In this document: positions 1-61,964 of the stretch, in pieces
How the letters are laid out: each line of letters opens with the position of its first letter
Position numbering within the stretch: the stretch's first letter is position 1
Source: a virus
Length of the DNA stretch: 61,964 nucleotides
Direction: 5' to 3' (one strand)
IMG/VR virus record: IMGVR_UViG_3300029944_000009
The notes under the pieces: generated by a model
Database searches by the model: none
Seen by the model: the letters and a program-made list of their open reading frames with translations, nothing else
Told to the model about the DNA's origin: nothing
Program-made: the position numbers and the translations under genes

Positions 1-738
1 GCGCGAGCCTCACCGCTCCGGTGCTGGCCGAGGTGACCGGCTCCGTTGTCCTCAGGGAGGGCGCGAGCCTCACCGCTCCGGTGCTGGCCGAGGTGACCGG
101 CTCCGTTGACCTCAGGGAGGGCGCGAGCCTCACCGCTCCGGTGCTGGCCGAGGTGACCGGCTCCGTTGTCCTCAGGGAGGGCGCGAGCCTCACCGCTCCG
201 GTGCTGGCCGAGGTGACCGGCTCCGTTGACCTCAGCCAGGGCGCGAGCCTCACCGCTCCGGTGCTGGCCGAGGTGACCGGCTCCGTTGTCCTCAGGGAGG
301 GCGCGAGCCTCACCGCTCCGGTGCTGGCCGAGGTGACCGGCTCCGTTGTCCTCAGGGAGGGCGCGAGCCTCACCGCTCCGGTGCTGGCCGAGGTGACCGG
401 CTCCGTTGACCTCAGGGAGGGCGCCAGCCTCACCGCTCCGGTGCTGGCGAAGACCGGCTCCGTTGTCCTCAGCCGGGGCGCCAGCCTCACCGCTCCGGTG
501 CTGGCGAAGACCGGCTACGTTGTCCTCAGCCAGGGCGCCAGCCTCACCGCTCCGGTGCTGGCGAAGACCGGCTCCGTTGACCTCAGGGAGGGCGCCAGCC
601 TCACCGCTCCGGTGCTGGCCGAGGTGACCGGCTACGTTGACCTCAGCCAGGGCGCGAGCCTCACCGCTCCGGTGCTGGCGAAGACCGGCTCCGTTGACCT
701 CAGCCAGGGCGCGAGCCTCACCGCTCCGGTGCTGGCGA
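1..738 (+). repeat. Coding tandem repeat with 60-bp and 57-bp units, nearly identical at the nucleotide level
   Basis: Seven 60-bp units (1-420) are followed by mixed 57/60-bp units. Differences are confined to a few codons. Confidence 0.95.
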
Positions 739-1055
739 CAGTCAATGGAAAGCCCTTCAAGGTTCCGGTTCTCGAACATATCGATGCCAAGATTCTTGCC
801 GCGATCCAGAGCGGCGGCGGCAAACTTGAAATGGATGCTTGGCACACCTGCGGAACAACGCATTGCCGGGCAGGCTGGGCCATCCATCTCTGCGGCGACG
901 AGGGTTACGCCCTTGAGGCGATAACGAATTCCGAGACCGCCGGCACCCTCATTTATGCCGCTTCCCGGCCGGGTCTGCCTACCCCGAATTTCCGCGCCTC
1001 GAACAAAGATGCATGGGCTGATCTGCATGCCTGCGCAAATGCGAGTGTGCCGTGA
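1..1055 (+). CDS. 3' part of the tandem 19/20-aa repeat (solenoid/LRR-like) protein with a Cys-motif C-terminal domain. The 5' end runs off the window and the reading frame starts at nt 3.
   Basis: Track ORF 21..1055 stays open to the window edge. It holds 12 units of GASLTAPVLA(EVTG|KTG)(S|Y)V(V|D)L(RE|SQ|SR), then a unique tail of about 105 aa containing WHTCGTTHCRAGW. The same repeat gene opens at 61170 on the same strand. Confidence 0.8.
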   Translation, partial: ASLTAPVLAEVTGSVVLREGASLTAPVLAEVTGSVDLREGASLTAPVLAEVTGSVVLREGASLTAPVLAEVTGSVDLSQGASLTAPVLAEVTGSVVLREGASLTAPVLAEVTGSVVLREGASLTAPVLAEVTGSVDLREGASLTAPVLAKTGSVVLSRGASLTAPVLAKTGYVVLSQGASLTAPVLAKTGSVDLREGASLTAPVLAEVTGYVDLSQGASLTAPVLAKTGSVDLSQGASLTAPVLATVNGKPFKVPVLEHIDAKILAAIQSGGGKLEMDAWHTCGTTHCRAGWAIHLCGDEGYALEAITNSETAGTLIYAASRPGLPTPNFRASNKDAWADLHACANASVP

Positions 1056-1273
1056 TCTGGTTCATCACAACCTGCGGCAGTCTGCGCGGTCTCTGCGGGC
1101 TTGTCGCCGCAATCGTCATCTCCGCTGCTGCCGTCTCGACCATTGCGCGGCGCAGCCGCTATCACGGCCAGATCGTCTCGCATGGCAATAGCTTCGGCTG
1201 TTTCCTTACGGGTTTCGCAATCGTGACTTCGCCGGGCTGGGTTCCTGCGTTGGTTAAGGCGGTGGTGTCGTGA
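1052..1273 (+). CDS. Hypothetical small hydrophobic protein
   Basis: GTGA start/stop overlap with the upstream gene. Weak call because antisense ORFs also exist here. Confidence 0.3.
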   Translation: MIWFITTCGSLRGLCGLVAAIVISAAAVSTIARRSRYHGQIVSHGNSFGCFLTGFAIVTSPGWVPALVKAVVS

Positions 1274-1464
1274 GCGGTCAAGCGTATGCCATGTTCGAAC
1301 GTGACGTGCCGGAGCATCTCCGCGAAGACGCCATGACGGCAATGGCCGAAGCGACCCAGGGGTTCGGAAATCCCGATAACGCCCAACTTTGCTTTTCAGC
1401 CAGCGCATACCCACATGACGTGTTCCGTCTTAAAGGAGCACGTCATGCTTTCCCTTTTGATTAG
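1270..1464 (+). CDS. Hypothetical acidic protein
   Basis: GTGA overlap with the upstream ORF. The translation looks like a real protein (FERDVPEHLREDAMTAMAEA). Confidence 0.35.
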   Translation: MSGQAYAMFERDVPEHLREDAMTAMAEATQGFGNPDNAQLCFSASAYPHDVFRLKGARHAFPFD

Positions 1465-1642
1465 CCTGCTAATACTCTGCCTGATCGCCTACGTGGTGTA
1501 TTTCATCCTAGGCATGCTGCCGCTACCGCCGCCTATAAAGCAGGTCGTGATGATCATATTCGCGGTTATTGTGCTGATCTTCCTGCTCGATATGCTGCTC
1601 GGCGGGGGCGTCTCCAGCCTTGACTGGCGATTGCCGCGTTAG
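1445..1642 (+). CDS. Small membrane protein with two predicted TM helices
   Basis: ATG at 1445 is preceded by AAAGGAG with a 6-nt spacer. The sequence is hydrophobic (MLSLLISLLILCLIAYVVYFILG...). Confidence 0.55.
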   Translation: MLSLLISLLILCLIAYVVYFILGMLPLPPPIKQVVMIIFAVIVLIFLLDMLLGGGVSSLDWRLPR

Positions 1643-1683
1643 CGCGTCTTGTGCCGTCTAAGAGCGTCTAGCAGCGCCAATTT

Positions 1684-1965
1684 TCATGAGCGTATCGCTT
1701 CCAACATAGCGTCGATGGCCTCCGGGCCATCGACGACGAACACGGTTAAACCGGTCTTGCGCATCAGCTTGTGCTCGTAAAGTTGTAGCTTTTTAGGCTT
1801 TTCACCCGGCGCCTTTACCTCTACGAAGAATACTTTTCCATCGGGCCACCAGATCACGTCATCTGGGCATCCGCGCCGGCCCAGCCATTTAAGCCGCCGC
1901 CAATCGCCGCCGGTTTCCTCCACGCGCTTATGGAGGTAAGCTTCATTGCGGCCTTCCGGAGTCAC
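1684..1965 (-). CDS. VRR-NUC domain nuclease
   Basis: The PDDVIWWPDGKVFFVEVKAPGEKP motif matches the D...E-V-K nuclease core. The gene is coupled to the polymerase gene. Confidence 0.85.
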   Translation of the reverse strand: MTPEGRNEAYLHKRVEETGGDWRRLKWLGRRGCPDDVIWWPDGKVFFVEVKAPGEKPKKLQLYEHKLMRKTGLTVFVVDGPEAIDAMLEAIRS

Positions 1966-3965
1966 TAACCGTCCTTCCGGTATCTGTGCGTTTCAAAGCC
2001 AGCCGCCGCGAGTGGTAAGCCCATCGCCCATGGCGGATTTTCAGATAATAAGGCAGATAGCCCTGGCTCGCTGTAACTGATATCATCTGGCACCTCGGTT
2101 ATCAGCTCGTCGTGTACGTGCATGACAACAGGATAACCGCTCTCCTCGGCTTTGCGCATGCCGCGCGCCAGAGTGTCGCGGGCAACCGCTTGCGTAACGT
2201 TCTCCGCGATTTTTCCGGCGTACGTTGGTAATTTCGTCCATTGCCTAGTATACTGATTCACCCCGTCATACACGATAATATTATCTTTTTCCTCCTGCGC
2301 GCCATCGGTACGGGGAAACTTAAACTTACCTATATGCACGCCGGGATAGCATAGGTACCGGTTAGATGGCAGGCGGATGCGAAGCCAAGGCCAATCTGGT
2401 GCGAAATCCAGGTACTCAATGTCAATTGATATGTTGCAAGGCAAATCGATACGTTGCTCGGGGTCGAACAACACCGCCCGCACCGCGTTTTCTAGCGCAT
2501 ACCAAAACCGGACGATGTTGGGGTTAGCCGCCCGCCACGCCTTCACAATTTCAATTGCGCGCTCGTCCGAGAGAACGAGACCGTAATTCGCAGCCATTGT
2601 GAGAAAGGCTCCTAGCGCGCCCTGGAAGCCACAAGCGAGCTCTGGAACTTTACCGTTATCTTGGCGCTCCTTCTTAGTCACCTCGCTATGGTGCTTGCCT
2701 AACACCGCGCCCGCTGTAAGCAAGTACAAATCAGGACCAAGGCCGGCATCGTACGCGCGGAAAGCTTCTAGTTTCCATTCCTCGCCCGCCAGCCATGCCA
2801 ACACGCGCCCCTCGATATTACTCAGATCCGAGATAACCAATTTCTTGCCAGGCGCCGCGACCAGGCAGCCGCGAATCGCGTTCTGGCAAATTTCCATGAC
2901 GTTGGGGAAGATCAGCTCCTCGCAATCCTCCTTCATGGCCTCGATACCGAGGTCCACCACATCGCTTGGTAATGTGGGTCTGGGGAGGTTCTGCGGTTGA
3001 AACAGCCGGCCACCCCAACGCCCCGTGCGCATAGCGCCGCAATACTGCAGCGTGCCCCGTAGCCGGCCGTCCAGGCTCGTGCCTGTCAGTAAGACGCGGT
3101 ACTTAGCCGGGCTGGTGGCCGAAGCCTGTAGGCGGTTCTCCAGAAGCTCGCGCACGGTAGCCGGTAACTCACCCTTCAGTAGCGCGTTGACGGTGCCCTT
3201 ACGGAGATCGTCAACGTCGAAACTGTGCTCTGTTACTAAATATGCGATCAGTTTATCCCGCTGCGTCAGTGAGGCTACCTCGCCGCCTGTCATTTCGGCA
3301 GCGCGCGCGGAGAGGCGCCCGCTGGCGGCAACGGCCGCGCGGGTAGCAGACCGGGCCAGATCGAGGTCGATAGCCACGCCCCGGTCATTTATCTTCTGGT
3401 CTAGCTGCCAGACATGCCGCTCAAAAGCGGTGTTATTCCAACGCGGCAGGCGCTTGTGTACTTCACGCATCGCGACGATGTCTTGCCGGGCGTACCCCAC
3501 GAACTCGGCCCATTTTTCAGGGTGGGTCTCTTTCGTGGCCCGGCGTACTTTGCTCTTCGCGGATTGAGGCTTGCAAAATAGCTGAATTAGCTTCTTGCCC
3601 TCTTTATCCTTCTGTTTATCGAACGGGACGCGGAGCACTTCACAGAGCGTATCGAGGGCGCCCGGAAGACTGTGGGCGAGGGCCTGGGCCATCGTATCGT
3701 ATATCTTGGCCACCGGTACGAAGACGCCGCGATGTGTTAACACCGTGCGGTCAAAGGCGCTGTTGTGGATGACTATTTCATCTGCGTCGTCCAGCGTACT
3801 TTGTAGCATCCGCAGATGAAAATGATCGCCATCGAATACTTCTGGTTCCCCGTCATCCCAAGCCGCCGCTATTAACAGCACTTCGGCCTTTTCGGCGTAA
3901 ACGTGCGCGCCATGCGCTATCGGCGTTTCGCAGAATGTTTCCAGATCAAGGAACAAGGTAGCCAT
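1965..3965 (-). CDS. Family A DNA polymerase with 3'-5' exonuclease domain
   Basis: Exo motifs: LDLETF, HNSAFD, YARQD. Pol motifs: DLSNIEGRVLAW (A), RQDNGKVPELACGFQG (B), VHDELITEV (C). Confidence 0.95.
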   Translation of the reverse strand: MATLFLDLETFCETPIAHGAHVYAEKAEVLLIAAAWDDGEPEVFDGDHFHLRMLQSTLDDADEIVIHNSAFDRTVLTHRGVFVPVAKIYDTMAQALAHSLPGALDTLCEVLRVPFDKQKDKEGKKLIQLFCKPQSAKSKVRRATKETHPEKWAEFVGYARQDIVAMREVHKRLPRWNNTAFERHVWQLDQKINDRGVAIDLDLARSATRAAVAASGRLSARAAEMTGGEVASLTQRDKLIAYLVTEHSFDVDDLRKGTVNALLKGELPATVRELLENRLQASATSPAKYRVLLTGTSLDGRLRGTLQYCGAMRTGRWGGRLFQPQNLPRPTLPSDVVDLGIEAMKEDCEELIFPNVMEICQNAIRGCLVAAPGKKLVISDLSNIEGRVLAWLAGEEWKLEAFRAYDAGLGPDLYLLTAGAVLGKHHSEVTKKERQDNGKVPELACGFQGALGAFLTMAANYGLVLSDERAIEIVKAWRAANPNIVRFWYALENAVRAVLFDPEQRIDLPCNISIDIEYLDFAPDWPWLRIRLPSNRYLCYPGVHIGKFKFPRTDGAQEEKDNIIVYDGVNQYTRQWTKLPTYAGKIAENVTQAVARDTLARGMRKAEESGYPVVMHVHDELITEVPDDISYSEPGLSALLSENPPWAMGLPLAAAGFETHRYRKDG

Positions 3966-3985
3966 GTCAGTTTCATCTTTCAGTT

Positions 3986-4015
3986 GGAAAAGAGCGGCGG
4001 CCGCGAGGCCGCCGC
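3986..4015 (-). terminator. Rho-independent terminator-like hairpin between the GapR-like gene and the polymerase gene
   Basis: On the minus strand: GCGGCGGCC-TCGC-GGCCGCCGC followed by TCTTTTCC. Confidence 0.65.
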
Positions 4016-4018
4016 GTG

Positions 4019-4327
4019 TTAAACGAGGTCCATGCCTATCGCGACCATGTAGGCGTCGCGGACATCGCCTTCTTCTTTTCGCTTCTCTTGAGTATCCTTG
4101 CGGAGCCTAACGATCTGGCGAATGATCTTCACGTCATAGCCCGCGCCTTTAGCTTCGGCGTAGACCTGGGCCACATCCTCGCCGATAGCCGCACGCTCGC
4201 TATTGAGCTGCTCGATACGCTCAATAACCGACTTTAACCGGGCGCCCGCAACGCTATTGCTGTTGCGCGCTTCCTCCTGCCCTGTTTCCAGGGCAGGAAT
4301 ATTACGCCCTTTGGGCGGGGATATCAA
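4019..4327 (-). CDS. gapR: GapR-like (DUF2312) DNA-binding protein
   Basis: LKSVIERIEQLNSERAAIGEDVAQVYAEAKGAGYDVKIIRQIVRLRKD closely resembles the Caulobacter GapR core as I recall it. Confidence 0.8.
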   Translation of the reverse strand: MISPPKGRNIPALETGQEEARNSNSVAGARLKSVIERIEQLNSERAAIGEDVAQVYAEAKGAGYDVKIIRQIVRLRKDTQEKRKEEGDVRDAYMVAIGMDLV

Positions 4328-4899
4328 ACGAGATCCTCCGCCTCGGGCAGGGACGCGGCCAGATCAGCAAAGTCGTCGCCGGAACTCGACGACGAGCCGC
4401 CGCCGAAGGAGGCGCCGTCTCCTGAGAACATGACGCCTAGCAGGGTGCAGTTGACACGGCGGCCATACTGGTTGTCCTGCGCCCACACCTCAACCTGGGC
4501 ATGCACGAAGCACCCGCCGTAGATCGCGCGCTCGATGTCGCCCTTGCTTGTGAGCGGTTCGTTATACTTGTTGAACACGCCCGGCTGCACCTTGGCGTTG
4601 CGTGTTTGCAGATAGTAATTATCCGCGAACCCGTCATAGGGCGAGCCTTCCTTGTTCAAGTATTCGCGTTCCATATAGGCCATCTTCTTATCTTCGCGCA
4701 GTTGCTTGAGGATATTCGGGGCCTTATCTTTCCACTGCTCCCGGGCCACTTCCTCGAAAGTAGCTGACAACAGTTTGGCGTTTTCGCTCTTGGGCGTGAT
4801 GATAAACCGGGCGCCATAAGCAGGCTCCCCGTCGCCAAAAGCCTGTTTCTCCGCGATGGCGGGGAAAGCGATGCGCACGTTTTTCAAACGGATTTTCAT
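4324..4899 (-). CDS. DUF2815-type ssDNA-binding protein
   Basis: N-terminus MKIRLKNVRIAFPAI plus an acidic C-terminal tail (DDFADLAASLPEAEDLV). It sits next to the DUF2800 nuclease and polA, the usual module. Confidence 0.75.
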   Translation of the reverse strand: MKIRLKNVRIAFPAIAEKQAFGDGEPAYGARFIITPKSENAKLLSATFEEVAREQWKDKAPNILKQLREDKKMAYMEREYLNKEGSPYDGFADNYYLQTRNAKVQPGVFNKYNEPLTSKGDIERAIYGGCFVHAQVEVWAQDNQYGRRVNCTLLGVMFSGDGASFGGGSSSSSGDDFADLAASLPEAEDLV

Positions 4900-4902
4900 G
4901 TC

Positions 4903-6072
4903 TCAGTCCTCAGTTGCTAAATCGCGGAAATCCGCCGCGCCGGATACGATAGTAATGGCTGGCCGCTTGTCATCGGCGGGAGCCACACTTGGTTTGCCCT
5001 CGGTCTGTGAGGTCAATGCGAGCGCCTGGGCAAGCACACCGGGGGAAGTCTTCTTAAGCAGCTTTTCCGCGCCCGCAGGCGAGATCAGCTTCCTGGTATA
5101 GACCTGGTCCGCAGAGACGTTGGCTCCCAGCAATATGCCAACAACCTGCTCCTCATTGGTCCACGAGCGGTTACCGCGCTTGCCTTCCACCAGCTTGAAG
5201 CCGGGTACGGGATGGTTAGCAAATAGCCTCCGCTCAGTCTCAGCGCGCACGGCGTTGCACCAATCCTCAATCAGCCCAACTTTGGCCATGGCAGAACCTA
5301 GATCAGCTTCCGGCACCGCAGCAAGATCACCGAAACCCGCCATAAGCGTAGCGTCAGCTTCAGCACGCAAGGCCGGGCAAACGGCCTTGGCCTTACAAAA
5401 CCGGCACTGTTTTTCGCCCGGCACCAAGGTGTTGTTGCCTTTAACGATAGCCTGGGCGGCTTCCTTAACCTCAAGGCCGAAAGCGCGCAATTCGTCCACG
5501 GCCATCGTATGTGATGAGTAGTTGTTTATGCGGGGTTGAATGATCGTCATCTTGACCACGTCGAATGGACCGAGAGCCTCGTACTGGTCCAGCGCAGCCA
5601 GACCATAGATGCCCATCTGCTCATTGCCTTGGGCGTCAACCTTGACGCCCATGCCATATTTAAGATCGATAATCTCCAGGATACGATCTTTCACAACCAC
5701 CGCATCCGCCGTGCCGAAACTGTCTGGCACGGCTACCACAGCGCTGAACTCGACCCTTTGCTCGATAAGCAACTGGCCGCCTTCCGCCGCTTCATTGACG
5801 CGATCAACGTAGTTTTGAACGTGGTCAGCCATGCTCTGGTCAACCACCCAAATGGTCTTCATGCCATCGGCCAGGATTTCCTCACCGATATACTCTTCGG
5901 CTGTTACACCGATATCGCGGTACGTCAGAACGCTGGCGGCCAGATGGTGTGCTGCTGTGCCCTCATCCGCGTAGATACTGCCCCCATCCGGCCGCGTGGC
6001 TTCAAGGGCCAGCGAACCCGGACAAGGCATCCACCGGTGCGCAGCGGACGGGGAAAGCCGGGCGTGGCTCAC
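4903..6072 (-). CDS. DUF2800 / PD-(D/E)XK (Cas4-like) nuclease
   Basis: N-terminus [19 protein letters not shown], an IDLKYG core, and a C-terminal Cys cluster [11 protein letters not shown]. Confidence 0.8.
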
Positions 6073-6449
6073 TCGCCGACGGCTTTCTTCAATGCCTCAA
6101 CCAGCTCCGGCCATTTGGCTTCCGGCACTTCGCGCGCGTTCGGGGCTCCAAAGTCCGCCAGAAGATCGGTGGCGGCTTGCTTACCGCTATCGCGGACAAG
6201 CTGCAGAACGCGCTTGGCGATGTCGTTCTGATAATCGATCTTGGGCGCGGCCTTGGTTTCTAGCTCGCCGGCGCCCGTATCGGGGGAGACAGTGGTGGCT
6301 TTCACCTCGGCCGGTGCTTCCACAACTCTGCTCTTGCCGTTGGTTTTAGGTGTGGGCGCTGCGGCTTGGGCCGCGCGTACATATCCCAGTTCGGCCATGT
6401 AAGCATCGAGCTCACCCTGGGTGGTAACGGTAATTTTCAGTTCAATCAT
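6069..6449 (-). CDS. Hypothetical protein
   Basis: Overlap-coupled ORF in the minus-strand operon. Confidence 0.6.
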
Positions 6450-6451
6450 GT

Positions 6452-6745
6452 TCAGTTGCTCCGGTTAGGTGTGTTTTTCAGTTCGTCGATAGCGGCTTCA
6501 AGGTCCTCGATAGCGGCTTCAAGGTCCTCGATGCGCTCGTTGGCCTTGTCAAGATCGCAGTAGAGGTCCTCGCGTTCAATTTTTAGCTGTCTGATGTCAT
6601 CCCGCGCCTCATCCACGATCTCTGAATAGGACGATGCTTCGTGCAGCAATTCGCCCAAGGCGATTGTCAACTCATCGTCGCTATGCTTCGCGAGATCGAG
6701 GATGTTAGGTGTGCACATGGCTTTGTAGTCGGATGCCAGTTTCAT
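6452..6745 (-). CDS. Hypothetical coiled-coil protein with a duplicated heptad (IEDLEAA x2)
   Basis: SD sequence GGAGGAGAAAC lies upstream. A 21-bp tandem duplication is at 6486-6527. Confidence 0.6.
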   Translation of the reverse strand: MKLASDYKAMCTPNILDLAKHSDDELTIALGELLHEASSYSEIVDEARDDIRQLKIEREDLYCDLDKANERIEDLEAAIEDLEAAIDELKNTPNRSN

Positions 6746-6792
6746 GTTTCAGTTTCTCCTCCGGTAGTTATACAAGCGTCGCTTGGTGTTCG

Positions 6793-8853
6793 TCAACGAT
6801 AAGAATTAAAATAAACGATGCCGTTTTCTACCTCGCAATAGGCGTCCTTGCCTTTGCCTAGCCCCTGTATTATCGCGGCAACGCGGCTCTCGCGCGGCAA
6901 CGGTACTTCTCCGGCCAAGGGTTGTGTCATGGTGCTACGGCAGTGCGCGGAGAACTTCTCTAAATCCCAAGACATTGTGCCTTGTATGATTTCCTGCGCC
7001 ATGATCTCCACAATATGCTGCTCAAGTCTCCCGAGCCTGCGGCCGACGGCTCTCGGGCCTTTGGCCGCCGGCGCAGTAGCTACCGGCAATTCAGATTTTT
7101 CGACGACGCATGTGCTAACCATCTCGCCGCTTTCGCCGCCTGTTACCGGCATCCATATTTGCGTTAGCTTAAAGCCGACTTTCACATCGTCTTCGCCATC
7201 CTTCTGCTTCGTGGTCCTAAGCTGGTGCCGCTCGCCTTCGCGCGATATCTCGATCTGGGTGTCTAGCGCGCCGGTGTATGCTGTGCTGCCGCGCGCCCCT
7301 TTTGTTATATCCTTGCCGGTGTGGTGCAGCACAATGCCCATGGCCGAAATGCTATCGACCATTTTTTCTATAGCATCGATCACTTCGCCAGCGTCCTTTG
7401 AGGAATTCTCGTCCGTGCCGGTAGACACGCGCGCCAGCGTATCGAAAATAACCGCATCATATCCGCCATGGTGCTCGGTGACATCGTCTATGGTTTTCTT
7501 TAGCTCGCGGAGATCCTCAGGGGACCTGACGTTAGGGCTGTCGAATATGAAATGCACGCCTAGGTCTGTGCCCAACGGAATTTTATTGGCGAGGTAATAG
7601 CCCACGATGCGCTTCTGCATACCGAGCTGGCTTTCGGCCGCGATATACAGCACCTTCATTTTCTTGGTGGCCCGGCCTTGCCACTCAATACCGCGCCCGA
7701 TGGCGAAAGCCATGTCCAATATAATGAATGTTTTGCCGGAGCCAGGCGGCCCGTAGACCATGGCAAATTTCGCCTTGGGCAATATCTTGTCTATCAGCCA
7801 AACCTCACGCCTGACTTTCAGCGGCGAACCGAATATCTTAATCTTGCCATCGAACCCCGCTGTATTCAGCGAGGGCTCCTCCACGGTAAGAGGGCGCAGG
7901 CCGGAAGCCGCGATGACAAAGCGCGCGGGGTCCGCGTCCTGGGCCATTTTAATGACCGTTGCAAACGATATCGGCCTACCTTCGCGCGGCCGGGAGAAGC
8001 TAGCCCATTTACGGTCTAGATCTTCAGAGCCCTTGTACTTACTGCCCCCAGTAGACCACTCGCGCCATATCTCAAGGCCCTCCTCATCGCCATTGTACTG
8101 ATGGTGCAGGGCCATACCCACGTTGCGCCACTCGGGGTATGAGAGATCCGGATCCAAGGCGTTGACGTATTCGCGCACCTGATCGTCGGTGGCGTCGGCC
8201 GGCGGGGCATAATCGAAAAAGCCGCCTCTATCGTCATGGGTCTGCTTCTCCTGCGCGCCGAAGCGTTTTACACACAGTGCAACCGCGTGCTCGGGCGCGT
8301 CATCCAGATGGTTTTCTAGGCCGAGCAGGCCCGTTTCCTCAAGCGCGTTTCCGGTTACCGTGACAAAACCCTTAGCCGAAAACGCTTCGAAGCCGTACGG
8401 CCAAAGCGCGCTCTTGCTGGTCTTGCCGTCGCCGAGATTGCCCTTCACGAAGGCGCGGATACCGCGCGTCGAGGGGCTGTACTCCGCGTACGTGCTGCTA
8501 ATAATGTCTGCTACTTCCTGCGGCAGACGCCCGTCGTCCGGGTCGACGCAATCGTCGAAGTCCAGCGCGGTAATGCCCCAGTCAGGCAGCATGGCAAGGC
8601 CAACGCCAGACAGACCTTGCCGCACCGCCGCTGCTTTAGCTACGTCAAACGTTACCAGTTGCGCGCGGTCCTGCGGCGTGCCGTTGCCGCCTTTACGGAC
8701 TTTCCCGTTTGCGTAGTACGGGATTTTATCCAGCTTGCCGCTACCATCTTCCTTCGGGATCGCCTTCCACATGAGCCAGCCGGGCAGCTCGCGAAGCGCC
8801 GTCGGAACCTCAATCTGCCGTATCGCAGGTGCTATAGATATCACAGCAGACAT
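6793..8853 (-). CDS. Bifunctional primase-polymerase (Prim-Pol, PriCT-like) fused to a RecA/DnaB-like helicase
   Basis: ITALDFDDC (Prim-Pol D.D motif), YPEWRNVGMALHH (PriCT-like), Walker A GPPGSGKT, and a HHTGKD motif. Confidence 0.9.
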   Translation of the reverse strand: MSAVISIAPAIRQIEVPTALRELPGWLMWKAIPKEDGSGKLDKIPYYANGKVRKGGNGTPQDRAQLVTFDVAKAAAVRQGLSGVGLAMLPDWGITALDFDDCVDPDDGRLPQEVADIISSTYAEYSPSTRGIRAFVKGNLGDGKTSKSALWPYGFEAFSAKGFVTVTGNALEETGLLGLENHLDDAPEHAVALCVKRFGAQEKQTHDDRGGFFDYAPPADATDDQVREYVNALDPDLSYPEWRNVGMALHHQYNGDEEGLEIWREWSTGGSKYKGSEDLDRKWASFSRPREGRPISFATVIKMAQDADPARFVIAASGLRPLTVEEPSLNTAGFDGKIKIFGSPLKVRREVWLIDKILPKAKFAMVYGPPGSGKTFIILDMAFAIGRGIEWQGRATKKMKVLYIAAESQLGMQKRIVGYYLANKIPLGTDLGVHFIFDSPNVRSPEDLRELKKTIDDVTEHHGGYDAVIFDTLARVSTGTDENSSKDAGEVIDAIEKMVDSISAMGIVLHHTGKDITKGARGSTAYTGALDTQIEISREGERHQLRTTKQKDGEDDVKVGFKLTQIWMPVTGGESGEMVSTCVVEKSELPVATAPAAKGPRAVGRRLGRLEQHIVEIMAQEIIQGTMSWDLEKFSAHCRSTMTQPLAGEVPLPRESRVAAIIQGLGKGKDAYCEVENGIVYFNSYR

Positions 8854-8868
8854 AGGCCCTCTTGAGCT

Positions 8869-9090
8869 CTAGCGGCGTTTCAGGATGGCGGCGAGTTCGG
8901 GGCGTACCAGTTCCAGGCGAGAAACGCCATATAGACCTTCAAGCTCTAAGGCTCTTGCTGCAGAAACGTGGCCCTTGCTAAGCCATAGGTAAACGGCTTG
9001 GGTGGATATTCCTAAATACTCGGCCAACGGCTTGGCGCCCCCAGCGATATAGACGACTTGCTCGATGCCGCTGGTTTTTATTTTGGCCAT
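8869..9090 (-). CDS. Cro/YdaS-like HTH DNA-binding protein
   Basis: GGAKPLAEYLGISTQAVYLWLSKGHVS is an HTH. GAGGA SD upstream. Confidence 0.7.
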   Translation of the reverse strand: MAKIKTSGIEQVVYIAGGAKPLAEYLGISTQAVYLWLSKGHVSAARALELEGLYGVSRLELVRPELAAILKRR

Positions 9091-9100
9091 GTGTCGTCCT

Positions 9101-9130
9101 CAAAAATATAGGCCGGGACAAGCCCCGGCC
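9101..9130 (-). terminator. Rho-independent terminator-like hairpin
   Basis: On the minus strand: GGCCGGG-GCTTGT-CCCGGCC followed by TATATTTTTG. Confidence 0.65.
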
Positions 9131-9135
9131 AGTTA

Positions 9136-9723
9136 TCAATAGCAGTGATAGTTAACCCAATACGGCTGGTCTTCCGCGCTGTTCGGGTTGAGCCCCGCGC
9201 AAAGAGGGTTTTGATACGGCCGTGCGGGCGCCGCCACAGCAATCGGCGTCGGCACCGTCACTGCATTGCACGGGGTGCCTGCGGCGGTCATGGCCGCCGA
9301 TACATCCTTGTCCTGGCACATAAGCTCTGTAGCGGCCGGGCGGTATCCAAGGGCGAACAGCGCGGCGGCGTTGTTTCTGCGCTCGCAGCCCTTGTCCGTG
9401 GGGTTGGCGGAAAGGCCGAAGCCGAAGCCCAGAATAGATGTGCTGGCGCCCATCGGCAAAGCGCACACATTCGCGCCTGAAGTGACGATGTCCGGGGCCT
9501 GGGTGTTGTTGCGCAGCGTATCATTAGACGTCTCGGCCAGGGTCTGGTTGGCCGGGGTGCTGTAAGTCTCGCTCGTGGAGTAGTTTACCGTGGCGCCGGA
9601 ATTACCGGAGCGGCTGGAGCTGCTCGATCCCGAGCTGGACCCTGATAATGCGTTTTGCGCTTGCGCGCAAAGTGGAAGGAATGTTAAAGTCAGTACCGCG
9701 AGTGAAGAAGTAAGGCGCTTCAT
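9136..9723 (-). CDS. Secreted Ser/Gly-rich, Cys-containing protein with a Sec signal peptide
   Basis: ATG at 9723 follows AAGGAGAC. Signal sequence MKRLTSSLAVLTLTFLPLCAQA-QN. The track ORF extends further upstream, but that extension has no SD. Confidence 0.6.
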   Translation of the reverse strand: MKRLTSSLAVLTLTFLPLCAQAQNALSGSSSGSSSSSRSGNSGATVNYSTSETYSTPANQTLAETSNDTLRNNTQAPDIVTSGANVCALPMGASTSILGFGFGLSANPTDKGCERRNNAAALFALGYRPAATELMCQDKDVSAAMTAAGTPCNAVTVPTPIAVAAPARPYQNPLCAGLNPNSAEDQPYWVNYHCY

Positions 9724-9746
9724 AGCTGTTGTCTCCTTGTGAATGG

Positions 9747-9780
9747 CCCCCGGGTTGTCAGCCCGGGGGTTTTCTGTTTT
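9747..9780 (+). terminator. GC hairpin with a T-run on the + strand, antisense to the local genes
   Basis: CCCCCGGG-TTGTCAG-CCCGGGGG followed by TTTTCTGTTTT. The orientation is opposite to the flanking minus-strand genes. Confidence 0.4.
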
Positions 9781-10123
9781 AGAACCCGCCGAAGCCAGAC
9801 ACGCCGCCACCGACGAAGCCGCCGAGGCTCTCGCCCAGGGATGTGCTGCCGGCTGTCGTACCCGCGTTGCCTTTGGACTTGGCGCCGGAGGTCGCGGCGT
9901 TGGTCGCGTAGGTCTGGGTCGAGTTAACGCCGTTCTTCACACCGGATGTCGCGCTGCCGGTGGTGAAGCCCTGGGTGTTGCCGCCGAAGGAGCTGGAGGA
10001 TACCGAGCTACCGCCCGATACCGAAACAGCGCCGCCAGCACCAAGAGAACCCTGAGTCGAGGAATGCGCCATGGCCGCAGCCGGAAGAGCGAGCGTCAAG
10101 GCGATAATGAAAAGTTTACGCAT
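9779..10123 (-). CDS. Secreted Gly/Ser/Thr-rich low-complexity protein ending in GFGGF
   Basis: Signal peptide MRKLFIIALTLALPAAAMA-HS. GGAG SD upstream. Confidence 0.6.
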   Translation of the reverse strand: MRKLFIIALTLALPAAAMAHSSTQGSLGAGGAVSVSGGSSVSSSSFGGNTQGFTTGSATSGVKNGVNSTQTYATNAATSGAKSKGNAGTTAGSTSLGESLGGFVGGGVSGFGGF

Positions 10124-10192
10124 GTGTTGTCTCCGTGAAAAGCCGCATTGGTCCGTAACTTCCGGGGTCGCGGCGTATCCCCAAAAGAATGC

Positions 10193-10351
10193 TTAAGACA
10201 AGCGTTGCTTGTTGGCAAGCTGCTTCTTCGTCTTCGCGATAATGTGATCGGCTACGAGCTGGGCGTACGTATAATGCCAGGAGGTCTTGTTAATTCCCTT
10301 GGCCTTTTCCCACAGCGCGTCGCACTCGGCGGGGGTCAGGTGCTGTTTCAT
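10193..10351 (-). CDS. Hypothetical 52-aa protein, below the ORF-track size cutoff
   Basis: Hand translation gives MKQHLTPAECDALWEKAKGINKTSWHYTYAQLVADHIIAKTKKQLANKQRLS. It fills an otherwise empty minus-strand gap. The SD is weak. Confidence 0.35.
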   Translation of the reverse strand: MKQHLTPAECDALWEKAKGINKTSWHYTYAQLVADHIIAKTKKQLANKQRLS

Positions 10352-10358
10352 TTTATGC

Positions 10359-10559
10359 TCATTTACTTGCCTCGTGTGTCACAGGTCCGGTTGGGAATCT
10401 GGCATTCGCGGTGCATTGAAACGCCGCACCATAGATACACATCATCTGACCAGGCTTCATGGTGGCGATGGCAGTTAAGCACTCGACAAGAGCTTTTTCG
10501 GTAGGTGTGGCAAAAACCAAATCGACGGGCATTGGGATTTCAATCTGATCTTGGCTCAT
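10359..10559 (-). CDS. Hypothetical protein
   Basis: Track ORF lying directly downstream of the pentapeptide-repeat gene. Confidence 0.5.
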   Translation of the reverse strand: MSQDQIEIPMPVDLVFATPTEKALVECLTAIATMKPGQMMCIYGAAFQCTANARFPTGPVTHEASK

Positions 10560-10568
10560 TTTATTTCC

Positions 10569-11501
10569 TCACAGTACATGCTTCCGGATGTTGTCGCGGA
10601 TCGCGATTGCCTCATCGACCCACTCGATGGCCAGAGAGACAGCTTGGTTATCTTCTGCCTTGTCATCCGGCCTGATCATCGAGAACCATTGCTCACGCGG
10701 TGAGTAGGGGGAGGCGTGGAATGCCACGGCACCGACTTCGATGGTTGTCCCATCGTACTCTTCAATCCCACGCGCCTTAGCCAAGGTGCCGGCGAGGCAC
10801 GAGCATTCACCAGAGTACGTCGAGCCATCAACGCGGCCCTCTACTAGAGCAAGGCGGAGCGCCTCCAGCTCATCCGGCAATCGCAAGACTTCGGCAATAA
10901 GGTCTTGTTTGAAATAGCCCAGGTTCGCACTGCTCAGGTTCGCACCGCCCAGGTCCGCACCGCGCAGGTTCGCAGCGCGCAGGTCCGCACCGTCCAGGTA
11001 CGCACCGTCCAGGTACGCACCGTCCAGGTACGCACCGCCCAGGTTCGCACTGCTCAGGTTCGCACCGTCCAGGTACGCATCGCCCAGGTCCGCACCGCGC
11101 AGGTTCGCACCGCTCAGGTTCGCACCGCGCAGGTTCGCACCGCCCAGGTCCGCACCGCGCAGGTTCGCACCGCTCAGGTTCGCACCGTCCAGGTACGCAT
11201 CGCCCAGGTCCGCACCGCGCAGGTTCGCACCGCTCAGGTTCGCACCGCGCAGGTTCGCACCGCGCAGGTCCGCACCGCGCAGGTCCGCACCGCGCAGGTC
11301 CGCACCGCGCAGGTCCGCACCGCGCAGGTCCGCACCGCGCAGGTCCGCAGCGCTCAGGTCCGCGTTCTCGTTACAAGCCTTCTTGATGGCATACCCGAGC
11401 TGATCGCGATGAGGCTTGGCGGCGATCTCGGGCGGGAGAACGCATTCGTACTGAGTTGCGCTGTTCCATCGATTTTGGATTTTGAAAGATACGTCGGTCA
11501 T
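10569..11501 (-). CDS. Pentapeptide-repeat protein with unique N- and C-terminal domains
   Basis: About 28 consecutive A(D/N)L(R/S/G)G-type pentads. GAGGGGGA SD upstream. The C-terminal domain carries GECSCLAGT. Confidence 0.9.
10918..11365 (-). repeat. 15-bp (pentapeptide) coding tandem repeat, including about 6 identical consecutive units
   Basis: caggtccgcaccgcg is repeated perfectly across about 11266-11340. Confidence 0.9.
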
Positions 11502-11584
11502 GCTTATTCCCCCTCGTTAATTTCGTAAAAATCGTTCCGGTGGTGCGGTTCAGCCTCCATAGCCTCGCGCATCGTAATCGTCGT

Positions 11585-11794
11585 TCATTTCTTTCTCCAC
11601 CCACCGGTAGCGTCACGGTACCACTGGTTGCTTGGCGTTGTGCAAACGCTATCGATTGGGAGCTGCAGCACGGAAACGGATACGCGCTTGGCTGCTGGCG
11701 CCGCTGGCGAGTTAGCTAAGGCTGTGAGTACGCAACCCATGAGCACCATATTAGCCAGCATCATGGTCATGGCTAGCGCGCCCCACCACATCAC
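11585..11794 (-). CDS. Hypothetical small membrane protein
   Basis: Hydrophobic N-terminus (MMWWGALAMTMMLANMVLMGCVL). Coupled to the upstream ORF. Confidence 0.45.
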   Translation of the reverse strand: MMWWGALAMTMMLANMVLMGCVLTALANSPAAPAAKRVSVSVLQLPIDSVCTTPSNQWYRDATGGWRKK

Positions 11795-12039
11795 CCTAAC
11801 CGCCCGGTGCAGTAGAGCACGATTACGGGCATTACCACCAAAGCAATAGCGGTGACAAAGACGCCGGCCACGTCCAATGCGGTCACGGCCTTGCTCGTGT
11901 TATACTTACCCTTGCGCATGGCCGCCATAGCAGCCCCAAGCGCGTAGGCGAGGGCGGCAAGGCATATCGCGAACAAGACGAGGGCCAGGAAGCCAAAAAC
12001 GACATGGCTGAACACCCAAACGACAAGGCTATACCACAT
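11791..12039 (-). CDS. Hypothetical membrane protein with about 3 TM segments
   Basis: I prefer the ATG at 12039 (MWYSLVVWVF...). The track start at 12060 is a TTG. Confidence 0.5.
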   Translation of the reverse strand: MWYSLVVWVFSHVVFGFLALVLFAICLAALAYALGAAMAAMRKGKYNTSKAVTALDVAGVFVTAIALVVMPVIVLYCTGRLG

Positions 12040-12292
12040 CTGTCTCGTCCCCCAGGACAACCGGCGCGCGGCGTGCGATCATGCGCTTGCCCTCGACCAG
12101 TGTGAAATTGGGATGGTGCATCGCACCAAAGCCCATGAAGTTGGCCAGGCTGCGCGTGTAGTACTGGAACGTATCCACCGAGTAGTACACCACGTCATGC
12201 TCGCCCGTGGTCGCGTTTATGGTTAGCCGGTCGACGGCATACTCCTTGCCGCCGATGTGCAACCAGATATCGCCTGTTTCAGGTATCTTCAT
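12029..12292 (-). CDS. DUF1653-like protein
   Basis: The GGKEYAV...TGEHDVVYYS...YTRSLANF pattern resembles DUF1653. Confidence 0.6.
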   Translation of the reverse strand: MKIPETGDIWLHIGGKEYAVDRLTINATTGEHDVVYYSVDTFQYYTRSLANFMGFGAMHHPNFTLVEGKRMIARRAPVVLGDETDVV

Positions 12293-12307
12293 TTCATGCT
12301 TATCCGG

Positions 12308-13024
12308 TTAGCGCCCATAGTCGGCGTCCGCCGGCACAAAGAGCCGCTCAGTGCGGGGCTCTTTACCGGCCGCGTTCGTGCGAATGTCTGTTTTTGTAGA
12401 GACTTCAAAGGCCACGCGGAAGGACGGCGGGGCGGTGTACTCAGACACGAACACCGCGAACCCCTCAGCGTGCTTGGTCAAACACCAGCCCCAAAAATCG
12501 CCCCAACTGAAAGCCCCCACGGCGCCATATTGCGTCGTGCCGACATATGGTGGGTCGCAGTAGATCACTGCGCGCGGGACAAGGGGGCACGTCCGGTAGT
12601 CTCCGAAATGCCAGCGGACGCCCGCCAAGCCGCGCGCCTTTTTCCTCAACGATGATGCGGCGTTAGCGGCGTAGTTGCGACCCTCGCCGCCGCGTGCGTA
12701 TCCGCCAAACCATTTACCGGCGAACGAGGTCCCGAACCCGATGAACGCCGTGAGAGGGTCTGATGGGTCGCGCCTACGATTTGCGTCCGCGTATTCCTCT
12801 TCGGTGACGCACTGCGGCGGCACCCACCCGTGTGCGAGCGCGACCCACATGTTTATTAGAGCCTCGTTTGCATCGCCGCCTATGCGGTTAGGAGCGGGTT
12901 GTGCGGCCATCATCGCGGCACCACCTACGAATGGTTCTACATACGCGCCGCGCTCCACGACGCATGGGCGCATGAAATCCGCCAGTTTCGCCGCCGTTCG
13001 TTGTTTACCGCCGAAATACCGCAT
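12308..13024 (-). CDS. dam: N6-adenine DNA methyltransferase, Dam/D12 class
   Basis: MRYFGGKQR N-terminus, FVGGAA (motif I) and CDPPY (motif IV). Confidence 0.9.
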   Translation of the reverse strand: MRYFGGKQRTAAKLADFMRPCVVERGAYVEPFVGGAAMMAAQPAPNRIGGDANEALINMWVALAHGWVPPQCVTEEEYADANRRRDPSDPLTAFIGFGTSFAGKWFGGYARGGEGRNYAANAASSLRKKARGLAGVRWHFGDYRTCPLVPRAVIYCDPPYVGTTQYGAVGAFSWGDFWGWCLTKHAEGFAVFVSEYTAPPSFRVAFEVSTKTDIRTNAAGKEPRTERLFVPADADYGR

Positions 13025-13290
13025 TACGTACTCCTGTGGGTGAGAACCGGATAAGCATGCTTCATTTTACCACAATCCATCCATGCTAGGCGCCTAATTT
13101 TGCGCCACCAAAACCACCGCCACGACAAGCCCGCAGCACGCGAGTAACCAGAACAGGGGGTTTGTCATGCGGATACGGGTTTCGAATTGTCAGTCATCAC
13201 TTTTCTCCTGGCAAGTATTTAGGCCGTGTAAGCACTGTAAACGGGGATTTCCGGTAATGCAAGCGCTACTTGCAAATAAAATCGTGCGGG

Positions 13291-13704
13291 TTACCCAGTC
13301 CGCTTCAGGTAAGCGATAGAACAATGGTGCGCGCAGTAGGGCTTGCCTGGTGCGCTGTCCGCTGAGCAGTACCGGGCCGGTGGTCCCATGCGCTCAGGCC
13401 AAGCGCAAGGCTCTACTTGGCGCCTGAACACGACCGCCGGCTTCGCCGCTGCTACCGGCTCTACGATGGCCCGCAGCGTAGCCTTGCGGATACTGAGTTC
13501 GGGCGCGTGCGGCTTGTTTTTGCGCACGATCGGGCTAGGGCGGCGGGGCAGGTTGGATCTGGCGACGCAGCCGACGACCGCGTTTTTAGTTATGCCCATC
13601 AGCTTGCCGATCTGCGACGCTGGTAATTGGGGCTCGGTCTGCAGCCACAAGGCGGCCAGCTTCGCATGCCACGCGGCATCGCGTTCCGGTTTAGGCGTCG
13701 TCAT
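13291..13704 (-). CDS. gcrA: GcrA-like cell-cycle regulator homologue
   Basis: WHAKLAALW...ASQIGKLMGITKNAVVGCVARSNLPRR plus the C-terminal CAWP...YCS...GKPYCAHHCSIAY. ATG chosen at 13704. Confidence 0.8.
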   Translation of the reverse strand: MTTPKPERDAAWHAKLAALWLQTEPQLPASQIGKLMGITKNAVVGCVARSNLPRRPSPIVRKNKPHAPELSIRKATLRAIVEPVAAAKPAVVFRRQVEPCAWPERMGPPARYCSADSAPGKPYCAHHCSIAYLKRTG

Positions 13705-13861
13705 CAGCGCATGTCCTGGATGAGTGGGTCGCCTGGAGCATATTCCAGGTAAACAAGTCCGCCCAGAGCATGGCGCCCTCACGGTCACCGTTCTTAACGC
13801 AGCGGCGCACGCCAGCGAGGGCGTCTTTGGCCAGGGCTATGTAGCTATTGAGATATGTCAA
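13691..13861 (-). CDS. Hypothetical protein, first gene of the leftward arm
   Basis: TTG at 13861 sits 6 nt after AAAGGAGG. An alternative ATG at 13894 has no SD and overlaps the putative -10 box. Confidence 0.4.
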   Translation of the reverse strand: MTYLNSYIALAKDALAGVRRCVKNGDREGAMLWADLFTWNMLQATHSSRTCADDDA

Positions 13862-13889
13862 GTTCAGCCTCCTTTTAGACTTAATACTG

Positions 13890-13918
13890 ACCATAGTTGA
13901 TTGCTCAAAACAACGCAA
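13890..13918 (-). promoter_or_regulatory. Candidate leftward promoter
   Basis: On the minus strand: TTGCGT, 17 nt, TATGGT. Confidence 0.3.
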
Positions 13919-13932
13919 TACCGCCCGCTATA

Positions 13933-14150
13933 TTTTCAGCGACACATTTTATTTTCAGCGACACACTTTTAATGTATCGCCAAAACGGGGTAAATGTATC
14001 GCCATTGTTACATGGCGACACGAAAAGTGTATCGCCGTTTTTAAAAGTGTATCGCCGTTTTCAACAAAAATATAATAAAATCAGTATGTTACATTTTCAG
14101 CGATACACCCCATTTGTGTCGCTGAAAATTTCCACCCAAAATGGCGACAC
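13933..14150. promoter_or_regulatory. AT-rich divergent control region carrying about 10 copies of a GCGAYAC-core motif (operator or iteron array)
   Basis: TTTTCAGCGACAC at 13933 and 13952. ATGTATCGCC at 13972 and 13994. GGCGACAC at 14014 and 14143. 20-bp tandem AAAAGTGTATCGCCGTTTT at 14023 and 14043. Inverted pair 14094-14108 / 14116-14129. TATAAT at 14071. Confidence 0.6.
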
Positions 14151-14246
14151 ATTTCCAGGGTTAGGGCTTTAGCCCTCCCTGGAATGAGCCATTGGGCCGT
14201 TTTTTGTGTGCTTGACTTGTGTCTTCATGTGTGCGAAATTTCCTTT

Positions 14247-14570
14247 ATGATTAGTAAAAACATCGCTAGCCTTAAGATCGGTGAGAGGGCGGCTTTTCGC
14301 GCAAAAGAGTCCTCGCTGTTCTCAGGCATATACCGCATCGTCAAGAAGTTTCCTGAGCACCAGTTCGTGTTGTGGGAGACGACTGAGGACGAAAGGCGGG
14401 CTAATGGCGGTGCCATGTTCTGGGTGCAGCGCTTGCCGAGAGTTGAGGGGCAGTTGCCGATAAACACGGTTACCCAGAGGATGGGGCGCATTGCCCGCAC
14501 CACAACGCGGGAAAGGCTGATCGCGGAAGCGATGGCCACCCTCGAACAAACCGGCCTTGATTTAGTATAA
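14247..14570 (+). CDS. Hypothetical protein, first gene of the rightward arm
   Basis: ATG at 14247 within track ORF 14184..14570. A TTGACT box is at 14212. No clear SD, so the transcript may have a short leader or none. Confidence 0.5.
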   Translation: MISKNIASLKIGERAAFRAKESSLFSGIYRIVKKFPEHQFVLWETTEDERRANGGAMFWVQRLPRVEGQLPINTVTQRMGRIARTTTRERLIAEAMATLEQTGLDLV

Positions 14571-14589
14571 ATTTTACGGGAGCTTCAAA

Positions 14590-14835
14590 ATGGAGAATTG
14601 TTTTCACGAGCATGAAGGAACGGTAACAGAGAAAGCGCTGTTGAGCATTGCCGCGAGCTTGAAGCGGCTGGCTGATGCTAACTGTGCCTCTGCGGGTAAG
14701 AGCATTGACCCATCGGATTATATCAACGCTAAGGACCCAGGGCCGGCTATCCGTGAAGCCCAAGAGCGCGTGGGCGGCGCTACGGCCAACTTGTACCTAG
14801 ACCCAACCGAGTATCCGTTTAGCAGAGCGCTGTGA
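14590..14835 (+). CDS. Hypothetical protein
   Basis: GGGAG SD upstream of the ATG. Confidence 0.55.
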   Translation: MENCFHEHEGTVTEKALLSIAASLKRLADANCASAGKSIDPSDYINAKDPGPAIREAQERVGGATANLYLDPTEYPFSRAL

Positions 14836-15197
14836 GCATTCCTGATAGCGCGCACGAGGCCACTGAGCGCTTGACGCCCCTCGTTGGGCGGGACCGCGCC
14901 AACATGATCATGTCATCGTTCTACGGCGCCTGGAGTTTCGGCTTTGGTTTAGTGGCCGGCGCCGTGGTCAATTGCATGGGCGCGATCCACCAACTGCCGG
15001 AGGCCGAACGCCAGTCTAAATTTCAGTTTGCAGCTGACACGCTAGCTGAGGATCTGGTAGGATGGGTGGAAAGCTGCCTGACGGGCGAGCAACCGGTGAT
15101 GGCCGCGATCATGCCGCACATTGATTTTGTCAAAGACGCCGCGTTCGCTGATCTGGAGACGCTGGCAAAGAACTGGAAAGGCGAGACGGTTCATTGA
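14832..15197 (+). CDS. Hypothetical protein
   Basis: GTGA-coupled to the upstream ORF. Confidence 0.55.
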   Translation: MSIPDSAHEATERLTPLVGRDRANMIMSSFYGAWSFGFGLVAGAVVNCMGAIHQLPEAERQSKFQFAADTLAEDLVGWVESCLTGEQPVMAAIMPHIDFVKDAAFADLETLAKNWKGETVH

Positions 15198-15718
15198 GAC
15201 GCGCTACTAAAGACCGTATCGACCCAATTACTGGCAACGTCAGCAGCACCTTTGTGGGTGTCCGTGGCCCGATGCCTCAGGTGGTGCAGCTCCTTGCCCC
15301 TCGCCGCGTGGAGCCACCTAAAGCCTGGTCAGAAGATTGGGCGGATATGATCGCACGCTATAAGGGTGCCGGGCTAAGCAACGAGCAATGTGCGGAGCTG
15401 GCCGGGGTCAATGTTGACTTCCTCGAAAAGCATTTCAATCACGAGCTCACCAACGGCAAGCAGCTGACCGTGGCTAAGATGGCCGGTAAGCTTATCCAAA
15501 AAGGGCTAGACGGCGATAACGCCTGCCTGATCTTCTACCTCAAGACCCAAGGGCTTTGGCGCGAGACACAGCGCTTCGAGCACACTGGAGCGGACGGCAG
15601 ACCCATCGCGACGATGGGCGTTACAATCGATGCGAGCGACCTGGACGATGATCAGCGCGCGGTGCTGCGGTTAGCGCTAGAGCGCGCGGTTAAAGCCGAA
15701 ACTGACAGAGGAGACTGA
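15194..15718 (+). CDS. terS: Terminase small subunit (putative)
   Basis: Lies immediately upstream of terL. HTH-like segment GLSNEQCAELAGVNVDFL and a CLIFYLKTQGLWRE motif typical of small terminases. Confidence 0.7.
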   Translation: MRRATKDRIDPITGNVSSTFVGVRGPMPQVVQLLAPRRVEPPKAWSEDWADMIARYKGAGLSNEQCAELAGVNVDFLEKHFNHELTNGKQLTVAKMAGKLIQKGLDGDNACLIFYLKTQGLWRETQRFEHTGADGRPIATMGVTIDASDLDDDQRAVLRLALERAVKAETDRGD

Positions 15719-15721
15719 AAG

Positions 15722-15886
15722 ATGACAACAATCATAGTTATAATGGCGTTGGTGTACGCCTTCCGCATCGCTCCGGTGCTGTGCACCTATCTCGCGGGCT
15801 TGGCCTTGTGCCCGATGTACCCAGCTGCCGGTATCATCGTCATATGCGCAGCAGTCTACTTCCATTCGTTCCGTTTAGGATGCTAA
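15722..15886 (+). CDS. 54-aa hydrophobic protein between terS and terL, below the ORF-track cutoff
   Basis: AGGAG SD 6 nt before the ATG. Translation: MTTIIVIMALVYAFRIAPVLCTYLAGLALCPMYPAAGIIVICAAVYFHSFRLGC. Confidence 0.45.
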   Translation: MTTIIVIMALVYAFRIAPVLCTYLAGLALCPMYPAAGIIVICAAVYFHSFRLGC

Positions 15887-15895
15887 GCTGCCTAC

Positions 15896-18466
15896 ATGGG
15901 CACAATCGAGATCAACGGGCAGAAGATAAACGCAGCTGCTTCGCTTATTGAGCTCGACCGCGTAGAATGCCGCGAAAGCCTCATGGCGTTTGTCAAGCGC
16001 TCTTGGCACATCATCGAGCCCGGCCAGCCTTACACCGAGGGCTGGCACCTGCATGGCATAGCGGAGCATCTGGAAGCGATCACCGACGAATTCGTTATGG
16101 ATGACGGCACGCTTTACAACCGGCTGCTGGCGAACATCCCGCCCGGCACCATGAAATCGCTAATGGTGAGCGTATTCTGGCCGGCGTGGGAGTGGGGTCC
16201 GTGCAATATGCCGCATTTGCGGTACATCACCGCGTCACACTCCCTGGACATCGCCATCCGCGATACCCTCCGCATGCGGCGCCTCGTGCAATCTGATTGG
16301 TACATGACGCGGTGGCCGCACGTGCGTATGACCTCAGATCAAAACGCCAAGACCAATTTCGAGAACACCATGGGCGGCTGGCGCCAGGCAGCGGCATCCG
16401 GCGGGATCACCGGCAAGCGCGGAGACCGCGTGATTATCGATGACCCGCTATCCGTGGACGACGGCAACTCCGACCAAGTCAGAGGCTCTGTCAACACCTG
16501 GTTCCGCGAGGCCGTACCTCTGCGCGTCAATAACCCGGATAAATCGGCCATTGTCGTGATCATGCAGCGGCTCCACGAGGACGATGTATCCGGCGTCATT
16601 CTTGAGGACAAGCTGGGGTATGACCACCTTTGCTTGCCTATGCGGTATGCCTCGTGGCGCGCGGGCACAAAGACCAAGATCGGGTACGAAGATCCCCGGC
16701 GCGAGGAAGGCCAGCTATTGTTTCCGGCCCGCTTCCCGCTGCACGTCGTCGAACGCGATGAGAAGATCCTAGGCCCGTACGCCACGGCCGGGCAGTTCGC
16801 CCAGGAGCCAGCGCCGCGCGGCGGCGGCATTATCAAGAATGAATGGTGGCAGCTCTGGGAGGGTAAGGAGTACCCGCCCTTCGATTATATCATCGGCAGC
16901 CTGGATACCGCCTTTACAGAGAAAACAGAGAACGACCCAAGCGCCATGACCGTGTGGGGCGTGTTTACCGGCGCCAGCGCGCTGTATGCCGCCAACTGGG
17001 CATCGCCCGGGGGCCGCATGCTCCGGCAAGAGGGCAGCGAGGAGATGTTCGATCTCGGACAGACCGTGCGCACCAAGCACAGCGCGGTTGGCGGAGACGC
17101 CCCGCGCGTCATGCTCGCCTATGCCTGGGCGGAGCGCTTGCCGTTGCATGAGCTGGTGCAGAAAGTGGCGAAGACCTGCAAAGACATGAAAGTCGATAAG
17201 CTGCTGATCGAGAACAAAGCCAGCGGCTACTCAGTAGCGCAGGAAATGCGGCGGCTCTTCGGGCACGAGGACTGGGGCGTACAGCTATTGGACCCCAAAG
17301 GCATGGACAAGCTATCGCGGCTGTATGCAGTGCAACATCTCTTTGCCGAGGGCATGATCTACGCGCCTGATAAAGTGTGGGCACAGCAAGTAATTCAAGA
17401 GGTTAGCGTGTTCCCGAAAGGGAAACATGACGATCTGTGCCTCGTGGCGGGGACAAAAATAGCTACCAGGCGGGGTTCTATCCCGATAGAGAGGGTAACC
17501 ACTGCCGACGAGGTGCTAACACCCCTTGGCTGGCGCAAAGTTGAAGCAGCTGGGTGCACGGGGGCAAAGCCTGTTGTTAGTGCTAAGTCATTGACAGGAA
17601 CGGCTAATCATCCTGTATTTACGCTTGACAACATGTATCAGCCATTGGATAGTATAAACCAGGAATCTTTGACGGTAGGGTTGGGTTTATGCGATTTAGT
17701 GAAGACACAGCGCCGGAGGAAATTGTTTTCGACGGTGTCACATACCGCCGCATGGGTGGAAAGCGGCGGTACTACCTCAGCCAATCCAGGAGCAACGAGG
17801 GGCGGCGCAGAGCTAAAGGGCTGCACGTTGCGATCTGGGAAAAAAACGCCGGCCGCGCTGTTCCACCGAAGCACGACGTACACCACAGAGATGGTGACGT
17901 GTTTAATTTTAGCATTGATAATCTGGAGTGCTTACCGGAAGGCGTGCATAGGCGCATGCCTAAGAAAATTGATCGGGAAGCGGTTGCGGCCAACCTGGCG
18001 CGCGTACGCCCCCTCGCCAGTGCGTGGCACAAGTCAGAAGAGGGGCGGGATTGGCATCGCCGGGTTAGCGCTCTTTCCCTGGTTAAGGCTAGAGAGGCGC
18101 GGTGCGTTGGAGATGAGCGTGTTATCCTCGGCGTGCGGCCTTGCGATTGGTGTGGGGCCGAGTTTGAGTTCAGAAGCGCGCGAAAGATTATGTGCTCGCC
18201 CGCATGCCAGCTACAAAAGTCCGCTTATAAACTTGGAAAGTGCAAGCACGCACACCCCTATTACACAGCCCGTGTACAATCTGACAGTTGAGGGCGCGCA
18301 CTGCTACTACGCGAACGGCATGTTAGTGCACAACTGCGACACCGTTTCGCAAGGAATAAGCCATTTGCGGCAGCTTGGCTTGCTCACCAGAGCACCGGAA
18401 TGGGCGGCCGAAGTCACGGGCAGCATGCAATTCAACCACTCACCAGGGCCGATATACCCGGTTTGA
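15896..18466 (+). CDS. terL: Terminase large subunit interrupted by an intein
   Basis: Deviant P-loop PPGTMKS, Walker B VIIDDP, nuclease motifs LDTAF and KGKHDDL|...|CDTVSQG. The host frame is continuous across the insertion. Confidence 0.9.
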   Translation: MGTIEINGQKINAAASLIELDRVECRESLMAFVKRSWHIIEPGQPYTEGWHLHGIAEHLEAITDEFVMDDGTLYNRLLANIPPGTMKSLMVSVFWPAWEWGPCNMPHLRYITASHSLDIAIRDTLRMRRLVQSDWYMTRWPHVRMTSDQNAKTNFENTMGGWRQAAASGGITGKRGDRVIIDDPLSVDDGNSDQVRGSVNTWFREAVPLRVNNPDKSAIVVIMQRLHEDDVSGVILEDKLGYDHLCLPMRYASWRAGTKTKIGYEDPRREEGQLLFPARFPLHVVERDEKILGPYATAGQFAQEPAPRGGGIIKNEWWQLWEGKEYPPFDYIIGSLDTAFTEKTENDPSAMTVWGVFTGASALYAANWASPGGRMLRQEGSEEMFDLGQTVRTKHSAVGGDAPRVMLAYAWAERLPLHELVQKVAKTCKDMKVDKLLIENKASGYSVAQEMRRLFGHEDWGVQLLDPKGMDKLSRLYAVQHLFAEGMIYAPDKVWAQQVIQEVSVFPKGKHDDLCLVAGTKIATRRGSIPIERVTTADEVLTPLGWRKVEAAGCTGAKPVVSAKSLTGTANHPVFTLDNMYQPLDSINQESLTVGLGLCDLVKTQRRRKLFSTVSHTAAWVESGGTTSANPGATRGGAELKGCTLRSGKKTPAALFHRSTTYTTEMVTCLILALIIWSAYRKACIGACLRKLIGKRLRPTWRAYAPSPVRGTSQKRGGIGIAGLALFPWLRLERRGALEMSVLSSACGLAIGVGPSLSSEARERLCARPHASYKSPLINLESASTHTPITQPVYNLTVEGAHCYYANGMLVHNCDTVSQGISHLRQLGLLTRAPEWAAEVTGSMQFNHSPGPIYPV
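17438..18334 (+). mobile_element. Intein of 299 codons inserted in terL
   Basis: Cys1 in CLVAGTKIAT (block A), TANHPVF (block B), VYNLTVEGAHCYYANGMLVHN followed by the +1 Cys (blocks F/G). Confidence 0.85.
17689..18291 (+). CDS. HNH homing endonuclease nested inside the terL intein in a different reading frame
   Basis: LHVAIWEKNAGRAVPPKHDVHHRDGDVFNFSIDNLECL is an HNH motif. A CDWCG...CSPAC zinc ribbon follows. The frame differs from terL (17689 mod 3 = 1, versus 2 for terL). Confidence 0.8.
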   Translation: MRFSEDTAPEEIVFDGVTYRRMGGKRRYYLSQSRSNEGRRRAKGLHVAIWEKNAGRAVPPKHDVHHRDGDVFNFSIDNLECLPEGVHRRMPKKIDREAVAANLARVRPLASAWHKSEEGRDWHRRVSALSLVKAREARCVGDERVILGVRPCDWCGAEFEFRSARKIMCSPACQLQKSAYKLGKCKHAHPYYTARVQSDS

Positions 18467-18526
18467 GCATTAATGTTGCGTCTGCCGTAATTTAGTGGCA
18501 ATCAGTCTGGGCATAGGAGCCCCTGA

Positions 18527-20995
18527 ATGGCTGGATTGAGCCCGAATATCCGACTGGTCGACAGCACCCCGCCGCCATCACCTCAGCAGGCCCGCGACGT
18601 GACAGTTGCCCAGAACGACGACCCGGTTAACGGTGAAATCCGCAATGGCAACGGCGATCTCCTCCGCATAGAGCATGATGACGGCTCCATCACCATCACC
18701 ACTGACGGCACGCCACTTGAGAAGGCAACCAAGACGGGGCCGGGCGGCTGGTGGGATAATCTCGTAGATGAAATAGACGCCATGGAGCTCACGCGCATGG
18801 CTGAAGAGATATTGCGCGGCATCCGCGACGACATCACCTCCCGGCAAGAGTGGATTGACGACCGCGCCAACGGCATGCGCTTGCTGGGCCTGAAGCTGGA
18901 CCTGCCGGGCCTCGGCGGTAGCGCGGACGGAGCCCCAGTGGAGGGCATTAGCCGGGTGCGCCACCCCCTGCTGCTCGAAGCGGTGCTCCGTTTTCAGGCC
19001 AACGCGAGGTCTGAACTGTTGCCTACGGACGGGCCAGTGAAGGTTCGCGACGACGGCAACGGCGACGACGTCAACCAGGACCGGCTAGCGGATTACCTCG
19101 AAAAAGACCTCAACCACTACCTAACCAGCACGGCATCGGAGTATTATCCCGACACAGACCGCATGTTGCTTATGCTCGGGTTTGGGGGCACCAGCTTCAA
19201 GAAGGTGCACCAATGCCCGTTGCGCAACCGGCCGGTGTCGGAGACCGTGGACGCCGAAGACTTGATCGTCAACAACAGCGCCACGGATTTGAAGAACGCC
19301 ACCCGCGTGACGCACCGCATTAGCTTGAAGCCAAGCACGGTGAAGCGCATGCAGATCCTCGGGGTTTACCGAGATATCCCGCTGCACACCCCAAACATGG
19401 CTCAGCTCGATGCCGTGCAGATCGAGCGCAAGGCGCAAGAGGGCATTTCGATCAACTCCATGAACCCGGAAGACCGCGACCGGGAGATTTACGAGTGCTA
19501 TTGTGAGCTGGATATCAAGGGTTACGAGCACGAGATGAAGGGTAAGCCCACCGGGCTAGAGATACCCTACCGCGTCACCATCGATGTATCATCGCGGCAG
19601 GTTTTATCTGTCGTGCGCAACTACGAGGAAGATACCAAAGAGCTACCCGAAGCGCGCACGACCTTCATCAAGTACACGTTTGTGCCGGGCTTTGGCTTCT
19701 ATGACATCGGCCTCCTGGCCATTCTGGGAAACACAACCAATGCTATTACAGCTGCTTGGCGGGAGCTTCTTGACGCTGGCATGTATTCTAATTTCCCTGG
19801 TTTCCTTATGGCGGATAGCGGATCTCGTCAAAACACGAACATCTTCCGTGTACCGCCGGGCGGTGGCGCTCCCGTCAAGACCAACGGAATGCCCATCCGG
19901 GACGCCATCATGCCCCTTCCGTATCAGCCGCCGCAACCAGCTCTTATGCAGCTTGTCAACGACATCGCCCAAACTGGCATGCGAATTGGCGGCACTAGCG
20001 AGCAAGCAGTGGGCGAGGGGCGGGCGGACGCGCCAGTAGGCACGACGCTGGCGATGATCGAGCAGGCCACCAAGGTCATGAATTCCGTGCACAAGCGGTT
20101 GCATGCATCTCAGGCCCAAGAGTTCCAGCTCTTGGCCAAAGTGTTCAAAGAGCACCCCAAGAGCTTCTGGCAGCAGAACCGCAAGCCGGCGTATAAATGG
20201 GATGAGCAAACCTTCCTCGACGCCCTCGAAGACGCGGATATCGTGCCGCAAGCTGACCCCAACACGGCCTCGCATGGGCAGCGCGTGATGAAGATCATGG
20301 CGCTGAAGCAACTGCAGGCGGCCCAGCCCTCGCTCTACGATCCGATCGCGATTGACCGCGCGGCCCTCGTCGCACTCGGCTTCAACAACCCCGATCAGTT
20401 CCTTGCACCACCCCAGGCCCAAGCCTCGCCGCCACCAGAGCTGCAGCAGATCCAGGCTCAGATCCAGCAAGGCAACATCGTGGCCGGGGCGCAGAAGACG
20501 GCGGCAGACGCCCGTATGCTCGATGCGCAGACTAAGCGCGCGGAAGCCCAGGCGAAGATACAAGGCGGCCTGGCGGGCGGCGAAGGCAAGAGCACCGGAC
20601 CGAGCTCGGCCGAGCTGGAGCTCAAGCAAGCCGATTTGAAGACCAAAGCCGCCGGCCTCGCGCTGCAGCACCAGAACACGGAGCAGGAGACTGCTTCGCG
20701 CACGGCGGACCGCGAGGCGGATCTGAAGATACAGCAAATGAAACTGGAAGCAGATACCCAGAACAAGCACGCGGACCGGCAGCATGAGGTGCTCATGGGC
20801 GCGCTCACCGCGCACAAAGAGAACACACAACAGGCGGCGGAGCTAAGCGAGCACGAGCAGGACAGGCGGGCGGATATCGCCAAGACACTGGCCGGGAAAG
20901 TGATGGATGGGCGCAACGCCCAGGCGAAAGCCGCCGCGACGCCAAAACTAAAAGCACCCGGGCCGGTGAAACCGAGAAAGGCGAAACTGGTATGA
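18527..20995 (+). CDS. Portal protein (putative) with a Q/A/K-rich C-terminal extension
   Basis: Position directly after terL, its size, and the AGGAG SD. No motif-level proof. Confidence 0.7.
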   Translation: MAGLSPNIRLVDSTPPPSPQQARDVTVAQNDDPVNGEIRNGNGDLLRIEHDDGSITITTDGTPLEKATKTGPGGWWDNLVDEIDAMELTRMAEEILRGIRDDITSRQEWIDDRANGMRLLGLKLDLPGLGGSADGAPVEGISRVRHPLLLEAVLRFQANARSELLPTDGPVKVRDDGNGDDVNQDRLADYLEKDLNHYLTSTASEYYPDTDRMLLMLGFGGTSFKKVHQCPLRNRPVSETVDAEDLIVNNSATDLKNATRVTHRISLKPSTVKRMQILGVYRDIPLHTPNMAQLDAVQIERKAQEGISINSMNPEDRDREIYECYCELDIKGYEHEMKGKPTGLEIPYRVTIDVSSRQVLSVVRNYEEDTKELPEARTTFIKYTFVPGFGFYDIGLLAILGNTTNAITAAWRELLDAGMYSNFPGFLMADSGSRQNTNIFRVPPGGGAPVKTNGMPIRDAIMPLPYQPPQPALMQLVNDIAQTGMRIGGTSEQAVGEGRADAPVGTTLAMIEQATKVMNSVHKRLHASQAQEFQLLAKVFKEHPKSFWQQNRKPAYKWDEQTFLDALEDADIVPQADPNTASHGQRVMKIMALKQLQAAQPSLYDPIAIDRAALVALGFNNPDQFLAPPQAQASPPPELQQIQAQIQQGNIVAGAQKTAADARMLDAQTKRAEAQAKIQGGLAGGEGKSTGPSSAELELKQADLKTKAAGLALQHQNTEQETASRTADREADLKIQQMKLEADTQNKHADRQHEVLMGALTAHKENTQQAAELSEHEQDRRADIAKTLAGKVMDGRNAQAKAAATPKLKAPGPVKPRKAKLV

Positions 20996-21141
20996 GCCCC
21001 GTTCTTGTTGACATCCAAGCCGAGATCGAAGCAGCCAGGAAGCACGCGGATAGTTGCTGGCTGGATCATGCTTCCCGCGAGTGGCGCGCCACGTTTCATT
21101 TGAAGCTTGGCGAGCTTATCGCCGCGCGGGCGGCCAAGTGA
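20992..21141 (+). CDS. Hypothetical 49-aa protein
   Basis: ATGA overlap with the portal stop. Translation: MSPVLVDIQAEIEAARKHADSCWLDHASREWRATFHLKLGELIAARAAK. Confidence 0.4.
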   Translation: MSPVLVDIQAEIEAARKHADSCWLDHASREWRATFHLKLGELIAARAAK

Positions 21142-21392
21142 GCGGCGCGGAAATCCTCAAGCCGTTCGGGTCTTACCGCACGCCCGGTATCGACGAGAAC
21201 GTGGTCGAAACACTGGAAAACCTCTTAGAGCGAGCGGTATCCGGTGAGATTACCGGCGTAGCCGTGGCTTATATGACCGGGGGCAACCACGCCTGCTCCG
21301 AAGTGGCTTTCGGCAGCGCTGGCTACGCCGCGATGCTGGGGGCTACGGTAGCCATGCAGGCGACAATGCTTGAGGCGTGGAAAAACCTATGA
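21138..21392 (+). CDS. Hypothetical protein
   Basis: GTGA-coupled start inside track ORF 21054..21392. Confidence 0.45.
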   Translation: MSGAEILKPFGSYRTPGIDENVVETLENLLERAVSGEITGVAVAYMTGGNHACSEVAFGSAGYAAMLGATVAMQATMLEAWKNL

Positions 21393-23455
21393 ACGTCGCC
21401 GAACGCGCTTTGCACGCAGCCCGCCGTACGTACGCCGATGGCGGTGGCACAGATCCACGTGGAGCAAGCCAGCAACTCAGCCCTTCTGGCCTTTATAGCC
21501 AAGGTGCTGCGACCGCTGCTGCGTTGCCGCAGGCCAAGGGGCCGCCGCAGCAGATGCTGGGCATGCTGCAGAACCAGGGCGTTAAACCAGCCGAGCTGGA
21601 GAACGCCGGGTTGCCGGGAGCGCTTGGCGATCAACATGCGGTTACACGCGAGCAGCTCGCGGCTCATTTGCAAGGGGCGATGCCGGATATCCAAGAAGAG
21701 GTGCGCGGGTACAACCCAAGCGCCCCCGTGCAAGAGGTACCCGAGGACGCAGTAAGCAGCTGGGTAGAGAATAGGGCGCGCGAACGCGGCGGCCAGCACT
21801 TTGATATGATGGGGGGTGAGGAGCAACAGCACCACCGCCGCGCGGCGGGGCGCGAGTTCGACGAAAACTTTCAGGAAGACCCCGAGTTCTCGCATCAATT
21901 TACCGGCGGCCCAAAGCCGACTAAGTACGAAGAGTACACGCTGCCCGGAGGCGAGAACTACCGCGAACTGCTCTTGCATACAAAACCAGACCGCTTCGGG
22001 GAGCAATTAGCACATCGCTCCGGCCATTGGGATACGCCAAACGTCCTTGCGCATTTGCGTTTGTCAGACCGCACGGACCCCGAAGGCAAGAAGGTACTGC
22101 ATATCGAGGAGCTGCAGAGCGATTGGGGCCAAGAGGGCCGGAAGAAGGGCTTTGCGGAACCGGGAAAGCCCGGCGTGCCCAAAGGCCCGTATGTCGGATC
22201 CACGCAAGGTTGGACTGAGCTAGGGTTAAAGCGCGCCCTCGTTGAAGCGGCGCGCGGCGGCTACGATAAGATGGTCTGGACACCTGGGCAAGAACAAGCA
22301 GATAGATATGATCTGAGCAAGAAAATAAGCCACATTGTCCACCTCAACAACGGCGACGGCACGTACTACGCAAGCGCTGTGACCCACGGCGTCGATGGTG
22401 AGCCGGTTCATCTCGGCAATTACCTGACGCCGGAGCAGCTGGAAAACCACGTCGGCAAGGACGTCGCGCACAAGATCGTAGCGGGCCAAGGCGAAGACCT
22501 CGGCCGTGGCCTCAAGAAGCTCGGCGCCCACGATCTAAGCGTTGGCGGCGAGGGCATGAAGTCCTATTACGACAAGGTGCTGCCCAATACCCTTAGCAAG
22601 ATCACAAAGAAGCTAGACCCAACTGTGCGGCCGGAGATGAAAGAGCTATCGGCCGGCGAAGCAACGCCCAATGCGTTTCAGACCTGGGCAAGACAGAACG
22701 GCGATATGCGGCGGTCTGATCAGCTCGGCCAAGCTTGGCATCTCAAGGGCCGGGATGATCCCGCTGTCACGCAGTTCCTCGATCAGCACAAAGGCCGTGA
22801 GCTGCCGGGCATCGATATAACACCCACGATGCGAGCCAAGATCCTGCGCGGCTTGCCCGCGTTCAAACGGGGCGGCGCGATCGAGCCCACCGAAGCGCAG
22901 AAAGCCGCCGGCAATTACCAGAAGGAGCATATTTCCTTCCAGGGCTTGCCAATCAGCATTGAGACGAAAAAAGGTGCAGAACGCTCTGGCGTTGACGCTG
23001 AAGGCAAGCGCTGGCGCTGCGTGCTGCCGTACGATTATGGCTATATCAAGCGCACCGAGGGCGCCGATGGCGAGCACGTTGACGTGTGTATCGGCCCTCA
23101 CAAAGATAGTCAGAGGGTCTTTGTCGTCAACCAGAACGACCACGAGACGGGGGAGTTTGATGAGCATAAAATCATGCTGGGCTACAACACGCGGGATCAG
23201 GCTGAAGCGGCATACAAAGCGGGTTTCTCGGACGGCAAAGGCCATTTGCGCATGGGCCATCTCGTTGTAGCCACTCTTGAAGATTTGAAAGACTGGCTCA
23301 AACACGACGATACGACGCGCGAGAACCCACGTCAGAAACACTGGCAACACGATACGAATGCAGCTAAAAGCGACTTCGTAGACGCTGCCCTTCGCGTAAC
23401 AAACCACGGCGCGCATCCGCCCGCAGCCGTTTCTCTCGCCCGGCGGATGAAGTAA
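21389..23455 (+). CDS. Large head-associated protein with a C-terminal pyrophosphatase-like beta-barrel segment (tentative)
   Basis: ATGA-coupled ATG at 21389. IEELQSDWGQEGRKKG motif. The C-terminal YDYGYIKRTEGADGEHVDVCIGP...VFVVNQ...FDEHKIMLGY resembles PPase-like domains seen in phage head modules. Confidence 0.6.
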   Translation: MNVAERALHAARRTYADGGGTDPRGASQQLSPSGLYSQGAATAAALPQAKGPPQQMLGMLQNQGVKPAELENAGLPGALGDQHAVTREQLAAHLQGAMPDIQEEVRGYNPSAPVQEVPEDAVSSWVENRARERGGQHFDMMGGEEQQHHRRAAGREFDENFQEDPEFSHQFTGGPKPTKYEEYTLPGGENYRELLLHTKPDRFGEQLAHRSGHWDTPNVLAHLRLSDRTDPEGKKVLHIEELQSDWGQEGRKKGFAEPGKPGVPKGPYVGSTQGWTELGLKRALVEAARGGYDKMVWTPGQEQADRYDLSKKISHIVHLNNGDGTYYASAVTHGVDGEPVHLGNYLTPEQLENHVGKDVAHKIVAGQGEDLGRGLKKLGAHDLSVGGEGMKSYYDKVLPNTLSKITKKLDPTVRPEMKELSAGEATPNAFQTWARQNGDMRRSDQLGQAWHLKGRDDPAVTQFLDQHKGRELPGIDITPTMRAKILRGLPAFKRGGAIEPTEAQKAAGNYQKEHISFQGLPISIETKKGAERSGVDAEGKRWRCVLPYDYGYIKRTEGADGEHVDVCIGPHKDSQRVFVVNQNDHETGEFDEHKIMLGYNTRDQAEAAYKAGFSDGKGHLRMGHLVVATLEDLKDWLKHDDTTRENPRQKHWQHDTNAAKSDFVDAALRVTNHGAHPPAAVSLARRMK

Positions 23456-23467
23456 CGGAGAGCTCAC

Positions 23468-24466
23468 ATGTCTGAGTATGATGCCAAGAAAATTCGCGAA
23501 GAGCGGAAGAAGAAAGCAGAAGAGCGCGGCGGGGGCGAAAACACCAAGAAGGTTGACGCCTCCGATTGGACCCCGGCCGAGCCCCTGAACACCGAAGCCA
23601 AGACCGGCCAGCGTCCCGTTTCCAAGCGCCAGTACAAGCGCGGTGGGCACGTCGAAGGTAAGGAAGCGCACAAGCATGCTGGCAAGAAACCGCGCATGGG
23701 CCGCAAGGATGGCGGCAAAGCGGATTCCGAGGTGTGGGATAGCTACATGAACCGCGATGGCCGCGAAGCCAATCACGAGATCGCCGAGCCACACGAAGGT
23801 GGTTTCAAGCGCGGCGGCCGAATGCACCGCGACTCGGGCGGCCAGACACAAGGCGCCAACCCAGTGCCGACCTCCGCGCTCAATTTGAATGGCCGTAATA
23901 TCGGTGCCGGAGCCTTGAAGAAGGGCGGCCGGGCTGGCCACGCCATGGGCGGCCATCCTGACGAGAAGCAGGACCGCAAGCTGGTTGACGAGATGGTCAA
24001 GAAGGATTGCCGCACCGGCAAGAAGCACGGTGGCGAAGCCAAAGGCAATTACGAAGGCGGCACGCGGCCAACTGGCGGGCGTCTCGCGCGCAAAGACGGC
24101 GGCCGGTCTGGAAAAGGCAAGACGAATATCATCATCTCGGTTAACCCACACGGGCAAGGCCAGGATATGCAGCAAGGCGCTCCGATGATGCGGCCGCCTG
24201 CTCCTCCGCCGTCTCCGGTGCCGATGGCGCCCCCGGGCGGTGCGGGGATGCCTCCGCCGCAAGGCGGCGCGGGTATGCCGATGCCTCCGAGTGGTGCTGG
24301 TGCGCCTCCGGCTATGGGCGGAGCGCCTGGAATGTTGCCGCCGGGCATCCCCCCGCAGCTACCGCGCAAGAGCGGCGGGCGTACGGAGCGGTATGAGGGT
24401 GGCGCCGGAGGCGGCGAGGGCCGTCTGCAGAAGATCAAGAACTACGGCCTGAAGCCGCCGGGCTAA
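23468..24466 (+). CDS. Highly basic Lys/Arg/Gly/His-rich protein with a Pro/Gly/Met-rich tract. Probable internal head or DNA-associated protein.
   Basis: GGAG SD upstream. Seven copies of a [KR]xGG[RH]...GG motif and a PPAPPPSPVPMAPPGGAGMPPPQGGAGMPMPP tract. Confidence 0.7.
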   Translation: MSEYDAKKIREERKKKAEERGGGENTKKVDASDWTPAEPLNTEAKTGQRPVSKRQYKRGGHVEGKEAHKHAGKKPRMGRKDGGKADSEVWDSYMNRDGREANHEIAEPHEGGFKRGGRMHRDSGGQTQGANPVPTSALNLNGRNIGAGALKKGGRAGHAMGGHPDEKQDRKLVDEMVKKDCRTGKKHGGEAKGNYEGGTRPTGGRLARKDGGRSGKGKTNIIISVNPHGQGQDMQQGAPMMRPPAPPPSPVPMAPPGGAGMPPPQGGAGMPMPPSGAGAPPAMGGAPGMLPPGIPPQLPRKSGGRTERYEGGAGGGEGRLQKIKNYGLKPPG

Positions 24467-24520
24467 AGACAGGATCGACCGGCGGGTATCGCGTAAAGAC
24501 GCCTAAGCTGGTCGGTAAAC

Positions 24521-24557
24521 GGGCGGTGTTCCCGTGCTCCCTCCGGGGGCACCGCCC
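24521..24557 (+). other. GC-rich stem-loop after the basic-protein gene
   Basis: GGGCGGTG ... CACCGCCC with an inner CCCG/CGGG pair. No U-tract follows. Confidence 0.35.
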
Positions 24558-24575
24558 AACCATTTGGAGACTTAA

Positions 24576-24773
24576 TTGCTCACTTTCAATCACCGCGTCA
24601 CGCATGAGTTTGGCAAATTGATCAAAGCCAGGATGGATCACATCACGGAAAGCCTGATCGATGGCAGCTCGCTGCCTGAGATGCAGATCCGCCGGCTGCA
24701 AGGTGAGGCGGCTGGGTTGCGGTTGGCAGAGGATTTGCTGGCGGATGCCATAGCGATTTGTGAGGGCGAATGA
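24576..24773 (+). CDS. Hypothetical protein
   Basis: TTG start 5 nt after GGAGA. ATGA-coupled to the next gene. Confidence 0.5.
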   Translation: MLTFNHRVTHEFGKLIKARMDHITESLIDGSSLPEMQIRRLQGEAAGLRLAEDLLADAIAICEGE

Positions 24774-25918
24774 GCGTTTATTATAAGCCACGGGTATCAG
24801 AACAGGGCGTATTGCTCGGTGGTACGGGGCCGTATACGTTGCCGCAGGCGGCAGCGCCCGGCGGTTATCAGACATTCAACACCGCGCTTACCAGCGGCAC
24901 GCAGTACATGGTGTGCATCCTCGATAGCGTGGCGTTCTCCTGGGAGTTGTCGGTCTTCACATTCACGTCGCCAGCCACGATCACCCGCACGACGTTCCAC
25001 GCCAGCTCAACTGGATCCCCGGTAAATTTCAGCACCACGAACACGCTGGTCATCAGCGTAGACCACCCGGAAGCAACGCCGGATAGCTCAGTTGCGTACT
25101 CCTCCGCGCTGGCCTCGTTGAACGCAAATGCAGTGCTTGATCCCAGCATTGGTGGCACCGGCACAGCGGTTAACACGTTCGGCAAAATTCCATCCCTCGG
25201 CTCGTTGCAGAACGGTTTTGTCAATCTGACATCAGCTACGACGCTGACCGCCGCGCAAGGCGGGTGCTTAATAGAACTCGGCGGAGCCAGCGCGCTCACC
25301 GTGACGTTTCCAACTGTTGTGAATGATGGGGGCCTTGTCTACCACTTCTTCAACTACGGCACCGCCTCTTGGACGCTGGCTGCGGGTGTGTCCGCCCTTA
25401 TCTACGGCAACCTTGGCACCGCTGTGTCATCAGTGCTGCTCGCGCCGCAACAAGTGGTGTACGCCATATGCGACGGGTCAAACTGGCTCGTTATAGCGGA
25501 AGGCTTGCCGCTGATCGGCGCCACGGCCGGGGCCAACGCAGCGGCAGGCAATGTGGGCGAGTATATCAGTTCAACCGTGTCAACGCCCATAGCGATAGCC
25601 AGCAGCACGCCCACGACCATAACCTCAATAACGCTGACACCCGGCGATTGGGATGTCTTCGGGCAGGTTGGCCTAATCAATACCGGGGTAAACATCACCA
25701 TAGCCGTTGCGGGGATAAGCTTGGCCAACAACACGCAGGCGGCAAATACGCAGGTTGCGGTTACCACCGGCCCCAGCATGGGCCAGTTCTCTGCTTCGGT
25801 GCCGCCTCTGCGGGCCAACATCACCACAAGCACGACATATTATCTTGTCGGCAGTCAGCAGTACGCAGCGGGCACCGGGACGGCGGTGGGGTATATCGCA
25901 GCCAGGCGCAGGCGTTAA
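24770..25918 (+). CDS. Fibre-like structural protein, paralogous domain to 52471..53817
   Basis: Thr/Ser/Ala/Gly-rich beta-type sequence. The segment TLTAAQGGCLIELGG...ICDGSNWLV matches ALAAAQSGAFIELTS...LTSDGANWIA in the tail fibre. Confidence 0.65.
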   Translation: MSVYYKPRVSEQGVLLGGTGPYTLPQAAAPGGYQTFNTALTSGTQYMVCILDSVAFSWELSVFTFTSPATITRTTFHASSTGSPVNFSTTNTLVISVDHPEATPDSSVAYSSALASLNANAVLDPSIGGTGTAVNTFGKIPSLGSLQNGFVNLTSATTLTAAQGGCLIELGGASALTVTFPTVVNDGGLVYHFFNYGTASWTLAAGVSALIYGNLGTAVSSVLLAPQQVVYAICDGSNWLVIAEGLPLIGATAGANAAAGNVGEYISSTVSTPIAIASSTPTTITSITLTPGDWDVFGQVGLINTGVNITIAVAGISLANNTQAANTQVAVTTGPSMGQFSASVPPLRANITTSTTYYLVGSQQYAAGTGTAVGYIAARRRR

Positions 25919-25989
25919 GCAGTGCTTGCGAAAAGTCAGAGGTATGGGATAAAGACTTAGAATTACGGATTAACAACGAGGGAAAATAC

Positions 25990-26382
25990 ATGCTTGATCT
26001 GTTAAAAGCGGAAGTTCCACCGCACGAAGAGCTGCGGGAAGATATGGGAGACATTTCCGGTATCGAGGTGTTCAACAACCAGATACTGGTGGCTATCTAT
26101 CTCCGGCCGAACAAGACTAAAGGTGGGATTTTTCTGACCGAAACGACCCGCGATGAAGATAAATGGCAGGGGAAAGTAGGTTTAGTGCTCGCGAAAGGGC
26201 CAACCGCGTTTCAGACCGACGACAGCCCATGGTTTCAGGGCGTAGAACCGGTTGAAGTGGGCCAGTGGGTCTATTTCCGGCCATCTGACGGTCAGGGCCT
26301 GTCGATCAACGGCAAGATGTGCCGTTTGCTGGACGACACGTCGATTCGCGGGCGCCTTGTGCGTCCTGACCAGATCTGGTGA
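25990..26382 (+). CDS. GroES/Cpn10-like co-chaperonin
   Basis: ATG at 25990 after GAGGGA. The pattern ILVAIYLRPNKTKGGIFLTE...QGKVGLVLAKGP...VEVGQWVYF matches the GroES fold signature. Confidence 0.7.
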   Translation: MLDLLKAEVPPHEELREDMGDISGIEVFNNQILVAIYLRPNKTKGGIFLTETTRDEDKWQGKVGLVLAKGPTAFQTDDSPWFQGVEPVEVGQWVYFRPSDGQGLSINGKMCRLLDDTSIRGRLVRPDQIW

Positions 26383-26392
26383 GGGAAAAACC

Positions 26393-27208
26393 ATGGCAGA
26401 CCAAGAAATATTGATCCCGGATGACGACAAAATTACCGATGCGCCGGTCATTACGGCCGAAGAAGGGGTCGAGGATCTAAAGAAGAAGCTTTTAGCCTCC
26501 GAGGCATCGCGCCTTGAGGCCGAAACCCGCGCGCGCGCCGCGCAAGAGCGTGCGGTCCGCGCTTCAGGCGAGGTCGAGGACACCAATCTAACCCTCGTAA
26601 AGAGCGCCATCGATACCACTAAGCGGGATCGGGAGCAGCTCAAGGCGAACTATGCTGCGGCGATGGCGAATGGTGATTTCGCGGCGGCGGCTGATATTCA
26701 GCAAGCCATGGGCGATGCTTCAGCCCGGTTGCTGCAGCTTGACCAGGGCCGCGAGGCCATGGAGCAGAAAGCCAAACTGCCCAAGCCGCAGCCTATGGAG
26801 ATTGATCCGGTCGAAGCTCTCGCCCGGCAACTCACTGCCCCCTCAGCGGCGTGGGTGCGCGCGCATCCCGAATTCGCCCGCGACCAACGGCTCTACGGTA
26901 AAATGCTTGGCGCGCATAACGTCGTCATGGCAGACGGTGTGGTGGCGGATAGCCCTGACTACTTCGCCCGTGTTGAGGCTATCCTGGGTGTTGGCGGTAC
27001 GGACGACGGCACGTTCTCGGCCGCAGCTGCGCCAGCACAACAGCGCTCTAGCCCGCCTCCGGCGGCGCCGGCACAGCGCGGCGGCGCCAGATCGAACGTT
27101 GTGCGGCTCTCGCCAGAAGAACTTGAGGTCGCGAGCTTGATGGGCATGAAACCTGAGGATTACGCGAAAAACAAAGCCGAGCTTAAAGCTGCGGGCCGTC
27201 TTAACTGA
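26393..27208 (+). CDS. Scaffolding protein (putative)
   Basis: ATG at 26393 after GAGGGAAAAA. Acidic, Ala/Glu-rich and coiled-coil-like, upstream of the capsid genes. Confidence 0.6.
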   Translation: MADQEILIPDDDKITDAPVITAEEGVEDLKKKLLASEASRLEAETRARAAQERAVRASGEVEDTNLTLVKSAIDTTKRDREQLKANYAAAMANGDFAAAADIQQAMGDASARLLQLDQGREAMEQKAKLPKPQPMEIDPVEALARQLTAPSAAWVRAHPEFARDQRLYGKMLGAHNVVMADGVVADSPDYFARVEAILGVGGTDDGTFSAAAAPAQQRSSPPPAAPAQRGGARSNVVRLSPEELEVASLMGMKPEDYAKNKAELKAAGRLN

Positions 27209-27220
27209 GGAGAGTAAATT

Positions 27221-27775
27221 ATGGCTGACGAACTTCGACCACCGCCGCGCCGCGAGCAACGCGCCCCGATGCGTGACGACATGCGCCCCGAGATGCGTAT
27301 CGAGGAAGACACACTCGCCGCCGCTGAGCGCCGCGCTAAGGAAATTATGGAGCATGCCGGGGGCCAGTTCTCCGAAGCCCCTGACAAGTTCAACGTCCCG
27401 GCTGATAAGGTGCCGGATGGCTGGACGTATGAGTGGAAAATGCGCACGGTTCTGAACCAGGAGAACCCGGCGTACCAGATCCAACTCGCGAATACCGGCT
27501 GGACGGCTGTGCCTCTTTCACGCCACCCCGAGATGATGCCGCATGGCTATTCCGGCAACACCATCGAAATGGACGGTGTGATGCTCATGGAGCGGCCGAA
27601 GTCCATTACGGATATGGTAAAGACCCAGGACCGGCGCCGCGCGGCGGATCAGGTGCGGTTTAAGGAAGAACAGCTCGGCGCGGCTCCGGCCGGGCAATTT
27701 GATCGCGCTAACAAGGGCAGCGCCCTCGCGTCGGTCAAAAAGAGTTACGCGCCTATTCCGGTTCCGTCGGAATAA
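27221..27775 (+). CDS. Hypothetical head-assembly protein
   Basis: GGAGAG SD upstream. Contains DGWTYEWKMRTV...NTGWTAVP. Confidence 0.6.
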   Translation: MADELRPPPRREQRAPMRDDMRPEMRIEEDTLAAAERRAKEIMEHAGGQFSEAPDKFNVPADKVPDGWTYEWKMRTVLNQENPAYQIQLANTGWTAVPLSRHPEMMPHGYSGNTIEMDGVMLMERPKSITDMVKTQDRRRAADQVRFKEEQLGAAPAGQFDRANKGSALASVKKSYAPIPVPSE

Positions 27776-27785
27776 AAACTAAAGC

Positions 27786-27819
27786 TTGCAGCATCTTTAC
27801 ATTTCGGTATAGATGCTGC
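27786..27819 (+). promoter_or_regulatory. Candidate promoter overlapped by a 9-bp inverted repeat, upstream of the capsid genes
   Basis: TTGCAG, 16 nt, TATAGA. Inverted repeat GCAGCATCT (27788-96) / AGATGCTGC (27811-19). Confidence 0.35.
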
Positions 27820-27931
27820 TAAGGCTTCAAATCACCACCCGCGAGACGCGGGGGATCAAGATCAATCCAGCTCCTAAATCGTGCGCGACGCCCGATGAAT
27901 GAGCCTTCTGTAACAGGAAAGGCACCTCATC

Positions 27932-28564
27932 ATGGCGAATACTTTCGCGCCGTTTGGGTTCCGTCAGTACCAAGGTGGCGCAGGCGGGGCTCCGACATTC
28001 GGTCAGAGCGTTCGTTACGTAGCCTCTGGCAACGCAACCCCCATTTATTTTGGTGACCCGGTAATGCCGGTCATCGGCGCCGCGACCGGGTATATCACCC
28101 AGGCCGCCCCAGGCACCACCACCCTTGCCGGTATCTTCATGGGCTGCAAATACGTCTCCGTGGCGCAGAAGCGCACCGTATGGAGCGATTATTGGCCCGG
28201 TTCCGATGCCAACGGCGACGTGGAGTGCTACGTCATCGATGATCCGAGCAGCCGCTTTCTGGTACAGACCAGCGGCTCCGCCTTCTTCAACGCGGGCTAC
28301 ACGTCCTCGGTACGCGGCACGCTGCCGGTTGGCCAGTACGCTCAGTTTTCCATCGGCACCGGTACGACCATCAACGGTTTGTCCGGCGCGTTCCTGTCCT
28401 CGGTCGGCACGACCGCGACATTCCCCTTCATTATCATTGACTACCAAACGTTCCCGCCTGGGCAAAACGGTACAGACCCGTCCACCCAGTTCCCGAACGT
28501 GATCGTTGGCTTCAACAATGAGATCATGCGCTCCAATGGCGCTGGTCCCACCGGCATCGCATAA
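27932..28564 (+). CDS. Head decoration or cement-like protein (tentative)
   Basis: Lies immediately upstream of the major capsid gene. Beta-rich sequence starting MANTFAPFGFRQYQ.... Confidence 0.55.
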   Translation: MANTFAPFGFRQYQGGAGGAPTFGQSVRYVASGNATPIYFGDPVMPVIGAATGYITQAAPGTTTLAGIFMGCKYVSVAQKRTVWSDYWPGSDANGDVECYVIDDPSSRFLVQTSGSAFFNAGYTSSVRGTLPVGQYAQFSIGTGTTINGLSGAFLSSVGTTATFPFIIIDYQTFPPGQNGTDPSTQFPNVIVGFNNEIMRSNGAGPTGIA

Positions 28565-28579
28565 GGGGGCTAGGGTACT

Positions 28580-29494
28580 ATGGCTGTTAATCTTTCTGCC
28601 ATCAAAGACCTTCTGCTCCCCGGCTTGCGGGGCGTTGAAGGCAAATACGAGATGATCCCGTCGCAATACGACAAGATCTTCACGAAGCACGACTCGAAAA
28701 TGGCTCTTGAGCGCACCGCTGAGATGCGGTTCCTCGGCCTGGCTCAGCTCAAAACTGAAGGCGGCCAGACCTCGTTCGATACCGGTTCCGGCGAGCGGTT
28801 CGTCTATAACCAGGAGCACACCGAAATCGCTCTTGGCTACGCGATCACCCGCAAAGCTATCGACGATAATCTTTACAAGACCCAGTTCCACCCTTCGAAC
28901 CTGGGCCTGATTGAGAGCTTTCAGCAGACCAAAGAAATCTATGGCGCTAACGTGCTGAACACCGCGACGGTGTACAACGCGGCCATCGGCGGTGACGGTC
29001 AGGCTCTCTGCTCTGCTTCCCACCCCATTGACGGCAACACCATCGCTAATATCCCGTCCACCGCTGTGGATTTGAACGAAGCGACGTTGCTCAATGGTAT
29101 GATCAGCGTTCGTACAAACTTCCGCGACCAAGCTGGTTTGAAGGTGTTTGCGCGCGCCCGGAAGCTCGTGGTTCCGCCCCAGTTGGAGCCAGTCGCTATC
29201 CGTCTGACCAAGACCGAGCTACGGCCCGGCACTGCAGACAACGACGTTAACGCCATCCTGACCACCGCTGGCGGCCTTTCCGAAGGGTACATCGTCAACG
29301 ACTTCTTGACCTCGCAGTTTGCGTGGTTCCTGCTCACCAATATTGATGGGCTCTCCTATATGGAGCGCATGCCCTTTGAGACGGATATGCAGGTTGATTT
29401 CGTGACCGACAACCTTCTGGTTAAGGGATACGAGCGCTACTCGTTTGCATATTACAATTGGCGTTCGATCTGGGGTAGCTTCCCCACGAGCTAG
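28580..29494 (+). CDS. Major capsid protein
   Basis: MAVNLSAIKDLLLPGLRGVEGKYEMIPSQYDKIF... is typical of the N-terminus of HK97-fold coat proteins. The position is right and a stem-loop follows. Confidence 0.8.
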   Translation: MAVNLSAIKDLLLPGLRGVEGKYEMIPSQYDKIFTKHDSKMALERTAEMRFLGLAQLKTEGGQTSFDTGSGERFVYNQEHTEIALGYAITRKAIDDNLYKTQFHPSNLGLIESFQQTKEIYGANVLNTATVYNAAIGGDGQALCSASHPIDGNTIANIPSTAVDLNEATLLNGMISVRTNFRDQAGLKVFARARKLVVPPQLEPVAIRLTKTELRPGTADNDVNAILTTAGGLSEGYIVNDFLTSQFAWFLLTNIDGLSYMERMPFETDMQVDFVTDNLLVKGYERYSFAYYNWRSIWGSFPTS

Positions 29495-29510
29495 AAGGCA
29501 GTTGTCCGTG

Positions 29511-29531
29511 CCCCGCCACCGCAAGGCGGGG
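29511..29531 (+). other. Stem-loop directly after the capsid gene
   Basis: CCCCGCC-ACCGCAA-GGCGGGG with no U-tract. Confidence 0.4.
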
Positions 29532-29552
29532 TGAAACCAAGGAGTTTTCTAC

Positions 29553-30083
29553 ATGGATATCAATGGCGGGCAATTTCCAAACGCTAACGGAAGCCCGATC
29601 TGGCCCGGCACGCAGCTAACCGGCCCGCTTCTCGCCGGCAACGTGTACCACACGAGCGGCAACACCCTCGCTGGTCTGGGCGAATATTCTGGCCTCGCCA
29701 ATGCGGGTTACGCGAACATGTGCCAAACCGCTGGCGGTATCGCTTTTTCAGCGGCCGCTACGCAGACCACACCAATTGTAATCCCGGCCCAGTCTCAGAT
29801 CACTGATATCTACGCCATGGTTACGACGATCCAGGCCGGTGCCACTGTCGGCATCGGCACGACTGCCGGCGGAACGTCCGCGCTGACCGCGCTGACCGCA
29901 GGCAGTCTCGCCGCCTTGGGCCAGCTCAATATCACCTTGTTGCCGACTACGGCTCCGCAGATCGCGCTCTGGGATAATACGGGCAACACAGATATCCAGG
30001 TTACCGCGACGGCAAGTGCAACTGGCGCTGGCGTAATCACCCTTACGGTGTTTTACGTCCAGGGCATCAACAACGTTTCGTAA
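29553..30083 (+). CDS. Hypothetical structural protein
   Basis: AAGGAG SD upstream. Gly/Ala/Thr-rich. Confidence 0.65.
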   Translation: MDINGGQFPNANGSPIWPGTQLTGPLLAGNVYHTSGNTLAGLGEYSGLANAGYANMCQTAGGIAFSAAATQTTPIVIPAQSQITDIYAMVTTIQAGATVGIGTTAGGTSALTALTAGSLAALGQLNITLLPTTAPQIALWDNTGNTDIQVTATASATGAGVITLTVFYVQGINNVS

Positions 30084-30096
30084 GGATACCTGATCG

Positions 30097-30519
30097 ATGA
30101 AGGGTCATACCGCTAAGCACCACGAGAAGAAGCACCGCGAGGAGCGGGGCCATCACGCTACTGGGGGTCCAGCCAGTGACGACGCCGTGGAGGGTTCTCG
30201 CGAATACGAAGAAGACGAGAAGGACAAACCGGAACGTCGGGATAACGCCACGAAGATCGAGAGTGCTGCTGAAGAGCGCGAAGGCGAGAAGCGTGGCGGC
30301 CGCGCCAAGCGTAAGCGCGGCGGGCATGTGCATCACGAACACAATGAGCATCTGAAGCACGCTGAGCATCTTGGCCACGTCAAGGGCAAAGAGGCCAGCC
30401 ACCACGCGGGCCGCAAGCCGCGCAAGGCCGGTGGCCGTGCGGGTAGCAATTACAACCCACTGTCTTCCGCCCACGCAGGCACGTTGCCGCCGCACCACAA
30501 AGACGCCGATATCGACTAA
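30097..30519 (+). CDS. Basic His/Lys/Arg/Glu-rich protein, related to 23468..24466
   Basis: HLGHVKGKEASHHAGRKPRKAGGRAG here versus GGHVEGKEAHKHAGKKPRMGRKDGG in 23468..24466. Confidence 0.65.
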   Translation: MKGHTAKHHEKKHREERGHHATGGPASDDAVEGSREYEEDEKDKPERRDNATKIESAAEEREGEKRGGRAKRKRGGHVHHEHNEHLKHAEHLGHVKGKEASHHAGRKPRKAGGRAGSNYNPLSSAHAGTLPPHHKDADID

Positions 30520-30521
30520 AA

Positions 30522-30554
30522 GCAGGGGCTTCACGCCCCTGCCTCATATTTTTG
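30522..30554 (+). terminator. Rho-independent terminator
   Basis: GCAGGGGC-TTCAC-GCCCCTGC followed by CTCATATTTTTG. Confidence 0.7.
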
Positions 30555-30564
30555 AGAGGACGCT

Positions 30565-30873
30565 ATGACCCCTATCTCCATGACGCAGGGCGCGGTCGGG
30601 CGTAGCACTCCTGTCGCCGTCGATAACTTCCGTGATACCTTCAACATTGGTCTGTTCGTTGTCATCAACAGCGGCACACCGACGTTTAATATCGAAGCTA
30701 CGCCGCAAGATATGGCGGACGCTACCCCCACCGTATGGGCGCCCTCGTCCGGTCTCACTGGGCTAACGGCAGGCGGTTTTTACCAGCTCAACATCCCGTG
30801 CCGGGGCCTTTCCATTAACGTGACCATAACCGGTTCCGTGACCGTGTATGTGGTTCAGTCCGGTACCCGGTGA
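30565..30873 (+). CDS. Hypothetical structural protein
   Basis: GAGAGGA SD upstream. Coupled to the next gene. Confidence 0.6.
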   Translation: MTPISMTQGAVGRSTPVAVDNFRDTFNIGLFVVINSGTPTFNIEATPQDMADATPTVWAPSSGLTGLTAGGFYQLNIPCRGLSINVTITGSVTVYVVQSGTR

Positions 30874-31562
30874 GCTATTCGGGCACAACGACGTTTATGC
30901 CCTCGCTCGGCGAGCTGGTTCTCTATGCCTTCAATAACATCGGCGTGCGGCCCACCTCGTTAGCGCAAGAGCATTTCCAGTCCGCTCGCATGGCAGCAAA
31001 CATGATGCTGTCGCGCTGGGCTAACCAGGGCGTCAATCTCTGGCGCGTTGAACTCGTCACGGTGCCGCTGGTGCAGGGCCAGGTGCAATACGCTGTTGAC
31101 CCATCTGTTATCATGGTGCTCGATGCGTATGTCACGACGGCCAACGGCGGTGCCTCAACCAACCGCATCATCCTCCCGGTATCGCGCACTGAGTACGCAT
31201 CGTATCCTAACCCCGCGCAGCAGGGCTTTACCACCGTGTTCTGGTTTGACCGGCTGATATCGCCGGTCCTGAACCTCTGGCCGGTGCCGGATGGCACGAG
31301 CGCGCAGACTCTCAGCTATTACGCGGTGCAGCAGATCCAGGACGCCAACTATACTTCCGCGCAGAATGTCGATATCCCATACCGGTGGTTCGAAGCGTTC
31401 GCGGACGGGCTGACATACCGCCTCGCGCGCATTTGGGCGCCGCCACTTGCCACGGCGTATAAGGCCGTAGCAGATGAAAGTTACCAAATCGCATCGTTGC
31501 AAGACGTGGAGAACGCGAACACGTACATATCCCCGCAAATATCTTCCTATTTTAGAAATTAA
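30870..31562 (+). CDS. Head-tail adaptor-like protein (tentative)
   Basis: Called from position and size only. Confidence 0.5.
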   Translation: MSYSGTTTFMPSLGELVLYAFNNIGVRPTSLAQEHFQSARMAANMMLSRWANQGVNLWRVELVTVPLVQGQVQYAVDPSVIMVLDAYVTTANGGASTNRIILPVSRTEYASYPNPAQQGFTTVFWFDRLISPVLNLWPVPDGTSAQTLSYYAVQQIQDANYTSAQNVDIPYRWFEAFADGLTYRLARIWAPPLATAYKAVADESYQIASLQDVENANTYISPQISSYFRN

Positions 31563-31570
31563 GCCCCGCA

Positions 31571-32101
31571 ATGGCATATGCATCAATATCCGGCCGAGCT
31601 AGGACAAGTGCTAGGAACCCGCAAGCGCATGCTATTTGTGACTTGTGCGGCTTCCGCTTCAATCACGTCGACCTACGCTGGCAGTATGACTGGGCGGGTT
31701 CCAGCCTTATCAACAAACGAAAGCTTGTATGCAATCGTTGTTACGATGTGCCGCAGGAGCAACTCCGCGCCATCGTGATCCCGGCCGATCCCGTGCCTAT
31801 CGTGCAGCCGCGCTTGGAGTATTTCCTGACGAACGAAACCGATGTGCGTATGCTCTCCGGCCAGGATACGATTGATCCGGTAACAGGTATCCCGATCCCT
31901 GGCACGACACCGCGTATTACGGAATTGAACAACACCCGTGTTACGCAGGAAGTAGGAGAGCCACCGCATGGTCTCAATCAAACCCCTGGCCTTGATCCTA
32001 ACGCCCCTGGGAATTCTAATCCTGGCGTGCCTCGGGGCTTTGTGGCAGACCCGCCGGAGATCGATAGCAATATCCCGAATACTGGACCGCTAACACCATG
32101 A
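31571..32101 (+). CDS. Zn-ribbon structural protein
   Basis: CDLCGFRF...CNRCYDVP. The C-terminus is Pro-rich. Confidence 0.6.
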   Translation: MAYASISGRARTSARNPQAHAICDLCGFRFNHVDLRWQYDWAGSSLINKRKLVCNRCYDVPQEQLRAIVIPADPVPIVQPRLEYFLTNETDVRMLSGQDTIDPVTGIPIPGTTPRITELNNTRVTQEVGEPPHGLNQTPGLDPNAPGNSNPGVPRGFVADPPEIDSNIPNTGPLTP

Positions 32102-34245
32102 CAGCCGGCGCCCAAATCCCTAATCTGACACCGGTTATCGCGCTTAATGGCACGGAGCTTTTCGAGCTTGTCCAGAGCGGTTCGACGTACCGCGCAAATC
32201 TGTCACAAATGGCCGCGTATATCGCAGCTGGCATTGTAGGGCCTGGTTTCCAGCCTGTTATCGCCGCTGCTGCGGGCAAAGTGCTTACCGGTCCTGCTTC
32301 TACGGGCGGCCCGCCGGGAACGCTGAACGTTGGCGGCGCTAACGGCGTCGTGGTGGCGGATAGCTCCGGCAACATCAGCGCGCAGACTACGCTTGCGGCC
32401 GGCGGCAGTTCCGCGCTTAGCTTTTCTGCTCGCTTCGCCCAGCGCGTCAATGTTCGCGATTTCGGTGCCGTAGGAAATGCGCTTACGGTTACGGATACGG
32501 TTACGTGCGTCAATGGCAATACCTCTATCACCTTCGGCACAACCACGTTCGCTGCTGCGACAGTCGGTGATGTAATACTCTTGCCTGGTTTAGGCGCGGG
32601 CTCTGCGCCCCTATCGGCCACGATCACGGCAGCTACGGGAACTAGCACAATCTCTGTCAATACCGCGCCATCTGTTACGATGACCGCGTCCAGTGTCACA
32701 TTTACGTATGGGTCAGCGCTGGATAGCACTGGGTTTTTTAACGCCAAGAATACAAATAAGCCCGTGTATATCCCGGCCGGTAACTATATCATCAATTCAT
32801 CAGGCTTTCATAGCATCACTCAAACACTAATTCTGGATCCGGGCGCAGTATTGACTATCGCGCCCGGGGTAACGTTGAATTTGCATGCGTTTTTGCAAGC
32901 TGGCCGCTATCAAGTGTTCAACCTAGTTGGAACTGGAAATGTAACCTTCTTTAGCCAACCCAGTGATTTCGTTTATCCCGAATGGTGGGGGGCCGTACCC
33001 TCATCCGTGGGCGACTCCACACAGGCATTCGTTGGCATGTTGGGCTGCGGTGCGCAAAGTGCGCGGTTGGATAATTCGACGTATCTTATCTCGGCAACGC
33101 TCACGATGCCTGGAAACTTCCTGCTTAGAGGAAGTCAGTTTTTATCAACAGTCCAGATGAACGACGCTACCGGATTATTGGATACATTCGTATGCACGAA
33201 TACGGGGAACATGACTTTCGACGGCGTTGCGTTTGCCAGATCGCAGACGGCTACGGCGGGTTCGGCTGTTCATCTGATTAACTCGTTTAACAACAAAATA
33301 ATTAATTGCACCTTCAACAGTCAGAACTACAATGGCGTATATTTAGGTAATAACGGCGGAACCGGGGCAAATCAAAATGTGATTTTTTCAAATAGAATTT
33401 CTGTTGCTGGAAGTGGTATTGTTATCGACTCAACCAATGGTTCGGTCAGTGATACCATCGTGCAATCTAATTATATTCACACCTGCCCCGTCGCCGGGGT
33501 TAGTATCCTCGGGGCCGGAACAAGCTCTTATATTATGGATAACGTCATTTTCAATAATGGATATGGCATTAATTGCGCGACGGGATTTACCGGCAAAATT
33601 AGACAAAACGATATCGATAGCAATACCAATGGCTCCCTCATCACGGGCGGTAGCGAATTTATGCTTTCGAATAATTGGCTTGGGCAGGGCACCGCATCGT
33701 CAAGCACGCAAGTTCTGAACTTGGTAAATTGCGTGAATGGTCAAATTAGCGACAATATTGTAGACGTAACCGTTGCCGCCGCATTCGGGATAGTCATGTC
33801 CGGTTGCAGTGCTATAAATCTTCCTGGCAATCACTTTAATCAGGGTGGCGACACGGCAAGTTTTGCGGTTGGTCTCACATTGAATGGGGCCACTGCATGT
33901 AGCGACATAAACATTACCGGCTCGCTGTGGGCGCCTAAATTCGCAGAACTATTCTTATCGCTCACAGGGGCTGGGCATAGCTTTATTAACATCGATATCT
34001 TGGCGTCGAGTAGCGGCGTCGTTGGTGGCACCGGCTCTGCAACCAATATGGCTGTGTTCAACCGCGCTAAAGGCTACAGTCAGCCATTTGTTGCGACGTT
34101 CGCAACGCTCCCCTCTGGCTCGCCAGCTGGAGCGGAGGCCACAATCTCCGATGCCGGAACGGTGACCTATCGCGCTAACGCAGCGGGTGGCGGAAGTAAC
34201 GTGGCCAGGGTGCTCTACACTGGCGCGGCCTGGGTTTACAACTAA
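32098..34245 (+). CDS. Tailspike with a right-handed parallel beta-helix (pectate-lyase-like depolymerase)
   Basis: VNVRDFGAVGN and PEWWGAVPSSVGDSTQAF motifs. Repeated NxIxxN-type coils (NVIFSNRI, IVQSNYIH, IMDNVIFNN). Confidence 0.8.
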   Translation: MTAGAQIPNLTPVIALNGTELFELVQSGSTYRANLSQMAAYIAAGIVGPGFQPVIAAAAGKVLTGPASTGGPPGTLNVGGANGVVVADSSGNISAQTTLAAGGSSALSFSARFAQRVNVRDFGAVGNALTVTDTVTCVNGNTSITFGTTTFAAATVGDVILLPGLGAGSAPLSATITAATGTSTISVNTAPSVTMTASSVTFTYGSALDSTGFFNAKNTNKPVYIPAGNYIINSSGFHSITQTLILDPGAVLTIAPGVTLNLHAFLQAGRYQVFNLVGTGNVTFFSQPSDFVYPEWWGAVPSSVGDSTQAFVGMLGCGAQSARLDNSTYLISATLTMPGNFLLRGSQFLSTVQMNDATGLLDTFVCTNTGNMTFDGVAFARSQTATAGSAVHLINSFNNKIINCTFNSQNYNGVYLGNNGGTGANQNVIFSNRISVAGSGIVIDSTNGSVSDTIVQSNYIHTCPVAGVSILGAGTSSYIMDNVIFNNGYGINCATGFTGKIRQNDIDSNTNGSLITGGSEFMLSNNWLGQGTASSSTQVLNLVNCVNGQISDNIVDVTVAAAFGIVMSGCSAINLPGNHFNQGGDTASFAVGLTLNGATACSDINITGSLWAPKFAELFLSLTGAGHSFINIDILASSSGVVGGTGSATNMAVFNRAKGYSQPFVATFATLPSGSPAGAEATISDAGTVTYRANAAGGGSNVARVLYTGAAWVYN

Positions 34246-34769
34246 TGGGAGTTGGCTTCGTGAAAAAGACTTTGCGTTACCTCTTTGCCCTACTTGGGCT
34301 GCTGACGCCAGGTCTGGCGCGCGCAGTCTGCTCGTCTACGATCTCTCCGTACTCCTCGCAGCCATCATTCTGGGGCTACAATCCGACGGTAAATGCAGGC
34401 GGCCCGGGGTATTCTAGCCTATCAATGGACGCCACTTGCGATCTGAACGTTGCCATTGTCAGTGGCGGAGGAGGTGGCGGAAGCGCGCCGTATTCCTTTA
34501 CCGGCGTGGCTGGGTCGCAAAGTGCTCTGGCGGTGGCAACATCAACAGCTCTTACGGTACCCGGCACGGCGACTTTCGCCCAGGTCATGGCCATCGGCGG
34601 CAGCGTTAACTATTCCCTCGAAAGCGACCTCACACCGACCGCTACGGTAGGCTTCGTTCTCACCCCCGGCCAACCGCTATGGATACAGGGCGCGACAGTT
34701 GCGACGGCGGCTCGATTCATCGACGCAACAGGGAGCACGGGCACGTTAACCGTGCAGTACTTCAAATGA
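34245..34769 (+). CDS. Fibre-region protein with an N-terminal Sec-type signal peptide
   Basis: MGVGFVKKTLRYLFALLGLLTPGLARA-VC. TAATG-coupled to the tailspike gene. Confidence 0.6.
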   Translation: MGVGFVKKTLRYLFALLGLLTPGLARAVCSSTISPYSSQPSFWGYNPTVNAGGPGYSSLSMDATCDLNVAIVSGGGGGGSAPYSFTGVAGSQSALAVATSTALTVPGTATFAQVMAIGGSVNYSLESDLTPTATVGFVLTPGQPLWIQGATVATAARFIDATGSTGTLTVQYFK

Positions 34770-35659
34770 TTAGGATAATCGCAAGCCTGGTCTTCGCGCT
34801 GTACTTAGGCCCCGCCGCATTCGCGCAGGAGGCACCCGGAGGAAGCCCGTTCGTGGCGCCAAGCACACCCGTTGACGGCATCACGATAGCCAATACTTCC
34901 GGCGCCCTTAGCGCGACAGGAACGCTGCCGGTAATCAACCTTACGGCCGCGACCGGTTCGTACCCAAGCTGGACAACCGCGAGCCCGGTTTTCAACGTTC
35001 CGGCCACGACCTTGAACGATAGCAGCGGCTCGGGAACGATTGCTTTGCGCGGCGCGTACACGCTCAACGGCTGCACATTCTCAGCGTCTGCCGCCGAAAC
35101 TATTACCAACGGGGCGTGCCTATACATAGGTGCGCCCATTGCCGGCGCAAACACCACACTCACGGGTGCCGTTAGCTTGTATACCGCCGGGAGCACAACT
35201 GCCCAAGGGCAGAGCAACGCCTTTAGTTTTAGCGCGTCCTCTTCGGCATTGACGCCTTTTGATGGCTTTAACGCCCCTTCCGGCAATAGCTTAAGTTTCA
35301 CAACAAGTGGTACGGTAGCTGGCACTGTCGATTTACACCAACATTGGCGCATAGGCGGAAGCGGCACGCCAACAATTGCCGCTAATGCCTGCGGGAGTAC
35401 GACACAAGGCACAATTTTGGCGGGAGGAAACGATCAAAGTTTTCAGGTCACGGTGGGCACCGCAGCAGTGACGACGTGCACGATCACCTTTGCCAGCGCC
35501 TTCACCACAGCACCGCGCACAGCTGATCTCACGCCGGCCAATGCAGTTGCTGCGGCGACGGGGACGGCCGCTGCGTATATTAGCGCGTTAAGTACAACTT
35601 CAGTTACGATTACCGGTACCGCTCTGGCCGGCGCTGTGTATTATATCCAGGTGCAATAA
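34766..35659 (+). CDS. Fibre-like protein with an N-terminal Sec-type signal peptide
   Basis: ATGA-coupled ATG at 34766. MIRIIASLVFALYLGPAAFA-QE. Confidence 0.6.
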   Translation: MIRIIASLVFALYLGPAAFAQEAPGGSPFVAPSTPVDGITIANTSGALSATGTLPVINLTAATGSYPSWTTASPVFNVPATTLNDSSGSGTIALRGAYTLNGCTFSASAAETITNGACLYIGAPIAGANTTLTGAVSLYTAGSTTAQGQSNAFSFSASSSALTPFDGFNAPSGNSLSFTTSGTVAGTVDLHQHWRIGGSGTPTIAANACGSTTQGTILAGGNDQSFQVTVGTAAVTTCTITFASAFTTAPRTADLTPANAVAAATGTAAAYISALSTTSVTITGTALAGAVYYIQVQ

Positions 35660-35671
35660 GGGCTTAATCTC

Positions 35672-36328
35672 GTGACCGGTCTTACCAACTACACCTCAAA
35701 CAACGTCCTGAACTACGTAACCGGGCAGACAGCCATGCCGACGCTGCCTGCAGCTTGGCTCGCGTTATTCACTGTGGCGGGCACCGATGCCGGAACCGGG
35801 TTTACAGAGGTTTCCGGTGGCTCATACGTGCGCATGCCAACGGCGGGAGTGTGGACTGCGGCGGTTAGCGGGCCGCCATCTATAGTGGCTAACGGGGGTT
35901 CCGGTATCTCGTTCCCGATATCTACCGCGCCTTGGGGCACCGTCATCGCGTGGGGGCTGTACGATGCCTCGACGAGTGGCAACCTCCTGGCTTGGGATTA
36001 CCTCGGTAGCAATCCGTGGTTTCCGTTCACCTGCACCGGAATGCCGCTAGGCATCATTAACGCCGTCGGTATCACAACCGGGTCAACACCAAACCTTCTT
36101 AACGGGGCTTCCGTGGTATTCAACGCAGAATACGGTGGTGCGCTTCCGGCGGGTCTAACCGGGGGCGTGATTTACACGGTCACCGATCTCGTATCCGATA
36201 CGTTTACCACCGGCGCGCCGATAACGACCAGAGGCTCCGGCATGGTTAGGCAGGTCACTTCGCTGGGTGTTTCCGTCAGCAGCCAGGTGGTTTTCAGTGT
36301 GTCTACGCTAACGATAGCGTCCTCCTAG
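35672..36328 (+). CDS. Hypothetical tail-region protein
   Basis: Track ORF. Begins MTGLTNYTSNNVLNYVTGQ.... Confidence 0.6.
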   Translation: MTGLTNYTSNNVLNYVTGQTAMPTLPAAWLALFTVAGTDAGTGFTEVSGGSYVRMPTAGVWTAAVSGPPSIVANGGSGISFPISTAPWGTVIAWGLYDASTSGNLLAWDYLGSNPWFPFTCTGMPLGIINAVGITTGSTPNLLNGASVVFNAEYGGALPAGLTGGVIYTVTDLVSDTFTTGAPITTRGSGMVRQVTSLGVSVSSQVVFSVSTLTIASS

Positions 36329-36330
36329 CG

Positions 36331-36528
36331 ATGCCGATAGCTTCCGGCCCCGTTGCGTCGCTCCCCGTCGCAGGGAGCTCTGCTGTCATCGCCGTACTTC
36401 TAGCGCGGGCGCAAACTTTATTAACATCGCGCGGGCAGGCGATGCTCGTGGTTAATCGGGCCATTCTTCTTGGAACCACCCAAAAAACTGCGGTATTTGC
36501 GCCAGATGTTAAAATAGGAGAGTTTTAG
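36331..36528 (+). CDS. Hypothetical protein
   Basis: Tightly packed between neighbouring genes. Confidence 0.45.
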   Translation: MPIASGPVASLPVAGSSAVIAVLLARAQTLLTSRGQAMLVVNRAILLGTTQKTAVFAPDVKIGEF

Positions 36529-36852
36529 ATGTCTGGCGCGTTTGCAACAAACCCCACCCCAGTACTGACCGCTAAAGACCCCTATGATGTATCGGTTTGG
36601 ACTTTTGATTTCACCAATACACTAGGGCCTAACGATACGGTGGCGCTTATCGCTGGCGTATCGTGCAACCCTACCGGCCTTGGTATAGGGGCTTCTGCCA
36701 TTGTCAACGGAGTGGGCGGCGCCAGCAAGGCTGTTAGCGCATTGCTTTCAAACGGCGTGATTGGCGTGAAATACCTTGTCACTTGCGACATTCTGACCAC
36801 CAACGGCAACGACTACTCCCGGTCTTTCATTTTGCCTGTTCAAAAACGGTAA
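36529..36852 (+). CDS. Hypothetical tail-region protein
   Basis: Track ORF abutting the upstream stop. Confidence 0.6.
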   Translation: MSGAFATNPTPVLTAKDPYDVSVWTFDFTNTLGPNDTVALIAGVSCNPTGLGIGASAIVNGVGGASKAVSALLSNGVIGVKYLVTCDILTTNGNDYSRSFILPVQKR

Positions 36853-36973
36853 ACCAAAGGTGGCATTAACTACGTGAAATGCGCTAGGAACATACGCAGG
36901 TTGTGGTTGACGACTTAAGGTTAATCTAGCCTACAGGACTTTTTTGTGCTTTCTGGGCTACAGGGGTGGACAC

Positions 36974-37315
36974 GTGAATTCTGATTCAGGCACGCTGCAA
37001 TGGCTGATCGGAACGCTTGTCCTTATCTTTCTCGCCATCGCTGGCGCATTTGGGCAAGTCTTTAGCAGGATCTCAAATGTGAAAAGCGATCTAGACAAGC
37101 AAGTGGCTGAGACACGTACGGAATCTCGAAACGGAGACGAAAAGCTGTGGAGCGCGCATAATTTGCACGTCGGCACAGTGGCCAGTTACCGGGAGGCCAT
37201 AGCCCGGGAACTCGGAGGCGTCGCCAAGAAAACCGATATCGACGCCATGGCCGCAGAGTTCCGCCAGCGCGAAGAACGCATCCTCGCTGCCATACGCGGT
37301 CAAACCACCCATTAA
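36974..37315 (+). CDS. Membrane-anchored coiled-coil protein
   Basis: GTG at 36974 after AGGGGTGGA. One TM segment (LIGTLVLIFLAIAGAFG). Confidence 0.5.
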   Translation: MNSDSGTLQWLIGTLVLIFLAIAGAFGQVFSRISNVKSDLDKQVAETRTESRNGDEKLWSAHNLHVGTVASYREAIARELGGVAKKTDIDAMAAEFRQREERILAAIRGQTTH

Positions 37316-37373
37316 ATCCTAGTCACGCGCCGGGATTGCTGGTAAAGACTTCGGCAACATCCGAGGGTCCAGC

Positions 37374-37745
37374 ATGTCGCCAACCGAGCTTGCCACTGTC
37401 CAGGCCATCATTGACACGGCCGTGCCGCTCCTCGTTACCGCTATTATCGGATATGCCTGCAAGAAGCTGGTAGAGCTTATCCCGGCGCTATCTGGTGTTC
37501 TAACGGCCACGCGCATCGCCCAGGCCGAGAACGCCGTGAGCAATATCGTGGTGGCACGCAGTGACGATATTGCATCCGGTAAGACGACGGTAAAGCAGGC
37601 TGTCGAAGAAGGCGTCGCTGGCTTGAGCCAATCGGCCACGGCAGCCTTGCAACAGCAGGGAACGACCACAGATCAATTCACGGCCCGCGTAACGGGCAGC
37701 GTGATCACTAAACTCGCAACCCCCACCAAGGAACCCAACGCATGA
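37374..37745 (+). CDS. Holin-like protein, reminiscent of the LL-H family (tentative)
   Basis: One TM segment (AVPLLVTAIIGYA) followed by a long hydrophilic tail. Confidence 0.45.
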   Translation: MSPTELATVQAIIDTAVPLLVTAIIGYACKKLVELIPALSGVLTATRIAQAENAVSNIVVARSDDIASGKTTVKQAVEEGVAGLSQSATAALQQQGTTTDQFTARVTGSVITKLATPTKEPNA

Positions 37746-38347
37746 CAAATTTTATTGAAACCCTGTTCGACGATGTTAAAGCCCTTTGGGCTAAAGTCTT
37801 CGGCGCCGAGGGCGCCACTCTCGCAGCGGCCGTTATCAATGACGCGCAGCTTATCGGCAACGGGCTGAATAGCGCGCTGACGACTTTTCAGAGCATCACG
37901 GGTCTGGGCTCGGCCACGATCACCAGCATCCAGGCGCATATCAACGCCATTGTGAAAGATGCAACGGCCGTGGCCACTGCCGTGGAAACAAGCGTGGCCA
38001 AGGGTCCGGTAGCCGATATCCAGAACACCTGGACTTCTCTGCTGTCCATTCTTGACGGCGTGACGCTGCCGGAAGTGCTGGAAGACGTGATTAAAGCGGT
38101 TAATACTTTGCTGCCGTACATTGAAGCTGGCGTCGGCATTTTGACCGCTTCGGTTGTTAAAACAGCCGAAGCCACGGGCCTTAGTGCTGATGAAGCGCGG
38201 TTGATTCTGGGCGGCGAAGCTAAGGTCTCCGCTACGGAGCCCGCGCCCGCTTACCCGACAAACCCGATTGCCGATGATTCGGCTCCTTTTACGGCGCCCG
38301 CTTACCCGACAAACCCGATTGCCGACGATTCGGCTCCCCTCGTCTAG
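37742..38347 (+). CDS. Hypothetical protein with a 17-aa C-terminal tandem repeat
   Basis: APAYPTNPIADDSAPFT x2, from a 51-bp repeat starting at 38243 and 38294. Confidence 0.55.
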   Translation: MTNFIETLFDDVKALWAKVFGAEGATLAAAVINDAQLIGNGLNSALTTFQSITGLGSATITSIQAHINAIVKDATAVATAVETSVAKGPVADIQNTWTSLLSILDGVTLPEVLEDVIKAVNTLLPYIEAGVGILTASVVKTAEATGLSADEARLILGGEAKVSATEPAPAYPTNPIADDSAPFTAPAYPTNPIADDSAPLV

Positions 38348-38535
38348 TGAGTTTTATTCTATCCATCCTGGCAAGCGTCTTCGGGCGCTTGTTCGGTGGC
38401 CTCGCTGCGCGGCTATTCCCCGCCTCAAGCTTTGCGCAGCGAGCCGTCAACAAGGAGAGGCAGGAGGCCGAGGATGTCGATACCCAAACCACACAAAAAG
38501 CAACCGAGCAGAAGCTGCGCGATGGGAATTTCTAA
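38347..38535 (+). CDS. Small N-terminal TM protein, possibly the i-spanin-like partner
   Basis: MSFILSILASVFGRLFGGLAARLF followed by a charged tail. Overlaps the lipoprotein gene by 14 nt. Confidence 0.5.
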   Translation: MSFILSILASVFGRLFGGLAARLFPASSFAQRAVNKERQEAEDVDTQTTQKATEQKLRDGNF

Positions 38536-38743
38536 ACTCCTCGCGCTTCTTGTACTCGCGTCCTGCACACAATGCCCAGCGCCTTCGTACGTGAGCGCAT
38601 GCCCACCCCTCGTAAAATACACGCCACAGTTCGAGCAGAGCGCCGCTGACCAACTGGCCACTATCCCGGATGGCTCGCCTATTTCTACCATGCTTATCGA
38701 TTACGGAAATCTGCGCCAAGCGGTCAGGACTTGCCAAAAATGA
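38522..38743 (+). CDS. Lipoprotein, o-spanin-like
   Basis: Lipobox in LLALLVLASC. ATG at 38522 inside track ORF 38396..38743. Confidence 0.6.
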   Translation: MGISKLLALLVLASCTQCPAPSYVSACPPLVKYTPQFEQSAADQLATIPDGSPISTMLIDYGNLRQAVRTCQK

Positions 38744-38826
38744 AATATGTTCGCCTCGCTGCGATAGGACTGACCACCTGGGCGGTGGTCGCAGGCATCG
38801 TGTTCCTTTTTGTGGAGAAGCTTTAA
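38740..38826 (+). CDS. 28-aa single-TM peptide
   Basis: ATGA-coupled. Translation MKYVRLAAIGLTTWAVVAGIVFLFVEKL. Its stop abuts the next ATG (TAAATG). Confidence 0.35.
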   Translation: MKYVRLAAIGLTTWAVVAGIVFLFVEKL

Positions 38827-39492
38827 ATGAGTTTGCGCCCCGCCGATTACGCCAGGATGAAGTTGGGGGTGCACAAAAATTGGTCTCCGGTGGCACCCGC
38901 CCAGCGTGTTGCGGCGGCGCCGCAGAAAACCCTCCCACCCTTCGCGTACAGCAGAGTCATGCCGACGCCCCGCGTATTGGGGCACAATGACTTAGTTGGG
39001 GATTGCGTTCCCACGGGCTGCTGCCAGGCTGTTCAAACACTGCTCGGTAGGGCCGGTAATTTCACGCCGCTGAGTAATGATCTGCCGTTGGCCATATACT
39101 CTGAGGTGACCGGCTATAATCCGGCGGAGCCAAACACAGATCAAGGCACAGACCCTAACGCCATGTTCGATTGGTGGAAGCAGAACGCCATTGCCGGGTA
39201 CCGGCTGGCGGGCGCAACCGTCATCGATATAGCGGATTACGCACTAGAAAGCGCGGTAGCGGAGAATGGCTTCGTATGCGGCGTGGTCGCGCTTTCCCTA
39301 GAGCAACAAAATCAGATCGATTGGACTGCCGCAGGCACGCCCGGGTCGTGGGGTATGCATTTTATTGTTTTTGACCAGTACGATGGCGATACCGGTTTTA
39401 CGAAATGGGGATCGTCTGGGTGGCTTGACGGCAGCATGTTTACGCAAGGCTTCGTTCAGCAGCTTTATGTCTTGGAGCTCGCGCAAGCGTGA
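38827..39492 (+). CDS. Papain-like cysteine peptidase, candidate endolysin
   Basis: NDLVGDCVPTGCC (catalytic Cys context) and WGMHFIVF (His). Confidence 0.55.
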   Translation: MSLRPADYARMKLGVHKNWSPVAPAQRVAAAPQKTLPPFAYSRVMPTPRVLGHNDLVGDCVPTGCCQAVQTLLGRAGNFTPLSNDLPLAIYSEVTGYNPAEPNTDQGTDPNAMFDWWKQNAIAGYRLAGATVIDIADYALESAVAENGFVCGVVALSLEQQNQIDWTAAGTPGSWGMHFIVFDQYDGDTGFTKWGSSGWLDGSMFTQGFVQQLYVLELAQA

Positions 39493-39968
39493 CAAATTTA
39501 ACACAGGTCAAGAACAGCATCATTCAGCCTGTGTTGGATACGCTGCCGTCTGCGCTTACCTCTCCGGCCGCGCTCAATCTCCTCGCCTATACTTTCCTCG
39601 CTGAATCCGGTGGCGGCGAGTATGTTACCCAGTTAGGCGGCGGCCCGGCGCTCGGCCCCTTCCAAATGGAGCCGGCGACGCATGACGATTGCTGGCGGAA
39701 CTATTTGGACTACGAGCCGGTCCTTGCCGACGCTGGGCGGCGCTTGGCGTGTGGCAGCGCGCCCACCGCGCAACAATTGGCGGGGAATTGGCTCTACGCG
39801 GCGTTCATGTGCCGGATCAAGTATGCCAGAAGCCCTTTGTCGCTGCCCGCCGCCAATGACGCAGCTGGATTGGTAGCATACTGGAAGCAGATATATAACT
39901 CGGCTCTCGGCGCCGGGGCGGCGGATACCGCGCATGCCGCCTTAGCCGAGCAAGCCATAGCGGCTTGA
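39489..39968 (+). CDS. Lytic transglycosylase/lysozyme-like protein
   Basis: LAESGGGEYVTQLGGGPALGPFQME gives the E-S ... G-x-F-Q pattern. Confidence 0.55.
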   Translation: MTNLTQVKNSIIQPVLDTLPSALTSPAALNLLAYTFLAESGGGEYVTQLGGGPALGPFQMEPATHDDCWRNYLDYEPVLADAGRRLACGSAPTAQQLAGNWLYAAFMCRIKYARSPLSLPAANDAAGLVAYWKQIYNSALGAGAADTAHAALAEQAIAA

Positions 39969-40023
39969 TGCTGGACAGCAGCCTAACCAAAGTGTTACAG
40001 GTTGGTACTCAGGAGGCGCAACC

Positions 40024-40806
40024 TTGACTACCGGTCTTTCATACGACGGCAGCGTATCGGGTACGTCAACCTTTGTCGGGCAGCTCGCCGAGCTTGCCGT
40101 CATCCCCAGCACGGATATAAATTTTCAAAACATCCTGCCGATGGCCATTTCGTATGCGGAAAACCGCATATACCGCGATCTGGATCTGCTTGCTGCCATC
40201 TCGCCGTTTTACACGAGCAGCTCAACCGGGTTTGCGCTGACGGCCGGTCAGCGTTTTTTCAACGTGCCGGTCGATACGTTCATGACGATACAGAATATTT
40301 CCGTCGTCACCACACCGGGCGCGCCTATTGGTTCGGCGCCGCGCCAACCGCTCCTGGCTGTGACACGGGATTTCATCGACAATATCTACGGCGATCCGTC
40401 GGTACAAGCCATTCCGCAGTATTTCGCGATCTTAAGCCAGGGCCTAGATCCTAATGCCCTGGTCTACAGCTTTCAGATCTTGCTCGGGCCAACGCCGGAT
40501 CAGGCGTACCCCCTCGATATTATGGGGGCGCAGCGGCCGCTCTCGCTTAGCTCGACCAACGAAACGACGTTTATCTCGCTGTACCTTCCTGAGCTTATGC
40601 TCATGGCGGCTATGGTGTACATATCAGGGTACCAGAGGAATTGGTCGGGTTCATCCGCCAACGATCCGCAGCAGCCCATTAACTACGAGATGCAGTACCA
40701 AACTCTGCTCAAGAACGCGGGCGCCGAGGAGGCGCGTAAAAAATATCAGGCGTCCGGGTGGACCGCTTTATCGGCCGCGCCGGCTGCTTCGCCCGCGCGG
40801 GTCTAG
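40024..40806 (+). CDS. Tail-tube/adaptor protein, positionally like T7 gp11
   Basis: TTG start 7 nt after AGGAGG. It precedes a tail protein of about 770 aa. Confidence 0.55.
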   Translation: MTTGLSYDGSVSGTSTFVGQLAELAVIPSTDINFQNILPMAISYAENRIYRDLDLLAAISPFYTSSSTGFALTAGQRFFNVPVDTFMTIQNISVVTTPGAPIGSAPRQPLLAVTRDFIDNIYGDPSVQAIPQYFAILSQGLDPNALVYSFQILLGPTPDQAYPLDIMGAQRPLSLSSTNETTFISLYLPELMLMAAMVYISGYQRNWSGSSANDPQQPINYEMQYQTLLKNAGAEEARKKYQASGWTALSAAPAASPARV

Positions 40807-40809
40807 CGC

Positions 40810-43128
40810 ATGGCGCACCAGAGCTTAAAATTACAACCCGGGGTCGATAGCAATTTAACTCCGGCGTATAACGAGAGTGGAATCAGCGCGTCGAATCTCA
40901 TAAGGTTCTTGCCCGATCCGTCTGGCCGCGCCCTAGTTCAAAGTTTAGGCGGCTGGGTGCCTTACTACGCCACGCCTATCGCCAGCACAGTCTATAATAT
41001 CTGGCCTTGGGAAGATATCAACACCGCAACGCATCTGGCCGTAGGCTCGGCTGGCGGCACCGGCTTGCCCGCGCTCACGGTTATCCAGAACAATGCCTCG
41101 GCCGTGTTACAAGCGAACGACATAACGCCACAGCAATTTACGCTTAGCACGCCCATGACCACAGCCGTTGTCACTACGACGGCCGGCAGTCCGTTTGTGC
41201 TCTTCACCATCGCCGGGAGCGAGGTAACGCCGTTCGATAGTGTGATTATCGAAACCCCCGTCGCAGCGGGCGGCCTTATCCTCTACGGTCTGTACCCGAT
41301 CATAGCGGGCGACGGCAACACCGAGTTTACTATCGAAGCCACGGATGTTCTAGGCAACCCGCTCCCGGCATATTGGACAACCACCAGCGCGCCAACCACA
41401 GCGGCTTCAGGCACGGGCACCACCGCTACGCTCACGTATTCCGGCGGCTTCTTGTTTCCTTCCGGCGCCATCGTCACAATCGCAGGTGTCACACCGACGG
41501 GCTATAATGCTGTTGACGTAGTGGAGACCGGCAGTTCGGGTAGCGTAAGCTATGCCAACCCGACGACGGGCGCTCAGACTGTCGCGGGCACGATCAGCAC
41601 TTGGGCGCAATTGCCGCAGTACACCACCGCCAATGGCTCGGCTATTGTCTCCGTGCTTTTGCCCAACCACGGGTATACCGCCGGGGTGTCCACTTTCCCC
41701 GCGCTGGTCTCCACTACGCTAGGCGGCGTAACGATCCTGGGCGAGTACCAGGTCGCGTCTGTCGTATCACAAAGTGTTTTCACCATCGTGGCTTCTAAGC
41801 TGGCCACGAGCAACGCCACCGCGTTCGAGAACGGCAACAACATCGCGTTCCAGTTCTATGCCGGCCAGGGCGCACTTCCGAACGCTTCCGGCTACGGCAT
41901 CGGCGGCTACGGCCTCGGCGGCTACGGTACCGGCATCGCAGGCACCGCGCACCCATCCACCAATATAGTCGCCACGGATTGGACTCTCGCCAACTGGGGT
42001 AATATCCTACTCGCATGCCCATTCGGTGGCCCCATCTTCATGTGGGACCCGACACAAACCACATTAACCAACCCCGTTAACGCCACGGTCATCGCGCAAG
42101 CACCACCGGCCAACGCCGGGATGTTTGTGGCGATGCCTGAACGGCAGATTGTCGCGTGGGGTTCGACAGTTACTGGTATCATGGACCCGTTACTTATCCG
42201 CTGGTGCGATGTCGAAAATTTCACGGTCTGGGCAGGGCAACCGACAAACCAAGCAGGCGAATATCGTATTCCCACCGGTTCTAAAATCATCGGCGGGGGC
42301 CAGACACCGCAGCAAGGGCTGTTCTGGACAGATATCGGCGTATGGGCACAACAGTATGTTGGCCAACCATTCATCTATAGCTTCACCGAACTCGGGCGCG
42401 GCTGCGGCTTGGTCGCGCCCAAAGCGTTCGGCGTCCTCGGCGGCCAAGTCTTTTGGATGTCTCAGAACCAATTTTTTGTGCTGGTAAGCGGCCTCCCGGA
42501 GCCGCTGCCTTGTCCGGTTTGGGATATCGCTTTCCAGGATCTCGATACCGCGCAGCTGGGCGCGATTCGCTGCGCCACGAATTCCTATTTTAATGAAATC
42601 GCATGGTACTTCCCGGTAATCGGCTCGAACGGCATCAATACTAAATACGTGAAGTTTAATTACGTGCTGCAAGCCTGGGATTACGGAACGCTTGGCCGCG
42701 CGGCGTGGACAGATCAATCCGTTCTCGGGGCGCCCATTGGCGCCGGCACCGATAATTTTCTTTATCAGCACGAAGTAGGTAGCACCGCGAATGGGGCGCC
42801 GATGGCGTCTAGCTTCACTACCGGCTACTTCTCGATGAACGAAGGCGATATGAAAGTCTTTATCGACGAGATCTGGCCGGATATGAAATGGGGCCAGTAT
42901 CAGGGCGCGCAGAATGCCCAGGTGGATGTTACCTTCAGCATCACTGATTACCCGAACCAGCCGCCCGTGGTATATGGGCCATATAGCTTCAACGCCACAA
43001 GCACCTACCTCACGCCGCGCATGCGAGGGCGCCTCATGGCGATCACAGTGCGCAGCGCACCGGCCAACACCACCTTCTGGCGCCTCGGAAACCTGCGCTA
43101 CCGCGCCATGCCAGATGGGAAGTACTAA
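40810..43128 (+). CDS. Large tail-tube/nozzle protein, positionally like T7 gp12
   Basis: Size of 772 aa and gene order relative to the internal-core genes. Confidence 0.6.
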   Translation: MAHQSLKLQPGVDSNLTPAYNESGISASNLIRFLPDPSGRALVQSLGGWVPYYATPIASTVYNIWPWEDINTATHLAVGSAGGTGLPALTVIQNNASAVLQANDITPQQFTLSTPMTTAVVTTTAGSPFVLFTIAGSEVTPFDSVIIETPVAAGGLILYGLYPIIAGDGNTEFTIEATDVLGNPLPAYWTTTSAPTTAASGTGTTATLTYSGGFLFPSGAIVTIAGVTPTGYNAVDVVETGSSGSVSYANPTTGAQTVAGTISTWAQLPQYTTANGSAIVSVLLPNHGYTAGVSTFPALVSTTLGGVTILGEYQVASVVSQSVFTIVASKLATSNATAFENGNNIAFQFYAGQGALPNASGYGIGGYGLGGYGTGIAGTAHPSTNIVATDWTLANWGNILLACPFGGPIFMWDPTQTTLTNPVNATVIAQAPPANAGMFVAMPERQIVAWGSTVTGIMDPLLIRWCDVENFTVWAGQPTNQAGEYRIPTGSKIIGGGQTPQQGLFWTDIGVWAQQYVGQPFIYSFTELGRGCGLVAPKAFGVLGGQVFWMSQNQFFVLVSGLPEPLPCPVWDIAFQDLDTAQLGAIRCATNSYFNEIAWYFPVIGSNGINTKYVKFNYVLQAWDYGTLGRAAWTDQSVLGAPIGAGTDNFLYQHEVGSTANGAPMASSFTTGYFSMNEGDMKVFIDEIWPDMKWGQYQGAQNAQVDVTFSITDYPNQPPVVYGPYSFNATSTYLTPRMRGRLMAITVRSAPANTTFWRLGNLRYRAMPDGKY

Positions 43129-43466
43129 TGATCGGCCTAAGCGATATTCTCTCCGCGATCAAGAACCTCGTGCAGGCCACCTCGGCCCTGTCTATTCAGT
43201 ATCAGACATCTGCTACCGTGACCGTGCCTACACTGATCGTGACGGGTTCCGGCACCCTTTTTAATATTTCTGTCGTCGTACCGGGCTCGGCCGCAGGCAC
43301 CGTCTACAACACCAGCGCGACGAACACTGTTCTGCCGGCCAACGCGCTTATGGTCATTCCCGACACCGCTGGCGTATACCCAGCCGCGCTTACCTATGGC
43401 GTTGGGCTTGTTGTCGTTCCGGGTACCGGCCAGTCGGTCAACATCACATATACAAAGGCGTCCTGA
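43128..43466 (+). CDS. Hypothetical virion protein
   Basis: Coupled ORF (TAATG). Confidence 0.55.
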   Translation: MIGLSDILSAIKNLVQATSALSIQYQTSATVTVPTLIVTGSGTLFNISVVVPGSAAGTVYNTSATNTVLPANALMVIPDTAGVYPAALTYGVGLVVVPGTGQSVNITYTKAS

Positions 43467-43468
43467 CC

Positions 43469-44254
43469 ATGCCGCTCCTCCCCGGTAAAAACGAGATCGG
43501 CCACAACATCGAGGAAATGGAAAAAGCGGGGCACCCCCGTGCGCAAGCCATAGCGGCAGCCTTGAATACCGCACGCCGCGCGCACCGGGAAGAAGGCGGC
43601 CCGCTGCAGCCGCCCCCCGGCCCCGCACTTCGCCAGCCGGTACCGGCGAATACTGGTATCAATACGCCCGGCGGCATCCCCGGCGTAGAAGGCATCGCGC
43701 CTATTTCAGGTTTCGGGAACGAACCGGCTGAGAGCAGCGGCCTCGGCCCGGAAGCACCGACCAAAATCCACACCGGCCCAATCCGCTCGCAAGTATCCGG
43801 CCGCACCGATCATCTGCCCGTGCATGTGCCGTCTGGTGCGTACGTCATTCCAGCCGATATCGTTAGCGCCATGGGTGAAGGTAACACCGAGGCCGGGTTC
43901 AAGGTGGCTAAATCCATTTTTGCACAACCGTTCTACGGCACCAAACGCCCCGGCGATGCAGACCCTTACGACCCCAGTGCGCTGCCGTACGACGCTAATG
44001 CCCGGCCTTATTCGCACGAAGAGACGCCGTACAGCCAGCCGATGCCGGGAAAGGCTGCCGGCGGAGCGCACGGCGACCAGGGCGTGCCTGTGGTCCTCGC
44101 GGGCGGCGAGTTCGTCGTAAATCCCGGCGAAGTGCGGCATGTAGGCGAAGGAAATCTCGATGATGGGCATAAATCCCTAGACCAATTCGTTTTACAGATG
44201 CGCCACAAGACTGTTAAGACGTTGAAGAACCTCCCTGGTCCGAAGACCTCATAA
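43469..44254 (+). CDS. Internal virion protein (tentative)
   Basis: Position. Contains GHPRAQAIAAALNTARRAHREEGG and GAYVIPADIVSAMGEGNTEAG motifs. Confidence 0.55.
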   Translation: MPLLPGKNEIGHNIEEMEKAGHPRAQAIAAALNTARRAHREEGGPLQPPPGPALRQPVPANTGINTPGGIPGVEGIAPISGFGNEPAESSGLGPEAPTKIHTGPIRSQVSGRTDHLPVHVPSGAYVIPADIVSAMGEGNTEAGFKVAKSIFAQPFYGTKRPGDADPYDPSALPYDANARPYSHEETPYSQPMPGKAAGGAHGDQGVPVVLAGGEFVVNPGEVRHVGEGNLDDGHKSLDQFVLQMRHKTVKTLKNLPGPKTS

Positions 44255-44267
44255 AGGACGCTCCACG

Positions 44268-44792
44268 ATGGAAGCCCAAACGCTAGAACGCCAAGCCGCC
44301 GAGGACGCCCCCCTCGTACGTACCGCCACGCAATCCGATTTCGCTTCGGTGATGGACCTGTGCCTAGCCTGCCACCACGAGAACGGCTTCGTTAAAGCCA
44401 ACCGGCAGAAGATGGCCAACGATATTTGGGCGGGGCTCACACGGGAGCGCGCTATCGTCGGCATTATCGGCGGCTTGAACGGCAAGCCAGCCGAGGCGTG
44501 CGTCGTTCTACGACTCAGCACCATTGATTATTCCGACGATGACGCCTTCACGGACCAGTTTGTTTATGTCGCCGAGCCGTACCGGCGCGAGAAGATCGGC
44601 CGGGCCAAGTTGCTTCTGGAATTCGCCATGAAGGTATCCGATGACACGGGTATCCCGCTTATGATGGGCATCCTCTCGAACACACGCACTGCCGCGAAAG
44701 TTCGTCTTTACGAGCGCGTCCTCGGCAAACCGGCAGGGGCTTTCTTCCTCTACAACGCATCCACACGCATCCACCTAGAAAGCGAAGGCTAA
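44268..44792 (+). CDS. GNAT-family acetyltransferase
   Basis: VYVAEPYRREKIGRAKLLLEFAMK fits GNAT motif A. Confidence 0.65.
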   Translation: MEAQTLERQAAEDAPLVRTATQSDFASVMDLCLACHHENGFVKANRQKMANDIWAGLTRERAIVGIIGGLNGKPAEACVVLRLSTIDYSDDDAFTDQFVYVAEPYRREKIGRAKLLLEFAMKVSDDTGIPLMMGILSNTRTAAKVRLYERVLGKPAGAFFLYNASTRIHLESEG

Positions 44793-44798
44793 ACCCCC

Positions 44799-47700
44799 AT
44801 GGGCGGCAAGAACAGCACCAGTACCAATCAGGTCAGTATTCCGCCGCAGGTTCTGGCGCAGTACAACGCCGTCAACGCCAACGCCGCTTCTGTCGCGAGC
44901 ACGCCCTTCCAGCAATATAGCACCAACCCCAATGCCTTTGTCGCGCCGCTCACGGCTGAACAGAACCAGGGAATATCCGCCACAAATCAGTACGCCAACT
45001 CCGCGCAGCCGTTTTACGGCGCGGCGGGAAGCACGTTAGCTAATAACGTTGGCACGAGCGATTACAACGCAGCCACCGGCCTCGCGGCCAATAACGTAGC
45101 CGCGCCGCTCTATGGCGCGGCGACAGCCGAAACAGTGGCTGGTTCCGGGCAGGCGAATGCCTCCCAGCTAAACGGCAGTGCGATCAATCAGTACCTCTCG
45201 CCGTATCTCGGAGACGTGTACGGCTCGGCCCTCGCCGGGCAGCAGATGACCAATGCGCAGCAGGCCAGCCAGCTTCAGGGCTCCGCCATCGGCTCGGGTG
45301 CCTTCGGCGGTGACCGCTCGGGCATCGCCCAGGCCAATCTCGCGTACCAGCAGAATTTGGCGAACAACCAGGTCAACGCGAACACGCTCAACACCGGGTA
45401 CCAAACCGCGCTGGGCACGGCGCAACAGCAACAAGGCGTCAATCTGTCGGCAGAACAAGCCAATCTGGCGCGCAGCACGGCCGCCGGGTCGCAGCTCGCC
45501 AATATCGGCACATCGGCTGAACAGAACCAGCTCGCCCAAGCCGGGCAACTCACGAATACCGGCACGGCGGCGGAGAACGCGCAGCTATCACAAGGACAGG
45601 CCATCGAGGGGCTCGGCACATCCGTGCAGCAGCAGGGCCTCGCTGGAGCGCAAGCCGAACAGGCAGCGGGCGCAACGCAACAGACCACCGAACAGCAGGG
45701 CGATACCGCACTTTATAACCAGTTTCTGCAACAGCAGGCTTACCCGTTCCAGACGGCGCAGTTTATGGCGAACATCGCCGAGGGCACCGGCGCGCTTTCC
45801 GGCACAACCACAACCTCGACACAGCCGAGTTCCTTCTTTTCCGACAAGCGGCTGAAGGAAAACATAAAGGTTATCGGCAAGACTTACGACGGGCAGAAGA
45901 TTTACAAGTTCAATTACAAAGGCGAAAAAGCCACGCAAATCGGCTTCATGGCCCAGGACGTGGAGAAGAAACATCCGGAAGCCGTTGGCTCGGCCCTCGG
46001 ATACCGCACGGTTGACTACGACAAGGCGACGGAGAAAGCCGCGAAACGCGGGCATTTCGATACGGGCGGCGGCCTCGCAGGCCCAGACGATAAACAGGAC
46101 GACGGGGGTGTGCAGAGCATCGCGGGGGCGCAAACGCCTCCGCCCGCTCCCTCGGTTCAAGTCGATCCGCAGGACCACGCGGCTCCGCCGCCGCAGGCGC
46201 AACCAGATGTGGTGGCCAACGCCGTCGCCAAGGCTAACCCCCAGGGCTACGGCGGTGATATAAACTCGGGTTCTAAGGCGGCACCCTCGTCTTTGCCAAC
46301 TGCGGCTTGGGCGCAGAACAAAGGCAATTCTGGTGCGCAGACCATGGATCAGGTGACAAACTTGATCGGTGCTTTGGCGCGCGGGGGCCGCGCTCGTGAA
46401 GGCTTGGGGTTTGATCTCGGCGGCGCGCCAGACCCGCAAGATAATTCGCAACAACAGAAAATCAACGATGGCGGCGTGCAGCCAGTAACTACGCCCGATG
46501 CTGTATCCGCGCCCTCAGCTAAGGGCTATGTTGGAGATATTAATGCCGGCGCCAAGGCAGCGCCGTCTTCGCTGCCTACCGCCGCTTGGGCGCAGAATAA
46601 AGGCAACTCCGGCGCCCAAACCATGGACCAGATTACCAATCTGATCGGCGCGCTCAAACGCGGCGGCGGTGTTGGCTTGCGCTGGCCCGAGCACCATGAA
46701 GGTGGTGCCGCGCTGCCGGAACGCGCTGGGTTGGGTTTTGCAGATGGTGGAGATCCGCTGCCTGCGTACTACGATGCCTTGACGAACGGCGCGGGCGATC
46801 CGTATGGCGAGCTTAATAATCCGGCTATGCGTCTCGGTATTCCCTCGGGCGGCAAGCCCGGCGCGCATGGCTCGCTTATGATCGGGCACGCGCCCCCAGC
46901 CGCCCCCGGCGGCCAGGATACCGTTGCCGATATCAGCAACACCATGGGCGACTACGAGCAGGCCGCTAAAGACCTTGATAGTGCCGGAGCTTACGCAGGG
47001 GGGCTATACCAGGACGAGGCCGGGGGCGGAAGTTCGGTTGGTGCGGGCGTCCAAGGTGACAGCATGGGGCCGCGCGCGCGAGGCGGCCTCGTACCGCATA
47101 GGCAGCACCGCGATACCGGCGGCCCAACTGCGCAGCTGCCCGTGGGTGAGTGGACTAGCGACGACAGTAGCAACGGCCTGTCCGACGCAATTAGCGATTA
47201 CAACACGATCAAGGGCATGTACGGCACAGGCAAAGACGCGCTGTTTGGGCAAGCCGCGAGCGGCTCCGGTCCTAACTCTGTGGCCGCAACGCGCGGCCTC
47301 ATCGGCGCGGGCGGTGATTACAATTGGGATGGCAGCTGGACGCACGGCGCGTTGGACGGCCAAGCCGCGACTGATACCGCCCCGGCTTCGCGCGGCCTCG
47401 TAGGGGCTGGAGGCAGCTATAGCCCCGAAGCCGGGTACTTCGCCGCCGGGGGCCGGGCGCACTTCGACGATGGTGGTTATATGGGCGACGTGCAGCCCAA
47501 CCAGCCGCCGCAATTGCAGAAGCCCACGCCTCCGCCCCAGCAACAGCAGAAATCCGGCGGTATGGGGGGCCTGGGAGGTGGTGGCATGATGGGCATGCTC
47601 GCGCGCGGTGGCCGTACGGGTTTCGATAGCGGCGGGACTGCAGAAGGCGATCAGGCGGCACAAGATCAGCAGATCGCTAGTAACCCTGAGACCACAAGCA

Positions 47701-50081
47701 AAAGCGGTGGTGGCGGGGGTATGATGGGCATGGCTAAAATGTTCCTGGCCAACGGCGGCCGTACTGGTTTCGATGCGGGCGGCTCTCCAACATACAGCAC
47801 GGACGGCAATGCTACGCTGGTTGATACCGGCGGCGGAGGCGCGGATGATAGTTGGATTGACGATGCCATGCGCCTCGCCGGGAATGTTATGGGCACCAAT
47901 CAACAGCCTACCCCGCGCCCGCCGCCGCAGAACCCGGCCGCAGGTCAGGCGTCTGCTGCGCGTCCGCAAACCGCAGCCGCTCAGGTTGCCGCGCCGCCTT
48001 CAGGTGGCCTTGCGCCCACTGCGCAGACAGCACCCGCACCAACTCAGGCCCGGGCCCCGGCGCCAACGCCGCTTACCCCGCCTCCCGCCTCCCGGTCCGC
48101 CGCTCCTGCGCCGCTACCGACACAAGCGGTCGCGCCTCAGCCCATTGCGTCGCCCTCGCCTTCCTCAACCCCAGCGCAAGGTGGTTTGCAGCCAACCGGC
48201 GGCGCAGCTGTAAATCCTTATGCTTACGAAGCGGCCACAGACCAGGTGGAGAGCGGAGGCAACCCCACTGCGGTTAACCAGAACTCTGGCGCGACCGGTC
48301 TGGACCAGTTTACATCTAGGACGTATCTCCAATACGCCGCCGCGCACCCGCAACAGTTCTCGGGTATGTCTCAGGATCAGGTCCTAGCTACGCGCACGGA
48401 CCCGGCGTTCTCGCACGACGCGACGATGTGGCTAGCCAACCAGAACGCGCCTGTTCTCCAGAAAGCTGGCGTAGATCCCACACCGGAAAACCTCTACCTT
48501 GCGCACCAGCAAGGAGCCGGTGGCGCTACCGCGCTGCTTAATAACCCAAACCAGCCTGCCTTGGCGGTATTGACCGGCGTATACGGCGATCAAGCCTCGG
48601 CTGAGAAAGCGATCACGCAGAACGGCGGCAATCTGAAAATGACAGCCGGGGAGTTTGCTAGCACGATCACCGGTAGGTATGACGCAGCCGCGCAGAAAGT
48701 GGGCGATAGCTGGCAGAATGGCGGCAATTTCCCCAGCCTACCGGCGCCGGGCAGCGCGCCCAGCGGCCTCGCAGGTGCGGGCACCACAACCAGCCCCGTC
48801 GCGCAGAAGATCGCGGACACGAACCGCGCTGAAACGGATCAAAATACGTGGTTTGGTAAAAACCAGAACTGGCTCGTACCGGTGCTAACCGGCCTTGGCG
48901 GCATGGCGTCCTCGAACTCGCGTTACCTCGGCTCTGCCGCGCTGCAAGGTTTAGGCGCGGGGGCCGCTGCTTACGAGGGTACACAGAACGCTATGGGCGA
49001 GCGCGCTCACCAGGCTTTGGAGAGCGCGCAGCAACCTGCGCAGCAAGCAATTTCTGAGCAACAGGCTCAGGCCAGCACCATGGGAGGCGAAGCCTCTCTC
49101 GCAAGCCAGCGCACGCTCTCGTACGTATACGGCCAAGGCTACATGTTTACGGACAAGACAACGAACCCGCCAACCGTGCAGTACCTCAACCCGGCGCAAG
49201 CCCAGAGTATCGCCAATTCCGGCGCCGCGACACTTGCGCCCGGCACGCCACCACCGGCCGGAGCCTCTAGCGCGCCAACGCAAAACCCAGCTGGCTCTTA
49301 CGATAAGGGCGGGAACTACGTGCCCACTCCGGTAGCGGCACCCGGGGAGTACCCGGATACGCGGCAGCTTGTGACGCAATTATCCCTGGCTGGCTCGTTC
49401 AACCAACAGCACGCTGCCGACGCCCAGACCGTGGCGCAACAGGACCAGGCCAGTAGAGGTGCGCAGCAAGGGCAAACTATCGTCCAAGGCATGCTTAATG
49501 ACGCCCGCAGCCTGCCAAGCACGAGCCTTGGCGCGTTGGGCAGCGCAAAACTGGACTACGGCAATAAGCTAAATTCCGTGGCCTCCGCTCTCGGCCTCCA
49601 ACCTGTTGTGGCGCCGGGCGACCTCGCTAATGCGGAGGCTATCAACAAGGGCGCCGTGCAGTTGGCCTCGACCTTAGCCTCATCCATCGGCGGCGGTGGA
49701 GCTGAAGTTTTCCAAGACGCGCTTAGCGGTGTGCCGCACATGGGCAATACTCCGGCGGGCTTTGCGCGCCTGGCCTCTACCATAAACCAGATGCAGCAAT
49801 ATACCCGCGATACGGCTAGTTGGGATGATGGCTTTATTTCTAAATACGGCGTGATCCAGGGCGCGCAGGACAAGTTCGCCGCGCAGAAACCACCGCAGTC
49901 ATACGTCAACGCGGCTATAATGCAGGCCATCAACCCGAAAGACGTTTCCAACTGGACGCCAATGGTACAGAAATACGCTAACAACCCCCAGGCGCTAGCT
50001 AATTTTGAGGCGAGTATCGACAACATTTATGGTGGTGGCGCGGGCGCCGTGTTTGTGAATTCAGTCAATGGCAAGCAGTAA
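44799..50081 (+). CDS. 1760-aa ejection/internal-core protein carrying a Peptidase_S74 module and a lytic transglycosylase domain
   Basis: Q/N/A-rich N-terminus, SDKRLKENI... (S74), repeated GGR..GG motifs, a Pro/Ala-rich linker, an SLT motif, and a long C-terminal region. Confidence 0.85.
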   Translation: MGGKNSTSTNQVSIPPQVLAQYNAVNANAASVASTPFQQYSTNPNAFVAPLTAEQNQGISATNQYANSAQPFYGAAGSTLANNVGTSDYNAATGLAANNVAAPLYGAATAETVAGSGQANASQLNGSAINQYLSPYLGDVYGSALAGQQMTNAQQASQLQGSAIGSGAFGGDRSGIAQANLAYQQNLANNQVNANTLNTGYQTALGTAQQQQGVNLSAEQANLARSTAAGSQLANIGTSAEQNQLAQAGQLTNTGTAAENAQLSQGQAIEGLGTSVQQQGLAGAQAEQAAGATQQTTEQQGDTALYNQFLQQQAYPFQTAQFMANIAEGTGALSGTTTTSTQPSSFFSDKRLKENIKVIGKTYDGQKIYKFNYKGEKATQIGFMAQDVEKKHPEAVGSALGYRTVDYDKATEKAAKRGHFDTGGGLAGPDDKQDDGGVQSIAGAQTPPPAPSVQVDPQDHAAPPPQAQPDVVANAVAKANPQGYGGDINSGSKAAPSSLPTAAWAQNKGNSGAQTMDQVTNLIGALARGGRAREGLGFDLGGAPDPQDNSQQQKINDGGVQPVTTPDAVSAPSAKGYVGDINAGAKAAPSSLPTAAWAQNKGNSGAQTMDQITNLIGALKRGGGVGLRWPEHHEGGAALPERAGLGFADGGDPLPAYYDALTNGAGDPYGELNNPAMRLGIPSGGKPGAHGSLMIGHAPPAAPGGQDTVADISNTMGDYEQAAKDLDSAGAYAGGLYQDEAGGGSSVGAGVQGDSMGPRARGGLVPHRQHRDTGGPTAQLPVGEWTSDDSSNGLSDAISDYNTIKGMYGTGKDALFGQAASGSGPNSVAATRGLIGAGGDYNWDGSWTHGALDGQAATDTAPASRGLVGAGGSYSPEAGYFAAGGRAHFDDGGYMGDVQPNQPPQLQKPTPPPQQQQKSGGMGGLGGGGMMGMLARGGRTGFDSGGTAEGDQAAQDQQIASNPETTSKSGGGGGMMGMAKMFLANGGRTGFDAGGSPTYSTDGNATLVDTGGGGADDSWIDDAMRLAGNVMGTNQQPTPRPPPQNPAAGQASAARPQTAAAQVAAPPSGGLAPTAQTAPAPTQARAPAPTPLTPPPASRSAAPAPLPTQAVAPQPIASPSPSSTPAQGGLQPTGGAAVNPYAYEAATDQVESGGNPTAVNQNSGATGLDQFTSRTYLQYAAAHPQQFSGMSQDQVLATRTDPAFSHDATMWLANQNAPVLQKAGVDPTPENLYLAHQQGAGGATALLNNPNQPALAVLTGVYGDQASAEKAITQNGGNLKMTAGEFASTITGRYDAAAQKVGDSWQNGGNFPSLPAPGSAPSGLAGAGTTTSPVAQKIADTNRAETDQNTWFGKNQNWLVPVLTGLGGMASSNSRYLGSAALQGLGAGAAAYEGTQNAMGERAHQALESAQQPAQQAISEQQAQASTMGGEASLASQRTLSYVYGQGYMFTDKTTNPPTVQYLNPAQAQSIANSGAATLAPGTPPPAGASSAPTQNPAGSYDKGGNYVPTPVAAPGEYPDTRQLVTQLSLAGSFNQQHAADAQTVAQQDQASRGAQQGQTIVQGMLNDARSLPSTSLGALGSAKLDYGNKLNSVASALGLQPVVAPGDLANAEAINKGAVQLASTLASSIGGGGAEVFQDALSGVPHMGNTPAGFARLASTINQMQQYTRDTASWDDGFISKYGVIQGAQDKFAAQKPPQSYVNAAIMQAINPKDVSNWTPMVQKYANNPQALANFEASIDNIYGGGAGAVFVNSVNGKQ
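45840..46055 (+). other. Peptidase_S74 intramolecular-chaperone autoproteolysis domain, residues about 348-420 of the 1760-aa protein
   Basis: S348-DKRLKENIKVIGKTYDGQKIYKFNYKGEKATQIGFMAQDVEKKHPEAV...YRTVDYDK. Confidence 0.8.
48213..48555 (+). other. Lytic transglycosylase (SLT-like) domain within the 1760-aa protein
   Basis: DQVESGGNPTAVNQNSGATGLDQFT...YLAHQQGAGGA. Confidence 0.75.
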
Positions 50082-52461
50082 CGATCTCCCGCAGCTTCCG
50101 CCGTCGGTATACGCTGCCGGCGATGCACCCCCGGCGCCCGCGCCGCAGACCGGCTCCGCGTCTGCGGCGCAACCCTTGCCGCAGCTCCCCGCCTCAGTTT
50201 ATGCGCCTCCACCCGCTGCAGGCATGCCGGGTGGCCCTGCCGCGCCGAATTACAGCAACGCCTCGTGGGGCGATGTGGGCAAAGCCGCGCTGCAAGCGCT
50301 CCCCGCTTCCGCTTTGGCCACCGGTAAGGGTATCGCCCAATCACTCAATCCCCTGAACCAGGGCGGTACCGGCTGGGCAAGTCCGGTGGGCGGCACCACT
50401 TGGGCAAATGCTACAGGCATCGTGCCGACAGTGGCTAAGGCTGCCTTCGGCGCGGGCGAGGAGCTTGGCAACTCCGTTGGCGATGCGCTGGGCATGTCTC
50501 CTGGCACTGATACAAGCGATTCGAGCACGGCCGCTTTCAACGCGCTTAAGCAACACTATGGTCAGTATACATCCGAAGGCGGCATTAAGAACGCTATCGC
50601 CACAAATCCGGTTGGCACGGCCTTGGACGCAGCAACGGTAGCCGTGCCGACGCTATCCGCCGTTGGTAAAGTAGACGCGGCCACGGCCGCTGGCGTTGCG
50701 GATCGGTCTGGCGCGCTCACAGCACCCGCCAAAGCAGCCGTAAGCCAAGCATTCCCGGCCACGCCCGCAACGGCCTTTACCAACCCTGAATTTACCCAGG
50801 CTTTCGGCGAGGCCGCGCTGCCCGCCGGTAAGAGCATCTCCAGCGCCACGGCGAAAGAGGCCCTTCTCAAATCGCAAGGTCTCCCGGCGCCTACACCTGT
50901 CGTCACCGGCATAGCCGGGCCGCCGGGCGCCGCTACTGACGCGATCGCAGCCGGGCGCCAAGCGGTCGCATTCAAAGTCGCCAATATCGCGGCGCCGTTA
51001 GCCAAGGATGACACAAGCCTGGGCGCGGCCCTCGCGCGTGCTCGGGCGAATTCGCTCAACAACATTGATAGCCTGTACGACAGCACGCGCGATGTTGACG
51101 GAACACTCACCCCTGGATTTTCCCAGGGGCTTATCGACAATGTCCATGCTGCGGTAGACGCGAGTAGCAAGGGTTCCACGCTATCTTCTAAGATTGTAAA
51201 CGCACCCCTGACCTACCCTCAGACGCAGGCCGCCCTCGCGGCGCTACAGAAAAACGTGATCAGTGCGGATGCTGGCGGCATGCCGATGACCCCCGCAGAT
51301 ATGGCGGATGTTCGAACCGAACTGGGTACCATTCAGGGCATGGCCAAGAACGGCAATGACGCGCGGATGGTCGGGGCGATAAAAAGCGCTTTTGACGATC
51401 ACATGGCCGATCAATATAGCAACGGCGCTTTGCTCGATGAAAACGGCGCCGTAAGCCCGAACAGCGCGGATTTAGGCGCCAAGCTCGCGGCCGCACGCTC
51501 GGCGTATCAAACCCACGCCAATACCTTCTGGCAGCCTGACGGCTGGGCCGGGCAACAAGTCGCCAAAGCCACGAACCTGCTGCCAGGCGAAAGTGTGGAC
51601 GACAACACCGGGCTTAAAATCCCAGGCGCCGGAGATCAAGGAAAAGCGCAAGGCCAGCTAATCAACAGCATCCTCAACCCCGCTACCCTTGCGAACAAAC
51701 CCGGTGGTCTTGGCGTTTACGATACGCTGGCCGGCACGGACGCTTCGCCCGGCCTGCTCGACGATGAAGGTAAGGCTGCGCTCAACGCGCATATCCGCCA
51801 GCTCGCTGGGCAGACTAACAACGGCGTCCTGGCCGCTAAGCCGGGCGCTGTGAGCGCTTTTGCGCAATCGCCCCTTGGCCAGCGTGTATTTTCACCAGAA
51901 GAGCAAACGGCACTGCACCAGCTGAGCGCGGCCGATGACTTATATACCGCGAAACCAGCACCAGGAACACGCACACAGTCATTAGTTCATGCACTGGTAG
52001 GTCAGGGCGCCCGGGCGGGTGCGGCTGGTATAGCGGGCGCCGCAGCGGGCCATATGCTCGGCGCCGGGCCGTTCGGTGCTGTAGTGGGCGGCATCGCAGG
52101 GACCGCAGCAGAGCATGTGGTTGACCCGCTTGTGCAACGCTTTACCGGTGCGTCCAGTGAAGGCGCCCCCGCGTCGGTGGTACCTCGTATCGCGAACAAT
52201 TTGGGTACGCCCATCCGCAAAGGATTTCCAATGGCCGCAGCTGCTAACGTATCCCAGAACGCCCAGCCACACGCCAACGGCGGCCGCATCGGGCGCAAAG
52301 AAGGCGGCAAGGTTGGGTTCGACCACGTGGCGAAGGCGGCTTCTCTCGTACGCGCCGCCGCCATCGCGCGGGGCAAGCACAATAAGACCACGGAACCGTT
52401 GCTAGACCAGCCAGATGAGGCCATTACAAAAGCCCTGGCCATCGCGAACCAGCACTTTTAG
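50068..52461 (+). CDS. Internal-core/ejection protein, positionally like T7 gp15
   Basis: 797 aa and Ala/Gly-rich. Overlaps the upstream gene by 14 nt. Confidence 0.65.
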   Translation: MASSNDLPQLPPSVYAAGDAPPAPAPQTGSASAAQPLPQLPASVYAPPPAAGMPGGPAAPNYSNASWGDVGKAALQALPASALATGKGIAQSLNPLNQGGTGWASPVGGTTWANATGIVPTVAKAAFGAGEELGNSVGDALGMSPGTDTSDSSTAAFNALKQHYGQYTSEGGIKNAIATNPVGTALDAATVAVPTLSAVGKVDAATAAGVADRSGALTAPAKAAVSQAFPATPATAFTNPEFTQAFGEAALPAGKSISSATAKEALLKSQGLPAPTPVVTGIAGPPGAATDAIAAGRQAVAFKVANIAAPLAKDDTSLGAALARARANSLNNIDSLYDSTRDVDGTLTPGFSQGLIDNVHAAVDASSKGSTLSSKIVNAPLTYPQTQAALAALQKNVISADAGGMPMTPADMADVRTELGTIQGMAKNGNDARMVGAIKSAFDDHMADQYSNGALLDENGAVSPNSADLGAKLAAARSAYQTHANTFWQPDGWAGQQVAKATNLLPGESVDDNTGLKIPGAGDQGKAQGQLINSILNPATLANKPGGLGVYDTLAGTDASPGLLDDEGKAALNAHIRQLAGQTNNGVLAAKPGAVSAFAQSPLGQRVFSPEEQTALHQLSAADDLYTAKPAPGTRTQSLVHALVGQGARAGAAGIAGAAAGHMLGAGPFGAVVGGIAGTAAEHVVDPLVQRFTGASSEGAPASVVPRIANNLGTPIRKGFPMAAAANVSQNAQPHANGGRIGRKEGGKVGFDHVAKAASLVRAAAIARGKHNKTTEPLLDQPDEAITKALAIANQHF

Positions 52462-52470
52462 GATACCGGC

Positions 52471-53817
52471 ATGACAACGAATAGAAATCTATCGACTCCC
52501 GCAAACGGCGCCGATGTCGGGACGTGGGATGCCAACCTTAACGGGAACTTCATTGTCATAGATGCATCCTTAGGTACCGCAACCACGTTAAGCCAAACAG
52601 CAGCGGGCACGTACCCCCTTACCACGGTGATATCCGGCTCCGGGCTAAGCGCAGTGGCGCAATATCAGGCGGCTATTTTCGTCGTTACCGGAACGCTTAC
52701 CGGCAACGTGGTCTACCAAATCCCAGCGGGTGTTGGTGGTGAATGGACGATCAATGCGTTGGCGCTTCAGCCCGCGGGTTTCACCTGCACTTTCACGTCG
52801 GCAACAGGCGGCGGGACGTCCGTGTCTCTGGCGGGTGGCTCAACAGCCTATATCTATTGCGATGGCACGAACGTCCGCAGCCAAACGGTTCCAGGAAACT
52901 ACAACGCTATCGTGACCAATGCAGGCACCAGCGGGGCGTTGGCCGCTGCGCAATCTGGCGCGTTCATAGAGCTAACGAGTGCGACTTCGGGCAGCTTCGC
53001 GCTGCCGTCGCCAGCAACTGGCGCGCCGGTCACGTTTACCTTCTGGACGACCCAAGCGTCTCAGACTCTCACCGCCTCGGCCGGTAGCATAACGGGGCCG
53101 GGCCTTGCTGCGGCTTCCTCGTTAGTGGTCCCTGCGAATGCCATAGTTTCGCTGACTTCGGACGGGGCCAACTGGATCGCCGCGTTTTCTGTCGCCCCGT
53201 TAGCGGGGCTGACCACCGCGCCCATGCCGCTCATCACAAACGCCAATTCCGCGCCTTTAGGCTGGAGCCAGTACAACCCGGCGACGACCAATACACCGGC
53301 GGCTTCCACTACCGGAACTCTCAGCACAACCAGCACGACCGGGAGCGCGACGCCGGCCTCTGGCAACGTCATAACCCAAACGGCGTACCACGTATCTGGC
53401 GATAATTCATATTTTAGAACGAACCCGAATAACGGCGGCTGGTCTGCTTGGCAGCAAGTAGTGTCCCTTACGGCTGGGGCGAACGCGGTCCCGGTAGGGG
53501 CGTCCGCTAGCGTGGTTCCCGGGACCGTAGCCACCGCTACGACGCCCGCTTTCACCGCACCTAGCAGCGGCGCGTTAATGATTGCTGTGACGTTTTCCTA
53601 CGCTAACATTCTTCCACTACCGACGACTACTACCACTACATCCTTGGGCGGCCTTGTGCAGCTTACCGGCCCCTTGCCATTAAACACGCAAGTTTTCTGG
53701 TATTATTTGCCCATGGCGACCGGCCAAAACACAACAATAACCGGGCAGCTCGTGAGTACGGGCGGAAGCGTCAACATGTCAGTTGGTGTTGCGGCTTTCT
53801 TCCTGCCGTTAGCCTAA
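52471..53817 (+). CDS. Tail fibre protein
   Basis: Last gene of the late arm. Thr/Ser/Ala/Gly-rich. Shares a domain with 24770..25918. Confidence 0.65.
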   Translation: MTTNRNLSTPANGADVGTWDANLNGNFIVIDASLGTATTLSQTAAGTYPLTTVISGSGLSAVAQYQAAIFVVTGTLTGNVVYQIPAGVGGEWTINALALQPAGFTCTFTSATGGGTSVSLAGGSTAYIYCDGTNVRSQTVPGNYNAIVTNAGTSGALAAAQSGAFIELTSATSGSFALPSPATGAPVTFTFWTTQASQTLTASAGSITGPGLAAASSLVVPANAIVSLTSDGANWIAAFSVAPLAGLTTAPMPLITNANSAPLGWSQYNPATTNTPAASTTGTLSTTSTTGSATPASGNVITQTAYHVSGDNSYFRTNPNNGGWSAWQQVVSLTAGANAVPVGASASVVPGTVATATTPAFTAPSSGALMIAVTFSYANILPLPTTTTTTSLGGLVQLTGPLPLNTQVFWYYLPMATGQNTTITGQLVSTGGSVNMSVGVAAFFLPLA

Positions 53818-56087
53818 GACTTTTGCCGCTTCATGGCGGCAAGCAAGATGTCCTGGACTGATCTCTTGCTGCCTAGGCGGTCCAGGACCATCTCGTCTAC
53901 CGTGTCGGCCGCAACTATATAGTGGACGAATACAGGCCGCTTGAGACCCGCTTGGGCTTGCCGCATGGGGCCAATACGCTCGATAATCTGCATGTGCTCT
54001 TCCAAACTCCAGTTTAGCCCGAAAAAAGCTAGAATGTTGCCGCCGGCAGCCAGGTTCAGGCCATGGCCAGCGGAGTTATGGGATATAAATACTTCCCCAA
54101 AGTTATTACGTATTAGAAACCGGTGGCGGGGGCCGCAATCTACAAGGTCGTAGACTGGCGAGACTTGCGGCGGCGGGGATACGTCGATTTCTCGTAGTCG
54201 GCTACCGCTTCGTCTCCGGTCATGCCCCTGTTTAGCCTTGGTAGAAGCGCGCCCTTTGTCCCCCCAGACCTCCGGCAAAATTCGGCGAGGTGCATAGTCT
54301 CGCCCTTGTACGTGATTACCCGGTTGTTTGTTTTGTTCGCTTGTTGCTCTGCGTTCGTTGCCCAGCGGCAATTTTCCTTCGAATACCCCAGACTGTTGTC
54401 TATTCGCTCTATCGTCAAATTTGGCGCGTATGTACTCCACATGTCGTTGTAAAAGTTTTTGAAATCTACCCAAGACCTGGACAGTCCTTTTCCTGCTCCC
54501 CCGTACCTCCAGTAATTCCGGCAAGTGGACGACAGCGCCCGCTCCTTCATCCCTTTCCATATCGACCAAAAACGAGTGTTGGTCATGTTGTGGAACGTAT
54601 CCTGGACGCACGTCTTGCAGTGCTTGTCCCCGCGTTTGTTGGCGCGTAACAGGTTCTGTAGCGCCATCTCCTGCTCCGCGCCGCAGTGGCAACATTTCGC
54701 TAAGGTATATCTCATCTCCCTCATAGAAGAATTGAATCGATTCGGTAGCATTTTCACCATCCCGAACATTTTTGGCCTCTACCCATTCCCCGTTTATAAG
54801 AAGTTTATGCTCCGGCGTCATAGTGATGCCAAATCGCGAGATCACGTTTCGAACACCTGAAAAGATACAGCCCGCGTGGTTAACAAAAGCCACGCCATCG
54901 TGCACCCGTTCTTGTTTTTCGACATCAACGAGGCTAACCCACCCCCGGTGTTCAGTCAACACTTCAGTCTCGGGGTGCAAGCATGCGGGGTGGGCAAATA
55001 ATAGCGGGATTTCGCCCGCGTTCCATCGCTCTATGGTCTTTGGGTCCGCGTCGAGATGCTTGCCTTTCGGAAACGCTTCTTTCAACCGCGCCAGATCATG
55101 TTTGAAGTTATACGCAACAAGAACCGGCACGCCGTTCGCTTCTTCGACGATGCTCTCTAGCGCATCGAGCTTGGCGTTATGCAGGTCTGTAAAGACTCTA
55201 GCGGCTTCATCTGTGTACAGGCCCCCATTGCAAATTTGGAGGCATTTATTCGTGCGTACGGCGGCGTTCGCTGCGCCTATAGCGATATCTTCTGCCAGTT
55301 CCACGAACATTTCCGCCTGCATCTCGTCGTAGATCGCGCGGGCATCTGGTGGTAGTTCAATCTTCACGATATTGTGAATAGGCGCGTCAACAGGTAAGCC
55401 GTCCACCGTCAGGCATAGGTCTTTGACCTTCTCGTGTATTTCGCCTTCAGAATGCGCGAGCGGCACAAGGCTGTAGCCATCGTAACCGGTGCGGAACCAT
55501 CTGTCGCTGAAGGCTGAGTAGGAGTGACCGAGCCGGGCACCCCGGTCCAAGAACCACAGTTGGCCCCACAGGTCTTTGAGGCCATTCGGCGAGGGCGTAC
55601 CAGTTAGGCCGATGAAGCGGGGGGTTGGATGCGCAAACTTCGCCAGAGCCCGGGCGCGCATGCTACCTTGCCGCAGGCGAAAAGATTTCAGCCGTGTGAA
55701 CTCGTCGGCTATAATTGTTTTAAACGGCCATGTGCCGCCAAGGGCGCCGAGTAGCCATTTGAGGTTTTCGTAATTCATACAGTAAATGTCAGCTGGTCTC
55801 TGGAGTGCTTGCGCGCGCTCCTTCGTGCTGCCAGTGATGACCGATACCCGCAGATGTTTTAGGTGCGGCCACTTCTGCACTTCCGGCCCCCATACGGTGC
55901 GAGCAACGCGCAGAGGCGCCAATACCAACGCGGGGAACACGTCTTCAACGAGGGCGAGGCTATCCAGCGCGGTAAGGGTCGAGACCGTCTTCCCGGACCC
56001 CATCGCGGCCCACAGCGCGCAGCGCGGGTTTGCTTGGATAAAATCCACCATGTCTTGCTGGTAGTCGTGCGGGATAAATTTTGTCAC
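53814..56087 (-). CDS. SNF2-family helicase interrupted by an intein
   Basis: Motif I AAMGSGKT, motif II IIADEF, motif III LTGTPSPNG, motif V split as LLFAHPA|...|SAGHGLNL. GTG start. Confidence 0.9.
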   Translation of the reverse strand: MTKFIPHDYQQDMVDFIQANPRCALWAAMGSGKTVSTLTALDSLALVEDVFPALVLAPLRVARTVWGPEVQKWPHLKHLRVSVITGSTKERAQALQRPADIYCMNYENLKWLLGALGGTWPFKTIIADEFTRLKSFRLRQGSMRARALAKFAHPTPRFIGLTGTPSPNGLKDLWGQLWFLDRGARLGHSYSAFSDRWFRTGYDGYSLVPLAHSEGEIHEKVKDLCLTVDGLPVDAPIHNIVKIELPPDARAIYDEMQAEMFVELAEDIAIGAANAAVRTNKCLQICNGGLYTDEAARVFTDLHNAKLDALESIVEEANGVPVLVAYNFKHDLARLKEAFPKGKHLDADPKTIERWNAGEIPLLFAHPACLHPETEVLTEHRGWVSLVDVEKQERVHDGVAFVNHAGCIFSGVRNVISRFGITMTPEHKLLINGEWVEAKNVRDGENATESIQFFYEGDEIYLSEMLPLRRGAGDGATEPVTRQQTRGQALQDVRPGYVPQHDQHSFLVDMERDEGAGAVVHLPELLEVRGSRKRTVQVLGRFQKLLQRHVEYIRAKFDDRANRQQSGVFEGKLPLGNERRATSEQNKQPGNHVQGRDYAPRRILPEVWGDKGRASTKAKQGHDRRRSGSRLREIDVSPPPQVSPVYDLVDCGPRHRFLIRNNFGEVFISHNSAGHGLNLAAGGNILAFFGLNWSLEEHMQIIERIGPMRQAQAGLKRPVFVHYIVAADTVDEMVLDRLGSKRSVQDILLAAMKRQKS
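54075..54983 (-). mobile_element. Intein of 303 codons inserted in helicase motif V
   Basis: CLHPETEVLT (block A), TMTPEHKLL (block B), VYDLVDCGPRHRFLIRNNFGEVFISHN followed by the +1 Ser (blocks F/G). Confidence 0.85.
54140..54769 (-). CDS. HNH-family homing endonuclease nested inside the helicase intein in a different reading frame
   Basis: RFWSIWKGMKERALSSTCRNYWRYGGAGKGL...LTIERIDNSLGYSKENCRWAT...ITYKGETMHLAEFCR. The offset from the host start is 1318 nt, which is not a multiple of 3. Confidence 0.8.
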   Translation of the reverse strand: MFGMVKMLPNRFNSSMREMRYTLAKCCHCGAEQEMALQNLLRANKRGDKHCKTCVQDTFHNMTNTRFWSIWKGMKERALSSTCRNYWRYGGAGKGLSRSWVDFKNFYNDMWSTYAPNLTIERIDNSLGYSKENCRWATNAEQQANKTNNRVITYKGETMHLAEFCRRSGGTKGALLPRLNRGMTGDEAVADYEKSTYPRRRKSRQSTTL

Positions 56088-56142
56088 TTGTCAGCTTTCA
56101 TTTGCAAGGCCCGCTTAGCAGGTATTTAGAGGCGCGCAATGC

Positions 56143-56256
56143 TCATTTCTTGATCCTCGTTTCTGTAGGGCGCGGGCCAATAAAAAGTCCAGCAGCCCAC
56201 CAAAAATGCGCCCAAAACACCGGACTCCTAAGTGTGTCACGCCATCTGCGCCTCAT
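56143..56256 (-). CDS. 37-aa ORF, MRRRWRDTL...
   Basis: ATGA-coupled to the upstream gene. The start lies in a conserved junction repeat. Weak call. Confidence 0.25.
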   Translation of the reverse strand: MRRRWRDTLRSPVFWAHFWWAAGLFIGPRPTETRIKK

Positions 56257-56417
56257 ATCGTGGATGCCTTCTCTTTCTCAGGTTGATGTTGAAGGGTGCC
56301 GGTGTGTAGGCATTTTGGACAAACAAGCTTGCCCCTAAAAATGCCGCACTGGTCCCGCCGGAACGTTATGCAGCACCCGTCGCAGCGAAAATTTGCCGAT
56401 GGCTCGTAGGGGCTCAT
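56253..56417 (-). CDS. Small Zn-ribbon protein
   Basis: ATGA-coupled ATG at 56417. CDGCC...CPKC. Confidence 0.5.
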   Translation of the reverse strand: MSPYEPSANFRCDGCCITFRRDQCGIFRGKLVCPKCLHTGTLQHQPEKEKASTI

Positions 56418-56920
56418 TTGAGGGCCCTCAATGACATGGGAAGGGGGTACGGCTCGGCGCTGGCATCTGAGGAATTGAAGCACGTAATTTCTCCGGCATT
56501 CGCCTTCTCTGCCCCACCCAAAAACTTGGCCGTATCGGGGTATCTGACGCGGAGTTTTTCAGGAAGCGCAGAGCCAGACCAAAGATCAAACGTTGTAACG
56601 CGCTGACCTTGATAGACGGACGGCTCGATATATTCGATGTCAAACCGGCGCCCCGCCATGCCGCGCATTGGCCCCGATGTGCGATTGCCCGGGCCATAGA
56701 CGTGGCCGCCGATAATCGTCTTCTTGGCGTGATTGCTTTTGAGATCCTTCTCAAACTCGAACCAATGGTTGCACATGTAGCACATGCGGCGGTCGAGCAG
56801 ATTGGTTCGGTACGGCTCGCAGTATGTATTGCGTGCGACCTCGCCGCAGCCCAAGCATACGTACTCATGATACTTCACGTCATGCCTGGGGGCGATTGTA
56901 ATCTCCCTCAATTCGCTCAT
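56414..56920 (-). CDS. Cys-rich hypothetical protein
   Basis: ATGA-coupled ATG at 56920. CLGCG...CYMCNHWFEF. Confidence 0.6.
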   Translation of the reverse strand: MSELREITIAPRHDVKYHEYVCLGCGEVARNTYCEPYRTNLLDRRMCYMCNHWFEFEKDLKSNHAKKTIIGGHVYGPGNRTSGPMRGMAGRRFDIEYIEPSVYQGQRVTTFDLWSGSALPEKLRVRYPDTAKFLGGAEKANAGEITCFNSSDASAEPYPLPMSLRALK

Positions 56921-57105
56921 TTGTCGGTTCCTTCTGTCACGTATCCATTGCCATCGCAGGTAGCGCACTTGTCGAAGAACTGCTCCCGATTCCGGTCTTC
57001 CCATTCCTCCCCGCCGGTCCCGGCACATTCTAGGCAAAGAACGCAACCGGCCGGGATTTCCTTTGCGGGGTCGCGATGGATTGGATAGATCGGATCATCG
57101 CTCAT
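56917..57105 (-). CDS. DnaJ-type zinc-finger protein with CxxCxGxG x2
   Basis: CLECAGTG and CATCDGNG. Confidence 0.6.
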   Translation of the reverse strand: MSDDPIYPIHRDPAKEIPAGCVLCLECAGTGGEEWEDRNREQFFDKCATCDGNGYVTEGTDK

Positions 57106-57338
57106 TGGTTTGCCTTTGCGTCTTCAGGGGTTTCATATTTGCCGCATTTTTCGCAGGTGCGTTCGACGGTTCCATCGCCGTCCCATTTATGGTCACAGGC
57201 GGCCATCACTGCGATCCAGTCCGCCGAGCACGACTCGCAAAACAATCCGCCGTTGACTGGATCGTGAACCTCGCCGATTTCCGATTCTGGAAAATCTTTT
57301 GCGCACGCTTCGCAGCGGAACGTATCTTCGGGGCTCAT
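57102..57338 (-). CDS. Small Zn-ribbon protein
   Basis: CEAC...CESC...CEKC. I prefer the ATG at 57338 over the TTG at 57350. Confidence 0.55.
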   Translation of the reverse strand: MSPEDTFRCEACAKDFPESEIGEVHDPVNGGLFCESCSADWIAVMAACDHKWDGDGTVERTCEKCGKYETPEDAKANQ

Positions 57339-57343
57339 TTCAT

Positions 57344-57553
57344 TCACCAACTTTCATCGCCAACGCGAGTAGTTAATCCCCACCCCACGACGCTCGACCA
57401 AGACGCTTTGAAGTAGGCTTTTAAGTCGCCGCGCATCTGCTTCCGCTCGTAGCCAAGCAGCTGGCGCTGGACAGTATGTTTGCGGGCCTTGTCGTAGATC
57501 AACGCCGGGCCATCGCCGGTCAACGGCACCTGTACCTTAACGATTTCGCTCAT
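57344..57553 (-). CDS. Hypothetical protein
   Basis: ATG at 57553 after GAGAGAAAGG. Confidence 0.5.
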   Translation of the reverse strand: MSEIVKVQVPLTGDGPALIYDKARKHTVQRQLLGYERKQMRGDLKAYFKASWSSVVGWGLTTRVGDESW

Positions 57554-57663
57554 TGGTTTGCCTTTCTCTCTTTCCGCGCAACGCGGTAGGCTTCTTGCTT
57601 GGCGCGCCGCCATAGTCGCGCTTCCTGGGAGCATGACCGTGACGGCTGATGATTACGCCTCAT
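57550..57663 (-). CDS. 37-aa basic ORF, MRRNHQPSR...
   Basis: ATGA-coupled at both ends. The start lies in a conserved junction repeat. Weak call. Confidence 0.25.
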   Translation of the reverse strand: MRRNHQPSRSCSQEARLWRRAKQEAYRVARKERKANQ

Positions 57664-57878
57664 ATCGTGGATGTCCTCTCGTTCTCGTAAGCAGCGATTG
57701 CGTTGTGCGCTTCCAGTCGAGTAAGGGCGACGGCCTCTGCAATCGCCGGAAATTTGCCGCTTTCGGCCGCCGTAACCATCTCCGACCACGCCAGAGCACC
57801 ACCCTCTGGCGCGGCCTCAATCCCGGCCGAGCTGGCGCACCATGTTTCCCAGATCGCTTTGGCGGCGGCTTCGCTCAT
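57660..57878 (-). CDS. Hypothetical protein
   Basis: Coupled track ORF. Confidence 0.5.
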   Translation of the reverse strand: MSEAAAKAIWETWCASSAGIEAAPEGGALAWSEMVTAAESGKFPAIAEAVALTRLEAHNAIAAYENERTSTI

Positions 57879-58123
57879 TTGATTAATCCTGTCTCTGTTG
57901 CGATAGACACGGCCTGGGCCATGCCAGAGGCATAGATCGCGCCCAACGCCGCGCTGAACGATCGGCCTGAATTAGTCATATCGGTAAAGATCGAAAGCGC
58001 CTGGCGCTGGCACATGTCCCAATGCTTCGGGTCCATCCATTCTGCCGCTTGCATATTCGGCGGCAGGTACTGGCCAGAGAACCGCGATGACGGTTGCAAC
58101 GGGGTTATTGTGGTGCGGGTCAC
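57875..58123 (-). CDS. Hypothetical protein
   Basis: Coupled track ORF. Confidence 0.5.
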   Translation of the reverse strand: MTRTTITPLQPSSRFSGQYLPPNMQAAEWMDPKHWDMCQRQALSIFTDMTNSGRSFSAALGAIYASGMAQAVSIATETGLIK

Positions 58124-58362
58124 GGTTGCGCGTTCCCGCGGGCCAGCAATTCAGAGATGCTTCCGGGAAGCGGTTCACCGACAAAATCGGCGGCTGGATT
58201 GCCAAAATTGGGGCCGGGAATAAACCATTTCTGGGGACGCGCGGCGTCGATCTTAGCTAGAAGGTCATAGTAGGGCTGACACTGGCGCTGCGCCGTCTCC
58301 ATAATAGACCGAATGATGCGGAGCGCATTTTGTTCGGCCTTTTCGATCTCTTCCTCCCTCAT
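58120..58362 (-). CDS. Hypothetical protein
   Basis: Coupled track ORF. Confidence 0.5.
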   Translation of the reverse strand: MREEEIEKAEQNALRIIRSIMETAQRQCQPYYDLLAKIDAARPQKWFIPGPNFGNPAADFVGEPLPGSISELLARGNAQP

Positions 58363-58595
58363 TTCTCTGATCCTTCTCTTACAGATTCAATGGCTTCTAT
58401 TCGGGGGGCTATGCCTGGCACATGCTCCCACAAGAGCGCAATGGAAGTATCCAAAGCCTCTTCAAGTTCTGCAATTCGTTCATCTTTAGGATCACGTTTT
58501 TCAACCTCTTTGCGAGCGTTAAATTCCGCAAGCGCGGCGGCTGACTTTCTCCTGCGTTCGGCTAGTTCAGCGCCGGTGGATTTCGGTTTGCTCAT
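58359..58595 (-). CDS. Hypothetical charged coiled-coil protein
   Basis: Coupled track ORF. Confidence 0.5.
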   Translation of the reverse strand: MSKPKSTGAELAERRRKSAAALAEFNARKEVEKRDPKDERIAELEEALDTSIALLWEHVPGIAPRIEAIESVREGSEK

Positions 58596-58597
58596 TT

Positions 58598-58789
58598 CTA
58601 GGACTCCGTTATGGTGTGGTGGCGCTCAATCACGGCCAGGGCGGCGCGGGCTTGGCGCATATACATGGCTTGCCCATCCTCAGTTAAATCTTCCATTGTC
58701 AACTGCTCATCCAAACCTGACGAAAAAACAAACTCGTTGTTGGCAATCGCAAGCGCCATGGCTTCGACCACGTAATCGGGAACGCTCAT
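58598..58789 (-). CDS. Hypothetical protein
   Basis: Track ORF. Confidence 0.5.
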   Translation of the reverse strand: MSVPDYVVEAMALAIANNEFVFSSGLDEQLTMEDLTEDGQAMYMRQARAALAVIERHHTITES

Positions 58790-58917
58790 TACTTTGGCTT
58801 CCTTCCGAAAATTGGTTGATCCCGCGAGCCGAGCTTCCGGTATGCGGTCGAGGGGCTGACGCCGATCTGCTCGGCCGCCTGGTTGCCGGTCAATTCGGGG
58901 TTAGATGACCTGCACAT
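58789..58917 (-). CDS. 42-aa HTH protein, resolvase/Hin-type HTH-like
   Basis: ATG at 58917 after GGAGGGGGG. Translation: MCRSSNPELTGNQAAEQIGVSPSTAYRKLGSRDQPIFGRKPK. Confidence 0.4.
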   Translation of the reverse strand: MCRSSNPELTGNQAAEQIGVSPSTAYRKLGSRDQPIFGRKPK

Positions 58918-59452
58918 GAACCCCCCTCCGTTCGATAAAATCAGCCATCGATGGCAGTTCCTTGGCGGCGATGATCAGGGTGTCACCAGTCCGCAGCAAC
59001 TTCTTTGTGAAAAGCTTGTCGTCGAAAATGTGCCCAGGATGTATGACCATGCGCTCCATAATAGCGCGGGTTCGCTTTGACCCTTTTATCGGTAAAAATG
59101 CTACCACAGCAGGGCTTATAAGCTGAGGAAAATCTGGCCTTGGTTTTGCGATGCGTTCATTCTCACCATCAACCGCCGCAATCACGTTTTCGATTGCCGC
59201 AATGGCACGGTGAGCAGAGACAGCGAATGTCTCGGTTGTTCCATAAGCTGGCGCGCGGTGTGGTTTTAACGCTCGATGTACCAGCCGTTCTATGATTTGG
59301 GCGTCTCCGTGCGGGCGTTCCCATGATTGAATCAAACCAATTTCCATATCACGGAAGCGCAACGCCCGCAGACGAGCAAGAGGGCTAACAGAAAATCCTA
59401 TTTTGTGGAGGCGTTCTCCATATCGCATGACGTAGACAAAATTAGCGGGCAT
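58901..59452 (-). CDS. T5orf172 (GIY-YIG-like) domain protein whose C-terminal segment resembles part of a serine-recombinase catalytic domain
   Basis: N-terminus VYVMRYGERLHKIGFSVSPLARLRAL. C-terminus IFDDKLFTKKLLRTGDTLIIAAKELPSMADFIERRGV. Confidence 0.6.
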   Translation of the reverse strand: MPANFVYVMRYGERLHKIGFSVSPLARLRALRFRDMEIGLIQSWERPHGDAQIIERLVHRALKPHRAPAYGTTETFAVSAHRAIAAIENVIAAVDGENERIAKPRPDFPQLISPAVVAFLPIKGSKRTRAIMERMVIHPGHIFDDKLFTKKLLRTGDTLIIAAKELPSMADFIERRGVHVQVI

Positions 59453-59600
59453 TTTTGAGCGCCTTCCGTAAGGCGATTTTTACCCATTGCGTTACGGTGC
59501 GCTCGTCCGCTTTGGCGGCTCGCTCGATGGCGGCTTTCATGTCTGCATCTACGCGAATGCCTAGGTGCGCGTCGGGGACGGCTTGTTCTGGGTTTTCCAT
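59442..59600 (-). CDS. Ribbon-helix-helix (CopG/Arc-like) regulator, first gene of the second leftward arm
   Basis: HLGIRVDADMKAAIERAAKADERTVTQWVKIALRKAL. Alternative upstream starts are at 59618 and 59678. Confidence 0.6.
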   Translation of the reverse strand: MENPEQAVPDAHLGIRVDADMKAAIERAAKADERTVTQWVKIALRKALKNAR

Positions 59601-59642
59601 GCACCGAGCATAGCGCATTTGTTTAACCTCGTCAAATACCGT

Positions 59643-59671
59643 TTGACAGATTGCAAGCGAAGGATTATAAA
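59643..59671 (+). promoter_or_regulatory. Near-consensus sigma70-type promoter
   Basis: TTGACA (59643-48), 17 nt, TATAAA (59666-71), upstream of the C5 MTase gene. Confidence 0.55.
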
Positions 59672-59719
59672 GGGCCATCGCCGGGCTGTTCCGGTATTCA
59701 CAAATTGCCCGGAGCCTGC

Positions 59720-60358
59720 GTGAAACCCAAAGCCTTAGATTTATTTTGTTGTGCTGGCGGCGCTGCGATGGGTTTGCATCGTGCTGGCTTCGAGGTTGTC
59801 GGTGTGGATATTGAGCACCAGAAGAATTATCCGTTTGAGTTTCACCAAGCCGACGCGCTCGGACATTCGCTTGAAGGCTTTGACTTTATATGGGCTTCGC
59901 CGCCGTGCCAGGCTTATTCTAACGCCCAGCGTATCCGCTCAAATGACCACCCCGATTTAGTGGGGCCGATCCGTGAACGGCTCAAAGCCTCCGGTGTTCC
60001 CTGGGCTATTGAGAATGTCGTCGGCGCGCCCCTCATAAATCCGATTGAGCTTTGCGGGTCGATGTTCCCCGGATTGCGCACATACCGCCATCGACTGTTC
60101 GAGTGTTCTTTCCCTATATCCGCGCCGGTACACCCAGAGCACGAGGCTCCTCTCACCAAGATGGGGCGCCCCGTAGCGGCAGAAAACTTCATGCACGTCG
60201 TAGGCAATTTCTCTGGCGTGCAGAAGGCTCGCGAAGCCATGGGGATTGATTGGATGGTGCGCGACGAGTTGCGCGAGGCAATCCCGCCGGCATATTCAGA
60301 GTACATCGGCCGCGCCGCCCTGGCGGTCATAAACGCCAAGCGGGCGGTTGCCGCTTAA
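59720..60358 (+). CDS. dcm: Compact DNA cytosine-5 methyltransferase
   Basis: GTG at 59720, 5 nt after GGAG and downstream of the promoter. Motifs DLFCCAGGAAMG (I), SPPCQAYS (IV), ENV (VI), RHRLF (VIII), AIPPAYSEYIG (X). Confidence 0.85.
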   Translation: MKPKALDLFCCAGGAAMGLHRAGFEVVGVDIEHQKNYPFEFHQADALGHSLEGFDFIWASPPCQAYSNAQRIRSNDHPDLVGPIRERLKASGVPWAIENVVGAPLINPIELCGSMFPGLRTYRHRLFECSFPISAPVHPEHEAPLTKMGRPVAAENFMHVVGNFSGVQKAREAMGIDWMVRDELREAIPPAYSEYIGRAALAVINAKRAVAA

Positions 60359-60363
60359 CGAGT

Positions 60364-60376
60364 CCACCTAACCCCC
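60364..60376 (+). repeat. 13-bp direct repeat CCACCTAACCCCC, left copy
   Basis: An identical copy is at 60865..60877. The pair brackets the MGCDIH gene. Confidence 0.8.
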
Positions 60377-60397
60377 AATTTACACCAGGAGGCCCTT

Positions 60398-60861
60398 ATG
60401 GGTTGCGATATTCACAGCTACGCAGAACGGAAAGATGAGAGCGGCAAGTACGTCGATCTTGATTTTTCGCCATTCGATAACCGTTCATACGGCACATTCG
60501 GCTTCCTGGCCGACGTAAGGAATTATTCGGCCGTTCCACCGATTTCCCAGCCGCGCGGCTTGCCGGACGATGTTTCGAGCGAGGTGCCGGAACGAGACGA
60601 AACCTGGGGAAGTGACGGCCATTCGCACTCGTGGCTTTCCGTGGCCGAGCTGGTCTCTTTCGATTATGATTCGGCCATGGAGGATCGGCGCCATACCGTG
60701 CAGACCGGGCCGCGGTCATGGAATGGAGGCGCGACTTGTGAAGTTGGTCAGGGCAAAAAAAAACCACCTTCCGCAAGTTCCTTGGCGATGGATTTTTCGC
60801 TGACCTCAAGAAACTACAGGACATGGGCGCCGAGCGCGTCGTGTTCTGGTTCGAGAGCTGA
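60398..60861 (+). CDS. Conserved-looking hypothetical protein (MGCDIHSYAE...) that needs a -1 frame change at an A9 run (60755-60763) to reach its plausible C-terminus
   Basis: The 0 frame after the A-run is S/R/P/C-rich junk running to 61009. The -1 frame reads TTFRKFLGDGFFADLKKLQDMGAERVVFWFES and stops at 60859-61. Confidence 0.55.
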
Positions 60862-60864
60862 GCC

Positions 60865-60877
60865 CCACCTAACCCCC
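60865..60877 (+). repeat. 13-bp direct repeat CCACCTAACCCCC, right copy
   Basis: Lies 3 nt after the -1-frame stop codon. Confidence 0.8.
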
Positions 60878-60998
60878 GAAAGGCCAGCGCCGTGCTTAAG
60901 CGGTACAAATCAAAATCTTCTGTTCTACGCGCGATTAAGCGCCATGACTCAAAAAACAGAGTGCTCTTTAACGAGATTATCGATGGTGAGCATTACTG

Positions 60999-61145
60999 GT
61001 GATCGCTGATTACGCGGAACGGATCGGCTGGCAGATCAATGCCATCGCTGAATACGACCATCCCACGCTCAATGCCGCTGTTGCAAACCTTCGTGCTGCC
61101 CTCAGCGAAGTCGCGGCTGTCGTGAAGGCTGGGCCGGAAGTCTGA
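60999..61145 (+). CDS. Hypothetical 48-aa protein
   Basis: GTG start 8 nt after GGTGAG. Translation: (M)IADYAERIGWQINAIAEYDHPTLNAAVANLRAALSEVAAVVKAGPEV. An antisense ORF competes for the same region. Confidence 0.3.
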   Translation: MIADYAERIGWQINAIAEYDHPTLNAAVANLRAALSEVAAVVKAGPEV

Positions 61146-61169
61146 TTTTTCAAAACCAAGGAACTCGAA

Positions 61170-61964
61170 ATGATCCATCACGGCAATCTCACGATCACCA
61201 AAGAAAATGCCAAGCTGTACGCGGGCATCATCGAAGTAACTGGTGATCTCAGAATCAGCCAGGGCGCGAGCCTCACCGCTCCGGTGCTGGCGAAGACCGG
61301 CTCCGTTGTCCTCAGCCAGGGCGCGAGCCTCACCGCTCCCGTGCTGGCCGAGGTGACCGGCTCCGTTGACCTCGGCCAGGGCGCGAGCCTCACCGCTCCG
61401 GTGCTGGCGAAGACCGGCTCCGTTGTCCTCAGGGAGGGCGCGAGCCTCACCGCTCCGGTGCTGGCCGAGGTGACCGGCTACGTTGTCCTCAGGGAGGGCG
61501 CGAGCCTCACCGCTCCGGTGCTGGCGAAGACCGGCTACGTTGTCCTCAGCCGGGGCGCCAGCCTCACCGCTCCGGTGCTGGCCGAGGTGACCGGCTACGT
61601 TGTCCTCAGGGAGGGCGCCAGCCTCACCGCTCCGGTGCTGGCCGAGGTGACCGGCTACGTTGTCCTCAGGGAGGGCGCCAGCCTCACCGCTCCGGTGCTG
61701 GCGAAGACCGGCTACGTTGTCCTCAGGGAGGGCGCCAGCCTCACCGCTCCGGTGCTGGCGAAGACCGGCTCCGTTGTCCTCAGCCAGGGCGCGAGCCTCA
61801 CCGCTCCGGTGCTGGCCGAGGTGACCGGCTCCGTTGTCCTCAGCCAGGGCGCGAGCCTCACCGCTCCGGTGCTGGCCGAGGTGACCGGCTCCGTTGTCCT
61901 CAGGGAGGGCGCGAGCCTCACCGCTCCGGTGCTGGCCGAGGTGACCGGCTCCGTTGTCCTCAGG
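61170..61964 (+). CDS. 5' part of the tandem 19/20-aa repeat protein, open to the right window edge
   Basis: ATG at 61170 after AAGGAAC. MIHHGNLTITKENAKLYAGIIEVTGDLRISQ is followed by 12 repeat units. The ORF is missing from the track because no stop occurs before the edge. Confidence 0.8.
   Translation, partial: MIHHGNLTITKENAKLYAGIIEVTGDLRISQGASLTAPVLAKTGSVVLSQGASLTAPVLAEVTGSVDLGQGASLTAPVLAKTGSVVLREGASLTAPVLAEVTGYVVLREGASLTAPVLAKTGYVVLSRGASLTAPVLAEVTGYVVLREGASLTAPVLAEVTGYVVLREGASLTAPVLAKTGYVVLREGASLTAPVLAKTGSVVLSQGASLTAPVLAEVTGSVVLSQGASLTAPVLAEVTGSVVLREGASLTAPVLAEVTGSVVLR
61255..61964 (+). repeat. Coding tandem repeat with 57/60-bp units, the same family as 1..738
   Basis: Near-identical units run to the last base of the window. 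Confidence 0.95.

Follow-up and report, generated by a model that had tools for sequence, protein, structure and literature searches.

Organization of the terL locus

The window (the whole stretch of virus DNA analyzed here, 61,964 nt, IMG/VR record IMGVR_UViG_3300029944_000009) carries a terL gene that forms a single ORF of 856 amino acids on the + strand (15896..18466). Its N-extein of 514 residues (15896..17437, +) comprises the ATPase domain and the larger part of the nuclease domain, ends with ...FPKGKHDDL, matches the TerL profile phrog_38 (E=5e-76) and is 60% identical to the intein-free TerL of MW202675.1. It is followed by an intein of 299 codons in the terL frame, running from Cys1 to a terminal His-Asn (17438..18334, +), and by the C-extein (18335..18466, +), which begins with the +1 nucleophile Cys (CDTVSQGISHLRQLG...) and is 65% identical to the C-terminal end of the intein-free homologue, which has a Val in place of this Cys.

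The BLASTP alignment to MW202675.1 stops at residue 515 and restarts at residue 814. If residues 515-813 are excised, TerL becomes colinear with this homologue (...FPKGK(H/N)DDL joined to (C/V)DTVS...), which is itself contiguous across the junction, and the spliced protein aligns to phrog_38 without a break over residues 21-529, spanning the junction. The insertion point is located at a motif of the HDD..D type, with about 40 residues of TerL remaining to the C-terminus. An earlier note on this DNA had placed an intein with blocks A, B, F and G here and had proposed a comparison to intein-free homologues; all four blocks are present at 17438..18334, and excision restores TerL.

The N-terminal splicing lobe of the intein (residues 1-80, 17438..17677, +) contains the position-1 nucleophile Cys (17438..17440), block A CLVAGTKIAT (17438..17467, +) and block B TANHPVF (17600..17620, +, with TANH at 17600..17611). 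The C-terminal lobe (residues 273-299, 18254..18334, +) holds blocks F/G VYNLTVEGAHCYYANGMLVHN (18272..18334, +) and ends with ...LVHN, followed by the +1 Cys of the extein (18323..18337, +). Both lobes have Pfam matches below the respective cutoff, Hint_2 on the N lobe (19.8 bits, E=0.001, cutoff 28.4) and Intein_splicing on the C lobe (21.8 bits, E=1.7e-4, cutoff 35.8). Precomputed matches to PF14890, PF13403 and PF05203 exist for two distant homologues.

Inside the intein an HNH endonuclease gene (HEG) of 200 amino acids is encoded in the -1 frame relative to terL (17689..18291, +). It starts 83 codons into the intein and ends 14.3 codons before the intein end, so that its 3' end overlaps the first part of the C-terminal lobe; its stop codon TGA (18289..18291, +) lies within the block F codons GTT GAG, as the earlier note had described. 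The product matches Pfam HNH_3 (PF13392) with 41.3 bits (cutoff 24.8, E=1.2e-10) as well as phrog_15471 (HNH), and contains an HNH_3 core (His65/His66, Asn78 and His87, about 17818..17940, +) and a CxxC...CxxxC zinc ribbon (18142..18207, +). In an alignment of 46 HEG homologues His66, Asn78, His87 and the Cys columns are invariant, and His65 is nearly so. The AF2 model of this frame has a mean pLDDT of 92.9, which bears out the reading of the ORF one nucleotide back as a clean HNH nuclease. The best PDB match of the model is I-HmuI (1u3e), at a level that is not significant (E=0.26, TM 0.23-0.25); a search of the PDB with the HEG profile gave I-HmuI at E=0.27. An assignment to the endonuclease VII-like family was ruled out, as the Pfam match is HNH_3 and not Endonuclease_7.

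The open host frame and selection in the overlap

Across the HEG ORF the host frame contains no stop codon, compared to 18 stops in the third frame. When synonymous codons were resampled with the HNH protein of the window kept fixed, the probability of zero host-frame stops was 0.0025-0.0027; the same calculation gave <1e-4 for the AT-rich phiCDHM19 and 0.0007 for Highwayman. Among 6883 windows of 200 codons from 17 presumptive genes of the window, two were stop-free in the +1 frame. The openness of the host frame over the HEG is non-random, and the rough estimate of less than 1% made beforehand from base composition holds.

Read without a stop in the host frame, the HEG region (intein residues 81-272, 17678..18253, +) joins the two splicing lobes like a tether. 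In an AF2 model of the intein that is of low confidence overall (mean pLDDT 45, alignment of six sequences), residues 1-80 are strand-rich with pLDDT 63-88 and residues 273-299 form strands with pLDDT 61-72, while residues 81-272 reach only 20-48. A Foldseek search with this model returned 24 inteins and one bacterial intein-like domain as the top 25 PDB matches, among them 6bs8, 6qaz (gp41-1), 6riy and 7cfv (prob 0.9-1.0, E ~2e-3); the folded parts match best to inteins such as gp41-1 and MsmDnaB. The models thus support the view that the in-frame translation of the HEG region is a linker lacking a domain and that the alternate frame encodes a predicted folded nuclease.

The substitution patterns, which had been suggested as a check in both frames, point in the same direction. 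Omega of the HNH frame in the overlap is 0.06-0.2, with a value of 0.42 in one near-identical pair that differs at 5 nt only. Omega of the host frame is 0.95-1.75 in 10 out of 12 pairs; the other two, both of them close pairs, give 0.22 and 0.73. Compared to the relative L007, amino acid identity is 33% in the host frame and 54% in the HNH frame. Substitutions cluster at position 3 of the HNH codons, and this pattern tracks the HNH frame up to the ORF ends. As judged from these substitutions, purifying selection in the overlap acts on the HNH frame only; a host-frame omega near 1 and a pLDDT below 50 agree with the earlier description of this stretch as free of any recognizable domain.

Distribution and conserved architecture of the relatives

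Homologous HNH genes are nested in terL inteins, with the host frame at HEG+1, in 74 out of 80 IMG/VR loci. The same -1 nesting in terL inteins is found in 42 out of 80 loci from prokaryotic genomes and in at least four cultured phages, and the host frame is open in every one of them. An in-frame HNH was found in none of the nested IMG/VR and prokaryotic genome loci; in all 117 terL-intein cases the HEG is in the -1 frame. There is no host-frame stop in the overlap in any of these 117 nested relatives, which favors the earlier proposal that the frame is kept open by selection. The at least 117 nested members belong to phages or prophages of Firmicutes, Actinobacteria, Proteobacteria, Bacteroidota, Cyanobacteria, CPR bacteria and Chloroflexota, and further occur in archaeal MAGs. 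A tblastn search with the HEG of the window and that of the actinophage TJE1 revealed no SEA-PHAGES-type actinophage among the records listed (all 29 in one search, the best 40 of 455 in the other).

The residues expected of an intein are retained. Cys1 is present in 104 out of 109 distinct loci, the alignments of the remaining five stopping short of position 1, and the T/SxxH of block B is kept in 103 out of 109. Among 104 relatives drawn from these loci the terminal Asn and a Cys, Ser or Thr at +1 are each found in 103.

This distribution bears on the trivial explanation that two compensating indels, introduced by sequencing or assembly, displaced an ordinary in-frame HNH intein. Such an artefact has its prior plausibility in its favor, together with the old phiCD119 record, in which terL shows multiple frame breaks. 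Against it, the frame offset and the positions of the HEG start (83-92 codons into the intein) and stop (14.3 or 18.3 codons before the intein end) repeat in five curated loci, the -1 relation is shared by more than 100 independent assemblies, the stop-free host frame is improbable by chance, and the codon-position pattern of substitutions follows the HNH frame to the ORF ends. We give this explanation practically no weight; the conserved frame relation across independent assemblies excludes the compensating indels that the earlier note had named as a point to check.

A second element in a helicase gene

A second case had been noted in the same window, and its coordinates proved exact. An SNF2-type DNA helicase gene (SNF2-rel_dom, DEAD; 53814..56087, - strand) matches phrog_62 (DNA helicase) with E=9.5e-142, the match being split around an insert. 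This insert is an intein of 303 codons (54075..54983, -), CLHPETEV ... EVFISHN followed by Ser, and it contains an HEG ORF of 209 amino acids in the +1 frame relative to the helicase (54140..54769, -; phrog_3377, E=9.5e-41) with the start region gtagaGG-N6-ATG. The helicase host frame is open over the HEG (probability of zero stops <5e-5). The nuclease belongs to an HNH family different from that of the terL HEG, and the element counts as a second, independent case. Relatives of this HEG, mostly free-standing, occur in 916 phage records. Two further loci (L086 and L087) carry the same helicase intein with the same nesting.

Expression of the nested nuclease

The putative translation initiation region of the terL HEG (17655..17691, +) combines an SD-like tract (tagggttggg), which is weak in the window, the ATG at 17689 and a predicted hairpin covering 17655..17689. 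It also contains a heptamer, G_GGT_TTA (17683..17689, terL zero frame), whose last base is the A of the HEG ATG. In 57 out of 58 loci a start codon lies 8-23 codons upstream of a conserved F.G motif. GGAG or GAGG at -18..-5 precedes 33 of 57 HEG starts (58%) compared to 18 of 188 control ATGs (10%; p=3e-13), an enrichment that holds for the family as a whole. Conserved start codons and enriched SD motifs lend support to the idea that the nuclease is made separately, and the phage of the window would probably translate its HNH protein in this way too.

The heptamer raises the question of programmed -1 ribosomal frameshifting from terL, by which the HNH would be reached as a fusion of N-extein, N-terminal intein part and HNH, and which would explain the constant -1 relation in 117 out of 117 terL-intein cases. 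The heptamer has the canonical X_XXY_YYZ form and abuts the HEG ATG in the very window where the SD tract is weak, and L008 carries A_AAT_TTA at the same place. But a heptamer of any such kind occurs in the open upstream stretch of only five out of 58 distinct relatives, compared to the own start codon in 57 out of 58 and a 6-fold enrichment of SD motifs. Furthermore, no convincing stimulatory structure follows the heptamer of the window at 5-9 nt, the helicase HEG occupies the +1 frame, and shared ancestry of one homologous composite is a simple reason for the constant frame. We consider frameshifting highly unlikely and favor internal initiation. More speculatively, terL translation and HEG initiation could be coupled, e.g. 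if passing ribosomes open the predicted hairpin that covers the HEG start region.

Proposed splicing and homing mechanism

Very probably, the element is a mobile unit of two genes, a small class-1 intein in terL and a separate HEG that was overwritten on its middle in the -1 frame. Ribosomes translating terL would read through the insert and yield the N-extein, an N lobe of about 80 residues, a linker of about 190 residues with no confidently predicted structure, a C lobe of about 27 residues and the C-extein. The two lobes may then pair into a Hint fold like the halves of a split intein, excise the 299 residues and ligate ...KHDDL to CDTVSQ..., whereby TerL would be restored near its C-terminal nuclease motif. 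As the terL host frame is open through the HEG, splicing would occur in cis over a long tether. The amino acid sequence of the linker would be free of selection and its freedom from stops the sole requirement, since a stop would kill the essential gene terL.

Initiation at ATG 17689 would yield a 22-kDa endonuclease with HNH_3 core and zinc ribbon. During co-infection this enzyme could cut intein-less terL alleles, with repair copying in the intein together with the HEG (homing). Its cleavage target would presumably be intein-less terL; a candidate is the ...AAGAACGATGATCTGGTGGATACC...-type site of MW202675.1-like phages.

The insert might fail to splice, either because TerL tolerates the 299 residues, as was proposed for the ShiLan domain, or because the gene is dead. 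The Pfam intein matches are indeed below threshold (18-22 bits, gathering cutoffs 28-36), and PMC11855218 describes an in-frame insertion that does not splice and hides an HNH in another frame. Yet Cys1, the T..H of block B, the terminal Asn and the +1 nucleophile are kept in about 95% of 109 diverged relatives, a retention that is otherwise unexplained if there is no splicing. The folded parts of the intein model match solved inteins, the insert breaks a conserved HDDxxD-type motif near the TerL C-terminus, terL is essential, and cultured phages carry the element. A non-splicing insert thus appears extremely unlikely, and we assume that the terL insert splices.

Mobility and probable origin

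The closest relative of the HEG (56% identity) is free-standing and located after an intein-less terL. Further free-standing copies adjoin terL or sit between terL and the portal gene, and next to one copy lies a duplicated, recoded 79-nt stretch of the terL 3' end. One family member (L089) is free-standing away from the terminase. The closest terL homologue (60% identity) has neither an intein nor an HNH nearby.

This location of the free-standing relatives, directly beside terL or between terL and portal, could also be taken as a hint that the nested HNH is an accessory nuclease of packaging that works with the terminase in the manner of HK97 gp74 and is kept in terL for co-expression. HNH genes next to terminase genes are presented in PMC3592412 as a known feature of cos phages, and the purifying selection on the HNH frame would fit such a role. 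The closest terL homologue argues otherwise: it lacks both intein and nearby HNH, and that TerL lineage therefore packages without HNH. In addition, the family also occurs away from the terminase (L089), HNH_3 is the I-HmuI-type family typical of HEGs, and the location of the intein at a conserved catalytic motif, the patchy distribution and the recoded duplication of the terL 3' end are hallmarks of a mobile HEG. We regard a packaging function as very unlikely. Most likely, the composite goes back to the invasion of a mini-intein by a free-standing HEG that was associated with terL. It may since have spread as one unit, and the frame relation would be identical in all relatives because of this joint spread.

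Relation to known systems

The earlier note had assumed that known inteins carry their nuclease in frame. This assumption does not hold, as out-of-frame and antisense HEGs in inteins have already been published. Gorbalenya 1998 is credited in bioRxiv 10.64898/2026.09.14.751524 with first flagging out-of-frame nucleases in inteins, and inteins with an out-of-frame HEN are described in that preprint and in bioRxiv 10.1101/2025.01.02.630785; canonical in-frame HNH inteins go back to Dalgaard 1997, as cited in a later paper. The terL arrangement is of an architecture type already reported in 2025-26, here as a large and widespread family. The HNH_3 terL-intein family itself was not found in the literature searched.

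The inteins of bioRxiv 10.1101/2025.01.02.630785 resemble the terL element in being mini-inteins with a same-strand HEN between the splicing blocks in 'frame 3' (= -1), an open host frame and an in-frame translation without recognizable structure. Many of these cases are in terL, and invasion by a free-standing HEN was inferred as their origin. Their HEN is endonuclease VII-like (IPR004211), in contrast to HNH_3/I-HmuI-like with FCS-like zinc ribbons here; that survey was confined to actinophages and regards these inteins as rare, whereas the present family has its at least 117 nested members in many bacterial phyla and archaeal MAGs. A cyanobacterial dnaX intein (bioRxiv 10.64898/2026.09.14.751524) likewise has an overlapping-frame HE. 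Over the overlap its dN/dS is low for the HE and raised for the extein frame, the signature also seen in the terL overlap, and secondary invasion of a mini-intein was proposed as its origin. It differs in being a LAGLIDADG enzyme in the +2 ORF of a cellular gene, compared to an HNH in the -1 frame of a phage gene.

Fractured genes (Dassa et al. 2009, PMC2677866) resemble the terL element: a free-standing HEG that brings expression signals of its own occupies the canonical insertion point of the endonuclease. They have N intein parts of about 88-105 and C parts of about 33-54 amino acids, include the phage genes for terminase and helicase, and show RNA hairpins upstream of the HEG starts. There the host gene consists of two ORFs and is joined by trans-splicing, unlike the one ORF of 856 codons here. 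This single ORF and the absence of an overlap stop in the 117 relatives rule out a fractured gene or split intein for the terL element.

The ShiLan domain (PMC11855218) is similar in its hidden alternate-frame HNH, in the absence of host-frame stops, and in a start a few codons in and a stop at the very end. No splicing domain could be detected in it, and it is assumed to stay part of a non-essential methylase; the terL element possesses intein blocks and is located in an essential gene. Mycobacteriophage TerL inteins of the LAGLIDADG type, for which Kelley et al. 2016 (PMC5050341) demonstrated both splicing and endonuclease activity, also occupy conserved functional motifs of phage terL. Their nucleases are in frame and all seven sites are in the N-terminal ATPase domain, in contrast to the site about 40 residues from the C-terminus in the present family.

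Implications

With respect to annotation, gene callers predict a single long 'terminase' (or helicase) gene without the nuclease nested in it; others report a 'decaying' or 'mini' intein. More than 100 of the public loci examined contain the same unannotated overlap, including terL of the Clostridioides phage phiCDHM19. The terL overlap represents a clean natural case of amino acid selection in one frame and mere avoidance of stops in the other. Splicing of a mini-intein across an arbitrary tether of about 190 residues, and new HNH nucleases specific for terL or helicase, could serve protein engineering and phage genome editing.

One HEG lineage occurs in three states (free-standing beside terL, nested in a terL intein in another frame, or missing), which makes the 'splicing domain first, nuclease invades later' model for the origin of inteins testable with real intermediates. 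The long retention of the out-of-frame state is an argument against rapid decay or a shift into frame. We give somewhat less than an even chance to the wider reading in which the terL element is one member of a lineage of 'bicistronic' inteins that is ancient, very widespread and so far undescribed, with an HNH_3 locked in the -1 frame behind its own ribosome-binding site and a read-through frame selected for freedom from stops only. If this reading is true, the lineage would offer a natural test bed for cis-splicing over a long unstructured tether, and the overlapping-frame composite would be an evolutionarily stable end state, where current models assume a short-lived step on the way from a free-standing HEG to an in-frame nuclease.

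Results

Anatomy of the terL intein

The terL gene (terminase large subunit; 15896..18466, + strand) forms one open reading frame of 856 codons, which the earlier note had described as split by an intein of 299 codons. The insert covers residues 515-813 (17438..18334, + strand); it starts with CLVAGTKIAT, includes TANHPVF, and ends with VYNLTVEGAHCYYANGMLVHN, followed by a Cys. The split is confirmed by these motifs and by colinearity with the closest TerL among GenBank phages (MW202675.1, 60% identity), in which the insert is absent: its sequence ...SVFPKGKNDDL-VDTVSMGIGHLRQIGLLTRAPE... is exactly colinear with ...SVFPKGKHDDL(intein)CDTVSQGISHLRQLGLLTRAPE... of the window. The intein-less junction of the window terL reads ...AAAGGGAAACATGACGATCTG joined to TGCGACACCGTTTCG.... 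As the full precursor had no terminase match in Pfam, PHROGs was needed on the spliced sequence, which is matched by the TerL profile phrog_38 (E=5e-76) in a single alignment crossing the junction. A megablast of terL against phages gave no match, so that there is no close sequenced relative.

Pfam intein models match each end of the insert with scores under their cutoffs. An AlphaFold2 (AF2) model of the 299-residue intein, calculated from a six-sequence alignment, reached a mean pLDDT of just 45. The alignment was shallow because the homologue search with the host-frame sequence, i.e. the terL frame, returned only five proteins, which is what an unconstrained linker would give. Both ends of the model are strand-rich and moderately confident (residues 1-80, pLDDT 63-88; residues 273-299, pLDDT 61-72), and residues 81-272 have a pLDDT <50. 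When the model was compared to the PDB with Foldseek, 24 inteins, among them gp41-1, MsmDnaB and the DnaX mini-intein, made up the first 25 matches together with a single intein-like domain of bacterial type (probability 0.9-1.0, E ~2e-3).

The insertion point lies approximately 40 residues before the TerL C-terminus, within an HDD..D-type motif that is also present in intein-free relatives (GAHDDAADA in locus L006, NVHDDSPDS in locus L032) and that we interpret as the final TerL nuclease motif. A phmmer search of PDB sequences with the spliced TerL gave no match and hence no TerL to align, so the placement within a nuclease catalytic motif is based on comparing motifs with relatives that lack the intein and on general knowledge of TerL. 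The position differs from that in mycobacteriophage TerL, where seven out of seven mapped sites are in the ATPase domain (PMC5050341).

An HNH nuclease in the −1 frame

One nucleotide back from the terL frame, the homing-endonuclease ORF (HEG, 17689..18291) encodes 200 amino acids. That this product is an HNH nuclease was borne out by Pfam HNH_3 (41.3 bits versus a threshold of 24.8, E=1.2e-10), and PHROGs likewise assigns it as an HNH endonuclease. His66, Asn78, His87 and the zinc-ribbon residues C152, C155 and C169 are invariant, His65 and C173 nearly so; the CxxC...CxxxC motifs are present, and the C-terminal part is similar to FCS-type zinc fingers. AF2 with a 46-sequence alignment gave a mean pLDDT of 92.9. 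The best match in the PDB, both structurally (Foldseek) and by profile, was the homing endonuclease I-HmuI, which was not significant (E ~0.26). The TGA of the HEG (18289..18291) is located inside the codons for intein block F, as was read from the sequence originally.

Relatives of the nuclease and their nesting

A tblastn search of GenBank phages with the HNH protein found homologues (28-41% identity) inside the annotated terL of four phages, namely Clostridium phage phiCDHM19, Tetrasphaera phage TJE1, Acinetobacter phage Highwayman and Rhodobacteraceae phage LS06-2018-MD07. Each of these carries the HNH gene in the −1 frame of terL and keeps the host frame open. The HEG start lies 83-92 codons from the beginning of the intein, the HEG stop 14.3 or 18.3 codons from the intein's end, and the intein terminates in ...(V/T)Y(N/D)L.V..H....A...LV(H/S)N followed by (C/S).

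A profile-guided scan of IMG/VR yielded 451 confirmed relatives. Among the best 80, 74 are nested within an intein-bearing ORF at host = HEG+1 and six are free-standing; there were no cases in the other frame or in frame with the host. The 74 host ORFs have 376-1194 codons, those below approximately 600 being cut by a contig end. Scanning one genome per prokaryotic species gave 114 confirmed relatives; the best 80 comprise 42 nested in the same frame, one nested in the other frame, and 37 that are not nested and were taken as free-standing. The hosts include Firmicutes, Actinobacteria, Bacteroidota, Cyanobacteria, Patescibacteria, Chloroflexota and several archaeal MAGs. Host-frame stops, which would speak for a dead terL, are absent from all nested relatives of both scans.

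The splicing residues are retained as well: Cys1 occurs in 104 and the T/SxxH motif in 103 of 109 distinct nested loci, and both the terminal Asn (HN 69, SN 26) and a Cys, Ser or Thr at position +1 in 103 out of 104.

Three cases at the edge of the family deserve mention. The sole nested relative with host = HEG+2 (L138, Candidatus Peribacteria MAG JAYVRL010000045.1), whose intein ends in ...IIVKN followed by S, could have arisen by a separate capture or by an indel that shifted the frame. In Clostridium phage phiCD119 (L005, NC_007917.1, 201..2595) terL is distributed over three ORFs and the nested HEG lacks its N-terminal end. We do not count it as a relative with a broken host frame, as frame breaks affect the whole of terL, its ATPase part too, and the terL of the sister phage phiCDHM19 is intact (799 codons); the breaks probably reflect sequence errors in this record of 2006 and not a decayed element. 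In Vibrio phages 1.238.A/B and 1.245.O (loci H107-H111, ~5900..6960 per record) the HEG matched weakly (24% identity, E=4e-8). The features at these positions are annotated as "hedgehog/hint domain protein | terminase large subunit", and they are possibly more distant members of this architecture.

Chance and selection in the open host frame

Across the HEG the terL frame contains no stop codon and the third frame contains 18. With the HNH protein fixed, synonymous resampling left the terL frame stop-free in 0.25-0.27% of the samples, and a stop-free +1 frame occurred in 2 out of 6883 200-codon windows from 17 presumptive genes of the window. The rough estimate of less than 1% by chance was thus correct. 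In the AT-rich phiCDHM19 (30% GC) approximately 10 host-frame stops are expected, and every one of 10,000 resamplings contained at least one. One must keep in mind that the length of an open frame alone is weak evidence in the window, since long antisense ORFs of 395 and 538 codons (19643..20830 and 22646..24262, both − strand) lie opposite the portal gene and the following structural gene, probably owing to the base composition of the genome (58.6% GC).

We compared selection in both frames for 12 HEG pairs over a range of divergences, 11 of them nested/nested and one nested/free-standing. Substitutions fall mostly on the third position of the HNH codons. In the HNH frame omega is 0.06-0.2, except for 0.42 in one near-identical pair differing at five nucleotides only; when the same nucleotides are read in the host frame, omega is 0.95-1.75 for ten of the pairs, and 0.22 and 0.73 for two closely related ones. 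Amino acid identity is far higher in the HNH frame than in the host frame, e.g. 54% versus 33% between the window and locus L007. Low omega in the HNH frame with host-frame values around 1 in most pairs indicates a linker that is unconstrained except for the avoidance of stops, and the pattern agrees with what a dual-coding model would predict. A cryptic domain in the linker was rejected based on its pLDDT (<50) and omega.

Expression of the nuclease

Of 58 distinct nested loci, 57 have an ATG, GTG or TTG at a distance of 8-23 codons 5' of the conserved F.G motif, and GGAG or GAGG precedes 58% of the HEG starts by 5-18 nt, compared to 10% of same-frame control ATGs (Fisher p=3e-13). The conserved start codons and this Shine-Dalgarno (SD) enrichment point to independent initiation as a conserved feature of the HEG family. 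The window HEG itself has a weak SD (tagggttgggtttATG). According to RNA folding, a predicted hairpin (17655..17689) extends over the SD-like tract as far as the first base of the HEG ATG (z=−2.06, calculated on the entire 121-nt fold containing it), similar to the hairpins that sequester the ribosome-binding site (RBS) upstream of other phage HEGs (PMC2677866).

Frameshifting was considered as another route to the nuclease. In the terL frame G_GGT_TTA (17683..17689) is a canonical −1 slippery heptamer ending on the A of the HEG ATG, and locus L008 has A_AAT_TTA at the same position. Any such heptamer occurs in 5 out of 58 relatives only, and RNA folding revealed no clear stimulatory structure 3' of the one in the window. 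We therefore rejected −1 frameshifting as a feature of the family, and the window heptamer is treated as a probable coincidence.

The helicase intein and other features of the window

The recurrence of the architecture in a second gene, also proposed in the earlier note, was found as described, with a different HEG family and frame. The SNF2-type helicase gene (53814..56087, − strand) hosts an intein of 303 codons (54075..54983, − strand; CLHPETEV...FISHN followed by S), and its HEG (54140..54769, − strand; 209 amino acids) lies in the +1 frame, not −1. The product belongs to another HNH family (phrog_3377, E=9.5e-41) with relatives in 916 phage records, those listed being separately annotated. 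The probability of the open host frame is <5e-5. Two IMG/VR loci (L086 and L087, 54% and 44% identity) have the same nesting and frame. As family and frame differ from those of the terL element, the phage has two composites that share this architecture and are independent of each other.

A third candidate for dual coding was rejected. The ORF 25369..26382 (+ strand, 337 codons) overlaps the tail-fibre-like gene 24770..25918 (+ strand) by approximately 180 codons in another frame; a family match is confined to its last ~95 residues (GroES-like, phrog_3188), and we regard it as a short GroES-like gene whose frame happens to be open further upstream.

Just 3' of the portal gene, 21377..23455 (+ strand) encodes a 692-aa protein with a C-terminal InPase domain (PF18823, E=1.3e-48). 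In PHROGs this domain is embedded in giant virion or internal proteins, DarB-like ones included, and the product may be an ejected or internal head protein. The replication-gene arm contains a 310-aa pentapeptide-repeat protein (10569..11501, − strand; PF00805, E=4e-52); such proteins can be DNA mimics.

Discussion

The conserved frame of the relatives, the selection pattern, the retained splicing residues and the SD enrichment support, at the level of sequence, the mechanistic reading of the earlier note. We consider it very probable that the terL element is a bicistronic intein, for which splicing, separate translation and cleavage specificity are predicted.

A hint towards its origin arises from the free-standing copies. 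The closest IMG/VR relative (L006, IMGVR_UViG_3300050821_002893; 56% identity) is one of these. It immediately follows a terL that has no intein, and on either side of it lies one copy of a 79-nt direct repeat (574..652 and 1539..1617, 76% identity), the second of which re-encodes the last ~25 TerL residues with mostly synonymous changes. Further free-standing copies are located between terL and portal, or elsewhere. Free-standing copies next to terL and the repeat pattern of L006 fit a scenario in which a free-standing HEG targeting terL would enter a mini-intein where nucleases are usually inserted, and the composite of intein and HEG would then spread by homing. The constant −1 frame would in that case simply be inherited. 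HEG invasion of a mini-intein is the general scenario of Dassa et al. 2009 (PMC2677866), also put forward by the Gogarten group.

The premise that intein nucleases are always encoded in frame is out of date, given a 1998 proposal and papers of 2025-26. Homologues of homing endonucleases in alternate ORFs of inteins were proposed in 1998 by Gorbalenya, as cited in later papers. Actinophage inteins, many of them in terL, contain same-strand "frame 3" endonuclease VII-like homing endonucleases (HENs), and under-annotation of such inteins is predicted (bioRxiv 10.1101/2025.01.02.630785). The structural picture and the proposed origin are the same as for the terL element, whereas the HEN lineage differs, being HNH_3 in the window. 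By tblastn, no SEA-PHAGES-type actinophage was listed, neither among the 29 records (all of them) matching the window HEG nor among the best 40 of 455 matching the TJE1 HEG. A dnaX intein with an out-of-frame LAGLIDADG nuclease has the same dN/dS signature as the window HEG family (bioRxiv 10.64898/2026.09.14.751524), and a non-splicing methylase insertion hides an out-of-frame HNH (PMC11855218, 2025). In the searchable literature, which is incomplete, no paper came up that connects phiCDHM19, TJE1 or the other carriers to inteins.

The architecture is already known, though only recently described. What appears to be new is the HNH_3 terL family, its size and breadth, the conserved −1 frame together with the RBS, and the fact that a single genome has two elements of this kind.

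Follow-up and report, generated by a model that had tools for sequence, protein, structure and literature searches.

The Peptidase_S74 domain, an intramolecular chaperone auto-processing domain, classically caps a fibre or spike. In endosialidase endoNF/K1F, GA-1 gp12 (PDB 3GUD) and pb1, the L-shaped tail fibre of T5, members of one Pfam family, it starts with S-D-x-R-x-K, carries a Ser-x4-Lys dyad and is cut N-terminal to the Ser, after an elongated and presumably trimeric segment; in these proteins, external fibres or spikes, it stands at the extreme C-terminus and is lost once cut. In phage CIMCDs, cleavage is triggered in part by contacts with the fibre upstream, and endoNF S911A is reportedly a non-cleaving mutant that retains folding. 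The related ICA domain of MYRF, a eukaryotic ER-anchored transcription factor, lies after a triple beta-helix and before a 36-residue coiled coil. There, trimerisation-dependent self-cleavage parts an N-terminal trimer from a remainder with a hydrophobic membrane segment (PMC8326128, PMC3742443). The cut falls N-terminal to the equivalent Ser, between P586 and S587, and is abolished by S587A and K592A; ICA trimerisation, of which a long C-terminal coiled coil is the reported driver, is enough for cleavage by itself, without stalk contacts (PMC8326128). Podophage ejection proteins, whose assembly, stoichiometry and deployment are poorly understood outside T7 and P22, have a different reference point in T7 gp16, a large virion protein encoded after the tail genes, with a family-1 lytic transglycosylase at its N-terminus and no S74 domain.

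The window analysed here is the whole 61,964-nucleotide stretch of IMG/VR record IMGVR_UViG_3300029944_000009, a circularly closed podophage genome of ~62 kb with an SU10-like portal, in which no tail tube or sheath genes were found. On its plus strand, a single uninterrupted frame (44799..50081) encodes a 1760-aa protein that we predict to be a virion ejection or internal-virion polyprotein. It directly follows the genes for a tail hub and a GNAT-like acetyltransferase. The first of these (40810..43128, plus strand) encodes a 772-aa virion structural protein, probably the tail hub or nozzle (phrog_3287, E 9e-52), whose syntenic counterparts carry the annotation 'stabilization protein' ('phage stabilization protein') in MW202675 and MW202711; it has no match to Brucella Tb ORF21. 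The second (44268..44792, plus strand; weak Pfam GNAT matches and phrog_1249) is a conserved upstream neighbour that also occurs in MW202675 and in Brucella phage Tb (ORF22). The gene order, downstream of the tail hub genes and among internal virion protein genes, is the same in MW202675, phiM5, Tb and T7, and it is at such a position that podophages of the T7, LUZ24 and Brucella Tb types encode their internal virion (ejection) proteins. This position and the annotations that others have given to relatives suggest a location inside the virion. An overlapping minus-strand ORF at 45588–46454 was rejected, as it lacks any support while homologues of the plus frame number in the thousands.

A self-cleaving S74 module in the interior of this protein was the core of the original prediction, and both the domain and its coordinates proved right. 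The match of PF13884 to aa 348–396, over profile positions 1–57 of 58, is far beyond chance: its E-value is 7.9e-9, and its 36.1 bits exceed the curated cut-off of 22. In its compact form the domain runs from aa 348 to ~420 (45840..46058, plus strand); the codon of residue 348 is at nt 45840, where the translation passes from ...TQPSSFF to SDKRLKENIKVIGKTYDGQKIYKFNYKGEKATQIGFMAQDVEKKHPEAVGSALGYRTVDYDK... A profile of the family aligns from Ser348 with residue 1 of the released Bacillus phage GA-1 neck-appendage chaperone (PDB 3GUD, E 0.0047) and matches the MYRF ICA domain (7DC3) weakly (E 0.3). This family profile was required: when the S74 region was searched by itself with phmmer, the PDB yielded nothing but spurious RCC1 and nuclease matches. 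In the AlphaFold model, aa 350–410 reach a pLDDT of 93–96, with strands at 353–361, 367–373, 379–382, 396–399 and 402–405 and a short terminal helix of 14 residues (aa 407–420). As modelled, the domain looks like a minimal sub-type of ~70 aa, shorter than fibre S74 domains and without their long helical bundle. Foldseek of the whole aa 1–445 model against the PDB returned generic helical bundles, chromoshadow noise and zero S74 structures, likely because this is a monomer model of an intertwined trimer in which low-confidence helices dominate.

The predicted scissile bond is Phe347/Ser348 (45837..45842, plus strand), based on the 3GUD alignment, the equivalence with MYRF and the invariant Ser. 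Lys353 (45855..45857, plus strand; Ser + 5), invariant in all alignments, is predicted to act as general base in the Ser-Lys dyad. The Ser-x4-Lys spacing of S348/K353 equals that of endoNF S911/K916 and MYRF S587/K592 (PMC8326128), and in the weak 7DC3 alignment (E 0.3) F371 and Y373 stand opposite the MYRF HYRY tyrosines (cutter-hole Y615/Y617). Ser348, Asp349 and Lys353 are invariant in each of three alignments (53/53, 34/34 and 239/239 domain instances). If the dyad is required for cleavage but not for folding, such strict conservation points to selection on cutting. At the end of the domain, column conservation falls from 0.4–0.7 to ~0.1, a sharp drop that places a module boundary at this point.

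The layout is not specific to this one protein but standard: throughout a very large family of uncultured phages, whose hosts are probably alphaproteobacterial, an internal S74 domain is the usual design. An exhaustive search with a profile of residues 1–445, counted as 50%-identity cluster representatives, found 2,705 of them at E≤1e-30. Nearly all of the best matches were 1100–1870 aa long with S74 near residue 300, and 142 of 144 new top representatives had at least 1100 aa. Homologous ORFs of 1150–1745 aa, with the Ser at aa 258–464, were present in 59/59 IMG/VR loci (L004–L083), these being the loci whose ORF is not cut by contig ends, and PF13884 matched 34/34 relatives. A picture of short extensions, given by matches of ≤750 aa in a word-indexed protein search, was rejected as a database/fragment artefact, since the exhaustive search and also the IMG/VR loci brought up the long ORFs. 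The original remark was that this arrangement had not been seen described for T7 gp16-type proteins; we likewise found no account of it in the literature on S74 in internal virion, ejection and tape-measure proteins.

Two features of the family bear on what the domain does. The S74 domain is present in two or three copies, each with its dyad intact and ~320 aa from the next, in 9 of 61 complete ORFs (those of the 59 IMG/VR loci, L001 and L002) and in 96 of the 144 top representatives. L018, L027 and L063 are examples with two copies, and the second copy is preceded by Gly/Ala-rich, low-complexity sequence; the 1760-aa protein has a single S74 domain. Tandem copies behind such sequence are the expected look of a repeated self-cleaving junction rather than of a fibre cap. 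The parts that follow S74 are also mobile. Peptidoglycan hydrolases are swapped among the 34 relatives (SLT in 4, GH108 in 3, VanY in 1), and the transglycosylase or the Gly-zipper segment described below, with the sequence after it, lies in the S74 ORF or in the next one, varying by locus. Among related loci, 14 have the Gly-zipper segment within the S74 ORF and 7 have it in a separate ORF further downstream. In L003, a close relative ends 82 aa past its Ser, with the Gly-zipper module in the next ORF.

Cultured relatives show the same split. In Sinorhizobium phage phiM5, gp27 (468 aa) is homologous over aa 6–410 of the 1760-aa protein (hhalign probability 99.8%, E 2e-28), ends 77 aa past its Ser391 and was detected in the virion proteome. 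It belongs to an internal-virion-protein cluster, and the next gene encodes gp28, an 'internal virion protein/exolysin'. In Brucella phage Tb the order is acetyltransferase (ORF22), S74-terminated structural protein (ORF23), small ORF and peptidoglycan hydrolase (ORF25). The S74 domain of Tb ORF23, with Ser262 as its Ser, is 55% identical and the protein stops immediately after the last strand, while its N-terminal part has no detectable relation to that of the 1760-aa protein. In both phages S74 ends the protein and the lysin has a gene of its own, whereas the ORF studied here fuses the two. By BLASTP, the part after S74 has no significant similarity to phiM5 gp28 or Tb ORF25, so the synteny argument is one of gene order and domain type. 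Given the split homologues in phiM5, Tb and L003, and modules that move between ORFs, continuity of the chain past S74 is dispensable.

The closest deposited relative is fused. UOF80297.1 of MW202675.1 (uncultured Caudoviricetes, Manatee Spring), 'internal virion protein D', is a 1185-aa ORF with S74 at 277–327, SLT at 601–694 and 45% identity over aa 1–429; it is shorter than the 1760-aa protein, and its automated annotation omits the S74 domain. The portals of the two genomes are 62% identical.

Downstream of S74, aa 417–1000 (46047..47798, plus strand) form a linker rich in Gly, Ala, Pro and Asp and poorly conserved, with a column identity to relatives of 0.04–0.17. It contains seven copies of the motif R-x-G-[FY]-[AD]-x-G-G, against 0.68 expected (2000 shuffles, maximum 5), and family members have a median of three. 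Within it lies an internal tandem duplication of ~90 aa (aa 467–544 and 560–652; 46197..46754, plus strand; local alignment score 253), whose core, KAAPSSLPTAAWAQNKGNSGAQTMDQ[VI]TNLIGAL, is near-identical between copies. The SLT domain that had been placed from 48213 was recovered as a lytic transglycosylase domain at aa 1139–1305 (48213..48713, plus strand), in the same single ORF as S74. In a profile search against the PDB it matched phiKZ gp144 (3BKH, E 1.3e-16), to which its fold is close, the phage tape-measure protein 9B45 (E 7e-10) and MltE (about 1e-7). The AF2 model has a pLDDT above 90 and matches 3BKH by Foldseek (E 5e-4), the predicted catalytic residue is Glu1151 in the motif QVESGGNP (48249–48251, plus strand), and tblastn found SLT-containing internal virion and tape-measure proteins; Pfam SLT by itself scores slightly under threshold (20.1 vs 21.3 bits).

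The sole strongly conserved block after S74 is a hydrophobic, Gly-zipper-like segment at aa 1357–1397 (NWLVPVLTGLGGMASSNSRYLGSAALQGLGAGAAAYEGTQN; 48867..48989, plus strand; column identity 0.48). It is a candidate membrane-insertion element, and one relative matches Pfam Gly-zipper_YMGG. The chain ends in an all-helical C-terminal domain (aa 1539–1754; 49413..50060, plus strand; AF2 pLDDT 75–94) for which no PDB fold match was found; Foldseek of aa 1130–1760 likewise gave no gp16 match. The description of the protein as T7 gp16-type is loosely supported, as an analogy in transglycosylase domain, large size and gene position. The rest of gp16 shows no similarity, the transglycosylase is internal here rather than N-terminal, and in the PDB profile search gp16 chains were borderline (E 0.08–0.11), with gp16 residues 16–109 alone covered.

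Taken together, we think it probable that ORF 44799–50081 of this ~62-kb podophage encodes an ejection-protein polyprotein with a self-cleaving junction at F347/S348. The invariant dyad, the split-gene homologues and the tandem S74 domains favour cleavage at Ser348 into two products; that the protein trimerises, is cut, resides in the virion and acts in ejection is what we infer. In the mechanism that we propose, the polyprotein would consist, in order, of a helical N-module, the compact S74 domain, the Gly-rich linker with its repeated motifs, the transglycosylase, the Gly-zipper segment and the helical C-terminal domain. Three chains would associate via S74, as in endosialidase, GA-1 gp12 and MYRF, and trimerisation would complete the Ser348/Lys353 active site, so that every chain would be cut between Phe347 and Ser348. 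The N-terminal product would be a trimeric virion component of ~35 kDa, equivalent to mature phiM5 gp27. The C-terminal product, of ~143 kDa, would carry the S74 trimer as its cap, and during infection it may digest peptidoglycan, insert into the membrane and form part of a DNA-ejection conduit.

This arrangement would differ from that of fibre S74 domains, as the domain lies at 20% of the chain, with enzymatic and membrane-active modules after it. The stretch from Ser348 to the C-terminus has 1413 residues, ~1340 of them after the domain, so S74 would stay on a functional product and cap its N-terminus. MYRF likewise has an internal ICA domain and a large C-terminal remainder, and the candidate membrane-insertion segment here may be a counterpart of its hydrophobic membrane segment; the likeness is an analogy, not shared ancestry of the whole protein.

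What the N-terminal product would be is less clear-cut. The conserved N-module (aa 1–347; 44799..45839, plus strand) was found to be Q/N/A-rich, as predicted, with 19% A, 15% Q, 11% G and 10% N. AF2 predicts long alpha-helices at 16–33, 53–83, 101–115, 126–165, 171–210, 216–252 and 257–331 (pLDDT 50–82); the hydrophobic periodicity is helical (3.6–3.9) in some segments, without a clear heptad signal. Invariant or nearly invariant positions include K4, P15, Y22, Y40, F47-V48-A49, G167-F169-G170-R173 and Q295...Y315-P316, and phrog_6121, 'virion structural protein', spans aa 85–413. Its profile showed no homology by hhalign to T7 gp14, T7 gp15 or P22 gp20 (probabilities ≤0.11%). The N-module could be an external or tail-channel part such as a needle, plug or short fibre, with the ORF a tail-tip lysin fusion that S74 still cuts, an explanation that we consider unlikely but that has several points in its favour. 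S74 caps fibres and spikes in its classical setting, conservation is high at the extreme N-terminus, as a docking site would require, phiM5 gp27 carries a tailspike annotation, and in P22 the needle gene 26, flanked by hub gene 10 and the ejection genes, occupies the corresponding position. The N-module profile has no homology to the trimeric coiled-coil needle P22 gp26, however (hhalign probability 0.15%), a beta-helix tailspike candidate is encoded elsewhere in the genome (32098–34245), and the 'tailspike' annotations most likely stem from the S74 match alone. The non-fibre sequence before second S74 copies also speaks against it; together with the helical prediction and the place of phiM5 gp27 in an internal-virion cluster, it leaves the original idea of a 'fibre-like' N-terminal piece doubtful.

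The other point at which the polyprotein reading could fail is the cut itself. S74 might serve only as a trimerisation and folding nucleus, the 1760-aa chain remaining in the virion as an intact trimer like an uncleaved tape-measure-type protein. The domain is minimal and lacks the long C-terminal helical bundle; the sequence before it is helical here and Gly/Ala-rich before second copies, not a fibre of the kind whose contacts help to set off cleavage in phage CIMCDs; and the transglycosylase profile also matches tape-measure protein 9B45. We nevertheless rate an uncleaved chain as quite improbable. Ser, Asp and Lys are invariant even in the largest alignment, and the dyad is a requirement for cleavage; the split homologues end right after S74, so the halves work as separate chains; and in MYRF, ICA trimerisation suffices for cleavage without stalk contacts (PMC8326128). 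An artefact, either a chance HMM match or a false gene fusion by assembly or frameshift error, is a general possibility for any single assembled contig and has a negligible probability here, effectively refuted by a Pfam score above the curated cut-off and by the same long ORF in 59 independent IMG/VR contigs, in more than 140 cluster representatives and, with both S74 and SLT, in GenBank MW202675.

If the junction is indeed cut, a trimerising autoprotease would explain how several components at a fixed ratio, and their oligomeric state, arise from one gene; S74 biology would reach beyond tail fibres and spikes, and MYRF would gain a parallel in a prokaryotic virus. Extended to the family, the chances seem to us about even that S74 was co-opted from fibre caps as a general self-cleaving, trimerising junction of an 'ejectosome polyprotein', in which one to three cuts of a 1200–1870-aa product would yield equimolar trimeric parts of the ejection machine, as a phage counterpart of MYRF processing, with free gene fission and fusion at the junctions. 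More speculatively, cleavage timed to assembly or ejection could, like the opening of a latch, free the enzyme- and membrane-active remainder from a tail-docked N-terminal trimer. In practice, naming is affected as well: 'tail fiber domain-containing' and 'tailspike' names owed solely to the S74 match are a systematic mis-annotation, relevant to pipelines that predict receptor-binding proteins.

Finally, the ORF that overlaps the stop of the 1760-aa ORF (50068..52461, plus strand) encodes a 797-aa protein that, by position, is probably another internal virion protein. It has no family match in Pfam, PHROG, NCBIfam or by phmmer against the PDB, and phmmer of the 772-aa hub protein against the PDB also found nothing. 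The C-terminal ANGGRIGRKEGG of the 797-aa protein resembles the linker motif of the 1760-aa protein.

The original prediction placed a Peptidase_S74 module at nt 45840, inside the 1760-aa predicted ejection protein. The gene is one unbroken frame, 44799-50081 (+), and nt 45840 is the start of residue 348, where the peptide reads ...TQPSSFF-SDKRLKENIKVIGKTYDGQKIYKFNYKGEKATQIGFMAQDVEKKHPEAVGSALGYRTVDYDK. The HMM search proposed at the time bore the module out, with the coordinates and the quoted peptide both correct: PF13884 (Peptidase_S74, ‘chaperone of endosialidase’) matched aa 348-396, covering positions 1-57 of its 58-position profile (E = 7.9e-9; 36.1 bits, with a curated cut-off of 22). 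No second S74 domain was found in the protein even with filters off, leaving a single copy. A profile of 53 homologues aligned the Ser to residue 1 of 3GUD, the released chaperone of the neck appendage protein of Bacillus phage GA-1 (E = 0.0047), and gave a weaker alignment to the MYRF ICA domain (7DC3; E = 0.3). AlphaFold2, run on the same alignment, modelled a small beta-rich domain at aa 350-410 (pLDDT 93-96) with a short terminal helix at 407-420. By its HMM score above threshold and its Ser/Lys dyad the domain belongs to Peptidase_S74, and the model points to a compact sub-type with little or no C-terminal helical bundle. The 347 residues upstream are, as predicted, rich in Gln (15%), Asn (10%) and Ala (19%), with 11% Gly, and were modelled by AlphaFold2 mainly as long helices at moderate confidence. 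Classically, S74 is the C-terminal domain of a fibre or spike, whereas here it lies well inside the chain, at aa 348-396 of 1760; as an internal ICA its closest functional analogue is eukaryotic MYRF.

The internal S74 is standard across a very large family, of which the window protein is an ordinary member. With tblastn, a single close relative turned up among deposited phage genomes: MW202675 (61 kb, uncultured). Its 1185-aa ‘internal virion protein D’ is 45% identical to window aa 1-429 and combines S74 (277-327) with SLT (601-694, E = 4e-26); upstream of it lies the same acetyltransferase gene as in the window. Scanning IMG/VR returned at least 495 relatives; 80 were retrieved (L004-L083), 59 with an ORF not truncated by the contig end, and all 59 of these ORFs were 1150-1745 aa long with the Ser at aa 258-464. 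Of 1.84 billion cluster representatives searched with an HMM, 2,705 matched at E ≤ 1e-30, and 142 of the 144 new top representatives were at least 1100 aa long and matched at the N-terminus. A word-indexed search had found only proteins of up to 750 aa, and we rejected this short-protein picture, which came from fragments and database composition. By Pfam, S74 was present in 34 of 34 full-length members, while the peptidoglycan hydrolase varied (SLT in 4, GH108 in 3, VanY in 1); this payload is swapped among relatives.

Column conservation across the 34 full-length relatives was 0.4-0.7 over aa 1-420 and about 0.1 thereafter, with one exception: a Gly-zipper-like hydrophobic segment at aa 1357-1397 (48867-48989, +; contains …GLGGMASSNSRYLGSAALQGLGAGA…), the sole strongly conserved block downstream of S74. 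The Gly/Ala/Pro/Asp-rich linker at aa 417-1000 (46047-47798, +) includes a ~90-aa tandem duplication, and holds seven copies of the motif R-x-G-[FY]-[AD]-x-G-G versus 0.68 expected from shuffles; A-R-G-G often stands just before the motif, and the median family member has three copies. Strings resembling this motif are found close to the C-terminus of the following ORF, 50068-52461 (ANGGRIGRKEGG), and in the upstream 261-aa ORF at 43469-44254. The motif could serve for docking or processing common to co-packaged proteins. Beyond a Pro/Ala-rich stretch comes the lytic transglycosylase (aa 1139-1305, +; motif QVE(1151)SGGNP). The SLT domain expected in this protein was confirmed, although Pfam SLT by itself was slightly sub-threshold: a profile of the region matched phiKZ gp144 (3BKH, E = 1.3e-16), the phage tape-measure protein 9B45 (E = 7e-10) and MltE (E ~1e-7), with T7 gp16 reaching only E ~0.1, and its AlphaFold2 model (pLDDT >90) matched 3BKH in Foldseek (E = 5e-4). 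A helical C-terminal domain (aa 1539-1754, +) was predicted confidently by AlphaFold2, and Foldseek found no PDB match to it. The description ‘T7 gp16-type’ stood in part: the transglycosylase, large size and gene position agree, but the PDB profile search and Foldseek found no likeness to gp16 outside the transglycosylase, and we would use the term as an analogy only. Using hhalign, no homology was detected between the N-module (aa 1-347) and T7 gp14, T7 gp15, P22 gp26 or P22 gp20.

Ser348, Asp349 and Lys353 were invariant in all three alignments (53/53, 34/34 and 239/239 domain instances), and the Ser-x4-Lys spacing is the same as in endoNF (S911/K916) and MYRF (S587/K592). In MYRF the cut falls on the N-terminal side of the Ser, between P586 and S587; S587A and K592A abolish cleavage, and ICA trimerisation is required for cutting (PMC8326128). 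In Sinorhizobium phage phiM5, the 468-aa gp27 shares homology with window aa 6-410 (hhalign probability 99.8%, E = 2e-28) and stops 77 aa past its Ser; it was detected in the virion proteome, and next in order come gp28, ‘internal virion protein/exolysin’, and two further internal virion proteins. In Brucella phage Tb an acetyltransferase (ORF22) precedes the structural protein ORF23, whose C-terminus is an S74 domain, 55% identical; a small ORF24 and the peptidoglycan hydrolase ORF25 come after it. In L003, a locus of the close family, a 406-aa protein ends 82 aa past the Ser and the Gly-zipper module is in the next ORF. A strict motif search placed the Gly-zipper within the S74 ORF at 14 loci and gave it a downstream ORF of its own at 7, and SLT, depending on the locus, belongs to the S74 ORF or to the one directly after it; gene boundaries shift between relatives. 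The separate Gly-zipper ORF is immediately downstream in L002, L003, L044, L046 and L048-L050.

Two or three S74 domains were found in 9 of 61 complete ORFs (the 59 from IMG/VR plus L001 and L002) and in 96 of the 144 top representatives, a ranking biased towards doubles; three copies are rare. Copies lie ~320 aa apart with their dyads intact, and a Gly/Ala-rich hydrophobic stretch, not a fibre-like domain, comes before the second copy. Examples are found among P0138-P0281 (the top representatives) and in loci L018, L027, L045, L063, L067, L071 and L075. Copies within one relative's protein are near-identical, suggesting recent duplication or concerted evolution. Taken together, the invariant dyad, split forms, moving boundaries and tandem S74 domains indicate that the chain link past S74 is dispensable and that S74 acts here as a reusable junction module.

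Building on the domain identities, conservation pattern, family architecture and gene fission and fusion observed here, we propose that the S74 domain joins three nascent chains, possibly helped by the helical N-module, and that trimer formation would complete the Ser348/Lys353 site. Each chain would be cut between F347 and S348. The ~35 kDa trimeric N-module would then stand alone as a component of the virion, corresponding to mature phiM5 gp27, and the ~143 kDa remainder, keeping the S74 trimer at its N-terminus and carrying the transglycosylase and Gly-zipper, would serve in the ejection conduit by digesting peptidoglycan and inserting into the membrane. We consider this overall picture, a self-cleaving S74 trimer yielding an N-terminal virion component and an ejection-conduit remainder, reasonably probable. 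That the N-module is an external needle, plug or short fibre, not a capsid-internal component, strikes us as rather unlikely; it is a question of location and is compatible with cleavage. A trimerisation hub that is never cut is quite improbable, and an artefact was excluded.

The gene order is a 772-aa virion protein (probable hub; phrog_3287, its counterpart in relatives annotated ‘phage stabilization protein’), two small ORFs, a GNAT-like acetyltransferase, the 1760-aa ORF, a 797-aa ORF and a 448-aa ORF, corresponding to the tail/internal-virion-protein blocks of T7 (genes 12-13-14-15-16) and P22 (genes 10-26-14-7-20-16). The first 41 residues (MPLLPGKNEIGHNIEEMEKAGHPRAQAIAAALNTARR) of the 261-aa ORF 43469-44254 (+) match phrog_2423 (E = 4.7e-6), a short N-terminal module present in other phages. 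The window also encodes an SU10-type portal, an adjoining probable large terminase (856 aa, 15896-18466, +), a 304-aa major head protein and a candidate beta-helix tailspike; since tail tube, sheath and tape-measure genes were not found in it, we take the phage to be a podophage. An intein inside the probable terminase is suggested by weak matches at aa 515-543 (Hint_2) and aa 785-813 (intein-splicing). The ends of the window share an exact 56-bp overlap within a 60-bp tandem-repeat array, so it most likely represents a phage genome of ~62 kb closed into a circle. The array (20-aa unit) has ~12 copies at each end, 1-736 and 61261-61964, within ORF 21-1055 (+), and the window looks cut inside an array of ~24 copies.

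The original prediction knew of no such arrangement for T7 gp16-type proteins. Our full-text literature search likewise turned up no account of S74 domains in proteins of the internal virion, ejection or tape-measure type, and a jumbo-phage review gives S74 only for tail-fibre and tail-spike contexts and MYRF (PMC7824862). The family-level architecture, tandem S74 forms included, appears to be undescribed; it should come as a moderate surprise to phage structural biologists and is easily testable. It has implications for the way podophages produce their ejection proteins, and for a systematic ‘tail fibre’ mis-annotation. The public annotation of phiM5 gp27 (L084) is ‘putative tailspike/chaperone of endosialidase’, and L084, Brucella Tb ORF23 (L086) and the related proteins P0012 and P0073 are called ‘putative tailspike’ or ‘tail fiber domain-containing protein’, names that the S74 match alone seems to have prompted. 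Such naming may be a systematic mis-annotation, with gene context pointing to an internal-virion-protein cluster.

Elsewhere in the window, a 692-aa protein (21377-23455, +) encoded between the portal and head genes bears a PF18823 ‘InPase’ domain at its C-terminus (strong match, E = 1.3e-48), phage cargo of an unusual kind. A 15-bp tandem repeat at 10920-11363 (29.6 copies, 89% match), in the minus-strand ORF 10569-11501, would encode a pentapeptide-type repeat.

Follow-up and report, generated by a model that had tools for sequence, protein, structure and literature searches.

An HNH-like endonuclease gene lies in the +1 frame of the linker of a predicted intein in a phage SNF2-family helicase

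Results

An intein-type insertion splits motif V of a phage helicase

We analyzed a 61,964-nucleotide stretch of viral DNA (IMG/VR record IMGVR_UViG_3300029944_000009), referred to here as the window. The helicase locus and its parts are as follows.

53814..56087, minus strand: SNF2-family DNA helicase precursor ORF, 757 aa, GTG start, intein included
54984..56087, minus strand: N-extein, helicase residues 1-368, ending in LLFAHPA (alignment to an intein-free orthologue)
54075..54983, minus strand: intein of class 1 type, 303 codons, Cys1 to His302-Asn303, followed by Ser+1 (insertion relative to the RW helicase)
54684..54983, minus strand: predicted N-terminal Hint lobe, residues 1-100, with block A CLHPETEVLT and block B TMTPEHKLL (AlphaFold2, Foldseek)
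54174..54683, minus strand: host-frame filler, intein residues 101-270, stop-free, R/G/Q-rich, predicted disordered linker (AlphaFold2, composition)
54075..54173, minus strand: predicted C-terminal Hint lobe, residues 271-303, with blocks F and G, VYDLVDCGPRHRFLIRNNFGEVFISHN (pLDDT 92-96, invariant residues)
54072..54074, minus strand: Ser+1, splice-junction nucleophile, first residue of the C-extein
53814..54074, minus strand: C-extein, SAGHGLNL to the stop (alignment to the RW helicase)

The ORF matched the SNF2-rel_dom model of Pfam (E 2.7e-14) and the phrog_62 DNA helicase family of PHROGs (E 9.5e-142). The closest phage helicases are intein-free, as is the helicase of contig L002, and alignment with the closest intein-free one, that of Caulobacter phage RW (65% identity), revealed a single insertion in the window helicase: 303 codons at SNF2 motif V without counterpart in the RW protein (LLFAHPA/C...ISHN/SAGHGLNL, with slashes at the junctions). 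An earlier note on this DNA had claimed a motif V split by a 303-codon intein; the comparison with the RW helicase confirms the insertion, and the coordinates and frames given there agree to the base with the ORF list and this alignment. After in-silico splicing, the Helicase_C model of Pfam aligned across the junction, albeit weakly (E 0.025, below the cut-off). The host gene is one continuous ORF of 757 codons with 0 host-frame stops and is not divided into the two ORFs of a fractured gene. Megablast of 20 kb of the window against 50,697 phage genomes returned no match.

The two ends of the insertion have the hallmarks of a splicing domain. Among 36 relatives, C1, T56, H59, H302, and N303 were invariant, as were D279, C283, G284, R286, and F289 of the C-terminal lobe, and S+1 was found at every junction examined, that of the window included. 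In the AlphaFold2 model of the intein, residues 1-70 and 271-303 had a pLDDT of 92-96 and residues 71-100 one of 70-81, giving a range of 70-96 for the N-terminal lobe. The best 49 Foldseek matches in the PDB were all inteins or Hint domains (7cfv, 8ubs, 6riz, 1mi8, 1at0, and others) with probability 1.0; their E-values were only 0.007-0.05 because of the long insert in the intein. Further, the N-part of the Neq Pol intein showed a weak sequence match to the N-terminal lobe. Neither the intein nor an in-silico mini-intein matched Pfam, and the NCBIfam model TIGR01445 scored 15.8 bits on the intein, below its cut-off of 24.5. Overall, the conserved residues and the predicted fold identify the insertion as a class 1 intein with a Hint fold, which would be expected to splice. 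As a separate observation, the relative P0130 matched Intein_splicing (E 1.5e-15), but through another intein of the same protein.

The segment between the two confident lobes is of a different character. Its pLDDT was about 36-60, and its composition (R 14.7%, G 10.6%, Q 8.8%, with 0 stops) bears out the description of it in the earlier note as R/Q/G-rich filler without stops. The host-frame middle of the intein, which is predicted to be disordered and is not conserved as a protein, had no family match in Pfam or PHROGs. The filler signature recurred in 126 of 157 retrieved relative proteins, and none of the 157 had an endonuclease in frame. A scan of viral contigs queried with the host-frame intein found nothing because its peptide patterns came from this unconstrained filler. 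The intein has a GC content of 0.517 against 0.586 for the window, within the lowest 3% of 909-nt windows. A lower GC content had been proposed for both this insert and the one in terL of the same window; the proposal holds for the helicase intein and is only marginal for the terL insert (0.566 versus 0.582).

The linker is overlapped by a second gene in the +1 frame

On the same strand, the following features of a nested ORF were identified.

54140..54769, minus strand: nested homing-endonuclease-like gene, 209 aa, +1 frame relative to the helicase (phrog_3377/phrog_374, AlphaFold2, frame conservation)
54776..54783, minus strand: Shine-Dalgarno-like sequence GGTAGAGG within the W-V-E-A codons of the host-frame Hint domain, separated by 6 nt from the nested ATG downstream
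54767..54769, minus strand: nested ATG
54140..54142, minus strand: nested TAG stop, built from host block F codons V281 (GTA) and D282 (GAT) of VYDLVD

The nested ORF starts 1318 nt from the helicase start and therefore lies in the +1 frame; this offset and the match to phrog_3377 (E 9.5e-41) both agree with the +1-frame endonuclease ORF that had been proposed at these positions. Its beginning overlaps the last ~29 codons of the N-terminal Hint lobe (about 86 nt, 54684..54769), and its stop falls, as had also been claimed, inside the codons of block F. An equivalent GGnGGAGG or GGGAGG motif preceded the ATG in 9 of 9 nested copies examined, and the stop occupied the same position in 7 of 9 motif V copies as well as in the copy at site A and in one PolA copy. 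The +1 frame of four copies (the window, L009, L010, and L015) is closed by a stop 2-3 codons ahead of the ATG. Met1 was invariant across 74 aligned homologues, free-standing ones included. Internal initiation within a translated ORF is usually inefficient. A promoter scan detected no sigma-70-like promoter on the gene strand; terminator-like matches in the same scan were weak.

The nested ORF resembles a family of HNH endonucleases

In addition to phrog_3377, the nested ORF matched phrog_374 (E 5.6e-33), and strong matches extended to five PHROG families annotated as HNH endonuclease, among them phrog_2081 and phrog_953. About 59 homologues equal the nested ORF in length. Its AlphaFold2 model (pLDDT 92.2) comprises a zinc-ribbon-like N-terminal domain (CxxC...CxxC), a beta-beta-alpha core (LTIERIDN...NCRWAT...EQQANK; strands 119-122 and 134-137, helix 139-144), and a helical C-terminal domain. 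A search of BFVD returned 106 structural matches at E ≤0.001, of which the named ones were HNH, AP2, or homing endonucleases; some homologues carry the names 'AP2 domain' or 'DNA-binding domain protein'. The ORF had no match in Pfam, including its HNH and HNH_3 models, or in NCBIfam. A fold search of the PDB with the nested model gave nothing at E ≤0.001, only noise such as chromodomains and integrases, and a PDB sequence search with the endonuclease profile gave nothing. In an hhalign comparison with a bona fide HNH_3 domain, the expected NCRWAT..N segment was aligned, albeit without significance (E 0.44). The core motif (I/L)(E/D)R(I/V)D places an invariant R122 where HNH_3-type enzymes carry the catalytic His, and the cleavage chemistry is therefore uncertain; N133 and N145 are also invariant in the nested family. 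Overall, the nested ORF represents a real gene family, and the family matches and the model suggest that its product is an HNH-like endonuclease that may cleave DNA.

The host frame is kept open while the +1 frame is conserved as protein

Across the nested ORF, the host frame contains 0 stops and the third frame contains 14. When the synonymous codons of the nested ORF were resampled or permuted, 6.8-11.3 host-frame stops were expected, and the probability of finding none was about 1e-4 or less. We then considered the risk positions, defined as third codon positions before AA, AG, or GA codons, where a T would create a host-frame stop. In the window, T occupied 0 of 59 risk positions compared with 27 of 149 positions elsewhere. 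In nine nested copies together, it occupied 0 of 524 risk positions compared with about 24% elsewhere (probability of none 0.0014 or less for each copy). The free-standing copy in L002 has T at 6 of 53 risk positions, and 6 stops. Thus, the host frame is actively kept stop-free through 630 nt of another gene.

Conservation followed the frames in the same manner. Amino acid identity among relatives was 0.536 in the endonuclease frame, 0.309 in the host frame, and 0.304 in the third, unused frame, and nucleotide divergence at endonuclease codon positions 1, 2, and 3 was 0.377, 0.315, and 0.574. Conservation at the protein level is therefore confined to the +1 frame, which is under strong purifying selection. 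At least 13 independent contigs, with GC contents of 0.39-0.62, share the +1 layout with zero host-frame stops; these contigs and the stop avoidance strongly support the view that the arrangement is a recurrent, selectable design and no artefact.

The module occurs at several sites, alone, and in decayed form

The same +1 module was found at a second site in the helicase (L078 and L014) and in DNA polymerase A (L102, L128, and P0192). In L002, a free-standing sibling of the endonuclease gene lies 63 nt downstream of the intein-free helicase, and distant homologues are mostly free-standing (74 of 80 metagenome loci and 76 of 79 genome loci). The endonuclease gene is partly deleted in P0119 and P0136, and mini-inteins that keep exactly the Hint lobes occupy the motif V site in P0155, P0157, P0159, P0161, and P0169. 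The patchy presence, the decayed copies, the mini-inteins, the several sites, and the low GC content would all fit homing. A neighbor-joining tree of the endonucleases, built without support values, did not separate the L002 copy as ancestor from the L002 copy as escapee.

The terL intein of the same window contains a nested ORF as well, this one in the +2 frame; it carries a canonical HNH motif and is dissimilar to its counterpart in the helicase intein. The nested design is thus shared by two host genes in two relative frames, as had been noticed. That the two nucleases belong to different families stands at the level of sequence similarity, but PHROGs labels both as HNH.

Discussion

We consider it probable (roughly 0.78) that the locus holds a mobile class 1 intein at helicase motif V whose endonuclease is encoded apart, by a gene that overprints the linker in the +1 frame. 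Starting from the observed layout, the open host frame, and the conservation of the +1 frame, we infer how splicing, translation, and cleavage might work together. Ribosomes would translate the 757-aa precursor through the roughly 170-residue disordered linker, and the Hint lobes (about 100 and 33 residues) would associate and excise the intein, leaving a helicase of 454 aa whose motif V is whole again. A minority of ribosomes would initiate on the same mRNA at the internal GGTAGAGG-N6-ATG and produce the 209-aa HNH-like endonuclease, which would have the size of its free-standing relatives. During co-infection, the endonuclease would cut intein-free helicase alleles near the motif V coding sequence, and repair from the intein-bearing allele would copy the intein and the endonuclease gene jointly. 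As to origin, a free-standing endonuclease gene probably entered the linker of a mini-intein; the module may later have moved to the second helicase site and to DNA polymerase A, and deletion would decay it to mini-inteins, as in the homing cycle.

Frameshifts in single contigs are common a priori, and the nested ORF sits in the exact place of an intein endonuclease domain; a canonical in-frame HNH intein whose middle was shifted by two compensating indels in sequencing or assembly could therefore be imagined. This explanation is effectively refuted because the same +1 offset, start, and stop position recur across different samples in no fewer than 13 independent assemblies, the stop-free alternative frame of the window is not expected by chance, the nested ORF comes with a separate Shine-Dalgarno motif, ATG, and stop and equals its free-standing homologues in length, and the retrieved relatives include no in-frame version. 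The nested ORF could also be conserved but not, or no longer, encode a site-specific nuclease, its product instead binding DNA, acting in regulation, or being a degenerate HNH protein, with the intein persisting vertically or through a nuclease acting in trans. The invariant Arg in place of the catalytic His, the lack of a Pfam HNH match or a solved-structure match, and the 'AP2 domain' and 'DNA-binding domain protein' names of some homologues are in its favor. We regard it as unlikely given the strong matches to HNH-annotated PHROG families, the beta-beta-alpha topology in a confident model, the free-standing copy adjoining an intein-free helicase, and the strong purifying selection on the nested frame; moreover, presence/absence polymorphism, decay, mini-inteins, and multiple sites are together a classic sign that an element is actively homing.

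The two remaining alternatives concern expression and splicing, and both appear far-fetched. An insertion that does not splice, and is instead tolerated as a helicase loop, has a precedent in the ShiLan-type out-of-frame HNH insertion in phage methylases, for which no splicing was proposed (PMC11855218), or else the helicase might be dispensable; the subthreshold scores of the Pfam and NCBIfam intein models would be compatible with either. We consider this highly improbable because the insertion splits helicase motif V, the canonical splicing residues (C1, TxxH, HN, and S+1) are all present and invariant, the predicted fold matches only Hint and intein structures, and the mini-intein derivatives retain exactly the Hint lobes. 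Slightly less credible still is programmed +1 ribosomal frameshifting that would join the endonuclease to the N-terminal Hint lobe, with no independent initiation. Both ORFs lie on one strand and one mRNA, and some copies (L005, L012, and L014) have about 16 open +1-frame codons ahead of the ATG; in the window and three other contigs, however, the +1-frame stop just before the ATG would confine a shift to a very short stretch, no slippery motif was seen, and the invariant Met1 and the conserved Shine-Dalgarno-like motif argue for a start of its own.

A stronger version of the overprinted-gene reading is tentative, and we would hold it with some doubt: the Hint domain and the +1-frame endonuclease gene may form one ancient, obligately overprinted mobile unit in which the overlap itself is adaptive. 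Such a unit would have a fixed geometry, with the Shine-Dalgarno sequence and ATG in W-V-E-A-K codons at the end of the N-terminal lobe and the stop in the Y-D-L-V codons of block F. It would hop as a unit among at least four sites (helicase motif V, helicase LQxC/NG, DNA polymerase A, and a terminase-like protein) and would have diversified into well over 100 clusters at 50% identity. If so, the overlap would couple the nuclease physically to the splicing element and throttle its translation, and the unit would be a living intermediate toward in-frame nuclease domains or split-intein fracture.

The class of architecture has already been published in preprints from the Gogarten laboratory (2025-2026), to which the helicase-intein group adds a new and large family; the principle itself is not new, and the value of the present case lies in its breadth and quantitative evidence. 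Gosselin, Arsenault, and Gogarten described inteins of actinobacteriophages whose homing endonuclease is read in a frame of its own, a rare arrangement (63 of 784 inteins) for which they proposed invasion of the intein by a free-standing endonuclease gene (bioRxiv 10.1101/2025.01.02.630785). The helicase intein has the features of such separate-frame inteins: a nested ORF between the splicing blocks, an open host frame, purifying selection, and free-standing relatives. As in the cases described in that preprint, the splicing domain is in the extein frame and the endonuclease is a separate ORF within the intein region with free-standing relatives; terminase and polymerase genes are among the hosts there. 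The nucleases reported there are endonuclease VII-like in 'frame 3' or antisense LAGLIDADG or VSR-like, all in actinophages, whereas here a PHROG 3377/374 HNH-like family lies always in the +1 frame, with SNF2 helicase and PolA as the host genes in metagenomic phages and in phages other than actinophages, and with a conserved start (Shine-Dalgarno sequence in the W-V-E-A codons) and a conserved block F stop. We found no stop-avoidance analysis in the accessible text of that preprint (bioRxiv 10.1101/2025.01.02.630785).

A cyanobacterial dnaX intein with an out-of-frame LAGLIDADG endonuclease was described by Phillips, DeSimone, and Gogarten (bioRxiv 10.64898/2026.09.14.751524; Gorbalenya 1998 cited there). 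It likewise combines an overlapping endonuclease ORF under purifying selection with a relaxed host-frame middle, has mini-intein relatives, and is proposed to stem from secondary invasion of a mini-intein (bioRxiv 10.64898/2026.09.14.751524). It differs in its cyanobacterial, cellular host, its single host gene, and its LAGLIDADG enzyme in the '+2 ORF' (bioRxiv 10.64898/2026.09.14.751524), compared with a phage host, several host genes and sites, and an HNH-like protein in the +1 frame here. In the fractured genes of Dassa et al. (2009), split inteins have a free-standing endonuclease gene between their halves (PMC2677866). There, too, an independent endonuclease ORF lies between the N-terminal and the C-terminal part of an intein in a phage replication gene, and the arrangement relates to the model of free-standing endonuclease genes invading inteins; the host gene, however, is divided into two ORFs, and the intein splices in trans (PMC2677866). 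Here the host frame is continuous and kept stop-free, and the intein is therefore contiguous, unlike in fractured genes.

Canonical bifunctional phage inteins have an in-frame HNH domain (Dalgaard et al. 1997, as cited in bioRxiv 10.1101/2025.01.02.630785). The helicase intein resembles them, as described there, in combining a Hint domain and an HNH-type nuclease at the same position in the same element; the canonical nuclease is a domain of the intein polypeptide, whereas here it would be a separate polypeptide from another frame. Collaborative homing between group I introns and free-standing endonuclease genes was reportedly described by Bonocora and Shub in 2009 and by Zeng et al. in 2009. 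The analogy with it, drawn in the earlier note, fits the free-standing siblings of the nested gene, one of them directly downstream of an intein-free helicase. In the ShiLan type, hidden out-of-frame HNH insertions lie within a stop-free host frame (PMC11855218). What these systems have in common with the helicase intein is mutual benefit between an insertion, self-splicing or tolerated, and an endonuclease encoded separately; the partner in collaborative homing is an intron and the ShiLan insertion has no splicing element, whereas here clear Hint lobes flank the endonuclease gene.

The locus is among the clearest natural cases of long-term dual coding, with about 630 nt read in two frames, one selected as protein and the other selected only for openness and flexibility. 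Further, free-standing gene beside its target, nested copies, decayed copies, and mini-inteins are all present in one family, and this supports a 'splicing element first, nuclease later' view of intein evolution. The predicted tolerance of the Hint lobes for a disordered insert of about 170 residues may be relevant to intein engineering. Gene callers and intein databases miss such elements; Pfam and NCBIfam recognize neither the Hint domain nor the nuclease, and the R/Q/G-rich stop-free filler offers a usable search signature. Several of the contigs are annotated with the nested ORF plus a truncated helicase.

An intein at motif V of the helicase gene

The SNF2 helicase of the window is encoded by a single ORF, the N-terminal half of which matches SNF2-related, DEAD and ResIII helicase domains (Pfam) and which matches PHROG 62 (DNA helicase) with an E of 9.5e-142. 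The closest annotated phage genes encode the 454-aa helicases of Caulobacter phages RW, KcrB, RLK and GB2A, 62-kb phages whose helicase shares ∼67% nucleotide and 65% amino acid identity with that of the window. Because a 20-kb segment of the window (40000..60000) had no megablast match among 50,697 deposited phage genomes, and because these nearest helicase relatives are only 65% identical in amino acids, the comparisons indicate that the window derives from an undescribed phage or prophage. Relative to the RW protein (65% identity), the helicase of the window contains one 303-residue insertion and no other, at exactly the coordinates that an earlier note had proposed for an intein. The features of the locus are as follows.

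53814..56087, minus strand: SNF2 helicase ORF, 757 codons
54075..54983, minus strand: intein insertion, located by the RW alignment; the boundary ...LLFAHPA / SAGHGLNL... is SNF2 motif V
54140..54769, minus strand: nested ORF, 209 aa; it starts 1318 nt past the helicase start and is therefore in the +1 frame
54776..54783, minus strand: motif upstream of the nested ATG, encoded by host W-V-E-A where the N-lobe ends
54767..54769, minus strand: nested ATG
54140..54142, minus strand: nested TAG, built from host block-F codons GTA-GAT (V281-D282)

The insertion has Cys at its first position, block B TMTPEH (T56 and H59) and blocks F and G (VYDLVD...FISHN), followed by Ser, and C1, T56, H59, H302 and N303 are invariant among 36 relatives. 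The spliced junction built in silico reads ...CACCCCGCA / TCCGCTGGCCATGGC..., and Pfam Helicase_C aligns across it, albeit only at E 0.025. Scores of the intein against curated profile models (Pfam and NCBIfam) were below threshold. The best 49 PDB fold matches of an AlphaFold2 model of the 303-aa host-frame intein, that is, the intein read in the helicase frame, were inteins or Hint domains without exception (among them the DnaX mini-intein, NrdJ-1, gp41-1, DnaB, RecA and hedgehog), with modest E values of 0.007–0.05. The pLDDT of this model was 92–96 at residues 1–70 and 271–303, 70–81 at residues 71–100 and about 36–60 at residues 101–265. Consistent with the impression in the earlier note that the insert is lower in GC than its surroundings, the GC content of the intein is 0.517 compared with 0.586 for the window, a value within the lowest 3% for windows of that size.

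Two frames are maintained across the same DNA

We defined as a risk position the last base of the codon preceding a nested-ORF codon that starts AA, AG or GA, where a T would create a host-frame stop. In the window, T occupies 0 of 59 risk positions of the nested ORF compared with 27 of 149 positions elsewhere. Synonymous resampling with the codon usage of the window gave a mean of 11.3 host-frame stops, with zero-stop samples in 0 of 20,000, and permutation of the ORF's own synonymous codons gave 6.8 expected stops (P(0) = 1.5e-4); the third, unused frame contains 14 stops across the nested ORF. Therefore, the helicase frame is actively kept open through another gene. Similar results were obtained with nine nested copies, in which T was found at 0 of 524 risk positions compared with about 24% elsewhere, and P(0 stops) by permutation was ≤0.0014 in every copy. 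When these nine copies were aligned by codon, nucleotide divergence between pairs was 0.377, 0.315 and 0.574 at the first, second and third codon positions of the endonuclease gene, and mean amino acid identity was 0.536 for the endonuclease frame compared with 0.309 for the host frame and 0.304 for the unused third frame. Overall, this DNA codes in two frames: the endonuclease frame is conserved and the host frame is selectively kept open.

Conservation rises slightly in both frames over the first ∼30 codons of the overlap, which contain a conserved (A)xYxY...L motif; because this motif survives in mini-inteins, these codons are probably part of the Hint N-lobe. Past them, staying open is the sole protein-level constraint on the host-frame middle, in agreement with the low pLDDT at residues 101–265.

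The nested gene and its expression signals

The nested ORF is a genuine gene. PHROGs annotated as HNH endonuclease match it, namely phrog_3377 (E 9.5e-41), phrog_374 (5.6e-33), phrog_8790, phrog_2081 and phrog_953, and a search of 5.8 billion proteins returned 114 homologues, about 59 of which have the same length (204–231 aa) and 44–61% identity over the full length. An AlphaFold2 model from a 74-sequence alignment (mean pLDDT 92.2) predicts a three-stranded N-terminal unit with four conserved Cys, then a helical region, a strand-strand-helix (LTIERID / NCRWAT / EQQANK) and a C-terminal helical domain. The product belongs to no Pfam family and matched nothing significant in the PDB by sequence or fold search; 106 predicted viral structures matched it at E ≤0.001, many of them named HNH endonuclease, AP2-domain protein or homing endonuclease. 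Because an invariant Arg aligns with the catalytic His of HNH_3-type enzymes, "HNH-like" is an annotation-level assignment, and the putative nuclease chemistry is unproven.

How the nested gene might be expressed was assessed from the signals around its ends. A GGTAGAGG, GGTGGAGG, GGCGGAGG or GGGAGG motif lies 5' of the nested ATG in 9 of 9 copies examined, with a spacer of 6 nt in the window. The +1-frame stop found 2–3 codons 5' of the ATG in several copies argues for independent initiation rather than a frameshift fusion. Because a promoter scan detected no sigma-70-like promoter inside the helicase gene on its strand, the nested gene is most likely translated from the helicase mRNA. At the other end, 7 of 9 motif-V copies have the nested stop inside the codons of block F (Y-D-L-V/I), and the same position is used in inteins at a second helicase insertion site (site A) and in one PolA intein. 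Both the catalytic residues of the intein and this start/stop geometry are conserved.

On the short related contigs L005–L009, public gene callers gave the nested ORF and a 109–110-aa C-terminal fragment and missed the helicase precursor; inteins with nested genes are thus systematically annotated wrongly, as a truncated helicase and a separate "hypothetical protein".

The arrangement recurs within the window and in relatives

The earlier note had held that the design recurs within one genome, which the large terminase intein of the window bears out by showing the same layout.

15896..18466, plus strand: terL ORF, large terminase with intein HDDL / CLVAGTKI...GMLVHN / CDT
17689..18291, plus strand: nested ORF in the +2 frame, 200 aa, with the canonical HNH motif HHRDGD...N...H

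The terL nested ORF matches phrog_15471 (E 1.7e-18) and has no sequence similarity to the helicase-intein gene; its host frame contains zero stops (permutation P = 0.002).

The helicase module was also found in related contigs (L numbers) and retrieved proteins (P numbers), in hosts that include the following.

SNF2 helicases, motif V: L005–L008, L009 (GC 0.39), L010 (47-kb viral contig), L011 (GC 0.62), L012, L013, L014, L015/L016 and L092, all with a +1 endonuclease gene and 0 host-frame stops
SNF2 helicases, site A, LQ(I/F/M) / C...HN / CNG: L078 and L014
Family-A DNA polymerases: P0192, P0160, P0213, P0234, P0165, L102 (124..3234) and L128 (1..2616), with the same Hint module, +1 endonuclease and 0 host-frame stops
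Terminase-like protein P0171: two copies

The +1 frame is used in every copy examined at the DNA level. Because the same architecture, with zero host-frame stops, is repeated in the fetched DNA of so many homologues (L005–L016 and L092), an assembly artefact is ruled out (the earlier note had likewise argued against a sequencing artefact), and comparison of these copies shows that the nested arrangement has lasted through deep divergence. The L014 helicase (host frame 265..3219) contains two inteins, at LLQM / C...IVHN / CNG and at motif V, each with its own +1 gene (1337..1966 and 2501..3157) of a different subfamily. When the host-frame intein was the query of an exhaustive HMMER search against 1.84 billion cluster representatives, 1601 matches had an E ≤0.001 and 45 an E ≤1e-30; about 60 of the best 150 span all 303 residues, including the R/G/Q-rich filler in the middle, and a filler-only profile matched 126 of 157 retrieved proteins.

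Of the close homologues, P0032 alone (53% identity; L002–L004) was found as a free-standing gene, and it has six stops in the corresponding frame, with T at 6 of 53 risk positions. In L002, an intein-free SNF2 helicase gene (2478..3938) is followed 63 nt downstream by the endonuclease gene (4001..4630). This helicase shares 31% identity with the spliced window protein, and its motif V is divergent (AHSANLSHGVDGL in place of AHPASAGHGLNL); it may be a target that resists cleavage, or the L002 gene may have escaped from an intein. In a neighbour-joining tree without support values, the L002 gene falls beside or inside the nested motif-V clade, and the nested genes of site A lie among further free-standing genes. 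The more distant homologues are nearly all free-standing, with only five motif-V copies and L078 nested among 80 metagenome loci, and only three among 79 genome or MAG loci.

Proposed mechanism and published parallels

Overall, the observation in the earlier note is confirmed and its interpretation supported; the functional steps we infer as follows. The precursor would be translated through the disordered linker and splice to yield a 454-aa helicase, and the 209-aa protein would be translated separately at a low level. The latter would cleave intein-free helicase alleles, the repair of which would copy the whole module. The element may have arisen when a free-standing endonuclease gene entered the linker of a mini-intein.

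Gosselin, Arsenault and Gogarten (bioRxiv 10.1101/2025.01.02.630785) describe inteins with a separate-frame endonuclease gene, which is endonuclease VII-like when in frame 3 and LAGLIDADG or VSR-like when antisense, and propose that free-standing endonuclease genes invaded such inteins. In the dnaX intein of cyanobacteria, Phillips, DeSimone and Gogarten (bioRxiv 10.64898/2026.09.14.751524) show a LAGLIDADG gene in a +2 ORF and selection that is specific to the frame. The HNH insertions of Arsenault et al. (PMC11855218) are out of frame but have no splicing domain, and Dassa et al. 2009 (PMC2677866) describe a split-gene version. The helicase-intein family differs from the published separate-frame inteins in its endonuclease family, +1 frame, host genes and phage group, as well as in its conserved start/stop geometry and apparent abundance, and full-text literature searching turned up no account of it. 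The family is best regarded as a new, large addition to an already published architecture class; with novelty bounded by the 2025–2026 preprints, its interest lies in comparative evidence that is strong and broad.

Decayed copies and additional inteins

Two stages of decay were found among the retrieved proteins.

Internal deletions in the endonuclease gene, removing parts of the overprinted gene: P0119 and P0136
Mini-inteins of ∼135–170 aa at the same helicase site: P0155, P0157, P0159, P0161 and P0169

The mini-inteins keep an ARYTYxGxDxYL segment, which suggests that this segment belongs to the Hint N-lobe. Further inteins or domains accompany the module in some proteins. L128 and P0165 each contain one further intein of another type. 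In P0139 (949 aa), a Pfam HNH_3 domain at 65–106 precedes the SNF2 domain and is present in addition to a nested-type intein, and P0150 (1081 aa) has a LAGLIDADG_3 match at 184–239, probably a second, canonical intein, together with a nested-type intein at 683–987.
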